DNA of 64,000 nucleotides from Neoconidiobolus thromboides FSU 785 (Eukaryota > Fungi > Entomophthoromycota). The position numbers were made by a program, and so were the translations under genes. The notes under the pieces were generated by a model. It did not search any database and was not told the DNA's origin. It was given only the letters and a program-made list of their open reading frames with translations. Position 1 is the stretch's first letter. Each line of letters starts with the position of its first letter. The stretch lies in the NCBI GenBank assembly GCA_025603075.1, contig MU626284.1, positions 1 through 64,000 of the forward strand. Direction: 5' to 3'. Positions 1-64,000 of this stretch are shown one piece after another.

Positions 1-302
1 AGAAATTAATCCAAATTTTATTTTTGAATTTGTGTCTAATGTGACGGTTAAATCTAAAAAGCCTAAAATTAAATCTCTTTATTTAAAACTTTCATAACCA
101 AACTTCGGAATGGAATTTTTGAAAATTTCAATACAATAGCTGTTTTTGACTCCAAACACTGAGTACCAGATTTCACACTTAGGAATATATTAATAATGTA
201 ATTATAAGATTAAAATAGTTTATTTATTTGATAACAAATCTACAATGTTGGCTATAAAGCAGTCGATAATGAGTATTTCTCAATAAAGTTTTATAAGAAT
301 AT

Positions 303-398
303 GGGGATGTATTTTTCGGTTAAGAATTTTGCTAATAATCTTTCCACTCAAATGGTGCCTAAAAATGGAAAAAGTAATGAAGACAAAAAAACATCCCC
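303..398 (+). mobile_element. MITE family copy (96 bp), with a matching empty site elsewhere in the window
   Basis: TIRs GGGGATGTATTTTT...AAAAAAACATCCCC, flanked by ATAT on both sides (299-302, 399-402). The paralogous block at about 21807-21810 (minus strand) lacks it. Confidence 0.9.
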
Positions 399-608
399 AT
401 ATGTATTTAAGATTTAGTAGAAACTCAACCAACTTACAGTATAGACTATAGTAGAATAATTTAGAACTGTGTCAGGTTGCTCTTGTTTTAATAAAAAATT
501 TGATTTTGTACAACTTTAAGCGAAGTTTTTAAAATACAAAATATTTAAAAATTAGATAAAACAATGAAACTAATTTAGACAACCCCATCTATTAATCTAG
601 ATACTAGT

Positions 609-860
609 CAGCTACAGGGGTTTAAGCTAGAATATCATTACACATTAAAAGTGGAGTTGATAAAATCTATTATAAAGTAACAATAGCTAGTAATACGGAA
701 CTAAGAAGAGAGTTAAGAAGAGTGATAGTATGTATTAATTATCTTTATGCGTTTTTGGTATCACCTTTGCTATTAGGAGCGGCCTTAGGTTTTTGTTTAC
801 GTTTTTAGGTGAAGGATGGTATTTTTAATACCTTTTTAATATTTTTTCAATATCAACTAC
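609..860 (+). pseudogene. Decayed copy of the 2-TM/PPxY family
   Basis: Translates QLQGFKLEYHYTLK, frameshift, ...KIYYKVTIASNTELRRELRRVIV...LVSPLLLGAALGF*, matching exon 1 of the 3010 and 4315 genes. Approximate ends. Confidence 0.7.
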
Positions 861-1009
861 TAATTTGACTTAAGGCAGCTTATTGTTTAAATCATCGGTT
901 AATAAAAAATAAGAATTACTGTGGCAAAGGCATTACTAAATAAAAAACGGTACTATTTTTTGAAGACTAGCTTAGGTTGGTTTGATATATGCAACATAAT
1001 CAAATATAT

Positions 1010-1108
1010 GGGAGTGTTTTTTTCGGCTTCATTATTTTTTCCATCTTTTAAGCGCTATTTCAGTGGAAAACTTGTTGGTAAAATTCTTAAACAAAAAAAT
1101 ACACCCCC
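1010..1108 (-). mobile_element. MITE family copy
   Basis: ATAT-GGGAGTGTTTTTT...AAAAAAATACACCCCC-ATAT; interior matches the consensus in reverse. Confidence 0.85.
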
Positions 1109-1693
1109 ATATCTAAGTTATGTTTTCATAAAATCACATTCTCAAAAATCAAATACAACCATAAAAAATAAAACTGTATATCCCTTGAGAACTAAGACTA
1201 AAAGTATTATAATTTTTCTGTTTTAAAAGGAATTTTGGTAATGAAATATGCTATGCTTCCTTTCAAATTGTATTATAGCTTTAAGAAAATCCCTCATTCC
1301 AAAGCTTACCATTACAAATATTTTTCTATCACATCAGCTATTGGCTTTTATAAATAATAATCTAATAAAATTTATTCTTTACTTTTATAAATTAAGAATG
1401 CCATTTTGGTTATACATTTTGAAATTGTAACACAACTGAACTATAGATATTCTTTTTAAAAATGATGATAGAAACTGCAGTAAAAATGATTGACTGCTAC
1501 TATGCTGTTAAACCGAATAGAAGGTAGTACATAAACAGGACATCATTGTGGAAGTCAATTTTTTTGATTGATCTCAAGTTGTTAAGAGGAAGGAAAAGAT
1601 AATTCTAATTTCAATTACAATTACAATTTAACAAAAAATAAAATCGTTTTATAGTTTTAAAAGTTTTCAGATCAAATGTAACATCTGCTAAGT

Positions 1694-2404
1694 ATAAAAA
1701 CCTGCAGAGTACTAACAAATTATCTACGGCCAATAATGAATCACAACTATAGTTTGGTAATCCAAATATCGATCAGTTACATGGGTTCCAATTGAAATAC
1801 TTTTACATTTCAACACAACCTTGATAAAATTTGTTATAAAATAATGATATACGGTAGCAAGGAATTTAAAAAATTTGAAAGGGGTGATAATGTACATTTA
1901 TTGCATTCAATTATTTTTAACCTTACCTTTGCTCTTGGGAGCAGCCTTTGGAGTTTTGTTTGTATATTTAGGCAAAGTATACTATATTTACTATTATATG
2001 CTATCCTTTCAGCATTTATCCTTAGTTCTAATATTCAACTTTACGCAAGTTTTCTTGCTAATCTTATAATATATGGGATATATTCCTTTGTTTAAGAATT
2101 TACTAACAACCTTTCCGCTCAAATAGCGCTTAAAAAATGGAAAAAACAATGAAACCTAGAAAAATATCTCTATATATTAATCGAAATTTTAGTTTTCAAT
2201 GTATTATTTAAATTTTATTTATAGTAAGCAAAGTTATATAAAATTAAATAAATATATAGTTGTTTTAAATTGCTTGATGAAAGTGAACAATTAGTAGATG
2301 AATTAATTGATCATCAATCTGGAACTAAAAAATTATGTATGTGTTACTTCTCCTAGTTTATAGTAAGCTGCTAAATCATCACCTGCTTATGAATCCACTA
2401 ATTA
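1694..2404 (+). pseudogene. Pseudogene of the 2-TM/PPxY family with a MITE in its intron
   Basis: NLQSTNKLSTANNESQL*..., CYKIMIYGSKEFKK, frameshifts, donor site reads GCAAGT, MITE at 2075-2171, exon-2 remnant SKQSYIKLNK...SPAYES. Start codon lost. Confidence 0.8.
2075..2171 (+). mobile_element. MITE family copy
   Basis: Interior TAAGAATTTACTAACAACCTTTCCGCTCAAATAGCGCTTAAAAAATGGAAAAA matches the consensus; TIRs degenerate. Confidence 0.8.
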
Positions 2405-2410
2405 ATAATT

Positions 2411-2507
2411 GGGGATGTATTTTTGTATTTAAGAATTTTGCTACCAATTTTTCCACTCAAATAGCGCTTGAAAGATGGAAAAAGTAATAAAGGAAGGAAA
2501 ACACCCC
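2411..2507 (+). mobile_element. MITE family copy
   Basis: GGGGATGTATTTTT...GGAAAACACCCC with consensus interior. Confidence 0.85.
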
Positions 2508-3009
2508 AAAATGTTAGTATAAAGGTGTAATTCAGACCTATCACTACACAAGTTTTGATATTCTTCAAAAACCATAGGGGTTGTTATTTATCTAAGTTGT
2601 GAGAGCACTTTATGTCTACTAATTTATCAACAAAAATTAGTTCTCAAAGTTAAAAGAAGTATTTGTAAGCTTATTACACTGAAAAGAAACAGATAAAAAG
2701 TTCTACTCTCTTTTATGACTTCGCACTCTAACTACTTTTTTCTAATTTATATTAATGGTTTCATAAACTTTCTATAAATCTTATAAGAATTCTTTTTAGA
2801 GCTATTCGTAATCGATTTGCGGCAAAATACTTCATTAATATACCGTTAAGTAAAATAGAAGAAAAATCATAAATAGAAGGTTGGTTTCAAAAAGCTATCT
2901 GTTCGGTTTATTCAGACAGTTTAAATATATAGAAAAATTTTTAATTAATTTACTAAAAAAAGTTCACTTATTTTAAATTTTAAAATTAACCAATAACTAT
3001 ATTCAGGCT

Positions 3010-3643
3010 ATGAATCTACAAAATACTGTTGAATTACCTACAATCAATAATGACATGTCACAATCAGAATTTACTAATACAACTAGTGGTCTATCACACG
3101 GGTTTAAATTAAAATCTCATTACACGTTGAAATTTACTCTTGATGAAGCTTGTTATAATATAATAATGTATGGCGACATGAATCAAAAAAAGGAATTAAA
3201 GAGAGTGATAGTACGTACTTATTGCTTGCGAATATTTCTAATCTTACCTTTAATATCTGGGGTAGTTTTTGGAGCTTTATATCTATTTCTAGGTAAGAAG
3301 TACTCCATTTACTACCTATTGATTATCTTTATATTCCTTATCCCTACTCTTAGTTTTCAAGTTTATGTAAGTTCAATTTTTTACATTTTGTGTCTTAAGT
3401 TAATAAAACTTTTAGTATTTAATGCATTATTTAGCATCTGTTCATAGCAAACAAAGTTATATGAAATTAAATAAAAGCACAATCACTCGTATTGAGATGG
3501 ACAGAAGAGAGAGGGATCAGTTAGTATATTATCAAGATGAAACTGAGAGAGTGACTTATACGCTACCACCGCCACTTTATAGTCAAGCTGCTAAAGCCCC
3601 ACCTGCCTACGAATCTACTAGTTATAACCCATTTAATATTTAA
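3010..3643 (+). CDS. Uncharacterised 2-TM protein with C-terminal PPxY motifs (about 194 aa; exons 3010-3366, 3416-3643)
   Basis: A phase-0 intron GTAAGT...TTTTAG (49 bp) joins ORFs 3010 and 3422 in frame; two hydrophobic helices; tail LPPPLY...APPAY. Confidence 0.85.
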
Positions 3644-4127
3644 AATGAAATTGTATTTTGCTTTGTTAGTGTTTTTACTCATAGATACTTTTTTCTAAAA
3701 GTAATTAACAGTAGTTTGCCCTGAAATGGGTTATCATTTAACTTATTAGCGTATATAAACAAAATAAAATAACATTCGCTTTAATTAAAGTTTTGAATAT
3801 AATCAGTAATATTGTTTTTAATGTAAGATTAAAATAATTCAATACCTATATCATAATTTAAAGAGCTGAAACGATACTGATTGTAACCAAAGTTTAACTT
3901 GTATTTTAAATTTTCAAATAAAATGGCCTTCAAAATAAGTAGGTTCAATTATAAAGTTATCATACTTATATTTTCCTTAATAAAGGTAGTTTTCTGTATA
4001 ATTCAAAACTATTGTCATTTTCAATAGCTATAACTTAAATACTAACTTTATTTTATTTTTACAAGAACATGTTTTTTGTTATGCTCTTGATTCGTTGCCC
4101 CATGTACACAACAGCTAATTGAATTCC

Positions 4128-4144
4128 TAACTGGCGGCGAAATG
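4128..4144 (+). promoter_or_regulatory. Conserved upstream motif of the 2-TM/PPxY family
   Basis: TAACTGGCGGCGAAATG about 185 bp upstream of the ATG at 4315. Similar motifs lie about 190-220 bp upstream of the paralogs (24320-24336 minus, 25682-25698 minus, weaker at about 2812-2830). Confidence 0.45.
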
Positions 4145-4314
4145 GTTCTTTATTGGTATAGAATTAAGTAAAATAGAAAAATAAAGAGGTACATAGAAGG
4201 ATTATTATAAAACTTAAATTTATTCGGTTGAATTCAGACAATTTAAATAAAAAAAATAATAGTTAGTTTCATTTGAATTACTAGAGAAAATTAACGAACA
4301 TTTGCACTCAGATT

Positions 4315-4941
4315 ATGAGCCTAGAGAGCGTTGTTGGGTTATCTACAATCACTCATAATAGCTCACTGTCAGAGCCTATTAATTCAACTACTCATCCATT
4401 AAAAGGGCTCAAATTAAGATCAGAGTACACTTTTAAATGTAATCTTGACGAGGTATGCTACAAAGTAATGGTATATGGTGATATCAATCTAAAAAAAGAA
4501 TTGAAAAGAACAATAATAAATACTTATTGCTTTCGAATGTTTTTAGTTTTACCTATATCATTTGGTGCATTATTCGGATTTATAGCAATACTTGGAAGCA
4601 GAGAGTATTTACTTTCTTGCCTATTAGCTATTACTGCATTATTTATACTTAGTTTTGGTATTCAACTTTATGTGAGTCTTTTATTTCTTATTTTTTATCT
4701 TTAATTGATAAAAATTTAGTTTTTAGCCCATTATCTAAAATCCGTCCATAGTAAACAAAGTTATATAAAGCTAAATAAGCTTACAGTCGCTCATTTTGAA
4801 AAATCTATAGGAGCAAGAGATCAAACAACAAATGAGCAGGCAGACTCTCGACCTCAAACAGAAAGAGAGATTTATGTCCTACCTCCACCACTTTATAATC
4901 AAGCTTTCGACTCACCACCTGCTTATCAATCCCCTAGTTGA
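4315..4941 (+). CDS. Uncharacterised 2-TM protein with PPxY motifs (about 192 aa; exons 4315-4671, 4720-4941)
   Basis: Intron GTGAGT...TTTAG (48 bp) at the same position as in paralogs; exon 2 reads FLAHYLKSVHSKQSY...LPPPLYNQAFDSPPAYQSPS*. Confidence 0.85.
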
Positions 4942-5824
4942 TTATATAACATATTATTATAGTTTTGTAAATAATAACTATTATTAACTTTATTTCATTA
5001 TTATTTAAAATAATTTTGCAATGACATTTAATCTAATAAAATCAAGATATTAAAATTTTTAGTGAAGTTAAAAATTAAGAATTCTAAATATGGTAAGTAA
5101 AATTCAATTAAAATTGAGAAAAAGATTACTATCAAAAGATATTGAAAAGATATTTATCTATTCCTTTTATGATAAATAATCTTAGTAGAGGGAGTTGGTA
5201 TTATTTTAAAATAATGAGGAGTTTATAGCTAGGAAGATTCAACTATTAAAAATATATATAGATGCCTCCTGAAATATAATATTAGAATCTATAAATAAAA
5301 TATACTTTTCTCTACGAAACCTCAAAGGAATATTAAAGTTGCCAAGTTAGTAAGTTTGTTAATGGATTCTGATAATCATATATAAAAACATATTCTATTA
5401 AGAAAAATCCATGGATATTCAGTGTTTACATTGATAAGAATCTAAAAAAGAAATATAAAAGTTTGGTGTAATAGAATCCAATTTTGCTTCACAGTATCCA
5501 GTTTTTTAATACTTTTAATAATAATACCGGCTACCTTTATAACTATTTTGCCTATTTAACAAATATATAAATTTTTAATGTAATGTCAAGTTCAATCATC
5601 AGAATATATTTCAAACTAAACTTGAATTTTAATCCAACAAATTCCTAACTTCCGTCTGCTAATTTTTAGAACCCAACAAATCCTGAGCATAAATTAACGA
5701 ATAGTCTAGTCACTTCCCCTCAGATTTACTCATCAAGTTTTTAACTATGATAAAATAAAAAATAAATAAATTCCGAAAAAGTTCATTTTTTAATTGAGCT
5801 TTTTCTCGAAAAGCTTAGTTAAAG

Positions 5825-8800
5825 ATGAAAGATATGAATTGTAATGAAATTCAAGAAAATGAAATTGAAGCTTTAAAAGCGATTTATATGGTAAATTTAT
5901 ATTCTATTTGTTAATAGGTTTTATATAATTATTGTAGGATGATTTTGAAATTATCGAATCGAATGTTCGATCTTGGAAGGTAAAATGAAGATTTAGATAA
6001 ATGGTTTAATATAATAACTGAAATGTTATTAGGTATCAAAAAAATATAAAGAATTTAAGATCAAAATCAAACCGATGGATGAAAGTATACGAGATAATGT
6101 GGAGATCTATGTAAATATCAAGTAATTCGGACATCATTATTCAAAATAAAATAAAATAGAGTAATTGAATATTTCAGGTTCCCACCAGCTTATCCAGTAA
6201 TAGCTCCAGAAATATTTTTAGAATCCCCAAAAGGGTTATCAGAAAGCCAATATAATGAGCTTAAAAAAACGATCAAAAATAAAACTCAAGAATTATTGGG
6301 TTCCGAAATGGTATTTGATCTATGTGATTTGGTTTTGGAGTACATTACCAATAACCATGTAGATGATAAAACTAGTTCATTTCATCAACAGATGATTGAA
6401 AGACAAGAGAAATCGATTAAAGTAAGAGATTTTATTTTTAATTAATTTCGAATTAGATTTATAGACTCAATATTAGGAAGAAGAAGAAAAAGCCCAAAAA
6501 GAATATGAAAGAATATTACAATTAGAAAAAGAAAAAGAAGAAAAAGAAAAAGAAACATTATCTAAAGCACTTGAAGCGGAGTTATTTAAAAAAGAACAAA
6601 AATTGCAAGAAGAAAGATTGAAAAGGAAATTAATCAAAACAGAATATAACTTAGGTTCGCTAATTGAATTTGATCGTCCAATTAATATTTATTTTAACTC
6701 TTCCCATTCACAGGTAATTAGGATTTATATTAGTATACTCTTTTTTTGAAAGATAAATTATATAGCCATTGACTTTCTTAGCTGTAACTTTGGGACCTTG
6801 TATATCCAAAGGTAACTTTTAGTATAGTTTGTAATTTACTTAAATTCTAAAAGAAGAAAGATAAATATTGTAAAACGTATTTTGCATTACCATATAATCC
6901 AATAACAAATGGGGATACAACAACACCGCCCTTATTAATTGAAGAAATTATCTTATTTCCACAAACAGAAAACAAGATTCAAGCGATTGAAGATGTAATT
7001 TTATAAGTTGATATTAATATACATCTTATTAACTTAAGTTTTAAATAGCTACGAAAAATTGAAGATACTTTAGAAAAGTTAAAAAATATACGTCATCCAG
7101 GTATCTTAATGATTTATGAATTTAAGGTGGATGATTTAGATTTAAATAACATCTCTTGGAAGTTATTAATATTACAAGAAACTCGATTATTATCTTCCAG
7201 TTTAAAAAATTCATTAAAAAAGTGTGGACCTTTGAGTATCAGTTTAGCTAGAGTCTATTTTAAAGAGTTAATTAAAGCGGTACAAGTTTTACATCTAAAT
7301 AACATTAATTATAATTGTAAGAGAACTCTTATGAGATTAAAATAGTAGTTTTTATCAATGACGATTTTTTAGATATTCGTACCGATAAAATTATATTAGA
7401 TTGTGAAGAAGAAACTATTGAAAATTCAAATATGGAATCCTATTTTGATCAAGTTTATTCTTCTGTTAAATTAATTTCTAGAAATTATTTACAATATTCT
7501 ACAAGTAAATATAATAATAGTGATAATGAATATTACTTTATTAAATTGGATTTAATTAGATCTTAACGAGGGATGCTTTGCAAATGATTCAAAATGGTAA
7601 TTTATTATCATTTTTTTATAAAAGAAATCAGTATTAATTAAAATAGGGCACCTCCTGAATCTAGATGTGAAACGGAACTTGATAGGTAAATTTCAATTTT
7701 AAAAAATTTAGTTCAATGATGACTAACATGATAAAAGTCAAGGAGATATTTGGGATTTAGGAATCGTATTAGTTGAAATGTTACTTGGTCCAAAAATACT
7801 CGATTCTTATACTTCACTAACAGATTTATTAGAAACTTGTAAGGCCGTTTACTTTATAATAGAAAATCTAATGAAATATATTAGCTTTTGGCCATTTTGA
7901 TATTCATGCGCGTGATTTAATTAATTCAATGCTTCAAATGTAAGTTATTTGTTTTTTAATCTTTAATTGCTTGTAATCTAATTGTATTTTAAAAAAGAGA
8001 TGCAAGAGATCGACCTAAATTAAATAAAATATTAACTCATCCATTTTTAAAAAATGAAACTGTTATGGTATCATTTTCAGGTAATTTAAGCATCATTATT
8101 AAGTAATATTATAATTCAATTAATTTTATATTCCATATTAACAGAACATTTGAACAATCCCAATTCAAGCGGATCTAATAAAACGCAACAAATGATGATG
8201 GCTAGTTCACCAGAATCTAATCCAAGTAATTCTTTTCAATATAAATCAATGATGGAACAAGCTCAAAATTTAACAAAATCAATATCAAGATATGAAAATG
8301 ATTTTGAAGAACTACAATTTTTGGGTAGAGGTAATTATAATAATATTGACAATATTAATAATATAATTAATCTTTGTTCATTTATTAGGTGGTTTTGGCG
8401 AAGTTGTTAAAGCAAGAAATAAACTTGATGGAAGGTAATTTAAGTTATAATTTAAATTATTATATAAATTACTAATTTATTTATCCAGGATTTATGCTGT
8501 AAATTAATTAGTTAATTTAATTTATGAACATAGCACTAAAATTTATTTAGATAAAAAAAGTGAAATTAGATACAAAAGATACAGAAAATAGTAGAAAAAT
8601 ATTAAGAGAGGTATCTGCCTTGTCTAGATTACACCATCAATATATTGTTAGATATTATACTGCTTGGTTAGAAAGTAAGTTTATATTTTTAATAAACAAA
8701 ATAAATTATTGATAAATCATTATAGACGGTAATGGAGCATGGGATGAAGATACGTCAGAAGATAATTCAGACAGCGAAGAAAGTGATAGTGAAGTTAGTG

Positions 8801-11800
8801 ATATGGATGGCGTAGAAGGTGATTTTTTATATACAGAAAAATCGACTAGTTTTAGTATAAAAAAATCAATGCCAATAAGATTTAAAAGAAGTCAAAGTGG
8901 GCATACTGAATCATATGATGATAATTCATATTATGATTCTGAATCAAATAGTCAAAGTAGTGGATTATCATATAGATGTTTATACATTCAAATGGAATAT
9001 TGTGATAAAAATACATTAAGAGATGTAATCGATGAGTCTATTAGTATTGATGAATGTTGGAGAATATTAAGACAAATATTGGAAGGATTAGATCACTTGC
9101 ATAGCCAAGGTATGATTCATCGAGACCTCAAACCAAGTAATTTATTTTTGGCTGCTAATGGGGATGTTAAAATTGGTGATTTTGGATTAGCAACTTCAAG
9201 TAATAGTATGTCGGAAGGTGTCGGATCTAGAAGGATTAGTTATGAAATTTATAATGGATCTATGACATCTGAAGTTGGTACTTCCTTTTATATGTCGCCT
9301 GAAGTTGTATCAAAAACAGCAAGATATAATCAAAAAGTAGATATGTATTCTTTAGGTATCATATTTTTTGAAATGATTTATCCATTTTCTACAGGGATGG
9401 AAAGGGCTATGATATTAAGAGATTTAAGATTACCAACGATTTTATTTCCACAAAACTTTCCATCTAATTTAAAAGTACAAGCTAAAATCATACAAAGTTT
9501 ATTAAACCATAATGAAAAAGAAAGACCAACGGCATTAGAATTATTACAAAGTAATTTATTACCAACACGTATAGAAGACGAATATATTCAGGAATGTATA
9601 AGAACAATAGCTAATCCAACTACTCCACATTATGGAAAATTAATGAATACTTTATTTTCCCAACCAATCGATCGTCATAAAGATTTAGTTTATGATCATA
9701 AAACTAAAAATAGTGGGGAATTGCCAGCTGCTGTTTATTCTGAATTTATACGTTCATTATTAACTGTTGTATTTAAGCGACATGGAGCAGTAGAATTTAT
9801 AGCTCCACTATTGATACCAAAATCAGAAAAATTTTCTGAATTCCAAAAGCCGGCTTATCTATTAGATCCCTCAGGTAATATTGTTCAAATGCCTTATGAT
9901 CTTACCCTTCCATTTGTAAGATTTATGTCCCGTAGCAACATTCTAGCCTTAAAAAGATTTACATTTGATCGAGTTTATCGACAGAATATGGAAGATGATA
10001 GTTTAATTGAAGTCCAAGAAGCAGATTTTGATATTATAACAACTAATAAAGAAGATATTGTTTCTGAATCTGAAGTCATGAAGATAGTAGATGAAATTAT
10101 GGATTCTTTACCAATTAGTATGGTAACAGATTGTTATTTTCAAATTAACCATGGATTACTAGCTACAATTATAATGGATGCTTGCAAAGTACCTAAACAA
10201 AAAAGAGCTAATGTGGCTGTTATTTTATCTCAATTAGAAGCCCCAAAAACACTATTACAAGTGAGATCGTTATTAAGTCGATGTCATTTGTCTAAAGCTA
10301 TGGTAGAAGAATTATTATTATTATATGCAACTGGAGATTTAGATTTATGTCATAACAAATTACGTAAAATGAGTTTATTAAAAGGATATAAAGCAACAAT
10401 TGACAAATTATTTGAGCATTTAAAAAAAGTAGTCTATTATTGTAAAAAATTAGGAATTAATCGAAAAATTATCTTTAATTCCTTTAATATGTATAATTTA
10501 CAATACTACGAAAGCGGTATTATGTTTCGGATGATTAGAGATGGTAAAAAAGGGGATATTTTGGCAGTCGGTGGGAGATATGATTCCCTTCTAAGTAGGT
10601 ATAGAAGTCCACTAGCATCGACTATTCCATTGAAATATGGGGTAGGAGTTTCTATTGCTTTACAAAAACTTACCTTATTATTGTCTCAATATGAAACTCA
10701 AAAAAACAATAGTAAAAAAGGGGATGAAGATCGTAATACGAATATTTGGATACCAAAAATTGTAAATTGTTATTTAAATATATTAAGATTAATATCCAAT
10801 TAATTAATATTTTAGTTGGATGTTTATATAACATCATTTGGTAAAGGATTATATGAAGAAAGATTAGATATAGCACGAGAATTATGGAATCATCAAATAC
10901 GATGTGATTATCGACGAGAAGAAGAAGCCGAATTCAATTTAGATTTGTATTTACAAAATAATAAAATATTAGGGGTGAACTGGATTGTATTTGTTAAATC
11001 TACTAAAAAAGATGAACATTCAGTTAAAGTAAGAAATATTAATTTGAAATCGGAAGTGGAAGGTAAAGAATTATTACCATTTATGTGAGTTATGGATGAC
11101 TGATTGATTTTTTCATTAGTTCCATTGGCGGAATTGGCAAATTATTTAGCTAATGAAATTGCTGAAAATCATCGATTGGATTTACAAGCGGCAGGTATTA
11201 CGACAAGAAGAAAAATGGAATTTGGGAATAAATATTTGTTAGATGATGAAGGTAAAGTTGAATATCTAAAACCAATAATAAATAATAATAAGGGCAATTT
11301 TATTTAGGGTTATCATCAGGCTTATCCGATTTAAATATCAACTCAAGTTCAAGTTGCATGATTGACGAAGATATATTACCCACCTTTAACTTGAATTTAA
11401 TTAATACAGCACCTAATAAAGTGAATCCAAAAAGAAAAAGACAATTATTTGATAGAGGTAAGCTAAATAAGAAAACTAATTGTCATTATATTTTTTTATA
11501 AGTGTGTTAATGTGTGAATTGATTAGCTTTAGAAGCGGTATTGAAAATTGGTAAAAACGCGTTTAAATCTGGTACTCCAGTTTTAGTTATGGAATTATCA
11601 AGAGAAGGATTAAGAAAAATACTAGAATGTTCATTGCAAGATGAAGATAGTTTTAAAAAAAGTAAGTTTAAATTAAATCAACATTATTTGTTATTATTTA
11701 TATAAATTGCTTTAATTCATTATTGTTATCTTAGTGTTAAATACGTTACCATCAAATCAAAGAGCCCAAGTACAATTGGCTAGAAGTACCTTATTATCTT

Positions 11801-11889
11801 ATAATACATGTGTAGATAATGATACTTATTCTATGGCTTGGTTATATTCTATAAAGGATGATTGTGCCCTTTGTTATCAATTTAAATAG
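5825..11889 (+). CDS. GCN2: eIF2-alpha kinase GCN2 (multi-exon)
   Basis: N-terminal RWD (EIQENEIEALKAIYM|DDF), pseudokinase region, kinase ([49 protein letters not shown]), HisRS-like domain (LAVGGRYDSLL...GVGVSIAL) and C-terminal domain. Confidence 0.95.
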
Positions 11890-12070
11890 TTATGTTTTTA
11901 AAATAAAAGTTTTTTAGAAGCCAAATTTCAATTATACATTAATAGTGTATTATGTATATTTGTAAGAAATAAAACAATAACATCTGTTTATTTATTTTAA
12001 AAAAATAAGTCTTAACTTGTTTGCACTTCATTACTATCTAAGGCTTACTACGCATTTTTCTAATATATAT

Positions 12071-13026
12071 TTATTCCTCATCCAAACTCTGTCCCTCAAA
12101 GATGAATATTGGAATCTTCAACGTAATTAAAGGATGATTAATATTTTCAGCATCTTTAATTAATTGTTGATTATATTTCACTCTTCTTTTATCATATTTA
12201 CTTAATTTACTACTTTTAGTTTCTATTAAATTATTATTATCATTAGTATCTTCTTCATCTTTTTCTTTTTCTTTTCGGTTTTTTCCAACCATTTCCACAG
12301 GGGGATCATTTATTGGACTTTTTGCTAAGGTAGGTAAGATGATGGCAATATAAGCTTCCGTATTATACTAATAGTAAAATATTAATATATATTAATATTA
12401 TAAATCATTAAATAAACTTACCTTATCAAACAACAATTCTGGTTTATCTATTATTTTTTTATTAATTTCAATAATAGTACCATATAAATTAGCTCCAATT
12501 GGGAAATTTAATTCCTCTATCTTCCCTTCTTTTTCCAATTTCACTTGAATAGTAACTAATGTAGTATCTGGTTCTAGTTTATAAGCTCCTTTTTTTCTTT
12601 TTCCTACAGCTGGATTATCTAGGATGTTTTTGTTGATATCTAATTCGATGGATTTTATGAATGATAATTGTGATTTTAAGGAGAGAAAAGGATGGGTTTC
12701 ATGCAACATGATTAAACTAATACTATTTATATATTATGCGTTAAGTAAATATTAGCAATAAAAACGTCGTTTTTTATATTACCTACTAGGTGATTGATAG
12801 ATCATTTGATTTGAAAATTGAGAGTTAGGTTTAGCTTCTATTATGTAAATAAAAGATCAGGATGGGTTCAATAAAACATAGTTAACTTACTTGCTTCATA
12901 AATATTAAAATATCTTTCGACTGGACTAGTGATATTTTGATTCCAAGATTCTATTTTTTTTTCATATTTGCTTAAATCATACTGGATTTCCACTGTATCT
13001 ATATGCTCGCTAGGTTCACTAGTCAT
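12071..13026 (-). CDS. ABITRAM: ABITRAM/Simiate (FAM206A)-like protein, glycine-cleavage-H-like fold (multi-exon)
   Basis: Spliced product has IYQSPSSISLIMLHETHP, AVGKRKKGAYKL, GTIIEINKKIIDKPELLFDK and TEAYIAIILP. These parallel recalled FAM206A motifs (HP, VSGKFKRGA, EVNENILHKP, TEGYIAVVLP). Confidence 0.75.
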
Positions 13027-13148
13027 TATTCTTTTTTAGTTTGATAAAAGAGAATAAAAAACTAAGTTTTTAGTTTTCGAATATTCAAAAAATTTATTTT
13101 TTTACATTTTATTTTAAAGATTCACTAAAAACCAAAATAAATACAAAG

Positions 13149-14659
13149 ATGAATAACGCCCTTGAAGTTGTTGAAAGTCGATCACCATCACCTATACTTA
13201 CTATTGAAAATGTACGAAATGAAAGTAGTAGAGTAGCTGATATAACCAATCAATTAAATAAATTAAAGGCTAAATTACTAAAAGCTAAAATGTTAAAATC
13301 AAACTCAGTTGCTAAATTACAAAAAGAATACGATGACTTAAGTCTAGAACTAGAAATGGATAGACAAGAGATGGATAAACAGGTAAATAGTTATATCAAA
13401 CAGCCGTCATTGGTTTTATTAATGTATAAAAGGAAAAAAAACGACAATTTGTAAGTCATAATTTTGGTAATCGATTTACACATGCAGAAAATAAATCAAA
13501 TAAATTAAAAAGAAAGGTAAATTACATTCATATAATTATAAAATTAAAATTTTCATTTGTTTATTTGTTTTTATAACAACTAGTCAGAAAAAGAAGAAGA
13601 TAAAGATATTATGGAATTATTAAGAGAAGAAAAAAACAGTAAATCCGGAGATCAAGTTAAACATATGGTAAATAAAATATGTAGAGATGGTGGATATAAA
13701 GATGATTTAGAGTATATTGAAGAAAGAGCAGAACATTTTGCTTCAAAAGATAATAGAAATAATAAAAAAGATATTGACTATAAAAGTAAGTTACTCACTC
13801 TATAGATAAAAGGATTTATCATTTAGTTTTATTATAGATTATAAAAAAAATCAAGAAGCTTTAGATAAATGTCAATTTTGTTTTAAAAATGGACAAGCCC
13901 CAATAGCTCCAATTATTTCTATGGGTCAAAACGCATATCTTGCATTACCTACAGTTACAGATTTAGTATCAGGCCATTGTCTAATTATACCTGGGGATCA
14001 TTGTAAATCAAGTTTAGATTGTGATGATGCTACTTGGAACGAAATTCGAGTAAGTTTATGTTAATTATTAATTTAAAAAGAAGCAAAAAATATTAACTAA
14101 TGATTATCAAATAGAACTTCATGAAAAGTCTAATGCGTATGTTTGCTACTTTAGAAAAAGGAGTAATCTTTATGGAAACTGTAATGAATTTAAACCATTT
14201 TAAACATACTGTAATTGAATGTATACCTTTACCATGGGATTTATCACAAGATGCAACTGCTTATTTTAAAGAGGGATTAATTGATATAGCAGATGAATGG
14301 TCACAACATAAGAAGATTATAAATACTAAAGAAAGAACATTTAGAAAATCAATGACATCCAATCTACCTTATTTTCATGTTTGGTTTCATCCAGATGGTG
14401 GTTTAGGACATATTATTGAAGAAAGTGAAAAATTCAAAAGTTATTTTGGAAAGGTAAGAGAATGTTTGTTTGTATACAAGGTTATAAGATTAATAATATA
14501 TGTTTTATTTAGGAAATTATTGCTGGTATGTTAGATTTAGATATAAGTTTATGGCGTAAACCAAAGTATCAAGATAGTAACGAAAACAAGTCAAGAGTAG
14601 ATAAATTTAACAAAAAATTCCCTTGGGAAAATTATGATTGGACTAAATTATTAGATTAA
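13149..14659 (+). CDS. CWF19L2: CWF19-like protein 2 (CwfJ C-terminal domains, spliceosome-associated; multi-exon)
   Basis: CQFCFK, GHCLIIP.DH, HTVIECIPLP, DEWSQHKKII, LPYFHVWF, GLGHIIE, FGKEIIAGMLDL, YDWTKLLD*. Confidence 0.9.
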
Positions 14660-14789
14660 TTAATAATAAAATGTTATATATTCTTATTTGTTTGATAAAA
14701 TAAAAAATAAAAAATAAAAACAAAAACTTCCTTAAGATTTAAAATTAAGTTTAAAATTAACAAATAAATGGATTTTATTTTTGTTTTTT

Positions 14790-15440
14790 AATAAAATCAT
14801 ACAGTCCTTATTACATTATAACTACTAGCTAATGGCTTTTCAACAATAATACCATCCGAATTTTGATCATCTATTGATCTACTACTAATCCCTTTATCTA
14901 TCTAAACTTTTGTATCATCATTCCCATCTCTATCCTCATTTAATCCACAACCAATTTCTAAACTATTATTAATTGGAGTATCAACTCTCATCTAAGATAA
15001 TTTTCCTAGATGGAGTAACATAATAGAAACATTGAACATTCAACCAAATTGTCTTTTATTCTATCCAAATTCGAACATCTCCACTAGATTCTGTGTAACA
15101 ATTAGTTGTTTTGTCTAACCTTTTTACCATAGAAATCAATTCCTATCTCTTGACTAATTTTTTTATTAGGTTCTTTTATAATAATAATTGGAAACTACTA
15201 CCCCAAGATTCACCAAAATCGATTCTGTCACTTCAATTTCCATTAAAACCTGTAATACAATTTGAAATAGTCTTTCTAAAACCCGAACAACCGGCTAATG
15301 GCTTCGATAAACCAGATCAAAGACCTTGATCACCTACTCAACATGGATATATCATACCATCTATTTTTATATCAAAGGGAACTTTATCACCATTGGTTGA
15401 TGAATTGAACAATAATAAGTTATGATTATTAATAACATGT
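14790..15440 (-). pseudogene. Decayed ORF, possibly for a secreted protein
   Basis: Hydrophobic start (MLLIIIT/LLLFNSSTNG), then long protein-like frames with in-frame stops and frameshifts; locally higher GC. No family recognised. Approximate ends. Confidence 0.35.
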
Positions 15441-15510
15441 TTGTCGTATATTTGAAGCCAATTGATTTTATTTTGTTTGTGTTAAAATAAAGTGGAGCTA
15501 AATACAATAT

Positions 15511-15603
15511 GGGAATGTTTTTTATTTCATTACTTTTTCATTTTTTAAGCACTATTTAAGTGAAAAGATCGTTAGTAAAATTCTTACAAAAAAATACATT
15601 CCC
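15511..15603 (-). mobile_element. MITE family copy
   Basis: ATAT-GGGAATGTTTTTT...AAAAAAATACATTCCC-ATAT. Confidence 0.85.
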
Positions 15604-15798
15604 ATATAGTAAATCCCAATAAAGAAATGATTCAATAATATATTTATGAAATTAATTATTTTTAATATTAGCATAATTTATTTTTATACTAGTAGAGTAT
15701 TTATAACAACAAGGCAGCCTATCAAAATTGATCTTTTAAATAATGTAAGTTATTTTATTCGATAAACTTTTTTATATTAATAAAGTTAGTAATAAAAT

Positions 15799-15886
15799 AT
15801 GTATTTTTTTGCTAATAATTTTACTAACAGTTATTTTACTAAATAGCGTTTAAAAAAGAGAAAAAGAAATGGAAAAAAGCATACCT
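15799..15886 (+). mobile_element. Degenerate MITE copy
   Basis: Interior AATTTTACTAACAG...AAATAGCGTTTAAAAAAG; termini eroded. Confidence 0.5.
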
Positions 15887-16298
15887 ATACTAATCATTTA
15901 TCATTTTTTGAAAAATTAAGTGAACTTAAATCCATAAAGACATTGTTCTATTAGATTCAAATAAACAGTTAGTAAGCATTTTGAAAAGTTCAAAGGATTA
16001 AATTTCTTATCATTTAATATTTAAAATCTGGACTCTATCTAACAACATGATCCTCTCTATTTAATGATTTCAATATGCTATATTTAGCCTAAATACTATT
16101 TAATAACTTTTTCAAAATATTCTTATAAATCTTAACTTATTTAAACTGCTATAGTTTACTATAAACCAATGAGATTGAATGACTTGAAATCTGCCTTATT
16201 TTCATATTTGATTTCATCTTAATAGTGATAAATTTGAGATATTTCATTAAAGAAAAACAAAAAATTACAGTGCATTTTAAGAAGATAAGAGAGGATAT

Positions 16299-16391
16299 GT
16301 GGATGTATTTATGTTTAAGAATTCTACTAACAGTCTTTTATTCAAATAGTGCTTAAAAATAGAAAAAGTGATGAAGCCGAAAAACATCCCT
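16299..16391 (+). mobile_element. MITE family copy
   Basis: GTGGATGTATTT...TAAGAATTCTACTAACAG...GAAAAACATCCC. Confidence 0.8.
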
Positions 16392-16809
16392 ATGTTTTGA
16401 TTTGGATAGGAATATAAGGTTAATATTGCTTTTTATACTAAATTTAGGATATTATCTCTAGTATAAGGGTTAGATATTCGATCTATCTCATATTAATCAT
16501 CAAATTCGTTGACCGAAATGGTGGAAAAATAAGACATTAATGTGGAATAGACTGAATATTTCTTTATAGTATAATTCAAAGTATTTGGTAGTATAAATAA
16601 ATCCAATTAGAAAGATTTTAAATAATTTCTTTTGGGATAATTATAATTAAATTAAATTAAATTATTAGATTAGTACAATGGTAAATTATATATACATTAT
16701 CTTTATATGTAATAAGAGTTATTTTTATTATAATAATAGCCAAAAAAATGATCTTATAATAATAGATTTGATTTTAATTTACACTGTAAAATTTAATAAA
16801 TAATCAAGC

Positions 16810-18288
16810 TTATTTTGAATTAGGAAAATCAATATCTCGAAGTTCTTCTTCAGAATCCAAGCCCATTTGATAAGAACTATGAGAACAAGAAGAATAACTA
16901 GTAGCATCGGTTTCTAACAAGGGTTTTGAAATGGACTGTGGTGATGACTTTGGTGTAAATTCCATCTCTGGATTACCATTTCTTTGAGATTTCATTAAAA
17001 TATCCGCTATAAAATCAATACTATAAAATAAGTAATCAATGAATTTCAAGAAAATAGGATGATGAAAAACAGGGTGAAAGAGCGATACATTATCTTCAGG
17101 TACAGCATAAGAACCAGAAGTAATACGATAAGTTTGACCACGCCACGTAAATGTAGAACCTAAAACTGAATAAAGATATAAAGGTAATGCAGTTAATTCT
17201 CTAAATGCCCAAATAACCATAAAACGTTGTAATTCTTTTAAATTTAACTTATTTCCAATAAGTTGCTGATTTAGTTGAAAATCTAATAAAAACCATACTA
17301 CTAAATGGTAAGCAAAAAAGTTAAAAATGGAAATATTTAACAAATAGCTAAAACCATAAGAAGCTAACATTCCATTTAAAATGGACTCAGTAAACGGTTC
17401 AATGATAGTAGCTTGTGGTACAATATATTTTCTTAATCTACACCACCTTGATCTTCTATTAAAATAAGCCGAAGTAGAAATAGATCCTAATCGATTATAA
17501 GCTAAATCATAAGGCATTTTAATTTTTAATCCTTGGTCCCAAATAGCTTTAGCAATAAAAAAATCTTCTGCTAATTGATTTTCAAATGCTTTCATACTGC
17601 CAACACAAGCCAAATCACTCTTTCTATATAAACAGGATTTACCAACCACACAAGGTTCAAATATAAAATAATTTAATAATGTATACATCTTAGCATGAGC
17701 TGTATTTAAAAACATACTCTCTAATTGAGAACCAAAAGTAGTACCATCTATACCCACAGGTAAATGATGTACTAAACCCACATTTTCTTCCATCATTAAT
17801 TTAGCTGAACGAGATAAACACCCTTTATTTAAAAAAATATTGGAATCGCAAACCCATATTAGATCGTGTCGACTCTGCTCATATGCTTTTAATAAATTAC
17901 TAACTTTTGGATTGACCCCTTTTTGATCTTCGTCAATGATTAATTTAGCGTCTATATTAGGGTATTTTTGGATTAATTCTAATACTAATGGTATACATGC
18001 ATCTTCACTGCTCTTTACATTAAATATCAATTCAAAATTGGGATAATCTTGTAAGAATGAGGACTCTAAATTTTGTTTTAATTTATATTCTAAGCCACAC
18101 AATGGTCGCAATACACTAACAAATGGGGCGTCTTTTGAGTTCGTTATAGGCTCATCTTTAATTTCTCGATATGTTTTATATTGATATTTACATAGAATTA
18201 AACTTATTATATTGATTGCCATTAGTATCATCCATGCGCCTACACTAATTGTTATAAATAAATAAAATAAAGCTTCTTTAAAATTCAT
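16810..18288 (-). CDS. GCS1: Ceramide glucosyltransferase (glucosylceramide synthase, GT21), intronless, 492 aa
   Basis: N-terminal TM, VSVLRPLCG, GVNPKVSNL, WVCDSN, CVVGKS, LAEDFF, RRSRWCRLRKY ((Q/R)xxRW motif), EPFTES. Confidence 0.93.
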   Translation of the reverse strand: MNFKEALFYLFITISVGAWMILMAINIISLILCKYQYKTYREIKDEPITNSKDAPFVSVLRPLCGLEYKLKQNLESSFLQDYPNFELIFNVKSSEDACIPLVLELIQKYPNIDAKLIIDEDQKGVNPKVSNLLKAYEQSRHDLIWVCDSNIFLNKGCLSRSAKLMMEENVGLVHHLPVGIDGTTFGSQLESMFLNTAHAKMYTLLNYFIFEPCVVGKSCLYRKSDLACVGSMKAFENQLAEDFFIAKAIWDQGLKIKMPYDLAYNRLGSISTSAYFNRRSRWCRLRKYIVPQATIIEPFTESILNGMLASYGFSYLLNISIFNFFAYHLVVWFLLDFQLNQQLIGNKLNLKELQRFMVIWAFRELTALPLYLYSVLGSTFTWRGQTYRITSGSYAVPEDNVSLFHPVFHHPIFLKFIDYLFYSIDFIADILMKSQRNGNPEMEFTPKSSPQSISKPLLETDATSYSSCSHSSYQMGLDSEEELRDIDFPNSK

Positions 18289-19725
18289 GATTAAAACTTA
18301 AAATAAATAAATTGATTTTAAATCACTTTGTCGTTTTATACTCTTTCTTAAACGTTAGTAATTTTTAATGTTTTAAATGACACAATTTTATTGGTGATCG
18401 CAGTTGAATTTGAATTCACTTGTCATAATTAACAAAAAATTCTATATAGCTGTTGCGGCTTTTTACGAAGTTTTTAACTCCACATTTAAGAATAAAATTT
18501 AAGCCAAAATTGATATAATATAATAATTGAGCACGAAAAAAAATTACATAATAAGTAAGTTGTAAAAGTTATCACTAAAAAGTTATAAAAGAGTTGGAGA
18601 GGTATTTGCGATGATTTATAAGCAAAGTTATAAAATGGACATAAAAGGTAAATCATACGCTTTTTTTAAGCTATTTTCTTTAAGGGAGTAAAATTAGCCA
18701 CTAATTATTCGTTATTTTCTTCCAGGAATAAGTGTCAAGGGCCTACTTTTTCATTACTTTTGATTACCCTGAAAATACTGATTGTTGAAGCAAAAAGATT
18801 GCTAATGTTTAGCCTATAAACTCAATTGATCCGTAAGCCGAGCCTTTTGAATTGAGTTGACCTTGAATCGGATAATACTTGGATTTTTAAATCGGATGAA
18901 GTGAATTTTAAAAAATTAAAATAAAGTAACTATAAAATTACTTTTGATTTTTAAATTCATTCTTATTTAGAATTATAATAGTATCTTAATAGCAACATCA
19001 TTTACATTATGTTTATATGGAGATTATAATTAATAACAGGTTTATTTATAAATTCTTGGCCTTTTTAGACCTTAAAGTAAAACAATGCCAATGGTTTTAT
19101 TTTATGGAGTTAAAAACGGACTAAAAATGAATATAGAAATCAGAATTGATAAAGGTTGATGCTAAAGAATAAATAGTAAAATTTTTACTTTTTTCAAAAG
19201 TTGATATTGATTGTGTTAATTTAAACTATAAAAATTTCTATATTTTATTCAATATGTCCAAGTTTATGGGGTGATATTGAAAGTTTGTAAGCTCTTTAAT
19301 GGAAATTCAATAGCTACTGAATTTTAAAATGGGTGCTAAGCCTATTACTTAACATACTTTTAATATACGATACAAAATGCCAAAATGCTATAATTTAAAT
19401 ACTTAATTTATATAATCTAAAGTTTTTATATGAGCCAATATGTTAATAAAAAGCCTTATTAAGTGAAAAACAATGTCAAGAATCTATAGCACTAGCATTT
19501 TCAAATGTATTTTAGATGCTTATTATATCAAAGCTAATAAATGATAGTATAAACAATCAAATTTCATTGATAAATTTTAAAAAATTGTCAAATTAATGAT
19601 AAGTTATTAAAATTATAGATTTAATTCGAAAGTAATTGGTTACATGGGTAGAATCTTTTATAGTAAATTTTGCCGAAAAGGTTTAGCTTTTGATCAAAAT
19701 AAACTCTAATTAAAACAACTAATAT

Positions 19726-19813
19726 AGATGTGTTTTAAGAATTTTACTACAATCTTTCCACTCAAATGGCACTTAAAAAATGAAAAAGTAATGAAACCAA
19801 AAAAAACAGTCCC
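19726..19813 (+). mobile_element. Degenerate MITE copy
   Basis: TAAGAATTTTACTACAATCTTTCCACTCAAATGGCACTTAAAAAATGAAAAAGTAATGAAACC; left TIR partly deleted. Confidence 0.7.
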
Positions 19814-20090
19814 TAATTTAATTAAAAACGTAGCTGAACTGAACTTTATAAGATAAATATTTTAAAAAGTATTCAGCTTAGAAGGCTATAATAAATGTTA
19901 TTTAAATATAACATAGCCATTTTAATACCATAGCTAAAGTTAAAGTCACAGCTAATGTTGATTTTTTTATGATATAAAATAGAATTCTTATTAAAGATTT
20001 AAAAATAATCTACTCACATTACTTTTAAATTTTGTTATAAATTTTTTTTTTACGATCTTTATTTAACTTTTTTAATATTTTTTATTAAAA

Positions 20091-20217
20091 TTTATGTTTT
20101 TGTAAAATATAATTATTTATTTATGTTTTTGTAAAATATAATTATTTATTTATGTTTTTGTAAAATATAATTATTTATTTATGTTTTTGTAAAATATAAT
20201 TATTTATTTATGTTTTT
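20091..20217. repeat. 29-bp tandem repeat, about 4.4 copies
   Basis: Unit GTAAAATATAATTATTTATTTATGTTTTT starts at 20102, 20131, 20160 and 20189. Confidence 0.95.
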
Positions 20218-20369
20218 ATCGATTTTAATTAAATTTCATGTTATATTTTTAAAAAAGAGCTAGTGTAATAAAATAACATTATTTAAAAAGCACTTTGATA
20301 ACTTTTTAACTACTTAATAAAACTTTTTGAACTTAATAATATAATAACTATTATATTAAACTGACGTGT

Positions 20370-20465
20370 GGGGATGTTTTTTGACTTCATTACTTTTTCT
20401 ATTTTTCAAGCGCTATTTGGGTAGAATAATTATTAGTAAATTCTTAAACAAAAAGATATATCCCC
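20370..20465 (-). mobile_element. MITE family copy
   Basis: GGGGATGTTTTTT...AAAAAGATATATCCCC-ATAT. Confidence 0.85.
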
Positions 20466-20614
20466 ATATTATCAAATTTTATAAAGTTTTATCATATAAT
20501 TAAAGAGGGATTAATTTACAAAATTTATTTGTTCTTAAACTTTTTAACATTTTCTGAGCTCAAAAATTAATTACTCTTTAACTACACAACAAAATTTTAT
20601 AAATTTGATGATGT

Positions 20615-20715
20615 GGGTATGTTTTTCTTATTTCATTGTTTTTTCCATTATTTAAGCATTATTTGAGTGGAAAGGCTATCTATCAGTAAAATTATTGACC
20701 AAAAATATATCCCCC
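20615..20715 (-). mobile_element. MITE family copy
   Basis: GGGTATGTTTTT...AAAAATATATCCCCC with consensus interior. Confidence 0.8.
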
Positions 20716-20795
20716 ATTTGCTTTCAAATAAAAGCGAAATAGCTTTAATGAATCTGTTGTTATCTAAGTTCTAATACGTTATTGGAAATTAACTA

Positions 20796-21403
20796 ATGAG
20801 TTCATAACCAGGTGGAAAATTGACAGCTTGATTATGATTTGGAGGAGTTGAGATGCACATTATTGCCTTGATTCCAAGGTGGGGACTTATTAATTCACTT
20901 ACCAATTGATCCCTTACACTTATAGACAACCCAAAACGATAATTGTAAGCTTATTTAATTTTAGATAGCTTTTCAAAATACAAACGGATTTTAAATAATG
21001 AATTAAAAATTAAGGTTCTCGTTAGCTGACACTAAAAAAACAAAAAAACTTACACAAAGCTGAATACCAAAGTCAAGGATAAAACATAAAAAATCGACTA
21101 ATAGACAATAAAAGAACTATACTCCAGCTTCAAGTATCATCATAGCTCCAAATATTACTATAAATAATACAAGATTAGAAATATTCGAAAGTGATAGATA
21201 ATAGTTATGGATCCTTCTAATGCTTTCTTTAGGTTCCTATCACCATACATCATTACTTTATGATATATCTCATGAAGATTATGTATGAAAGTGTATTCTA
21301 ATTTTAATACAAACCCTTTTAATGAATCAGTAGCTGTATTAGTAGATTCTAATTATGTTCTATTGTTGATTAAAGATAATTTAACAACGTTCAATGAGCT
21401 CAT
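20796..21403 (-). pseudogene. Pseudogene of the 2-TM/PPxY family
   Basis: MSSLNVVKLSLINNRT*...LKGFVLKLEYTF...YHKVMMYGDRNLKKAL..., several stops and frameshifts, tail ...PPNHNQAVNFPPGYELI*. The ATG context CACTCAGACTATGAGC nearly matches the 4315 gene. Confidence 0.8.
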
Positions 21404-21609
21404 AGTCTGAGTGTGATTACTAGTTAATTTTGCTCTTTGTACTAATAATTTAAATAAAACAAAGTATTATCTTGTTATTTAAACTAATTAAAATTGGAAA
21501 ATTACTTTTGTAATCCCTCTATTTGTCAAGTTTTTCTTCCATTCTATATGGTGGCATGCTAATAAAGAATTGTTCTATTGCTAGTTTGCTATAGATATTT
21601 CTATGGAAA

Positions 21610-22705
21610 ACATCTAGTATTTGGGGTTGTCTGAATTAGTTTGATTATTTTATCTAATTTTTGAAAAATTTTGTATTTTAAAACTTCGCTTAAAATTATA
21701 TAAAATCAAATTTTTTATTAAAACAAAAGTACCTGGACACAGTTCTAAATCATTCTATTATAGTTTATACTGTAAGTTAGTTGAATTTCTATTAAATATT
21801 AAATACATATTCTTACAAAACTTTATTGAGGAATATTTATTATCGACTGCTTTATAACCAACATTGTAGATTTGTTGTCAAATAAATAACTATTTTAATG
21901 TTATAATTACATTATTAATATATTGCCAAGTTAATAAATAGCTGCATGGGAGGCAGTGGTTAGCCCCAAAGCTATAATTAACCATCTCTATATAGTACAA
22001 GTAATATAATAATAGTTTTTACATATTATTACAATTCCTTGTTCTTTGACTATTTATTAACTTAGCTATTAATAACTTAAGTAATCTTAATATTTAGTAA
22101 TCTGTTTCTATCATTTAACAAACTATTTGCTTGCTTAGTAAATATCAAAAGTTTTAGATTCTCTGTTATCTTCGTAAGGTAAGCTGGGATCGATCTTTTA
22201 CTTTTTCTATTTTCTATAGACTCTATAAGGGAGTGTTTTTTTTTGACTTCATTATTTTTTCCATTTTTTAAGCGCTATTTAAGCGGAAAATTTATTAGTA
22301 AAATTCTTAAACACAAAAATACATCTCCATTATCGATAGTAAACTTTGATAATATATCTTTTCTTTGTTTTATTTTATTATAAAATTCCATAAACCTTGG
22401 GTTGTTATAAGTAACTTTCAAAATTGATATAAATGAATTACAATGTTTATATTGTATACTCCTCCCTATTGTATTAAAATTCTCAAAAATTCCATTTCGA
22501 AGTTTAGTTATGAAAGTTTGCATTTTGTTTTTATTTCAACAAAAAATAAACTCAAATAAGTGTATTTATATAATTAGTAAAATTAGCTATTTAAGAAAAG
22601 GAAACAATTAGAATAAGTTTTAAATAGAGATATTTAATTCAGGCTTTTTAGATTTAACCATCACATTAGACACAAATTTTGAATTTTAAATCTGGATTAA
22701 CTTCC
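21610..22705 (-). repeat. Inverted segmental duplication of window bases 1-610
   Basis: Reverse complement of about 22616-22705 matches 1-89, about 22470-22520 matches about 90-148, and about 21610-21925 matches about 182-610 (minus the MITE). Roughly 85% identity by eye. Confidence 0.85.
22229..22328 (-). mobile_element. MITE family copy
   Basis: GGGAGTGTTTTT...AAAAATACATCTCC with consensus interior. Confidence 0.85.
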
Positions 22706-22741
22706 AAGTAAATTCTGAAACCAATTTGGACAACCCCATAT

Positions 22742-22834
22742 GGAGATTTTTTTTGGCTCCATTACTTTCTCCATCTTTTAAGCACTATTTGAACAAAAAG
22801 ATTGTAAAATTCCTAAATACAAAAATACATCCAC
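22742..22834 (-). mobile_element. MITE family copy
   Basis: ATAT-GGAGATTTTT...AAAAATACATCCAC-ATAC. Confidence 0.8.
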
Positions 22835-23001
22835 ATACATTGAAAAATGTTCTTATTTTTAAACTAAACTCCGACTATAAGAAGAAATAATTGATGTATT
22901 GAAAAGAATTTCATTGGTGAACTTTAGGATGGTTATTTACTTTCATTATAATGTAAAAAGATGTATGCTTGATATTTAACTTACTACTGTAAAAATGATA
23001 T

Positions 23002-23100
23002 GGGGATGTATTTTTTTGTTTAAGAATTTTATTAATAGTTTTTCCACTCAAATAGCGCTTAAAAGATGGAAAAAGTAATGAAGGCAAAAAAATATCCTTC
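23002..23100 (+). mobile_element. MITE family copy
   Basis: ATAT-GGGGATGTATTTTT...AAATAGCGCTTAAAAGATGGAAAAAGTAATGAAGGC... Confidence 0.85.
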
Positions 23101-23449
23101 GTATGATGTCAAAATTAAAAATTTACTTTTCTTAAATAGCAGCGTAAAAATTATTACAATACCGTAGTGCAGCCTATATATTAAGGATTCAGTTTATTAG
23201 AATTACATGATACAAAATTAAAACCTGCTTACGGTTAGTATTATTTTAGATGAGCAAATTATAGTATATTAATCCATTAGAAATTAATTTTACGCCCAAA
23301 ATCGATACTACTATTCATATTTAAACCTTCCGCTAAAGTCAATATTATCTTACTGTGCTTATATTCGCTAATAGTTTATACTAAATGGTTCTAGCAACTG
23401 TCATTAATTATTTTTCGAAAAAATGAAAGCAATTAAAACATGAAGTTTT

Positions 23450-24114
23450 TTAATGTAAATCTAAATTATTAACAGATTCATAAGTAGGTGATAAACTGGC
23501 AGGTTCATAAGAGGGTGGCAAATTGTCAAACTCATTATATATTGGTGGAGGTGGAGGTAAAGTATACATAGCTCTTTCTGTTTCAGGCTGAGGGTCTGCC
23601 CGTTCACCTACAAATTGATCTCTTACCCTTCTAAGTGTCTCAAAACGAGTGACCATATCCTTATTTAATTTTATATAGCTTTCTCTACTACGAACTGATC
23701 TTAAGTAATGAATTAAAAACTAAGACTTTCATTAATTTATAAGTATGGAAAATAGAAAAACAGACTTACATAAAGCTGAATACTGAAACCAAGAACAAAG
23801 AGTGAAAAGATAAGTAATAGATAATAAAAATAGTACTTTCCACCTGTGAATATAAATGAAGCCCCAAAAACTACGCTCAATACTAAAGGTAAGACCAAAA
23901 ACATTCGAAAGCAAAAGGTGCGTATTATTACTTTTTTTAATTCTTTCTTTAAACTTAAATCACCATACATCATCACTTTATAACAAGCTTGATCAATATT
24001 ATGCTTTAAAGTGTATTCCGACTCCAGATAAAATCCTTGTAATGGATCAGTAGATTCTGGAGGTTGGGCATCATACCTCATTGTAGATAATTCAATGGTA
24101 CTCCATAGGTTCAT
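23450..24114 (-). CDS. Uncharacterised 2-TM protein with PPxY motifs (about 204 aa; exons 24114-23770, 23719-23450)
   Basis: A phase-0 intron GTAAGT...CTTAG (50 bp) joins ORFs 23737-24114 and 23450-23656; tail LPPPPPIY...LPPSY...SPTY. Confidence 0.85.
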
Positions 24115-24878
24115 AAGCTAAGTTAAGATAGCTGGTTATTTCTAAACTTTAAAATATTTGTTTTTTTTTAATAATTTAAAACCATCGTTTTCTCTCTCTA
24201 TTTAAACTTTTGAATCAATGTAGTAAAAAAGATTTTTTTTTAAATTTTACTCTTTTAGAAACAATACTTCTATTTATCTAATTTTTTTCCATTTTGCTAA
24301 ATAACATATTAATAGTAGTCATTTTGCCTCCAGTTAGCTGTGAACAGTCCTAAAAAGAGTGCATAACTATTTGGTTTTAGTGAAATTTTAAGGTACACAA
24401 TATAAAATGTTCTTGTAAAAATGGTTAATTTATTAAATTTAATATTGGCTATAAAAGGCGATAGCTGTTGTAGTAGAAAATAATTATAATTGTAGGGTTT
24501 AGGATCTATAGCTTTCTATAAAAATAAGTTTAATACATAAAACGGTAATTTTTATAGGTTATTAATGATACTAAAATAAAGCTTAAATATATTATTTATA
24601 TTATTATAGTTGTACTTAGTCTTTCAAGTTAAAATTTTTATAAAGAACCACTTGCCTAGATTTATTTGGCTGTATTCAACCTATTAGGATATTCTATACT
24701 AACTTTAAACTTATATAATACTGTCCGTTATAATTAGATAGTTTCATTTTATTAAGCTTGTTTTTATACACTGGTAGTTCGTATAATAAACTCTCTTAAG
24801 TCAAACTGTTGTTCCTTATTTGTTAAGATAACGAAAAACAAAAAACTTAAATAGCAAAATAAGTTATTAGCTGATGGA

Positions 24879-25493
24879 TTAATAACCAGGTGGCGAGTTA
24901 TCAATTTGATCATAATTAGGTGGTTTTGGCACGTAATCTACTCTCTCCACATCAGGTAGATGCATAATCCTTTGAAGTTCCAATTCATAACTTGCCCTTT
25001 CATTAGCCTCTAGACGTGGAATTAAACGCTTATTTACCCTTAAAAAAGTTTCAGTATCACGTATTGATCTTAGACGTCGATCCAAAAGCTAGAATTTTAA
25101 TTAATCTAATGATATAATCAACTTTGATAAATTTACATATACTTGAACACCAATAAAGATGGAGAGACCCAAAATGATAACTAGGGAGTAATATTGATAT
25201 AATTTTTGATCCAGAAATATATAACTAAATCCAAATAACACTCCTGAAATTAAAGGTAGTGTTAAAATTATTCGAAAAATGTATGTGCGTATGATAACTG
25301 CTTTCAATTCTTTTTTCAAATGAATATCACCATACATCATTACTTTATAACAGACTTGATTGAGATTACGCTTTAAAGTGTAATGTAGCTCTAAATGAAA
25401 TTTTTTCAAATGATTTATTCTTATATTAGTGTCTCCTAGCCATGGTTCATTATTATTAGTTGTAGATAACTCGATGGCATTTGCTTGAGCCAT
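24879..25493 (-). CDS. Uncharacterised 2-TM protein with PPxY motifs (about 188 aa; exons 25493-25137, 25088-24879)
   Basis: A phase-0 intron GTAAAT...TTCTAG (48 bp); CYKVMMYGD..LKKELK motif; tail KPPNY...SPPGY*. Confidence 0.85.
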
Positions 25494-26291
25494 ATTTTGA
25501 TCTATCCCTGCTGTTTATTTTCAAACTTTAAAGTTGAGAGTTGATTTTTTTAAATTTAAAAAATTATTTGTTATTTTCTCATATAAATCTTTTAAAGTTG
25601 TTCAATAACTGTATTTTATCAAAAGTAATTATATCTTCTATTTTCTGTATATTTGTTTTGTAAGTATCCCTTAGTCTTAATCACTTGACTGCCAGTTAAT
25701 TATCCGCATTCTAAAATTAGTCTATCTCTTTCAACCTTGTTCATTTTAAGATATAAATAGATTTTAAAAAGTATAAATAGGGCTTGCCTTTTTTATTTGG
25801 GTAAATTTAAAAGCTCAATTAAAATTAAGAATAAAATTCACTATTTCATTTTTGCTCATTTTCTAGTAGCGTAAGTTTTGAAGTATTAAATAATATTGAA
25901 AAAACATTCCTATGAGTAATTTTAAAGTTAAGCAAAGAAGCGGCTAATTCCTAGCACTTCGTGCTTAATTCACAATCCTTACTAAAAATCTATATCAGAC
26001 AGAATTAAACCAAGTCTTCAAACTAACTTATTTATAAATTACTGCTTATTATATTTTATAGTTTTGTTTTCAACTGAAAAAATTAGTATACTAATAATAA
26101 CTAAACTACAGGTTGAATAAAAAACAAATCTGCTAAAAATGACAAGCTATAATTTTTAACTATTTACTAGTTACTGGTATTAAGTATTTCAAAACTGATT
26201 TTATTAAAAAGGCAACTTTGCCTATATTTATACTTTATTGATATTTAAGTTTTTTTCGATTTTGACTTTTTTACAGTTTAAAGTAATATAT

Positions 26292-26387
26292 AGGAGTGTT
26301 TTTTTGTTTAAGAACTTTACTAACAATTTTTCCACTCGAATAACACTTAAAAAATGGAAAAATAATGAAATCAAAAAAAACATCCCC
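26292..26387 (+). mobile_element. MITE family copy
   Basis: ATAT-AGGAGTGTTTTTT...AAAAAAAACATCCCC-ATAT. Confidence 0.85.
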
Positions 26388-26448
26388 ATATTTATTAATA
26401 CTTAGACAGCTTTTGAACTTATTTATAGGTACTATTAATAGATGATAC

Positions 26449-26545
26449 AGTGATGTTTTTTTGGTTTTATCATTTTTTCATCTTTTAAGTGCTATTTGAG
26501 TGGAAAGATTGTTAGTAAAATTCTTAAACATAGAAATACGCCCCC
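26449..26545 (-). mobile_element. MITE family copy, inverted relative to the 26292 copy about 60 bp away
   Basis: Consensus interior in reverse; ends ...AAATACGCCCCC-ATAT. Confidence 0.8.
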
Positions 26546-27089
26546 ATATATATTTATTTTGTTATTTATTATATTCATTGTCGCTATTTTATATAAATTA
26601 CTAATAAACACTTTATAATTATAGTATTCTATATAACTTACTTTTTATCATATTTTATGTTTATAAATTTAAATTTGCTGTGAAAATTTATATTACTTCA
26701 TTATAAAAAATATTATTGCCTTATTTTAATATTTATATTTAGCAATTATAACAAGAAATAATTATTGTCATGTTTTATATATATATAGTTATTTAATTAA
26801 AATATAAAAAAACTTCTTAATATAATAATTCAAAGCTTTTTATTAAATTGTTTTTTAATATTATATTTTTTAATAAAACTTAAATTTTATATTGTTTTAT
26901 ATAACTTTTAGAGCAATATTGTTTATTTCATATAATCTATAGCTTATTATACTCCATTTTTCATAATTCAAGTCTATTTTAGTTTATATAAATTAAAATT
27001 AAAAAAAGTTTTTGCTTAATTAATTAGCTGTAGTTAAAAGGCTTTAGTTTATATAATTAAAATAGACTTGGATTGTGAAAATAGTATAT

Positions 27090-27174
27090 AGGGATGTTTT
27101 TTCTGGTTTCATTGCTTTTTCTATTTTTAAGCCCTATTTGGACGGAAAAATTGTTAGACATAAAATACATCCCC
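27090..27174 (-). mobile_element. MITE family copy (internal deletion)
   Basis: AGGGATGTTTTTT...AAAATACATCCCC-ATAT. Confidence 0.8.
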
Positions 27175-28795
27175 ATATAATAGACTATAATATTTTATAT
27201 AGATTAAAAAATCCTAGTTTTAATAATTAAAATTGATTTATAAATAAAAAAAAAGTGATTGTAAAATCTGGTACTCAGTGATTGGAATCAAAAATAGCTA
27301 TTGCCTGGTTGACTATACCATAAGTCGAAAGGTCTTAGTTTATGTGACTAAGATAGACTTAAATTATGGAGAATAACACGTAATAGGCTACAGACTATAT
27401 AAGACAAATAGAATAGACAATGCTAATGTAAAATCTATGTAAAATACTATTAAGAAAACTTATTGACTTTATTAAATGCTCGAGATATCAGGGAATAATT
27501 CAGTTAAAAAGCCTCTAGCTACTATATTTTAGAATCTCTTTTATACTCCGACAAATATAGATATCAAAACGAGAGGATAATATTCTTTGAGACGAAGATA
27601 GAAATTCTCATAGGAAATCAAAATAAAAGCATGTGGGATTAATTGTCTCTAAAATCGAAAACACAATAGCTTAGCCGATTATTATACTATAATTAACCAT
27701 GGGGTTGACAAAGCAATATTTCATATTTCACATTATATTAAAAATAATATATTTAAAAAACTAACAAAAATAATATAAAAAATAAAATAGGTTTATTAAA
27801 TTAGGCATAATAAAATTTTGAAAAAATATTATAATAAAAAGTTTTTTGTATTTCATATTAAAGTGCTATATATATATAATATACTAACAGTTAATTTTTT
27901 ATTATAGTTGTTAAATATTAATATTAATATTAAGATATAAACAGTATTTTTTACAATTAAAAATTAAAAATTTTATACCAAATTTGAATAAAAAATTTCA
28001 ACTAATTATGTATAAATTATAAATATATTTAATTTTAATATCAAAATGATTTAAAATGATATATAAATAATAATTAATAAATGTTTGAATTTTTTATTTT
28101 GAAATTTAAAAAATATAAATACATCTAAACTCTTTATTTCTAAAAGTATTTGATAAAAAGATAAATATAAAAAGTAAAGGGCTAACAGGTTATGGAAAAA
28201 GGAGGGTAAACTAGAATTACATTAATTTAAGCAGAGTTTTAGAAGTTTGCAAGGTTTTTTTAAAAAAGATAGGTTAAAAATCGGCTTTAGTTTCCTTTTT
28301 ATATAAATTTTTATAGACAAATAACAAGATTGAAGATAAAAATGAAAGGCCAATATACTCTATAATATTAAAAGTTTAGATACTTGTTTAATACAAAAAA
28401 AATACAAAAAAAATACAAAAAAGTAACTAATAAGTATAATGATTTTATTTAAAACATATTATTATTAAAGTCCCAATTTTGTTATCTTGATTCTAAATAA
28501 TTTAATTTTGTTTTCATCTCAACTTTAAGAGTATACCCGCAGTTAGTAGTTAGCTAAGTTTAAGGCAATTAATTTAAGTGGCTACTATTTTACCAAAAGA
28601 TGATGGTATATAATATGAATGTCAAATTCATAATTCAATCTATAAACTAAAGAAAAGTAAAAACAATTTTAAATGTTCAATAAATAAGTTCGTAAATTTT
28701 CGAACTTAGAAGTGAGCATTTTAAAATTTGAATTAATCTAATTTAATTATTTAATTTGTTTTAAAAATGATGTTGTGATTGTTGAATATTACATG

Positions 28796-28912
28796 TATTG
28801 AATATTATAAGTATTAAATATTATAAGTATTGAATATTATAAGTATTAAATATTATAAGTATTGAATATTATAAGTATTAAATATTATAAGTATTGAATA
28901 TTATAAGTATTG
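28796..28912. repeat. 16-bp minisatellite with strict A/B alternation (32-bp higher-order unit)
   Basis: TATTGAATATTATAAG and TATTAAATATTATAAG alternate for 7 units plus a partial unit. Confidence 0.95.
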
Positions 28913-29855
28913 TTTACAAGTGATTATAAAACAAACGTATATGTACAATAACTAAAGAATATAATCTTGCCATAATTTCATTAATAAACAATAATAGGGT
29001 GCCAAAGAAGATTTGACTATTCAAAGGAATAAAAATCGATTGAAGAACTGGACTTTGAGTTACTATGATTCCACCAGTCATTGTAGATCTCATATTAATA
29101 AACAAAAATCTTACTTTGGGTACCTTTCAGTGCCCAGTTTATGAAAACTGTTTCTATTTCATAGAAACTTAGATTAAGTCTAATTAACTTTATTTCTAAA
29201 ATTATCGGCATTATCTGTATTTCTTCAATTTCTTTGGAAGCTAGTAGCAGCAAACTTTCAATATTGTTTTGAGCAATTGTTTTTCTTATGGAAGCCCACA
29301 ACTCCCTTTTTTTAAATAAAATTAATTCAACTTCCACACATTCCATATCATCAAGGGTATCTTTATATTGATTAATTAAAAATTCCTCCCTAAATTGAAC
29401 CGATATTTTTAATTTTTTTTATAAACATCTTTGTTACTAGTTTATTTATCTTTCACTTTTAATTAAAACAAGGTTGGGTATAAAAGTTGTTTTAATGCAT
29501 TATCATTTGTCTTTGTTTTTATGCTATGATTTCGAATTGAATCATGTTGGTATTATGTTGTTAATTACCCATCTTCAAACTGGGCAAGATGAAATAATTT
29601 AAAAACGTCAAAAGAACTTTTATTACCTAATAATTGCTTGGCTTCTGCTTATTTAAATAATTTCACAAAATTAAAAGCGGTTAAATATAAGAGATTAGAG
29701 AATTAAAAGAGGTACATGATAAAATGATTTATTAGTTTTAAAAAATTATAAACAAATTAAAAAATGAAGGGAGGATGAAGTGTGATATTAAAGATTCTAT
29801 TAATTTTATAAAATTAATTTTATATAACATAATTATGTGATAATAAATAATATTT

Positions 29856-30395
29856 TTACAAACATGGGAATGGTAGTACTTCGCTAACATACCTTTCAAC
29901 TAGTATTATTTCATTTCGTTCTAATGCAAAACTAACTTTTTTCTTGCCTTTTACATTACTACGCACTATTGGCTCATTATGAGCAGCTACCTTTGAATAA
30001 TTAAGGTTAGCACGTACTCGATTTGGTGGGTTAGTAGATGTCGATAATTTAACTAAACCATTTGATTCGGAAATTAGTTTAGGTGAAGAAAAGGAACCAT
30101 TTGAAGAAGAAGTGGTACGTCTACGCCTACGATTACATAAGGTAATATCAGGTGTTTGATTCATTGGGGTTGATTGATCCTTTCTTAATGTAAACTTATT
30201 TCCACTTCTTTCAAACTTAGAACCAGGTTTTTGAATTTCTGTAAATAGTGCTGAGGCTAATGTAGTATAAGCATTATTACTCGTTAAATTATCAAAATCG
30301 GATTGCATAATTCCATCTAAAATTTCATGTACAGATAGATGCTTTTGAGTTGAATTAGCTAATACGGTTTCGGCGCAGCCGAGTAAACTTATCAT
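29856..30395 (-). CDS. Small protein (179 aa) with an N-terminal HARE-HTH-like domain and a C-terminal RVxF-type motif
   Basis: Intronless ORF with AAAAATG start. SLLGCAETVL...LSVHEILDGIMQS...LT...TTLASAL...KFER...FTLRK fits the recalled HARE-HTH pattern; KKKVSF near the C-terminus. Confidence 0.65.
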   Translation of the reverse strand: MISLLGCAETVLANSTQKHLSVHEILDGIMQSDFDNLTSNNAYTTLASALFTEIQKPGSKFERSGNKFTLRKDQSTPMNQTPDITLCNRRRRRTTSSSNGSFSSPKLISESNGLVKLSTSTNPPNRVRANLNYSKVAAHNEPIVRSNVKGKKKVSFALERNEIILVERYVSEVLPFPCL

Positions 30396-31439
30396 TTTTA
30401 AAATTATTATTATTTATAACCAAATATACATAAACTGAGAAAAGAGATTGTATCGAATTGAATCTCTCTTTGTTGAAAAATTATTTAAAAATACGTAAAG
30501 TTATATACTTCTAATAAAGGTTGATGAATTAGGTTAAAGGAGGTTAATGTAATTTACAAATTAATCAATTGATATTGTTTTAAATTATAAGGGGAATGAA
30601 ATTAGTATAAAAATATTAGATTAGAATTAAAAGATAAAACTTTTTTAAATTTGGGTTCTCTACCCATTCTATTTATATTTTTTGGATTTATTGCTATTAT
30701 TGGTTAGGGATACTTTACTAGTTAATGATGGATTATTCTTCATATTATCCAATCAATGACCAATATTTATGAATTTCTGGGGAGAATCGTTTTAAATGGC
30801 TAAATACTATTGGCTTTATAAGTTGATTTTAACGATCATCTTACCATCATTGTTAATTGGCTTTTTATTGATTTGAGGCTTTAACTGAAGATAAGGAAAT
30901 AAAAGCAACCAATAAAACAACATTAGTTTAAACTATTAACCAATTATATTAGAATTATTTGGTTATTGAAAATATTTAGATGATTTCAAAAAACCTAAAC
31001 ACATGCTTACTAAATTTTAACTCCAAACTTGACTTTTATAACGTTTGGGTGCTAATTGTAAGTAGAATTAAAATCAACAAATATCATATTCAAATACCAT
31101 GAAAATAAAATTAGATCATGATCAATTAAAAAATTATCAACAAAAGAAAATGAATAATAGCTATTAAAACATGAATAACATAATACGCTTAATAATATAT
31201 AATAATGAATTTCAATTATAACTGAATATTGATTCAGATTTCAATTCACTTAAATAATAATTACTGCTTACTTAAAACACAATGTTTAAACTTTAATTTT
31301 GAAACAACATAAAATGAATTGAATTTCACCTCTTCCTTCATAATAAAACTTTATTATTTTAATTCAAATGTATAAAATTAATAATTATTTTCATATATAT
31401 TTTAAAATAAAATAAAATAATATATAGTATAAAATATAT

Positions 31440-31478
31440 AATATAAAATATAAAATATAAAATATAAAATATAAAATA
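31440..31478. repeat. (ATATAAA)n simple repeat
   Basis: About 5 tandem 7-bp units. Confidence 0.8.
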
Positions 31479-34164
31479 GACTTGTTACACATTATAAATA
31501 AATCAAATAAAAATTATAATAATAAAAAAACACGAAATTAGTATTGTCAGTTTGAAAAGACATTCATCAACTTGATATAGTCAAATGGATTTTAACTAAA
31601 TTAAGTTGTAATTGAACACTTTTTTTACATTTTAACACGTATTATTAGAAATCAACAATGTTCGTTAAGATCATATTGTTCATCACACCTTTACTTATTT
31701 TATCCTTAAATTTATAATCTTTAGAATGAATCGAAATCTCCCTTGTTTTTTATATTCTAAATAAATCGTTTTGGTTAAACTTATTAACCAAAACTACTTC
31801 AAAACAAAACGTTCTTTTGTTGATTACCCTGAAGTTGCCATTTGTTATTTTTCCCTAAAAATAGCTGAAAAAACTTTACTAAAGTAACAATTTAATTTGA
31901 TTCGTTAATTTGAAGCTAATAAAGTATTATGTGAATTAAAGAATTCAAACTCAAGAATAAACAATGAAGTACAGCATCAAAACGATGTTTCAATAAAAAG
32001 ATAGTTCTATTTAATAAAAGAAATCGAAATATATCATTTTGATTATTAAGTTTATCTAAATAAAATAGTTTAAGAAATTGTTAACTAACTTCAAATTGTT
32101 TAAGATTAATATTCTTTCAGATTAAAATGATTCGTTTTAATATCCTAAGTTAAAATAATCATCAAATAATCAGGGATAATAATAAGCTTCAATTCAAACG
32201 ATTTTATAAAGTCATTTGTGAATTGATCTATTTATAAACTAGTTTTTAATACATTGAAAAATGATCCTTACATATCTAAGATTTTAGGCTATTGAATTGT
32301 TTTATTTTATTTTATTTATTTTATAATCAATAATTGCAAAACACAGCAATCTATGAATATTTTGTGTTCTCACTATACCCAAAGTAAGAAAAAGAATAAG
32401 CAGTTAAATGATACCTATTTGAATATTTAGCTTAATAAAATTTAGATATTTAACCATATTTTCAATGAGTTCTAAAATTAGAGTAGTATAGTTTATTCTG
32501 AAGTTTTCTTAGGTTTCAATTTTTTTTTAATTAGGCAATAATACTAGTTGAACCTAATTTACAAGAAGATTGAACTTGAACTTAAATCTCTTTTAACTGT
32601 TATTGGTTGGAAGGTTAAAAGAATCATGTTAATAAGTGGATAGTGGATCCTAAATTATAAATTGGACATTTAAAGTTAACTTGATTATTTAATTTGTTTT
32701 AATGGCAGTTGAATTAAAAACTAAGTTGGAATTGCAAAAAGTTGTATCTTTTTCAATTTAGTTTTCTCGCAATTTTATGCTTTAAAATACAAATTCTCTT
32801 ATTTTACTATATTTAGAAAGTATGATTATTTTTCCAGTATTATTAAGTTTTAACATAACATTTTAAAATAAGGTTATTTAATAAACTTTCTTAATAGTAT
32901 CTTAATGAGTATCAAACTGCCTTTTTATTTATAAATAAAAACGATATAGAATATTTTCAATACTTCTAATTGATTGAATAATTACAGGGTATATTCTATT
33001 AATTAAATATAAAATACAAAGCAAAATGATGAATTTTTATGCTTAACTATAAATGCTCTATAATTCAAGATGAATAGACAAATATATAAATTCGAAGAAA
33101 TAGAATAATGGGATCGAGTATTTATACAGTTATATAAAAATAGTTGTTAAATGTTAAGAAACCGTCCAATTGATTGTTTGATATGAAAATCTTAATAAAA
33201 AAGGAGTGGTAAAAAAAGTGAAAATTATTATGATGGTTAAAACTCCGTTATTAAACTTAAGTAATGTATTAGAAAATTGCTTTATTTTAGCTTGTTTTTT
33301 TGTAAAACTGCTAATGAAAGTATAAGAAAAGATGAAGAAAGGTTATATTAGAGGCTGAATCTAATTAGACTATATAAAATAGCTCCATTTTTATCTATAT
33401 AATGTTTTACACTTTAAGGCCCATCTTAATTAAGCTAATATCTATAAAATATTTAAATGATAAATCATCGTTCAAAGTCGTAACAGGATAATTATAGATA
33501 ATAAATTGATTATTTAGTTATAAATATACAAACAGTGGATCCCAATTTTAATAAAAAACTAGTATTTATTATTTTTTATTATCAAAATGTTAGTATTTCA
33601 ATTTTCTCATGTTATCACTTATTTCAATAAAAGCAACAATCTAATTTCAAAAACAAGTAATAAATGCCCACTTTTTTTTCGATAAAGTAAAATGTATAAA
33701 AATAAAAAATTTCGTTTGTTAACACATAGAAAGAGGGCAGTTTTTTATGTTTAGCAAATTAGCTTGAACTATACTAAAGAAACTTTAAGTAATTAAACTA
33801 CTTAAAACTGTCTTCATAGTTTTATTGATTAGTCAAGTTGATTAAATTGTGTGACAGAAACCTATACTAGCTACTACTTGTAAAAACATATCAATACGTT
33901 TTCTAACAACGTATTAAATAACAATAAAAGTATATAAAATCATACATAATTTGATTCATTGATAACTAGTTAATAAAATAATAAGTTTTCTTACCTTTGA
34001 TTATTATATAATAATAGCTATAGTTTATTTGATTTTTTCAAGGTGGAAGCTGTAATGTTCAATAAATTAGTTTTTAGTTTAAGAATTTTAAGTTCTAAAA
34101 ACTGATAATATTAAATATTAGAAAATAAAAAATAACAGCTATTAAGTTTGATGAAGATAATTTA

Positions 34165-34210
34165 TAATATAATATAATATAATATAATATAATATAATAT
34201 AATATAATAT
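34165..34210. repeat. (AATAT)n microsatellite
   Basis: About 9 tandem 5-bp units. Confidence 0.9.
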
Positions 34211-34452
34211 CATTTTTAATAATTTTACAAAAGTTATTAACTTTTATTTGATCGTATTTGATAAAAGTAAATCATTTAAATTTGAATATTTGAAGTCATT
34301 TGGATATCAGATTAAAATGCAAATATAAAATCAAAATAAAAAAGAATAAGTTAGTCAATGTTTTGAAATGAAACAAATGCGACACCAAGTTAACAAATTT
34401 AAAACATATTTTAACATTAATTTATTAGCAATAATATATATGAAATCTATTA

Positions 34453-34547
34453 AGGAAATGCCTTTTGTTTCATTACTTTTTCTATTTTAAACATTATTTT
34501 ATTGGAAAGATTGTTAGTAAAATTCTTAAACAAAAAAATACATTTTC
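34453..34547 (-). mobile_element. Degenerate MITE copy
   Basis: TTTCATTACTTTTTCTATTT...TTGGAAAGATTGTTAGTAAAATTCTTAAACAAAAAAATACAT. Confidence 0.65.
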
Positions 34548-34881
34548 ATTATTATAATAGAATCTACTCATACTATTAACATCCTTCTATTTTTATTAAA
34601 ATGATATAACTATTCAAATCATAAGCATCGAATGACTTTGATGGCTTGATATTTCTGAAACAAGAAATCTAAAACCATGGGGAAACTTAACCAATAATGT
34701 GCATTTTAATAACTTGAATACTCAAGAATGTGACTGCTTTATTACGTTGACAATTGAATAAAAAAACGTAAGTTCAAAAAAAAGTATATAAACAGAAAAA
34801 CCTAAAGAGTTACAAGTAAGAAAAAAAGAAAATAAACAGAGTAAACTATTAACTTTTATTATTTAAAAAACCAAACAGAAT

Positions 34882-35511
34882 ATGCCCATTGCCAGTAGTC
34901 AAAAGAAAAAATCCCTAAAATTATTAGTACTTGGAGAAGAAGCTCACGGAAAGACAACGTTTACTGCTGCATTATCCAAAATATTAGCAGTTAAAAGCGT
35001 GAATAAAGCTACTCCATTAGATGAAATTGAAGATACTGATACCCAAAAGATAAAGACATCCGATGGTGATAAAATTCAAGTGAATTTTTCTAAAGTAGAT
35101 ATCGAAAGTGATAAGCTAAATTTAATGTTATATGATTTCCCTAATCACAATGAATTTATGGATTTTATTCAAAATACTCAAGAAAGTATTGATGGAGTTA
35201 TATTAGTAGTAGATGCAGTGGAATGTTCTGGGGAAAACACAAAAGAACAATTGAAGGCCGTGAGTGCTAAATTAAAAGATACTAAAAACATGATTGTATT
35301 TTTAAACAAAGTTGATTTAACAGAAGATAAAGATCAAATTGATTTAGCCGAATTGACTACTAAAGATATGCTTACTGGACTTAATATTACTCCAGATTCA
35401 ATCCCCTTTTATCGTGGTTCTGCTTCCGCTGTCATTGATTCCAATGATAGAAAATCTTCAAAACCTTTTGTGGATTTTATGAAAGGCGTCAATAAACTTC
35501 CTTCTCATTAA
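34882..35511 (+). CDS. Stand-alone EF-Tu-like G-domain protein (209 aa), with no domains II/III and degenerate switch motifs
   Basis: GEEAHGKTTFTAALSKILA (cf. GHVDHGKTTLTAAITKTLA), YDFPNH (cf. VDCPGH), DGVILVVDA, IVFLNKVD, PFYRGSA. Intact, intronless ORF whose stop falls at the end of domain I. Confidence 0.85.
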   Translation: MPIASSQKKKSLKLLVLGEEAHGKTTFTAALSKILAVKSVNKATPLDEIEDTDTQKIKTSDGDKIQVNFSKVDIESDKLNLMLYDFPNHNEFMDFIQNTQESIDGVILVVDAVECSGENTKEQLKAVSAKLKDTKNMIVFLNKVDLTEDKDQIDLAELTTKDMLTGLNITPDSIPFYRGSASAVIDSNDRKSSKPFVDFMKGVNKLPSH

Positions 35512-36715
35512 GTGATATTGAAAGGTATTAATCTACTTTTTTCTTATTAAATTTTGGTATGTATAATATATATTATTAAATAAATAAATATATATTATAA
35601 TTTGGTTTAAATTTCTTTTAATTGATTTGTTTTGATTTTTAAGTAGTTCTGGTTGGATTTTAAATAATGATTTGTAGAATAAATACAAGGTTAGTTGGTC
35701 CTACACTTTCATTCTTTGTTGTAAGACAATACTTTTAAAATATTTAATTTGATAAAATTAAATTTCGATATTGTTCATCTTTATTCTACCACTTAAAATA
35801 AGAGTTTATCCTTTATCATATAACATCTCCATTTTAGCTCATTTCCTTACTTTACTAATTATTGATCTTATTATTTAAGTGCTTCATTGAGTGATACTAT
35901 AAAAAGGTATTTGAATTTTCGTCCAGTTCAATTGTAACAATAATTTGTATTTCTAAGTTTGAATCTATCTCTCATTTGTCACTTTAAATATTCAAAATTT
36001 TAATAATTAATTGGAAGTTCCTGAAGGATGAAGTTTTAAATATCATTATTTATTTTAACTTTAAGATCAAATTAATGAAATTAATATTTAATTGTTTTAA
36101 TAAAACTAATAAATAGAATTTCCAAGTATTACACTCATGTTTTCAATAAATAGATTAATTATTGAACAAAATCAACTTAAGAGAGATAATCATTTATCAG
36201 TAAAATGTTTATAGAAGGTAGAGAGAAAACCCAACTCCATTTTATTGAATCTTCTATAGTCAGATAATTAAAGTGAAATTTATTTTATTACAAATCTTGA
36301 GATAAGTTATTATTGAATTTTAGTATTTCATATAATAATGAAATAATGTATAAGGTTATAATCATTTTTATATTAATCGACAACTCTGTTTGATAAGACG
36401 AACTTTTAAGTAAACACTTGAATTTTTATTAAATAGTTGAATTATTCACATATTCTGAATCAAACATTATCTTCCTTTTTGATATAAAATTGAAGTTAAG
36501 ATTTTATTTAAAATAAAAAGTTTAAGAACATATAGTAAAAATAAACAAAGAAAAGAATAATTAAAGTTTGTATTCTATTATAAAATAAAACAATAATTTC
36601 AATCAATAGATTTATTATTATATTAATTTTAACAATAAATAACCAAAGTGCAAATGGAACTATATATATATATTAAAATTTTTGTCTCTCAATTAATTAA
36701 TAATTTCTTCTTTTA

Positions 36716-37322
36716 TTAAGATGAATTAGACTCCAACATTAATTTAAAATTTAACACATCTTTTTTAGTTACTAATCCTACTAAATTACCATTTAACTCA
36801 ACTAATAATAAATGAGGCCTAAAAATAAAGATAAAAAAATATCATATAATCAAATAATTAGTTATTACCCCACTTTACGAAAAAAAGTACGAATAATTTC
36901 TAAAGATAATTTAGGATGAACTAAAAATGGATTCTAAATAAAATTTTAATATTAAGTATTAATATTAATATTAATAGAATGCTTACTGGATCCACTAAAG
37001 GCCCAAAATCTAATGAAGTCGAATTAGCTATGGAAGGAATATTTGGTTCTTCAAAATCAATTGACTGTGTAATAGATGGACTAAAAAAACAATGGGCATT
37101 TGGATTATATTGATTTAATTGTTTGTTTTGATCTAAGATAATAGTAACAAAATAATAAAATAATTAATATGAATAAAAACTAATATTATTAAATTTACCT
37201 AATACTTTTAGTATATCATTTCTTGCAATTAAACCTTCAATACGATAATCTCTTATACCATAAACAATAGGGTAATATGTAAATTCTTCATTTTTTATTA
37301 AATTTTCTATAATAAAATTAAT

Positions 37323-37355
<33 letters not shown>

Positions 37356-40300
37356 GTTTACCTAATTGATATAATTTCCAACCATTTTTTGGTATAGCTT
37401 TTAAATTTTTACACATAACTTGAGCCACTGGGATATTACCTAAATGTGCATCTTCTTCTTCTAAAAATGGGAAATGATTTAATTGGATAGCATGATCTGC
37501 AATACCACCATGATTAAATGCATCACCCACCGCTTTAGTTACAAATACTGTAATCATAGTTGGTAATATAAATTCAGATGCTCCTGTTAATTCAAACATG
37601 ATTACAACAACGGTAACTAATTTAAGCAATACGATTACTATTTTATTTTGATTATTGTTTTAATCTTTTTTGAATTTTACCTGTCATTTTAGTTACACCA
37701 CTAATATTTATTTAATTAGTTATCATCAATTATTAAACAAATAGTCATATTGTATTATTATTATTATTATTACCATAAAGCTGCTGCTGCTCCAAGAAAA
37801 GCATAAGTACCTGGATTAATACATTTCTATAATATTCAACAATAAAATAAAATAATAATAACTAATAATTAATCATTACTGAAGACCCAGAAGTACAAGA
37901 AGAAAACAACCACCAATTTGGGAAAGTACTAAATAAATATTGAATCCTATTTCATATTAATAATAAACAAACAATAACTTACATTGATAAATATTTAACA
38001 AAAACTCCCACTGCTCTACCAAAGCAGGCTCCAATAGCCATAGAGGGTATAAATATACCCGTTGGTACCTTAATTTATTATTAAAAAATTGAATTAATTA
38101 ATTAAAAAATAGTGAAAACAATTATTTACTTCACAACCATAAGTAATAGCTACTAATAAAGTACGTATTAAACATGCAGCTAATAAGGTCAATATTATTG
38201 ATATATCGGAATTGGCACTAAAGGTTTAATGAAAATTAATGATATATATATTTTCATATATATAATACTTAGTTTACCTACACAATGCAGGAAACCTTAA
38301 TTCTTGACATTCTTTAAATAAAATGGACATAGATTCGGACATATCAATTCTAAATAAATAATAAATAATAAATAATATTAATTTAATATTTTTAATATTT
38401 TTACCTTAAAAATATATTTGGATAACAAATACAAGTAGTCAAAAAAGATAAAACTACTACTTCTGATATTTTATAATTTTTCAAATATTTCTTCCTGAAC
38501 TTCATTACAAATGAATTTAATTTAATCACTAAAGTTCCATAAATGCCCTAAAATATAGAAAATAAATAAATAAGAATAAAAACAATAATATAATAATATA
38601 ATAATATAATAACTATTTCTATTATTTCTATTCTATTTAAAATTTAAAACTTACCCCAAACAAACCAATGAAACTAAAAAATAATATTTCAAACCCATTC
38701 CAAGCCTTATCGTTAGCCACTTGAAATAACACAATTTTACCTGAGCGAAAAGGATTAAATGCATGTAATATAACCGTAGCTACTAAAGCAGAAAAAAAAC
38801 TACGCCATAATGTTTTCATTGGGAAATGAGTACTTAGTTCCTATTATCAATTTGTTAACTGATTTAATAAATTTGATAAATAGATAATATATATATCAAA
38901 AATTACCTCTAATGAATATAAAACACCTCCAATTGGTGATCCAAAAGCTACTGCTACTCCCGCTGCTGAAGAGGCCGATAATATTTCTCGATTTTTGGCT
39001 AAAATAATCATATAAATATACTATTATTATTTATATTATATTACCATGATTATTTTTAAATTTAGCAAAGCATTTTGATATCATATCACCAATACAACAA
39101 GCCAAATGAACGGAGGGACCTTCTTTACCTAAGGATAAGCCAGAACTTACAGCTAATATCTAAAAATGCATTAAAATTAATATTTTATTTTAACAAAATA
39201 AGAATATTTAATAATGAATTTACCAAAGATATTAATTTAATTAATAAAGTGGATTTTCCTAAGAAATTGGGTAATATAAAACCACCTAATAATAATAATA
39301 ATAATAATAATAGAAGATTAATAAGTTTAAATTGAATATAGATTGATGATTAATGATTTACCCAATATACTTTTAATCTGAGGAATACCCGAACCGGAAG
39401 CAGTAGGAGCTAACGATTTAACTAGATATGTAGCTAAAAAAGCTAAAGTAGTCTATAGTTGAAATTGATTTTTAATATACTTTAATGTAATTTCGATTTT
39501 TTTTTATGATAGTGATATTAAAAAAAGACAGCTAACTTACACTAATACATAAATAAAATAACCAATTGACTAATACACCCAAACTAGTAATTTCTGCTCC
39601 ATGATAACCCCATTGTTGCCAATCAGAACAGTTTCCATCTAATATATATCATTAATAATTAATTTAAATAAGAAATAATAGAATAATATATATAATACTA
39701 CTATTATTAATATTTATTATTAATTAATTAAACTAAAATACCATTATCTTCATTTTTCCAACAACAAAATTTGCGATTAAAATACCAATGAGATTGACAA
39801 TAACCTAATTTTAAGTCAACTAGCCAACCAGCAGAAACATCAATAAAGGCAGCACAGGAACCTATTGCAACACCTAGTTTTTAAAACAAACTATCAATAT
39901 ATATTGAGATTGATAATTAAATCTTTTGATTGTTCTTAATTACATCTTGTATATTATATTCATTATTTTTTTGAATGTTTGAAATTTAGTGTTTAGCTTT
40001 AATTCTACAATAACTTACCTACTAATAATACCACAATCCAAGATTGAGCTGCTTCATAAAAATAAACTATTTGAGAACTTAAATGACCATTTTGAAAATA
40101 ATTTTGGAGTTGCTTTCGACGTTGTCGGGATAAGTTTAAATCATAAACCCAATCTAATTTTAGTATGGAATGGTTTGAACATTAATTGATAATAGATAAG
40201 CGGAATCCATTTTTTACCTACTGTTTTAAATTGTTCAAAATTTGGGCTTTGTTGATCGGAAGAGATGGTATTGATAGTAACCATTTTTTCATACAATGTT

Positions 40301-40390
40301 TGAAAATAACTAGACATAATGGAATATTAATTGAGTTTCTTATTATTCTTAATTGGGTTTTCGTTTTACTTACTTTACAATTTGATTCAT
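36716..40390 (-). CDS. CLC chloride channel/antiporter (Gef1/CLC-3 type, CBS domains; many short exons)
   Basis: [65 protein letters not shown]-terminal [14 protein letters not shown]. The start (40390 or 40317) is uncertain. Confidence 0.92.
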
Positions 40391-40622
40391 AATTTGGATC
40401 TTAATTCTTTATAAATAACATCAAAAAAATCAGAACATTAATTTAAAAATTTTAATATATTAAATTTCAATTATGACTACATCAAATTAAAAAATGGAGC
40501 CAATAAACAATGAAAATAAACAATGAAAATAAGTAATAAAAATAAATTCTAAAAATCTATAAAAAAAACTAAATTTTAATAGCTTAAAAGACATCTAATA
40601 AATTCTCCGATTAAATTTAATT

Positions 40623-41819
40623 TTAACCTTGGATAGGGTTGGTAACATTCTCTGGGCTATTTTCTCCATTATTTTCTCCATTATTCTCTCCATTATTTTC
40701 AATATTCCTTATTTGTTCAAGTTTACTTTTTTTAATATCTTGACCCAACACACTACTTTCATCTCCGATATCCTTCTCCTCCAAATTCTCCTCCGCATCC
40801 ATCTCTCCATTTTGTAATTGATTTAACAATTCATGAGAAATAACTCGATCTCTAGGAATATTTGGTGGTAAATTAAAATCTTCCCCACGAATATATCTTC
40901 TTAACCATTTCATTTTACCTCCTGAAGCCGCATTTTCATTCACTTTAAATCCAAAGATACGTTCTTGATAAATAAATTGAATACCATCTTCTGGTTCTCT
41001 ACAATGAATAACATCAGGGTAAGTCAACATAAATAGATGAGGAAAAGTGGTACCAAAAAAAGCCCCTAAATAAATAGAAATTAATGAAATTAATTCGATA
41101 TTAATTGAATTCAATATATATATATATACATATATATGATTAAAAACCTATTACTTACCATCTACTGAACTATACCTTGAAGAAGGAGGATTATATAAAT
41201 CCAAACAAGAAGGACAAAATAATTTGACGGTACTAACATTCATCACATCCGAAATACCCACTGGTAATACATGTGCGCCATAACATAAATCTCTTGGACA
41301 AACACCGAAGGCTCCATTGGCGTATTTGTTATGCTAAATAATAATAATAAATTAGAAATAGTTCTATTAAAAAAAATTGTAATAGATTAACAAAATACTT
41401 ACCATGGTATATAATCCATGTTTAGTAATAATATATCTTGCATGTATTAAACCATATAATTTTTCGGCATTTTCTTCTAATAAAGCTTCATCGGTATCCG
41501 ATTCCATTTCCTCTATTTTTTTAAAAAGATCCTTTAATTTTTTTTCAAAAAAGAATCTCCTTTTAAATTTACCTTGTTCAATATCTAAAATAGTATCAAT
41601 ACATCTATCATAATCTTTTACCAAGGAAGGTAATCCAGTTAAATTAAAATCATCTTCAATATATTCTTCAGGTACTTCACAATAAAACTCATTTCCACTC
41701 ATAGAACAATACCAATGGACCCAACTAACTGTTTCTTCTTCTAAAGATTCATAACTTCCCATACTATCTCCTTCTGCTGATTGGATTCCAGATGTACGTA
41801 TAGGTCGTTGTGCTTGCAT
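40623..41819 (-). CDS. CKB1: Casein kinase II regulatory (beta) subunit (multi-exon)
   Basis: SWVHWYCSMSGNEFYCEVPEEYIEDDFNLTGL, LYGLIHARYIIT, FGVCPRDLCYGAHVLPVG (Zn ribbon), VKLFCPSCLDLY, GAFFGTTFPHLF, RIFGFKV. Confidence 0.93.
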
Positions 41820-42147
41820 TTTCGAATCCTTCCTACCTGATAGTCAATTGTATAACAAATATTAGCTTGAGAATTGAATACTTTAGGTCCAATAAATCCT
41901 TAAATTTCAAGTGCAAGGTTATGATTGGATAAACTTAGATATCAACTATTTTTGGTGGAGCTAAAAATTAAGTTATTTTTTTGATTGGCAATTTTTCTAA
42001 AAAATAATGAATTAGTGCTAAAAAAAACTCAAGTTAGAAAAGAACCAATGAATCAAAGGAAAGGATTATTTCAAATAATGATAAAGTTAATGCTAACTTT
42101 TCTTATATATAATATCTTTCTACATATTCTAATAAAAAAAGAAAAAA

Positions 42148-42768
42148 ATGGATAAATTAATTAAAGAGCAATCTTTGTTTACGACTTCAGCCTCATTAAG
42201 TGAAAGTGTTGATAGTAAAATTACAATTCATTAAACTAATTCATTATTCTAAATTTTTCTAAATTTTATAGAACGAGTCTTAGTAATATTACGAGATGGA
42301 CGTAAGTTGATAGGTTATCTTAGAACATATGATCAATATGGTAACTTTTGTTATTAAATTTAATTAATAATTAATAAATAAAGAAAAATTTATTTTAATT
42401 GATAGCCAACTTGGTACTACAAAATACAGTTGAAAGAGTTTATGCTGGTGAAGGATATGGAGATGTTGAGTTGGGGATCTATGTTGTTCGTGGTGAAAAT
42501 GTAGTGTTAATGGGTGAAATTGTAGGTTCTTATAAATTTTAGAAAACATCAAAGAAATATGAAAAAGAAACAAAGATATTAATGGATTTTTTAAATCTAG
42601 GATGGTGAAATTGAAGATTCTTTAGAATTATATGAGTTACCAGTGGAACAAGTTAGGGAGATGGAAATTGAAGAAAAAGAAAATTTACGTAAACTTGAAA
42701 AGAAAAGGAAAGAAGTATTATTTCAACAAGGTTTTTCTGTGGATTTTGTGGATACCGATTTTTATTAA
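42148..42768 (+). CDS. LSM1: Sm-like protein LSM1 (4 exons)
   Basis: [48 protein letters not shown]...GIYVVRGENVVLMGEID. Confidence 0.93.
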
Positions 42769-42925
42769 ATATAATTTAAGTGTTTTTTATAATTGTTTTT
42801 TATTATCTTTTTTTGTACTTTTTTTAAGATAACCAATGATATAGCTTACGTGGCTTTTTTTAGTCAATTTTTTCGAGATTAGTTTGTGTTAAAATTGTTT
42901 TTTACTTAAAATTCAATATTAAAAA

Positions 42926-44924
42926 ATGGAAAGAAGTTATGAAGTAAAATTTAATAAGAAATAATGAAAATTCAACTCTAAATACTTATAAACTATATTT
43001 AGACCGCTGTTAATGATTTAAATAATTTACAAAGTAATGCTAGTATTATAAAAGAAATCAATGAAAATCGAGGGAATTTATTTAAAAATTCCATACCTGA
43101 AATGCATGAATATTTAGATTTAATAGGTTATAAGGTAAGTTATTTTTATTATAAAAAAGGACTGTATAAAAGTTGAATTGGTAATTTTGTTATTAAATAG
43201 GCAGAAGAATTAGATCAATTAAATATAATTCATATAACTGGAACAAAAGGAAAGGGTTCGACTGCTGCTTTTTGTCAAAACATTTTGAAAAATTGCAACT
43301 TAAAGACAGGTAAATAAAAGATCATTTATTCACTATAATAGCAGTAAATAATTTTCTTAATAGGTTTATTTACTTCCCCTCATATGATAGAAGTTCGAGA
43401 AAGAATTAGAATTAATGGCATTCCATTAGATAGAAAAAAATTTTGTACTTATTTTTATTATTGTTATGATCGACTGATTGGTAAAAAAGTAATATTTGAA
43501 ATAATTTTTTTATTAATAATATTATTAAATTAAATAATTAAATGATTTTTTATATTGTATAGAAATCCAAAATCAACCCTTATTTACCCGGTCCTTCTTA
43601 TTTTCGATTTTTAACTTTATTAGCTTTCCATGCTTTTATTCAAGAAAAAGTAAGTATTATAATAAAGCATCATGAAAAATATTAAATTTAACTTTTCCTT
43701 CTTCTTTTAGGTTCAAGCCACCATATTAGAGGTTGGAATAGGTGGAGAATATGATAGTACCAATATAATATTACACCCTAAAGTAACTGGTATCTCCCAT
43801 CTTGGTTTAGATCATACCAATTTATTAGGTAATACTATTCAAGAAATTGCTTGGCATAAAGCAGGAATTATGAAAGTAAGTTTTTGATCTAGATAATTAT
43901 TGATTATAGAAAAGAGATTGAATGTTTTATTTATTTTATTAATTTTAGACTGGAAGTCCAGCTTTTACAGTGAAACAATTGAGTAAAGAAGCTAGTAAAG
44001 TTTTGGTAGATAGAGCAAATGAAAAAAAAGTAAAATTGATAATTAATAATCAATAATCAATAATTTTATTATTAATACCTTAATTTACTAGGTTAGTTTA
44101 GAAATAGTTAAACCATTAACAGAATATAGCAATTTTAATAAATTAAATTTGGGTAATGATAAAATGGTTGATTTATAAATCTATATTAATAGTTTTCTTA
44201 GCTCTTTCTGGTTCACATCAATTAGAAAATGCTTCATTAGCTTATGAACTCTGTCAAAGCTTTTTAAATAAAAACAAAACAAATGAAATACCCGAATCAG
44301 TCATCACCTCACTCAACAATACTACTTGGCCAGGACGTAGCCAACGCTACATTGACACTTATGGAATTGAATGGTACCTGGATGGTGCACATACCACAGA
44401 TAGTATTGAATTAAGTATTAAATGGTATTTGGAAAACTATGATCCAGAGTTACCAACTTATATTTTATTCAATGGAGCTAAGGATCGAGATGCTAAATTG
44501 TTATTTAATATAATTTTACGGGAAGTGAAAAAAAAGAATGTAAATGTATCAAACTTAATACTTTGTCCTAATATTGTGGGTAGTGTACAGATGTTGGACA
44601 GTGTCAATCATACATTGGAAAATAATGAAAAATTAGAAATTCAAAATCAATTGAAGCAAATCTGGGAAGATGAGTATAAAGATAAAAAAGTAAGTTTAAA
44701 TTTATATCAAATTATATAGTATAAATAATAAATGATAAATTTTATTTTAGTCATCAATAGCTTTAGTATTTCCAACTATACAAATAGCATGTGATACAAT
44801 TCAACAAAAGATAAATAAGACATCTCAAAACAAAACCAATGGTTTAAAAGCTCAAGTTTTAGTTACAGGTTCTTTACATCTGGTTGGTGGGGTTATGTCT
44901 GTATTAAAACATCCCGTGGTTTAA
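42926..44924 (+). CDS. MET7: Folylpolyglutamate synthase (FolC/Met7 family; multi-exon)
   Basis: AVNDLNNLQSNA, IIHITGTKGKGSTAAF, GLFTSPHMIEVRERIRING, ILEVGIGGEYDSTNII, LGLDHTNLLG, WPGRSQ, WYLDGAHT, VLVTGSLHLVGG. Confidence 0.93.
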
Positions 44925-46264
44925 TAAATAGTTACTAGAGAATAACAAGTATGCTTATTTTTATAGAAATTTATCTAGTGATTGTTGTTATATTATAACT
45001 GCTTTTTTATTGTATTTGTTTGTTATTTTCTACATATCTAGAATAGTAAATTACAGTAAACATTCCAACAAAAAAAATACAGGTATACACATTTTAACAT
45101 TTAGTATTAATTCTTAATTCTTTTTTATTTTGATTGTTTACTTACTACAATCCTACTATTAATTATATATGTTAATATTGTATTTTTTTAAAATATTACT
45201 ACTATTTTATTTTATTTTACTTTATCTTAACAATAAACTTGTCAATTTCGGTTTCATATCAAGTATTAAATTTTAACTTACCCCACTTTCTCCAAGAGCT
45301 AATTATTTTTTTAGAGTTAGTTTTATAAATTTTAATTGATTATTATCATTAATATTAACTTTCATCTCTTATTTTACTAATATATTAAGAATTATTATAT
45401 TAATTCATTATTTATAGTTTAAATTAATAATAATTTAAAAAAGTCTGATTTAACATATTGAATAAAATAATGAATTCAATCTAGTGAATATAAGGAAATG
45501 GATCATCTTTTAAACTAACTAGTATTTTCTATTTGTTTTTATTTTCTATTTTTCATCCCTTATTTAATTCTCTAAAGAAAAATGATGAACAAAACTTCTA
45601 CCAATAAATCTAAAATAATAAACAGGTAACTTTTTATTGAAGCATTAAAAACGTAAAAAATTTGGGGATACAATTGATTTATTGGACCCAACTGAACTAT
45701 GCATACGAAATTGTTATGGAGAACAAAAAATAAATAAACAAAAGCTTTTAGTAAAAATATAAAACAGAATAAATTTTATTGGTGGATTGATTTGTAATGA
45801 TTAAGATATGAACTCGTTCATTGGCTTATCCTAAAAAAATGACAAAAGTAGGCAAATTGCAGATTGAGTAATGACGCTTTAGGGGAGGTAAAATGAGCTT
45901 AAAATAGTAATTTAGAATCTAATGATTCAACTGTAACATAAGTTTTAAAGCTTTTATTAGCTATTTTGTTGGGGATTACTCCTTAAATTTTAATCATCTA
46001 TATTTAATATAAAAAAATAGTATTTAAGCTAACAAAAGAACATTTTTATTTGTAATTTTTTTACTTAATTATCTTCTCAAATTGATATTATTTATAAACT
46101 TCGATTTTATAAAATTTTAACAATTTTAATAGAAACTCACTTTTTATTTATCTTTTTATATTAGATCCTTAGAAGTTCATTCCTTTTTCTAGATCTTATT
46201 TATTATATCCAATTAATACTTTATATTACCTTTTACAGAAAATTATTATTTATTACTAGTGACA

Positions 46265-47848
46265 ATGGCTACCTTACTTAATCCCCATTCTAAACCATTT
46301 ACTCCAACAGTAAGTTTTTATCGTTTTGTTTCTAAATCTAAAGTTTACTTATCTTTTTCTTTATAGACTTCAGCTACTATTCCATCAGAGCCAAAAGACG
46401 AAATTAAAGCAGGGTTTGATAGCTCATGGATAAAATCAGCTTCATCATCACGTCGTTCCTCATTAGCTGCGCCTCCAGGTATTTCCTTACCAGTACAAAA
46501 TAGTAATCCAAAAATGATGCCTAAGCTTACTCGTGCTGCTAGTGTTTCATTTTTACCTCAGCTGTCTGATGATTCTTTCAATTTAAATCATTTAACCCAA
46601 TTAGCTGAAGCTACAAGTAGGATCCAAAATGGCAAATCAATTCAACCAAAAATGAATTCAGATTTTTGGAATCAAGAAGATAAAAGTAATGCTGCTTCCT
46701 GGAATGGATTAAATGACAACTCAATGAAATCTCAATTTGATTATAATTCATATCAAAAGTTCGCATTTCAAACTCGTCGTATGTCATTAAATCCAGCTAG
46801 TGATTTATTACCTAATCGTACAATGGGTTATACTAATCCTTTACATGGGTTAAGATCAAATGGCTATAATAACTATGATATGGATCCCTCCTTATCAATT
46901 CCTTTTGGTAATTCTAACTATTTAAGTTATTCGAGAAGTGATTCACTAAGTTCATCTTCATTAGCTACTCAATCTTTAGGTTCAACCGATTCAATTACTA
47001 GTCAAGCTAGTAGTCGAGTATCTAGACGTTTTTCATTAGCACCTCAATTTGGTATCGATTTAGATTTTGAAGATCAACTTAGTCAGCAATTAGATAATTT
47101 ATGGATTGAAAACTCAGCCCCATTATCTGGTCGTCGTCATTCAGTAGCTGCTTCTGCTTTTCCAATACGTCATCAATCTCCACCTACTCCATCTGAACAT
47201 AATGATCCGATTTCAAAAACATATGCTTTACCTAAAGAAAATATGCCAGAATATACGGAAACATATAAGATAGATAATATGAATAGTAATATGAATTCGA
47301 AAGAAGGAGAAAATTATTTTGTAGTTGAATTTAAACATGATCGTATGGATGCTTACTATATGCCATTAGATTCTATGACTACATATAAAGTAGGAGACTT
47401 AGTCATAGTTGAAGCAGATCGTGGTCAAGATTTAGGAAAAATTGTTAAAGATCGGGTAAATATGATGCAACTTCAACAAATTCAAGCGGAACATCGTATG
47501 AAAATGGCGGATACACCAAGGCAGTTTGAACCCAAAAGAATTTTAAGACATGCCCATCCAGCTGAAGTTAGTCAATTAGTTACTAAAGCCCAAGATGAAG
47601 CTAAAGCTTTACAAATGTGTCATGTTAAATTAAGACATCATAATTTGCCTATGGAAATTGTTGATGCTGAGTATCAATGGTAAATATATATATAATATAG
47701 TTATAATAGATATTAATGTTATAATAGGGATCGTCGTAAGTTGACTTTCTTTTATCGAGCTGAAGAAAGAATTGATTTCCGTGAATTAGTACGTGAATTA
47801 TTTAAAGTATACAAAACAAGGATTTGGATGCGTGCCCTTCTAGCTTAA
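46265..47848 (+). CDS. PSP1 C-terminal domain protein (3 exons)
   Basis: Ser-rich disordered N-terminus; C-terminal [30 protein letters not shown]...[19 protein letters not shown]...[21 protein letters not shown]. Confidence 0.88.
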
Positions 47849-47975
47849 TATATAAAATATCGATGTAGGAAAAAACAAAAGAGCTGTATTAAAATATTAT
47901 AATTTTTTTTATAAAGAAGCATGAAATTTATTATTATTAAATAAAATTATTTGTAAGTCAATATTATTAATATAT

Positions 47976-48072
47976 GAGGGTGTTTTTTGGTTTCATTACT
48001 TTTTTCATTTTTTAAGCACTATTTGAGTGAAAAGGTTGCTAGTAAAATTCTTAAACAAAAAAATACATCCCC
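47976..48072 (-). mobile_element. MITE family copy
   Basis: GAGGGTGTTTTTT...AAAAAAATACATCCCC, about 180 bp upstream of the ATG at 48253. Confidence 0.85.
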
Positions 48073-48252
48073 TAATGTTTGTATGCCTTTAATCTTTTTG
48101 TTTTGTTTAAATTTTTTTGTAAAAATAAAAATAAAGTTTTTAAATCTTTGTAGCTTTTTTAAAATAAATTTTGTCAAGCCTATTTTTTCACAAAACTCAA
48201 ATCATCATTCAGAATCAAGTATTTTTTTGCCAAAACTATCAAAATCTAAAAA

Positions 48253-49545
48253 ATGTTATTAAAACTCATTTATCGTCAATCCAACCTACTGCAGCGAGGC
48301 AGTGTCTTAAAGCCTTTAATAAAAACAGTATTGCCAACCAAGAGGCTAACTGTTTTATATTCAACTACTCAAGGCCAACCTATATTATATAAAACCAATA
48401 CTTTCCGTTCTCAGCTATTAGGTCCTGGTCGACGTCTTGGTTTAGCATTTGTAATTTCAGCTTCGTTAACTGGATTTGCATTAGGAGCATGGTTCTTTAC
48501 TCATCTTTACATTGAATTTTATTTGCATCCAACTAGTGATAAACTCTCCTCCGAAGTTCGAAGCTATCTTCGTGGTGCTTATTTACGTGAAGAATACCAA
48601 CCAGATCCAGCTTTAGTAGAAATGTATTTAACCAAAGCAAAAGAAAAGATATTATTAGACCATGAGGTTGCTATGGATTCTATTGAATTAATTGATGTTA
48701 ATTTCCGATTAGGAGAAAATTTTAAGATTAGAAAACAATATCAAGATGCACTTGATTGTTATTTACAAGTTTGGTATAGTTTAATCGAGAATAAAGGAGT
48801 GGCTTTTGATCAACTAAAATTAATCAAATTACTTCAAGCTGGTTTACAGATAAGTAGGTTATATACTCAAATGAAAAAATACGATTTAGCAAAAGAATAT
48901 TTAATTAATGGGTTTGAATTATCAGAAAAATTTAAAGATCGAATTCAAGAGAGTGAGTTTAAAGATAGTTTAACTAAATTGATTATCAATCATATAAGTT
49001 TTGAAAAAATTAATTTAGATTATCGTATTGAATTAGCTTTAAATTCAACTTTAAAAAAGGAGTATGACTTAGCTTTAAATCTTTATTTTGACTGTTTAAA
49101 AGATATACAAAAGTTAAATCCAATAATTAGTAGTAATGAAATTCAAAACAAAAATGCTTCTTCAGACACTGAAACTAAACCATTACATCCATGGGGAGCT
49201 ATTGAGTCCATTGTACTAGGTTACATTGCCCAAACAACGTATGGAAAGACAGGATCTGTGGAAGAGAGTTTGCCATGGGCATGGAAGTCTTACAAAACAT
49301 CCGAACCATATCATCACCGTACTGTTGATGGCGAAGTATCTGGTGCTACTGCAATGAAAACTTTGGCAAGCTTTTATACCCTTAAAAAAGATTTTAATCA
49401 AGCTCAAGCGTGTCTTTCAAAAGCTTTGTCTTTAGCTAATGCAGCAGCCGATAATGAATTGGCTTTAAGTATTGGAAAGCAGTTAGCTAAAATACAGGAT
49501 AGAAAGGAAGTAAATGGGAGTGAGAATACAAAAGTTCAAAAATAA
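48253..49545 (+). CDS. Predicted mitochondrial single-TM, TPR-like helical-repeat protein (Mgr3/TTC19-like), 430 aa
   Basis: Basic, acid-free N-terminus, TM at about residues 63-88, then TPR-like helices (RLGENFK...YQDALDCYLQ; LASFY...FNQAQACLSKAL). The specific family is an inference. Confidence 0.7.
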   Translation: MLLKLIYRQSNLLQRGSVLKPLIKTVLPTKRLTVLYSTTQGQPILYKTNTFRSQLLGPGRRLGLAFVISASLTGFALGAWFFTHLYIEFYLHPTSDKLSSEVRSYLRGAYLREEYQPDPALVEMYLTKAKEKILLDHEVAMDSIELIDVNFRLGENFKIRKQYQDALDCYLQVWYSLIENKGVAFDQLKLIKLLQAGLQISRLYTQMKKYDLAKEYLINGFELSEKFKDRIQESEFKDSLTKLIINHISFEKINLDYRIELALNSTLKKEYDLALNLYFDCLKDIQKLNPIISSNEIQNKNASSDTETKPLHPWGAIESIVLGYIAQTTYGKTGSVEESLPWAWKSYKTSEPYHHRTVDGEVSGATAMKTLASFYTLKKDFNQAQACLSKALSLANAAADNELALSIGKQLAKIQDRKEVNGSENTKVQK

Positions 49546-49691
49546 AAATAGAAATTAAAATTAAGTATATTAATGTAATTATTTTTATTTTATTACTCAT
49601 ATTCTTATAAAAGTTTGAATTTTAACACTTAAAAATAATTATCCATTATAAAAAAAGTCTATTTTTTTTATAAATAAGAGAAAAGTTGGGT

Positions 49692-50702
49692 TTAAGCATA
49701 GTTATCAACTAAAGAATCACGCATATCATTAATAAACGCTGATGGTTTAGCATCTTGAAGTTTGAAGATACTTTCAACAACTGAAAGTTCAGTTGCTGTA
49801 GTATCCATACCACAAAAAGCAGCCCAATCATTGACTACTAATCCTGCTCCAAGTACATTAGATCCTCGATTTACAGTACCTGCCTAAATAAAAGTAAACA
49901 AGTTTTCTTTTTTTCTAAATTAAAATTCCTTACAACTAAAGGTACTTGTAAAAGAGAAGAAAGTTCATCTTGATCTTGAATACTAGTGGAAGGATGAACC
50001 ATACCACCTTGATTACTAAATGAACAGAAACTACCAACTAATACATTATCCGCTACAGTATGTCTAAATACTTCGACTTGTAAAACATCAGCAATGATCT
50101 CTTCTGTTTCCTAAAAAACGTTAACTACTTTCTTTAAAGCTATAGCTTGCTAATTATTACCCTGTCAATATCAGGATGCACTAAAGCTACATAATCGTTA
50201 CAGGCAACTACATTACCTAAAGCAGATAAACGTTCTTCTATCCTTTGGATAGCTACTTTATCTGGTAAAGAATTTCTCAAATGTTGAAGTTCCTAAATAC
50301 TAGATTAATATTGATTAACTACTACAGCTATATCAACTTACTTGATCAGTTGTACCGCTTGGAACTAATAGACCATTTTTATTACCAACGGTAAGAGAAC
50401 CAACGATTCTGGTACCAGCGATAGAAGTATGAATTACGGGCATAGCATCGGATAATTCACCTTCGAAAACACTATTGTTTTTTCAATATTCAATAAGTTT
50501 GTTTTTGTTGTATCTTAGTTTACTTACCTATAAAAGTTTTCAGAACCACCAATGGCAACTAAGCAGTAAGAGTTGGTTAAACGAGAAAATACACCAATCT
50601 CATTATTATTTTCAAATTGAGCACCTAAAATAAATTAAGAAAAGAATTCGTTAGTTTTGTTATTCGCTTTTTTTAGCTATTTGGTCACTTACGTACAGCC
50701 AT
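49692..50702 (-). CDS. TIF6: Translation initiation factor 6 (eIF6; multi-exon)
   Basis: MAVR|[31 protein letters not shown]..., [59 protein letters not shown]. Confidence 0.96.
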
Positions 50703-51267
50703 CACTATATTTTCTTTTTAAAAAAGGGTTATTAATTTATAAAGGCTTAGTTTTTAGTTTGCTTTTATACTACTTACTTTACTGCGTTAACTAGAGGTTA
50801 AAATGCGCAGCTTTTTATAATCAATTTGCAGCTAAGTTTTTAAAGTGAAAGGTGTAGCTTTCTGAGTGCTATAAAATAAAGCTATTCTTAATATGATGAA
50901 ATAACATCATAATATAAAAGCATAGTTTTAAAAATAGATTTAATTATATTAAAAAAATAACACATATTAAAATTGCATTTTTGGAATTTTTTTCAGCATT
51001 AAAGTGCTTACTAGCAATAAACTTCACTCATTTAAAACTTAATTTTTGAAAATTTATTATTTATTTTTAGAAATATTAAAACTACCAACTTTTAAATTTT
51101 AACTTTTAAAGAAGATTTTTAAACGTCCCATAATAAATTCCAAGAATTTAAAAAGATTGAATAAAAAAGGCTAACAATCTTAACATTTAATATTAAGAAA
51201 AAATAGGTAAATAAAATAACCTATAACTCGAATAGAAACAATAAACTTAACTTTAACAAATTAGAAA

Positions 51268-52097
51268 ATGGGTTCTCGTGGTGGATTTAAAAGAAGTTTT
51301 GGTGGACGTGATAACTACAACGAACCACCTTCTGAGGTTATAGGTAAACCTCAAAAATTTCGACTTTAAAGCATGAGTACTAAACATAAATGTATAGAAA
51401 TGGGTTATTTCATCCATGCAACTGCTGGAGATATAGTATGTAAATCAACAAATGCTAAGATCCCTTATTTCAATGCTCCAATTTATTTACAAAATAAAAG
51501 ACCGATTGGTAAAGTAGATGAAATCCTTGGTCCTCTTAACGAAGTGGTAGGGTTTTATTGAAAATAACTTTGTGGTATTATATTAATATGAAATTTTTTA
51601 TTAGTATTTCACTATCAAACCATCCGAAGGTGTACTTGCTACCTCTTATAAAAAAGACGATAAATTTTATATCGCTGCTGAAAAACTTTTACCAATTGAA
51701 CGTTTCTTACCTAAACCTGCTGCTGATAAAGGTTTGTTATTATTCTTTTTTATTTTGATAACTATTTAACTTTTTCATTAGCTTCTAAACCTAAAGGTAG
51801 GATTGAATTGTTTTAAAAAATAGCACAATTTAACTTTTTATAGGTCCAAAAGGAGCTCGTGGTGGAGGCCGTGGAGGATTTGGTGGTGGTAGAGGAGGAG
51901 GCCGTGGTGGAGGCCGTGGAGGATTTGGAGGGGGTAGAGGTGGAGGCCGTGGTGGAAGCTTTGGTGGAGGTCGCGGAGGAGGTTTCGGTGGAGGTCGCGG
52001 AGGAGGCCGTGGAGGATTTGGTGGAGGTAGAGGAGGAGGAGGCGGTGGCCGTGGAGGTTTCGGTGGGGGCCGTGGTGGAGGCCGTGGACGTTTTTAA
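51268..52097 (+). CDS. GAR1: H/ACA snoRNP subunit GAR1 (multi-exon, RGG-rich tail)
   Basis: [69 protein letters not shown], long GGRGG repeats. Confidence 0.95.
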
Positions 52098-53139
52098 GAG
52101 AATATTAGTTAAGACATAGATATCATATTACTGCTAACTTGTGCAATTATTTCTTATAAGAAGTTTTTGATTCGGTATATCTAAAATATTGAAAAAAAAT
52201 TTATTTTATAATGTTATATAAATTATATTTTAAATCATTAGTTTATTTTATTGTATTACACAAATTACGATTTGAATTATAATTTTTTGTTTTTACTTAG
52301 TCTATTTTATAGCTTTGTCTAATTATTTTTTATATTAAACTGAGCTAACATTTTTAAAGTATATCAAGTCTTTTGCAATGTTATATCCCATGTAAGGTTT
52401 GCTCAGATATTAATAATTTTAGGTCTAAGTTAAATATCCGAGAAATTTATGTATACAATGTTAAGCAGTACTTTGAATACTAATTATTCTTTTGAGATCT
52501 GCAGAATAAATTTTCATGCTGCAAGGCAAATATACTACCTCGTTTTATACTTTTAATTTTATCACATCAACTAAAAACTTTAGCACTATAACATTTCTTT
52601 ATCTCACTCATCCATTACGGAAATAAGTATTATGTAATTATTATTTAGTCGTTTATCAAAAGGGCAATATTATATGAGAAATTATACAGGTTAGTCTTAA
52701 AAGGTATATATTTTGTTAAAAAATTAAATTTGTTTTTATTGTCAGCATTCTCAAATGTATATAAAATAATTAAAATAATTAAAAAACATTGAAAGAGCTA
52801 GATACTCATTGTGATGAATCATTTTTAAATACTATTAAAAAACCTAAATTGAATTAAGAATACTATCTGCTATAAATATTTGGATATTTGTTAGTGTTGG
52901 AATAACCCTTAGCACTCATTTGTAATTTCATTTGTTATCATAACTACAATACTCATTAAAAGTGAATGTCAAATATTCAAAACAAACTATAGTCCATTAT
53001 AATTCCACAAAAAATTACCTAAAACAGGTTAATCCATAAGCATATAGTATACAATTTAATCAAGATAATCTGTATAACAAAGGGCACTTCCTCTCAATTG
53101 ATTCGTTTTTTGGTTAATATTTATTACTTATAACTTATT

Positions 53140-53703
53140 TTAAGCCTTGATGGCGTACTTACGAGCAGGGAAGTGACGTTCACGTTTAGTTTGCTTAACG
53201 GTTTTACGGCTAAGTTCTTCCTTGGTAAGTTGACGACGGATAGCACGAGTCTTCTTGGCACGGAGATCAAGAGGAAGGTGCTTTTTTCCGCTGTAAAGCT
53301 CACGGAGGTTAGCACGAGCATTGGCAGTCATGACAGTTAATACACGAGCAATGGATTTACGTACTTGAGTGCTAATTTAATATTAGTTTTTTCTCACAAA
53401 ATATTTATACTGGTATAATTACATGTGGGAAAGTTGGCTTGATTGTGGGTTGACAACTTGTTGTACACGAAGTTTGGAAAGCTCTTGCTTAAGCTCATTT
53501 AATTGTTGAGTAAGCTCGGCTTTGGATTTTTCACGGAGTTCGTAAGCTTTAACCTTATCAGAATAGGATTAGTTTATTTGTATTTACTTCATGTTTCTAT
53601 ATTTTTTTATTGTAAAAAAAGCTTGTTTCCGAATTTTTTGCATTTAAAGTGTGAGCTCGTCTATTCAAGTGTTAAAAATGAATAAAAACAAAGGTATTAC
53701 CAT
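53140..53703 (-). CDS. RPL35: 60S ribosomal protein L35 (uL29; the first exon is the ATG only)
   Basis: [33 protein letters not shown]...[24 protein letters not shown]...[17 protein letters not shown]. Confidence 0.96.
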
Positions 53704-55024
53704 TTTTAATAGACAAATCAAATACTTTATTATCGTCCAAAAGGAGTGAAAGAGAAAGGAGTATATTCACTACTTTTGATAAAATTTTACGCTCCCCATG
53801 TCTGAACAAAATTTAAAAATTTTCTCAACTTTTAAACCAATTAAATTGCATTGTTTTTTTGGATTTAAATTTTTGGAATAGGATTGTTAGTGAAAATGGT
53901 TTTTTAAACACATTTATCGGTTCAAAAATTTGCAACGAAAATTGAAGCCTATTTAAAAATTTTGCATTTATCAAGCAGTCAGATTTAAGAGCTACAGGAC
54001 TACTATTAAATAATGACTTTAACTCATTGACTAAAGTTTAGTCGAAGAATACTTTGGTTTTATAATTATTTGTTTGTTAGTACTCCTCATAAACAAGGAT
54101 AAGAATCCTAAATTTTATTATTATATCTTAGTTAAAAATAATAATCTAACAAAAATTTAAGTTTATAATAAAAAATCTCTTAATTATAACATTAATTTTA
54201 ATTTTAATGATAATTTTGAAATTTAATTTAATCTCAATTATAGTATTAATAAATACCAACCTTACTATTTAATTAAGATGTACTTTACATTATTTATCAT
54301 GTACTTTTTATCACAAATCTTTCAAATAGCCTACAAAAGCAACTAATCCATCAGATGTCATTGTAATTTTCATAGCATATTTTATAGGTAATTGAACATT
54401 TTCAATCCTTTCAAAAAAAATTAACAGTCAACTAATAATGAAGTAACTTTTTTAACATTTTAAAATAAATAAAAAATCACATGGATATAATATTATTATT
54501 AAGAAATATCAAACATCAAATTAATTTTAATTGGTTTGGGTATATAAGGAATAATCTACGTTAATACATTATATTTCTAAATATATTAGGTTAACATCAA
54601 CCCTTTAGTTTTTCTTAATGCATCAATGCCTTGGATGCCTTGCTTGATGTTTAACTTAATATTAGCAGCGAATATAATCTTTTAATACGTATATGACTGA
54701 AATGAAAGGATGTATTAGAATATTGATATAATAAAACAATAGATTACTTGATTTAAACAGGAGCAAGATTTAGATACGACTATTGCATTTATCAATTAGT
54801 TTTTTATATAACATTAAATAAAATCCTTTTTTATAGAATTAAAACTGCCTTAGCAAAAACGATGTTCTTAGAAATTAGCTAGATTTCCTACAAACAAACA
54901 AGTTAATAAATCAAAAGTCATATCTCATCTGCCTGTTCCATTTATCTTATGTGGTTTTGCTTTTTATTAAACTACTTGAAGCTTCGCCCTTTCAAGAATT
55001 CAAAAAATCAAAGTTCAATAAATA

Positions 55025-55112
55025 AGGGTTTTTTGGTTTCATCACTTTTTCCATTTTTTAAACCCCATTTGAATAGAAAAATTACTAGCAAAGTTTAAAA
55101 TAATACATCCCC
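55025..55112 (-). mobile_element. MITE family copy (degenerate)
   Basis: AGGGTTTTTTGGTTTCATCACTTTTTCC...AATACATCCCC. Confidence 0.75.
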
Positions 55113-55345
55113 AGATATATATTACCAAATTTGGTATTATAAGATTCGAGATAATACTTTTTAAAATAATGAATGTTTTAAAAGCATTTATAAAGCAACC
55201 TCATTAGCTATATATAACTATATTTTACTTAATCAGGTTAACAATAATACTCATTTTATAGAAAATGCTTGAAAGCCAAAACCCAGGTGTTTATAAAATA
55301 AACAAAAGAAAGAAGATATAGAAAGGAAAATTAAGAGAAAGATAT

Positions 55346-55444
55346 GGGGATGTATTTTTGTGCTTAAGAATTTTACTAACAAATTTTCCGCTTGAATAGC
55401 GCTTAAAAAATGGAAAAAATAATGAAGTCAAAAAAAACACTCCC
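55346..55444 (+). mobile_element. MITE family copy
   Basis: ATAT-GGGGATGTATTTTT...AAAAAAAACACTCCC-ATAT. Confidence 0.88.
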
Positions 55445-55548
55445 ATATAGTTAACGATGGTTGCAAATAGTAACATGCATAAAATTAATTGTTATGTTAA
55501 GGAATTAAGGAATTTAACAATTAAAAAAGACACATTGGTCTAGGACAA

Positions 55549-56128
55549 ATGATGAAAATAAGGAGCTACCATTATTCAATAACATATTATATAGCCTTAG
55601 TATTCTATTTTCGTATTCATTTAAATAAATTTGTCCTCGCTGTCTTTATCATTTCATGCTTTAAAGAGATAGAATCCAACTCAAAGTGGTGGTTTGAAGA
55701 TAAGAGTAACAGTCAGATTCATAGAGTCAGCCATGGTGAGTATACTAAAATAGACTGTAAGGCTGTTGGAGGCTTCGTGCAAGTTCCAAAGGATGGGAGA
55801 TTACAGTATCAGTCATCTGGATCTACGTTTAGGATAAATGCCTCTCACTATTTACAAAGATAGAAATAGTAATGGGGTATTGAATGGATATGTAATATTT
55901 AAACATAATAACGACTCCTCTTAATAGGTACGAAAAGTTGCTAATGGTTCAGCTTTGAACGTCAGAATAGCAAGAAATTTATATGACGTTATTAAAAATA
56001 CATGCTTGTCTATACAAAGTTGTATGAACTATAATAATGCAAGGATGATTGTCACTTATGAGCATCCTAACCACAATTTCAATTATACTAAATATGTAGT
56101 TTTCAGGTCAAAAAAGATAAATCACTAA
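55549..56128 (+). other. Possible small (secreted?) gene or pseudogene; structure unresolved
   Basis: Hydrophobic N-terminal ORF (55549-55863) and a downstream open frame VRKVANGSALNVRIARNLYDVIKNTC...KKINH* after an AG. No clean splice joining the two was found. Confidence 0.25.
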
Positions 56129-56619
56129 TAAAGTATCTAAAAGAAAATTAAATCCATTGTTTTGCTTTTAACTTAAAATCAACACATTATGTATTTTACC
56201 CTTTAATTTAATTACCTTTTAATTACATATGAACTACTTTAGATAGTAGTAAATCAGATTTATCATCAAGTGGAAATCTTAATCAATTATTAAAAATATT
56301 GAAGGTTTTTATCAACAGCTGTTTATTATAATCTTTGATAGACATTTTAAATCTAATTCTTTTGTTAAATTATAAATGCTTACTAAAAAGCAAGTTACTA
56401 AGATAGTATTTGTTACTCCAAAATAACAAATATAAGATGGTAAAGAAGATTATAACTATTTTTAATCATTTGTTACCGCTTTTTTAAATATACTTTTAAG
56501 TTTTATATAATATAATTAGCTGTTATTGATGCAAATAAAACGATAGAGTTTTGTTATGTTAAAATAGTATGTTTTATTTTGATACTAAAAATTAGTTTCT
56601 AAAAGTAAAGCTAAAGCCT

Positions 56620-57560
56620 CTTTTATGGGATCGTTCATTAACCCTAGTAGTAACAAATGGCCCAGCACCAACAAGCTTAATTCCTTATATACCCTTTTAA
56701 GTACAAGCTAAACCAAGTTTGCCAAGGTTTCTGATTTTATCCTTAATAAAGCCACTAAGTTCAATGAAATGTTTGGCACCAACTTCGTGCTCAATCAAGT
56801 TGACAGCGATTTTCCTACTCTCAGAAGTTTGACAGTAACTTTAACATGTGTATTCGCGAGTTCTTGATAACTGATGGTACTGAAATAATAATGGAAATAA
56901 GTCGATGGATCATTGGTTTTAATCACAGCACGTTTTCTAAAATCAAACCGGATTAATTATTAGCAAGTACACCCATTTTAGGCTATAGTAAAATCGAGAC
57001 TTAAAGAATAAATTTTGAAAATATTAACAAAGGTATGAGTATGGATAAGATTATATTTGTAAAAAATCAATACTAAGACTTATAGTGCCAGTAGTTGGTA
57101 AAAAAACGAATAAAAGTTTATTTCTGGCTCTTTTATCAGATTCGTCCTTTAGTTCTGAAAATGAAAACTTTAATGGTAGTAATCCCTTCGGAAAGAATGT
57201 GAGTGTCGGATAAACCATCCTATTTAAGTTTTTACCTCACTAAGAATACATTCAGTTTTTAAACTCTTATAGGGGCTGATAGTTGATTCAATACCATTTG
57301 GAGTGGTGATTTTAATTATAAGCTTAGGTTGATCGTATTTGGTGGTCACTATAGAGGAAGGCTTTGACAACTTTTAAGAAGTTAGAGAAAGTAACTAGGG
57401 CTATTTGGTTAAATGTCGCTTATAATGTAAAGAAAATTAAATGGGTGTTTTGGAATTATTCTAAATGGCAAAACCAATAGAAAAAACTGAATAGACTTTA
57501 GTATATTCAAAAATAACGTAAAGAGCCCCATGCGCTATAGTATTATGTAACAAAAAACAA
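56620..57560 (-). pseudogene. Decayed coding-like relic (TE or gene), family not recognised
   Basis: GC higher than the flanks; protein-like frames (RKRAVIKTNDPSTYFHYYF..., KIAVNLIEHEVGAKHFIELSGFIKDKIRNLGKLGL...) broken by stops and frameshifts. Confidence 0.3.
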
Positions 57561-59143
57561 TATATATTGGCGTATCTTACCAGTTATTAAACTGGTTGTA
57601 ATTTTCAGCTCATATTTCTGATATTAAATAAACATCCGAAAAGAAAAGAAAATTTATAATATAATCTCATAGAATTTATAGTATTTCGACATTTTTATTT
57701 ATGATTTAATGATTTTGGTGATTGATAGAGATATCTATTTAATTAATTTTTTGACTCTAATGAGGATTTCTTTAATAAATTCCCTTATATTACCTCTTGC
57801 TTCTTAAAATTATTCCTTTTATTGTAATATTTAATGAGCTAGTGGATTTAAACATAGATACAAGCTTAATGTTAAACTTTATATTACCTATCTTAGGATC
57901 AAATGAAGAATGCTTTCTAGAACTGTTATCTTTTTTAGACAGCAATAGCCTATGATTTTACTATGTTTCATCCAAGACAATAGTAAAATTTCCTAGCTTA
58001 TAGTATTTTATAAACCTTTCGTATAAGAAGCAAGCTCACTGAATCTTATGATCGTCTTATCAATCCAAAGACTCTTCAAGCATCTTCCATAAAGTATTTT
58101 TATATACAAATTATTACTGCTATCATTGATGTGTACTTTTAAAATCTTGTTATAAGATTTAAATTCCATAAATATAAGCTGATAGCAGATAGTCTTTTGA
58201 AGGTGTAACTAATTATATCAATGTATGATGAAATCCTTATAATTTTCAAAAATCGTAGATTTTAATGCACTGCTACATTTTCTATAGGTTTTTTTAACTT
58301 AAAATAACATAAAGATTATATCACTAAATCAAAACATAAATCCAATATTTCAACCTTAGCTTCAAATCTACATAATATTTAATCATGTTTCCTTTGCCAT
58401 CTAACTCATGCTCTATTTGGAGTAGCTTTTTGAACGTCACCTTTTGCAAAAGCGTGAGAAAATTGCAAAAATTTAGTCTTAGTTTATTGACAATATTTCA
58501 CAAATTTAGAATAGCTTTTTTAGAAAACCTTTTGTTTTTAGATTATTAATAAAAATTTTGAATTGTATGTTTGAAGTGGATAAAACTGTAGATCCGTTAT
58601 ATTATTATAACTAGATATGAACAATTCATTTTTTCATAAATTGGGAAAAATGGGAATCACTTAAAAAAGTAAAAACTGAAGCTAAAATTTGAACTTACTT
58701 TATTCGAAACTAAAAGATTCATTTTAAGTCCATTTTTATATTATTTTATTATAATTTGATAACGTTGCTACTTGTAATAACAGGTCAATATGGCATATAT
58801 AAATCATGAAGTGTATATTTAATAAGGGTAAGAAATAAAAACAAGCAATTTAACTTCGAGTTTATCAGTTTACAGTGGCATTGTATTTAATAAACTTTGG
58901 AATTTTCAATCTAGTCTAGAACTTCAAATTTTCTATCTTCTTTTTTGAAAAATTAAACTTAAGAAAATTATATAAAATGATTGGCCAACAATTTTTTTAA
59001 GTTTATTAAAATTGCAAGTGAGCGCTAAAGGTCAATAACGGAACTAAAATGTCATTGTTGATAAAAAGTTATAAAAATAAATAAATAAACCAAAAGAAAA
59101 CAGATTTTTCATTCTTACCATTTCTTTTTTTTAATTAGTTGAT

Positions 59144-59981
59144 ATGAAACAAAAGACATCCAAATTATTAAACTATTTTAATATATATACTCTACTGCTC
59201 TTGTTCAATTTTTGGAATTTTATAGTTTATGGAGTCATAGCCGCTGCTTCTATATTAACCATCATCGGTCAGATAGAGAACGTAATTATATTTAATGGGA
59301 TATCTTGGTAACTAATAATTAATTAATAGTAATTTTGAATTGATACTAAACTTAGAAAATTCTAGCGCATTTAGCTTATTATTACTAATCAACGAAATCT
59401 ATACCGACCCATTAATCGTCCATTACTTCCGATTCCTATCCACCTTTCGAGGGCGAGGTCTATGTTATATACTATTCTCCTTAATAATCTATCAAAAGAG
59501 CAATGAAATGAATGTCATAGCATGCTACTTTGTAGCCTCCTCTGGTTTATGTTACATAATCCTTTCTTTCATCCCTCAATTATTATCTCCTAATGACATC
59601 CGCGGCAACTGGAAAGCGTATCGTCAATATTTGGACGAATTGTATTTATCTTATTATGGTTCTAGCAATATGTCCCAAAATAGAATAAAAAATTATCAAC
59701 AAGCAAGCACAATAAGGGGCATTAATACATCCACCATAATATTGGCTAATCCTTCCTTTGATGGTCCCATTGATCGGACGTATAATCCATTGCTAAGTAA
59801 TTCTAAGCTTCGATCAAATGCTGAATTGGCTATGGAAATTAATGCAGCTTTGAACCAAGTACAGTATTCTGATTTTATTGAGGATGCTAGCTCTTTGCCT
59901 AATCCTCCACAACCTATTATGGGTTTTCCTGGACTGAATAAACACCACTCTTACCAAAGTTTGAGCTTTAACAAGGATTGA
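59144..59981 (+). CDS. COPI-associated/Tvp15-like membrane protein with an extended C-terminal tail (at least 2 exons)
   Basis: Multiple TM segments; HYFRFLSTFRGRGLCYILF fits the COPI_assoc pattern (YF.FL.S..GRG..Y). Start assigned by eye. Confidence 0.7.
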
Positions 59982-60323
59982 AATTGAGATCAAAAATCAG
60001 GATTTGATTGTAGGCTATTCATCGTTATTACTGCTGGGGGTAGTGTAAAGTGATAGTTAAAATTTGATTTAAGTTAACATATTTTACAATATGAATTTAA
60101 AGCCGATAAAGTGTGATATCAAATAATGATGTAAACTTTATTTGATATTTAATTATACAAGAAGTAAATGAGACAATCACAACAATAAAAGCAGTTAGAA
60201 TTTTTTTGCTAGTACTTTATTATCTATATACAATAGTTTCAATTATTTTTAAAATCTATTTTCCAAGGGATCATAGGCATAATACAAAGCCGCACTATTG
60301 GCATATAGTAAAAATAGCTTTAT

Positions 60324-61193
60324 TTAAATTTTATCATCCTCAAAGTCATGAACAACTTCTCCACCATCCTCCCCAACCTCATTATGAACAATACTGTTAT
60401 AAATATCGCTAGGAATAATAGGGTTATCTGCAAACACATTATCGAGATGTTGAATATATTTCCCATAGGCTTGAGGTGATCTTTTCTTGGCCTTTGCAAG
60501 AGTGTTTCTAATATGACCACCAAAACGACCATTAAAAATCCCAGAATGATGGCGGAGGAGAACTGCAAGGTATTCAGCTAATTGTGGATGACGTTCAAGA
60601 AAATGATGTTGCTGTGGTTTCTCATTCTTAGTAAGACGGGCAGCTATGTTTATATAAACACTAAATATGTTGTCAATAAAAAAAGAATTGAATTTATAAA
60701 AAGTCGAAAGCCCAAGGTCGACTATATGAACTTGCAAGTTATGAAATTGAGTTAAGGCTGTTTTAAAGATCAAATTAGTAACTGCTGGCTTAATGCCAAA
60801 TAATTTTAAGTTAAATTGGCCATTAAGGAGCTCCTCAAGTCTTTCTGGGGTAAACTTTACTGACAGCTTTAAACCAGGCAACTTTAGCCCGGCCTTCTTT
60901 TCATGGACTTTTTTTACCTCTTCCTCCTCTCCTTTCTCTTCTACTTCCTCTTCTACTTCCTCTTCTCCTAATAAATCTGAATCTTTTTTATTATTGTTTA
61001 ATATCCTTTTTGTAACTGAATTTGATTTATTTATATGGTTTTCATCAAATGAAATTCGATTCTCAGAATCTGTAAATTGAATTTGATTATTATCAACTGC
61101 ATGGTTCAAATTATTAAATGTATTAGAACTAGGAATAGATTCTGCTACAATTAAGTTTAGCAAGATAAGAGTGACAAAAGGAATAGACTTCAT
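60324..61193 (-). CDS. Secreted hypothetical protein, 289 aa, intronless
   Basis: Signal peptide MKSIPFVTLILLNLIVA, dibasic sites VTKR and AKKR, an acidic Glu run and a long open frame. Confidence 0.8.
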   Translation of the reverse strand: MKSIPFVTLILLNLIVAESIPSSNTFNNLNHAVDNNQIQFTDSENRISFDENHINKSNSVTKRILNNNKKDSDLLGEEEVEEEVEEKGEEEEVKKVHEKKAGLKLPGLKLSVKFTPERLEELLNGQFNLKLFGIKPAVTNLIFKTALTQFHNLQVHIVDLGLSTFYKFNSFFIDNIFSVYINIAARLTKNEKPQQHHFLERHPQLAEYLAVLLRHHSGIFNGRFGGHIRNTLAKAKKRSPQAYGKYIQHLDNVFADNPIIPSDIYNSIVHNEVGEDGGEVVHDFEDDKI

Positions 61194-61434
61194 AGTTTAA
61201 AATATAACAGTATAACGTAAAATAAAAATGTAAACTAAAATTTGTTCAAATTCATTGCCCTTTATTTTTTTTGATAATCATTGATTGTCACTGTTTTGAT
61301 AGTCATCTAAAATTACTCTCAATTTATTTTTTATAGAAAATGATCTAATAGGAATTTGACCATGCTAAAATTCTCGCAGTTTGAAATTGAAATTACTAGA
61401 AGATTAAGATTTTATCATTAAAGCTTTATTAAAT

Positions 61435-61530
61435 GGGGATGTTTTTCTAGCTTCATCATTTTTTCATTTTTTAAGCACTATTTGAGTGGAAAAATTGTTA
61501 CTAAAATTCTCAAATACAAAATACATCCCC
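61435..61530 (-). mobile_element. MITE family copy (96 bp) flanked by AAAT on both sides
   Basis: AAAT-GGGGATGTTTTT...AAAATACATCCCC-AAAT. Confidence 0.9.
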
Positions 61531-62628
61531 AAATTATAATAATTTTACTCAACTTTAAATCATTCTCAGTTTAAAATTAAATAGTAGCTAGTATTACATT
61601 TATAATACCCATTTTAACTTTGAAAAGGGATAATAAAATATAGTTTAAAAAACCTCAGAAATACTACGCATTTAAAGTACAACTTTGTTCATTTAATAAA
61701 TAAGAAAATAAATTGATTAATAAAAAGAATTAATAATATAAGGATGAAATCTTACTTTATTTACCTTCCAATCAGATGACCAAGTTATAAAGAACGAGTT
61801 GTCTTTAATTGAGGCATAAAAAAAATTCTATTTCAATTTTCTATTTATCGTTGATTCTAGTTAAAACTACTATTCTTATTAATTCTGTTATTACATTTAA
61901 ATTTTATTTTATTAATTTTACTAATAAAGTCTTTCCATCATAATATTTGTGATTTAACTTATAATACTAATATTTTAATAAGAGAGTTAAAACAATACTT
62001 TAAACAACTTAATAAATAAAGCTCAAACTTCAATTTTACTCTTTTGTATTACTTTAATTCAAACTATCTTATTTCTTATTTCTTATTCCTTTGGGAAAAT
62101 ATCATATAAAAATTTACCCAAAGAATAAAACTTTGACTGATTTTTTACTAAGCACATGATTTAGATACCCCTAATCAACCATCATGTTGTTGTCTTTGTC
62201 TATACTATTGAAGCCATACCATCATAGTTAAACATAAAGTATTAAGGATATACCTATCATACTAACTATCCTCTACAAAATATTTATAGTAAAATAGAAT
62301 ATATAAGCTTAACTACTTGACACTAGATAAATAAATAATAAATAAATAGTAAAAAAATACGTGCATTTTAATATAATAATTATATTTATTATAAAGACAC
62401 AATTTACAATAAACGAATGGATAGAATAGGATATAGATAAATAAAATCACCTTTTAATTAATAGTTGAAGAGACAAATAGAAAGAAGGTTATTACAAAAC
62501 ACAAGTCAAAGTTATTAATAAAATTTCAAAACGATAAGATATTTCACAATTAAAAACGGGTATGGTGCCAAGTTACCACCTTAGCGCCATCCCCTTATTA
62601 CTTATAATAAATAACAATTCACATACCC

Positions 62629-63111
62629 TTAATTGCAAATTCTCTTACCACTATTCTTAAAACTCTTTGGACGACGGTCTTTACCGATAGTTCTATTCTT
62701 AACTGAGCGAGATGGGGCAGTATTTACTTTATTAGTATTGCCATTTCTTTTATGGGTAATTTGTAAGCAATCGAAGAGTAAGGATAAAGAATCAATTGTA
62801 TAAGCGGGTTTGTTTATAACCTTGAAGCAAGTATTCAATTGAAACTTTTCAACCTCTTCTTGGTTTACAAACTCGTCAAATAAGTACTTGCGCCACTCTT
62901 TTTTTGAGCGAAATTTACTTGTCATTAGCTGTGCTCGACTCATTACCGTTTGGTCCATCATATTGTCCATTGAATTGATAACCAAGACTTTCTTACACAA
63001 ATCTTTGGAGCTGGATGCCTTGAGTTTGTTGATACTTAAATCAAAAGCGTTACTAGTTATAGGTTCAAGGTTGGTAGTTCTTGAGGTAGGATTACTTACA
63101 GAGGTCGACAT
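62629..63111 (-). CDS. Small protein (160 aa) with an N-terminal SERTA-like motif and basic C-terminus
   Basis: AFDLSINKLKASSSKDLCKKVLVINSM aligns with recalled human SERTAD1 LFDLSVLKLHHS...DLRHLVLVVNTL; intact ORF with TATAAATG start. Confidence 0.65.
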   Translation of the reverse strand: MSTSVSNPTSRTTNLEPITSNAFDLSINKLKASSSKDLCKKVLVINSMDNMMDQTVMSRAQLMTSKFRSKKEWRKYLFDEFVNQEEVEKFQLNTCFKVINKPAYTIDSLSLLFDCLQITHKRNGNTNKVNTAPSRSVKNRTIGKDRRPKSFKNSGKRICN

Positions 63112-64000
63112 TTATAATGATAGTTCAGGTTCAAGTTAGTTGTTGACTGCACAGGTACGATAAAATCAGTTTAGATAAGTTGAAAGATGAAATGGAATGA
63201 GAAACTATAATTTATAAATTTATAAATTTTGCTTTTTTCATTTTTCTAATCTTGAATAAATTGTGATTCTTTAGTGAGCGATATTTTGGTTTCAAAATGG
63301 CTTAGAGGAGGGTATTGTCGTCGACTTTTATTGGATGAAATTAGAAAAATAGTAGATATTGATTAGCTGAATTTATTAATCAGTTGTTATTTTTGGATTT
63401 TAACTTAAATCATTGGTTTGGGCAAATGGATAATAGCTTTTATTATGGTCCATATGAGAATTGCAAAGTTAAATAAGTTAATACTAATATTAATAATATT
63501 AATTTATTAATAAAAATAGTATTATTATATGTAGTACTATAAGATATATAAGTAAATATTAATGATCATAATAGTATAATAGTGATAATAGTGGCTTTAT
63601 TAATATTTTATTTTCATAATAAATCGTCCATTTTAATTAATTAATAGTAGTTAAGTAATAAGTTTTTGGATTAAAATTAACGGTAATATAATAAATCGTA
63701 AAGATATTAGCAGTTTATTGGTTTATCATGCACTCATGATTATAAAGATGATTAGTTGAGAGTGTATGAAAAGATATTTGAATTTGATTGTAAAAGTCAC
63801 CATCTTCATCAATACACAAGTCACAACCAATCATATTATTAGCCGAAATTAAAGTAGGCTAAATAATTGTTTTTTCTGCAAATTCTGTTATTGCTATTTG
63901 CTGTTTTTTTGGTTCTATTGTAATTTACTCACATTTATTACCCTCTTTACCCTTAACCGATTTAAGAAATTCTCAATTAAATATTTTATTACAAGTTGTA

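What the first reader, a model, noticed from the sequence alone, without database searches (positions are those of the whole stretch)
34882..35511. Stand-alone EF-Tu G-domain protein that looks like a pseudo-GTPase
Seen: an intact, intronless 209-aa ORF in an intron-rich genome, collinear with domain I of bacterial/mitochondrial EF-Tu along its whole length, with the stop exactly where domain I ends. G1 (GEEAHGKT), G4 (NKVD) and G5 (GSA) are kept. The switch-I Thr of RGIT aligns to Gln (IQVNFSKV vs ITINTSHV), and the G3 Gly is replaced (DFPNH vs DCPGH) while the catalytic His remains. There is no mitochondrial presequence, and the downstream DNA shows no domain II/III remnant. Established: EF-Tu needs domains II/III to bind aa-tRNA; the GSA-type G5 and the TTLTAA-like P-loop helix are EF-Tu rather than eEF1A features. 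Inference: a repurposed, probably cytosolic nucleotide-binding module (retrocopy of mitochondrial TUF1, or a bacterial transfer) with a new function, for example a decoy for EF-Ts-like or ribosome partners.
Basis: partly seen in the sequence, partly recalled or inferred. Interest (0 to 1): 0.78.

Follow-up and report, generated by a model that had tools for sequence, protein, structure and literature searches.

The report
Stand-alone EF-Tu G-domain protein family
An insect-fungus-type genome carries a real, transcribed and strongly conserved gene for a small protein that is just the nucleotide-binding head of the bacterial/mitochondrial translation factor EF-Tu, stripped of its tRNA-binding body and of the residues that make it a working switch; it founds a small undescribed fungal family whose job is still unknown.

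Summary
Observation confirmed. ORF 34882-35511 (+) encodes 209 aa, collinear with EF-Tu domain I (NCBIfam EF-Tu positions 9-197 of 394, E 6e-27; AlphaFold pLDDT 92, TM 0.86 to EF-Tu domain I). No domain II/III exists anywhere in the 64 kb.

It is a live gene. RNA contigs cover it unspliced through the stop codon, while the neighbouring CLC gene is spliced in the same runs. A 5%-divergent variant shows 13 synonymous versus 3 non-synonymous changes (dN/dS about 0.06).

Searches found five further stand-alone relatives of 191-201 aa: Entomophthora muscae, Massospora cicadina and three unnamed transcript-like contigs. All start with MP and stop at the same place. They are separated from all EF-Tu by a wide score gap.

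All six keep G1, G4 (NKxD), G5 and the G3 Asp. All have lost the G3 Gly. Five have deleted switch I. The catalytic His is kept in only two, and His118 is Gln in all.

Best reading: an undescribed, probably Entomophthoromycotina-restricted, EF-Tu-derived guanine-nucleotide-binding protein that no longer works as a translation factor or classical switch. Its origin (mitochondrial copy or bacterial transfer) is unresolved because of long-branch artefacts. The EF-Ts-decoy idea gains no support. The scan had not found this before on other DNA.

The parts
34785..34792 (+). TATATAAA, a TATA-box-like element 46-56 nt upstream of the 5' ends of the RNA contigs
   Evidence: Read directly from the sequence. 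Contig 5' ends lie at 34838, 34840 and 34848. A promoter role is inferred.
34838..34881 (+). 5' untranslated region, with no upstream exon
   Evidence: Contigs of runs X11, X5 and X6 begin at 34838-34848 with no joint. There is an in-frame stop at 34864-34866.
34882..35511 (+). Single-exon coding sequence for a 209-aa stand-alone EF-Tu domain-I homolog (23 kDa, pI 5.2)
   Evidence: RNA contigs cover it without joints. GC 31.6% and GC3 21% match neighbouring ORFs.
34933..34956 (+). G1 / P-loop GEEAHGKT (residues 18-25)
   Evidence: Conserved as G[HQ]EGHGK[TS] in all relatives once the Massospora ORF is read unspliced.
35047..35091 (+). Degenerate switch-I region (residues 56-70). Gln66 stands where EF-Tu has the Mg/gamma-phosphate Thr. 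Ten residues of this stretch are absent from the other five family members.
35134..35148 (+). G3 DFPNH (residues 85-89). The Asp is kept, the Gly is replaced by Asn, and the His is present here.
   Evidence: The Gly is lost in 6 of 6 members; the His position reads H,H,D,Q,Q,Q.
35305..35316 (+). G4 NKVD (residues 142-145), the guanine-specificity motif
   Evidence: Invariant NKxD in 6 of 6 members.
35416..35427 (+). G5 GSAS (residues 179-182)
   Evidence: GSA is invariant in 6 of 6 members.
35437..35466 (+). Family-specific invariant motif DSNDRKssKP (residues 186-195). It is absent from EF-Tu and is the candidate new interaction surface.
   Evidence: S187, N188, D189, R190, K191, K194 and P195 are invariant in the family and differ from the EF-Tu consensus. 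The interaction role is inferred.
35512..36391 (+). Transcribed region downstream of the stop: a long 3' UTR or read-through. It holds no EF-Tu domain II/III, no Rfam match and no splice joint.
   Evidence: RNA contig 35146-36391 of run X3 is collinear with the genome. tblastn is negative. Rfam is negative. Strand and true 3' end are not shown by contigs.

Best explanation
The ORF is a functional, single-exon, apparently well-expressed gene. It encodes a 23-kDa stand-alone protein descended from the GTP-binding domain (domain I) of an EF-Tu-type translation factor. It belongs to a small, undescribed family: this genome, Entomophthora muscae (two copies), Massospora cicadina and three unnamed transcript-like contigs. 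The family is probably confined to entomophthoralean fungi.

Shown: the fold, the stand-alone architecture, transcription, purifying selection, and the pattern of kept and lost motifs.

Inferred mechanism: the P-loop, the G3 Asp, NKxD and GSA are invariant, so the protein still binds a guanine nucleotide. It has no domains II/III, so it cannot carry aminoacyl-tRNA. It has also lost the two gamma-phosphate sensors (switch-I Thr and G3 Gly), the conserved catalytic His, and His118. It therefore cannot be switched or activated the way EF-Tu is on the ribosome.

It most likely acts as a nucleotide-loaded, non-cycling or very slowly cycling binding module. That is a pseudo-GTPase in the sense of the RGK proteins, which also lack the DxxG glycine. 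It would meet a new partner through surfaces that are invariant in the family but foreign to EF-Tu: the C-terminal RGSAS-x3-DSNDRK-xx-KP...NKxP stretch and the Lys cluster after helix 1. The partner is unknown.
For: The ORF and its motifs. EF-Tu is the best family by a wide margin.

Structure: the AlphaFold model has pLDDT 91.9 and pTM 0.89. Foldseek gives TM 0.86-0.87 and rmsd 1.7 A to EF-Tu domain I.

No domain II/III in the window or in any relative's locus.

Transcription: contigs at 34951-35114 and 35146-36391 in a run where the adjacent CLC gene is spliced with GT..AG introns. Contig depths are 4,400-19,900 against 523 for the neighbour, though depth is a rough measure.

Selection: 13 synonymous against 3 non-synonymous differences in a divergent variant, dN/dS 0.06, binomial p 1e-6. 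E. muscae against a relative gives dN/dS 0.09.

Family: six stand-alone members with the same start and stop. Family scores are E<=5e-53, and the next hits are EF-Tu at E>=7e-32. The family is monophyletic at 100/100.

Kept and lost residues. Base composition matches the host's own genes.
Against: No biochemical data exist, so nucleotide binding and lack of hydrolysis are read from motifs only. Two members, including this one, keep the His, and three have Gln at that position as in Ras Q61, so a changed but real GTPase cycle is possible. The partner surface is a guess from conservation. Contigs cannot rank expression rigorously or give the strand. The family's range rests on databases in which few early-diverging fungi are annotated.
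Confidence: 0.65

Rival explanations
1. It is a genuine molecular switch. On this reading the family is a new small-GTPase-like protein that still cycles between GTP and GDP. It would use His (this genome, P0153) or Gln (the Entomophthoraceae motif DFTSQE, reminiscent of Ras DTAGQE) as the catalytic residue, perhaps with its own GAP and GEF.
For: G1, G4, G5 and the G3 Asp are invariant. A polar His or Gln stands at the catalytic position in 5 of 6 members. Pfam Arf and Roc models also score above their cut-offs, at 33.4 and 27.2 bits.
Against: Both gamma-phosphate sensors of the universal loaded-spring mechanism are gone. The switch-I Thr is Gln here and the segment is deleted in five members, and the DxxG Gly is replaced in all six. 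One member has Asp at the catalytic position.
Confidence: 0.2
2. One reading: a retrocopy of the mitochondrial EF-Tu gene that now acts as a decoy or regulator for EF-Tu's domain-I partners, namely EF-Ts or the ribosomal GTPase centre and stalk protein.
For: The gene is intronless in an intron-rich genome. In the careful tree the family attaches next to eukaryotic mitochondrial EF-Tu rows with support 96/84. Part of helix D (DL.EL) is kept.
Against: The tree position is a long-branch effect. It changes when two long rows are removed, and a constrained alternative tree has a higher likelihood (p-AU 0.65). The N-terminus matches mature or bacterial EF-Tu with no trace of a presequence. The equivalents of His84, His118 and Glu152 are replaced in the family; their role as EF-Ts and L7/L12 contacts is from my own knowledge of the literature, not tested here. 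No poly(A) tract or target-site duplication remains.
Confidence: 0.1
3. It is a decaying fragment or a chance ORF: a dead EF-Tu copy, a bacterial contaminant, or the first exon or half of a split or mis-assembled full-length EF-Tu gene.
For: The degenerate catalytic motifs and the truncation at the end of domain I are what a pseudogene could look like.
Against: dN/dS is 0.06-0.09. Six intact orthologs share the same ends. It is transcribed collinearly through the stop codon. It lies inside a 160-kb contig between spliced eukaryotic genes, with host-like GC3. No domain II/III lies within 64 kb.
Confidence: 0.04

Closest known systems
Bacterial and organellar elongation factor Tu (TIGR00485; Pfam GTP_EFTU PF00009), domain I
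   Same: The fold is the same (TM 0.86, rmsd 1.7 A). The sequence is collinear over EF-Tu residues about 9-197. The HGKTTLTAA P-loop helix, NKxD and GSA are kept.
   Different: There are no domains II/III. Identity is about 30%. The switch-I RGITI segment is lost. G3 DCPGH becomes DF[PVT][NS][HQ], and His118 becomes Gln. There is a 2-residue insertion before beta-5 and a new invariant DSNDRK..KP motif. The score of 88 bits is far below the 522-bit equivalog cut-off.
Divergent EF-Tu-like proteins with a degenerate G3, mostly bacterial and unnamed. Stand-alone examples of about 200 aa include Streptomyces WP_073879531.1, planctomycete-like contigs and Adineta vaga UJR11747.1. Three-domain paralogs include P0115, P0062, P0057, P0108 and P0124.
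   Same: Some are also stand-alone G domains of about 200 aa. Many share loss of the G3 Gly, the His118-to-Gln change and a P-loop of the type G[HQ]EGHGK. A tree that holds them together with the fungal family is not rejected.
   Different: They lack the family's 2-residue insertion and DSNDRK motif, and identity is only 26-34%. Their contexts are bacterial, for example a Tn3 transposon cargo. The shared losses may be convergent. None is functionally described.
Non-canonical or pseudo-GTPases such as the RGK proteins (Rad/Gem/Rem) and the EF1A-family member Ski7. This comparison is from my own knowledge and was not tested here.
   Same: The working analogy is a G domain that keeps nucleotide-binding motifs, lacks the DxxG glycine and/or the catalytic residue, and acts by binding partners rather than by cycling.
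   Different: They are unrelated in descent to this family. Ski7 keeps domains II/III, and RGK proteins are Ras-type.

Membership tests
Elongation factor Tu (functional EF-Tu, TIGR00485 equivalog) | Three-domain architecture: GTP_EFTU + GTP_EFTU_D2 + GTP_EFTU_D3 | tested here: not met
   Only the G domain is present. There is no D2/D3 in the protein, in 64 kb of DNA, or in the relatives' loci.
Elongation factor Tu (functional EF-Tu, TIGR00485 equivalog) | Score above the curated equivalog cut-off | tested here: not met
   88.3 bits against a cut-off of 522.4.
Elongation factor Tu (functional EF-Tu, TIGR00485 equivalog) | Switch-I RGITI Thr and G3 DxPGH, with the Gly and the catalytic His | tested here: not met
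   The Thr is Gln66 here and the segment is deleted in 5 of 6 relatives. The Gly is Asn here and lost in 6 of 6. The His is kept in only 2 of 6.
Pfam GTP_EFTU domain superfamily (PF00009) | Domain score above the gathering threshold, with G1, G4 and G5 present | tested here: met
   70.9 bits against 26.5. GEEAHGKT, NKVD and GSA are present.
Ras-superfamily small GTPases (Arf/Ras/Roc) | Best-scoring family, with DxxGQ G3, a switch-I Thr and lipid-modification signals (Gly2 or CaaX) | tested here: not met
   The Arf score of 33 bits and Roc score of 27 bits are far below the EF-Tu models at 94 bits. The N-terminus is MP, there is no CaaX box, and there is no DxxG.
Pseudo-GTPase (a G domain lacking motifs needed for hydrolysis or switching) | One or more G motifs degenerate while the fold is retained | tested here: met
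   The fold is retained. The G2 Thr and G3 Gly are lost family-wide.
Pseudo-GTPase (a G domain lacking motifs needed for hydrolysis or switching) | Demonstrated absence of GTP hydrolysis and/or of nucleotide-dependent switching | not testable with these tools
   This needs purified protein and nucleotide-binding and GTPase assays.
New entomophthoralean stand-alone EF-Tu-G family (defined here) | 190-210 aa, starts with MP, ends ..NK[LI]P.., 2-residue insertion before beta-5, RGSAS..DSNDRK..KP motif, G3 without Gly | tested here: met
   All of these features are present in the window protein and the five relatives. The clade has 100/100 support.

The most novel reading that the evidence does not exclude
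The family is an abundant, lineage-specific regulator of translation. On this reading a free EF-Tu G domain, locked in one nucleotide state, docks on the GTPase-associated centre (sarcin-ricin loop and stalk) of mitochondrial or cytosolic ribosomes, or on the exchange factor EF-Ts. It would then throttle or park translation, for example in dormant conidia. That would make it a eukaryotic, domain-I-only counterpart of factor-occupied hibernating ribosomes.
Probability: 0.08. Interest if true: 0.8.

Novelty: new variant of a known kind. Interest (0 to 1): 0.58.

Why it matters
EF-Tu-type factors are among the most conserved proteins known and are normally three-domain machines. This finding shows a lineage in which the G domain alone has been kept as an independent, expressed gene under strong selection. 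The family also lacks the residues used for ribosome-triggered GTP hydrolysis.

This is a natural experiment on what an isolated translational G domain can do. It adds an undescribed family to the catalogue of pseudo- and non-canonical GTPases. It also gives a marker gene for entomophthoralean fungi, a group that includes insect and occasional human pathogens.

The parallel existence of degenerate stand-alone EF-Tu G domains in bacteria, one of them on a Tn3 transposon, and in a rotifer suggests a wider, unstudied class.

Tried and rejected
- Word-index search with the single protein found only the window's own partial gene call. The exhaustive search and profile searches were needed to find relatives.
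- The metagenome scan with the family profile returned only ordinary EF-Tu at 27-34% identity and no new members.
- Origin by phylogeny failed. The careful tree placed the family beside long-branched mitochondrial EF-Tu. Removing two long rows moved it to divergent bacterial-type proteins. The constrained tree was 9.3 log-likelihood units better than the free tree, with p-AU 0.65. I do not claim an origin.
- P0110 (starts MPTSSQ, P-loop GQEGHGKS) looked like a distant member. It lacks the family insertion and motif and has also lost NKxD. Profile comparison gave 26% identity, no better than EF-Tu, so I left it out.
- The ESM Atlas feature search pointed to bacterial ATP_bind_1 small GTPases at 0.90 with only 146 shared features. 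That is below the reliable range, and the Pfam PF03029 score is under its cut-off, so I rejected it.
- PADLOC defence models gave no hit for the family or for the bacterial stand-alone proteins.
- Rfam, the repeat scan and the promoter/terminator scan around the gene showed nothing meaningful: no poly(A) relic, no target-site duplication.
- Literature searches found no description of such a family. Searches for the assembly or run accessions found nothing.
- The organism name could not be obtained from the tools. Conidiobolus/Neoconidiobolus is taken from other agents' unverified notes and from the family's relatives.

Full report
**The observation**

The window holds an ATG-to-TAA ORF of 209 codons at 34882-35511 on the + strand. 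An in-frame stop lies five codons upstream of the ATG.

The protein matches Pfam GTP_EFTU at E 1.3e-19, scoring 70.9 bits against a cut-off of 26.5. NCBIfam's four EF-Tu models align to it over model positions 9-197 of about 394, at E 6e-27 to 4e-25. EF-1alpha, SelB and EF-G models score only 26-36 bits. The best solved-structure matches are all EF-Tu, at E 4e-21, and cover query residues 12-204.

- G1 GEEAHGKT
- G3 DFPNH
- G4 NKVD
- G5 GSAS
- Gln66 aligned to the switch-I Thr

The stop falls in the last helix of domain I. tblastn with eleven full-length EF-Tu-type proteins against the whole window found only the G-domain match. No domain II or III segment appeared at E<=10.

**Is it a live gene?**

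The contig is a 160-kb scaffold of assembly GCA_025603075.1. The ORF sits between a HARE-HTH gene and a CLC channel gene. Its GC (31.6%) and GC3 (21%) are the same as those of neighbouring long ORFs, and the flanks are 19-20% GC.

I laid contigs of four public runs on 33800-37300. In runs X3 and X6 the neighbouring CLC gene appears with three short GT..AG introns removed, so these runs are RNA.
- In X3 the ORF is covered by contigs 34951-35114 and 35146-36391. These are collinear with the genome and run through the stop codon without a joint.
- In three runs the contigs begin at 34838-34848, about 50 nt downstream of a TATATAAA at 34785-34792.
- There is no upstream exon and no splice to downstream exons.
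- Contig depths over the ORF are 4,400-19,900 in X3 and 800-2,300 in X6. The CLC gene has 523 and 79. This suggests high expression, although contig depth is a rough measure.

Run X6 also holds a second version about 5% different. Of its 16 coding differences, 13 are synonymous and 3 are not (S5N, A43V, T54A). That gives dN/dS of about 0.06, with binomial p 1e-6.

**Relatives**

The word-index search found only the window's own partial gene call. The exhaustive HMMER search found one protein far above the EF-Tu background. This was P0002, 194 aa, E 4e-30, aligned end to end.

Profile searches then gave six members in all, counting the window protein:
- the window protein
- P0153, 201 aa
- P0154, 191 aa, seen in two JGI samples and one SRA run
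- Entomophthora muscae KAJ9083076 and KAJ9048515, 194 aa
- P0151, 194 aa
- Massospora cicadina KAI0243797

The Massospora model lacks the P-loop only because an annotated 33-nt 'intron' removes it. The genomic ORF is continuous, 197 aa, and carries GQEGHGKT.

Family scores are E<=5e-53, and the next hits, all EF-Tu, start at 7e-32. The unnamed members sit on contigs of 0.9-1.3 kb that look like transcripts and carry nothing else. None of the loci holds domain II/III. The E. muscae and Massospora genes are also single exons.

E. muscae against P0151 gives dN 0.13, dS 1.43 and omega 0.09. A metagenome scan added no members.

Other agents' notes on this genome name it Conidiobolus coronatus or Neoconidiobolus thromboides. 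I did not test this. It fits a family confined to Entomophthoromycotina and a family tree that puts the window protein outside the Entomophthoraceae sequences.

**Anatomy of the family**

All members start with MP and end ..NK[LI]P plus two residues.

Shared with EF-Tu and invariant or nearly so:
- the P-loop (G18, H22, G23, K24, T25, T26)
- the G3 Asp (D85)
- NKxD (N142, K143, D145)
- GSA (179-181)
- core strands

Lost relative to EF-Tu:
- The switch-I RGITI block is a ten-residue deletion in five members. Here it is an altered stretch with Gln for the Thr.
- The G3 Gly and Pro. The motifs read DFPNH, DFVNH, DCDTD, DFTSQ, DFTSQ and DFKSQ.
- The catalytic His is kept in two members only.
- His118 is Gln in all six.
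- The helix-D Glu (EF-Tu consensus E in 94% of rows) is Ser or Thr.

Gained and invariant in the family:
- a Lys cluster after helix 1
- SDK in the beta2-beta3 turn
- Asp111
- a two-residue insertion before beta-5
- above all RGSAS-x3-DSNDRK-xx-KP...M...NK.P at the C-terminus

The AlphaFold model, built on an 85-row alignment, is confident at pLDDT 91.9 and pTM 0.89. It superposes on EF-Tu domain I at TM 0.86-0.87 and rmsd 1.7 A.

**How it most likely works**

Shown: an EF-Tu domain-I fold, stand-alone, transcribed and under selection, with the nucleotide-binding motifs kept and the switching and catalytic motifs lost.

Inferred from established GTPase mechanism:
- The protein still binds a guanine nucleotide, through the P-loop Lys/Thr, the NKxD Asp and the SA motif.
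- Without domains II/III it cannot bind aminoacyl-tRNA.
- Without the switch-I Thr and the DxxG Gly it lacks both sensors of the gamma-phosphate.
- Without a conserved His84 equivalent it cannot use the ribosome-activated hydrolysis of translational GTPases.

I therefore read it as a nucleotide-loaded binding module that does not cycle, or cycles slowly. It works like RGK-type non-canonical GTPases. Its new function is probably carried by the family-specific invariant C-terminal motif and basic patch. The partner is unknown.

The main rival is that it is still a real switch using His or Gln, since the Entomophthoraceae motif DFTSQE recalls Ras DTAGQE. I give this 0.2.

The residues I know as EF-Ts and L7/L12 contacts (His84, His118, Glu152 of E. 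coli EF-Tu) are the ones replaced. That contact knowledge is mine and was not tested here.

A note from another reader mentions an 'EF-Tu promoter' elsewhere in this genome. If correct, a canonical EF-Tu gene exists as well, which argues against a split EF-Tu.

**Origin**

A careful maximum-likelihood tree (85 rows, 207 columns, LG+C20) makes the family monophyletic at 100/100 on a stem of 2.5 changes per site. It attaches beside a mite mitochondrial EF-Tu-like row and other N-terminally extended, probably mitochondrial sequences, with support 96/84. The program warned of long branches.

When I left out the two long rows, the family moved to a group of divergent EF-Tu-like proteins. A tree constrained to hold the family with that group had a log-likelihood 9.3 higher than the free tree, with p-AU 0.65.

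That group contains three-domain paralogs and N-terminally extended proteins. It also contains stand-alone proteins of about 200 aa from a Streptomyces Tn3-type transposon, planctomycete-like contigs and the rotifer Adineta vaga. Many of these share the family's G[HQ]EGHGK P-loop, loss of the G3 Gly and His118-to-Gln change.

These shared states could mean descent from an already degenerate bacterial EF-Tu-like gene. They could equally be convergence after release from ribosome-dependent function. The origin is unresolved. The collinear, presequence-free N-terminus mildly favours a bacterial-type source.

**Known or new**

No Pfam, NCBIfam or PADLOC model is specific for these proteins. The named members are 'hypothetical protein'. 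A survey of translational GTPases across life mentions nothing like them. Four literature searches found nothing.

I rate it a new variant of a known kind: an EF-Tu-superfamily G domain turned into an independent, non-canonical G protein. Interest is moderate to high for people who study translational GTPases and pseudo-GTPases, but it is limited by the unknown function. The scan's earlier notes contain no previous finding of this gene on other DNA.

Read laying was given 3,501 letters. No toxin, effector or virus sequence was involved.

Noticed in passing
window 34463-34543: A short dispersed repeat. Hundreds of RNA contigs in runs X3 and X6 match only this roughly 80-nt piece, at summed depths up to about 60,000. 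They carry many different loose ends and several variant positions, so this looks like a MITE-like element transcribed at many loci.
   Followed up: no
window 36693-37300 (minus strand; gene continues to about 40150): The CLC chloride-channel gene has three very short introns, at 36818-36867, 36934-36986 and 37133-37198 (GT..AG on the minus strand). They are confirmed by spliced RNA contigs in two runs.
   Followed up: partly
L008:3001-3594 (Massospora cicadina JAKSZP010003941.1): The annotated protein KAI0243797.1 (186 aa) splices out 33 nt that encode the P-loop. The genomic ORF is continuous, 197 aa, and carries GQEGHGKT, so the public gene model looks wrong.
   Followed up: yes
L089:6001-6630 (Streptomyces sp. 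CB00316 LIXI01000006.1): A complete 209-aa stand-alone EF-Tu G-domain protein (WP_073879531.1, G3 DFPSH) lies between a Tn3-family transposase and a resolvase, apparently as transposon cargo. Similar stand-alone proteins occur on planctomycete-like contigs (L093, L094) and in the rotifer Adineta vaga (UJR11747.1).
   Followed up: partly
proteins P0091/P0359 (metagenomic): A Ser/Thr kinase that matches the PD-T4-6 phage-defence models (E 1e-77) is fused to an EF-Tu-like region with a degenerate G3 (DMLNS).
   Followed up: no
window 34848-35436, run X6: One RNA study holds two versions of the gene side by side. One is identical to the window and one is about 5% different, at roughly 2:1 depth. 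They could be two strains, two species or two paralogs.
   Followed up: partly
window 35512-36391: About 880 nt downstream of the stop lie in the same high-depth RNA contig as the end of the ORF. This stretch has no ORF of note and no Rfam match. It could be a long 3' UTR, read-through or a separate non-coding transcript.
   Followed up: partly
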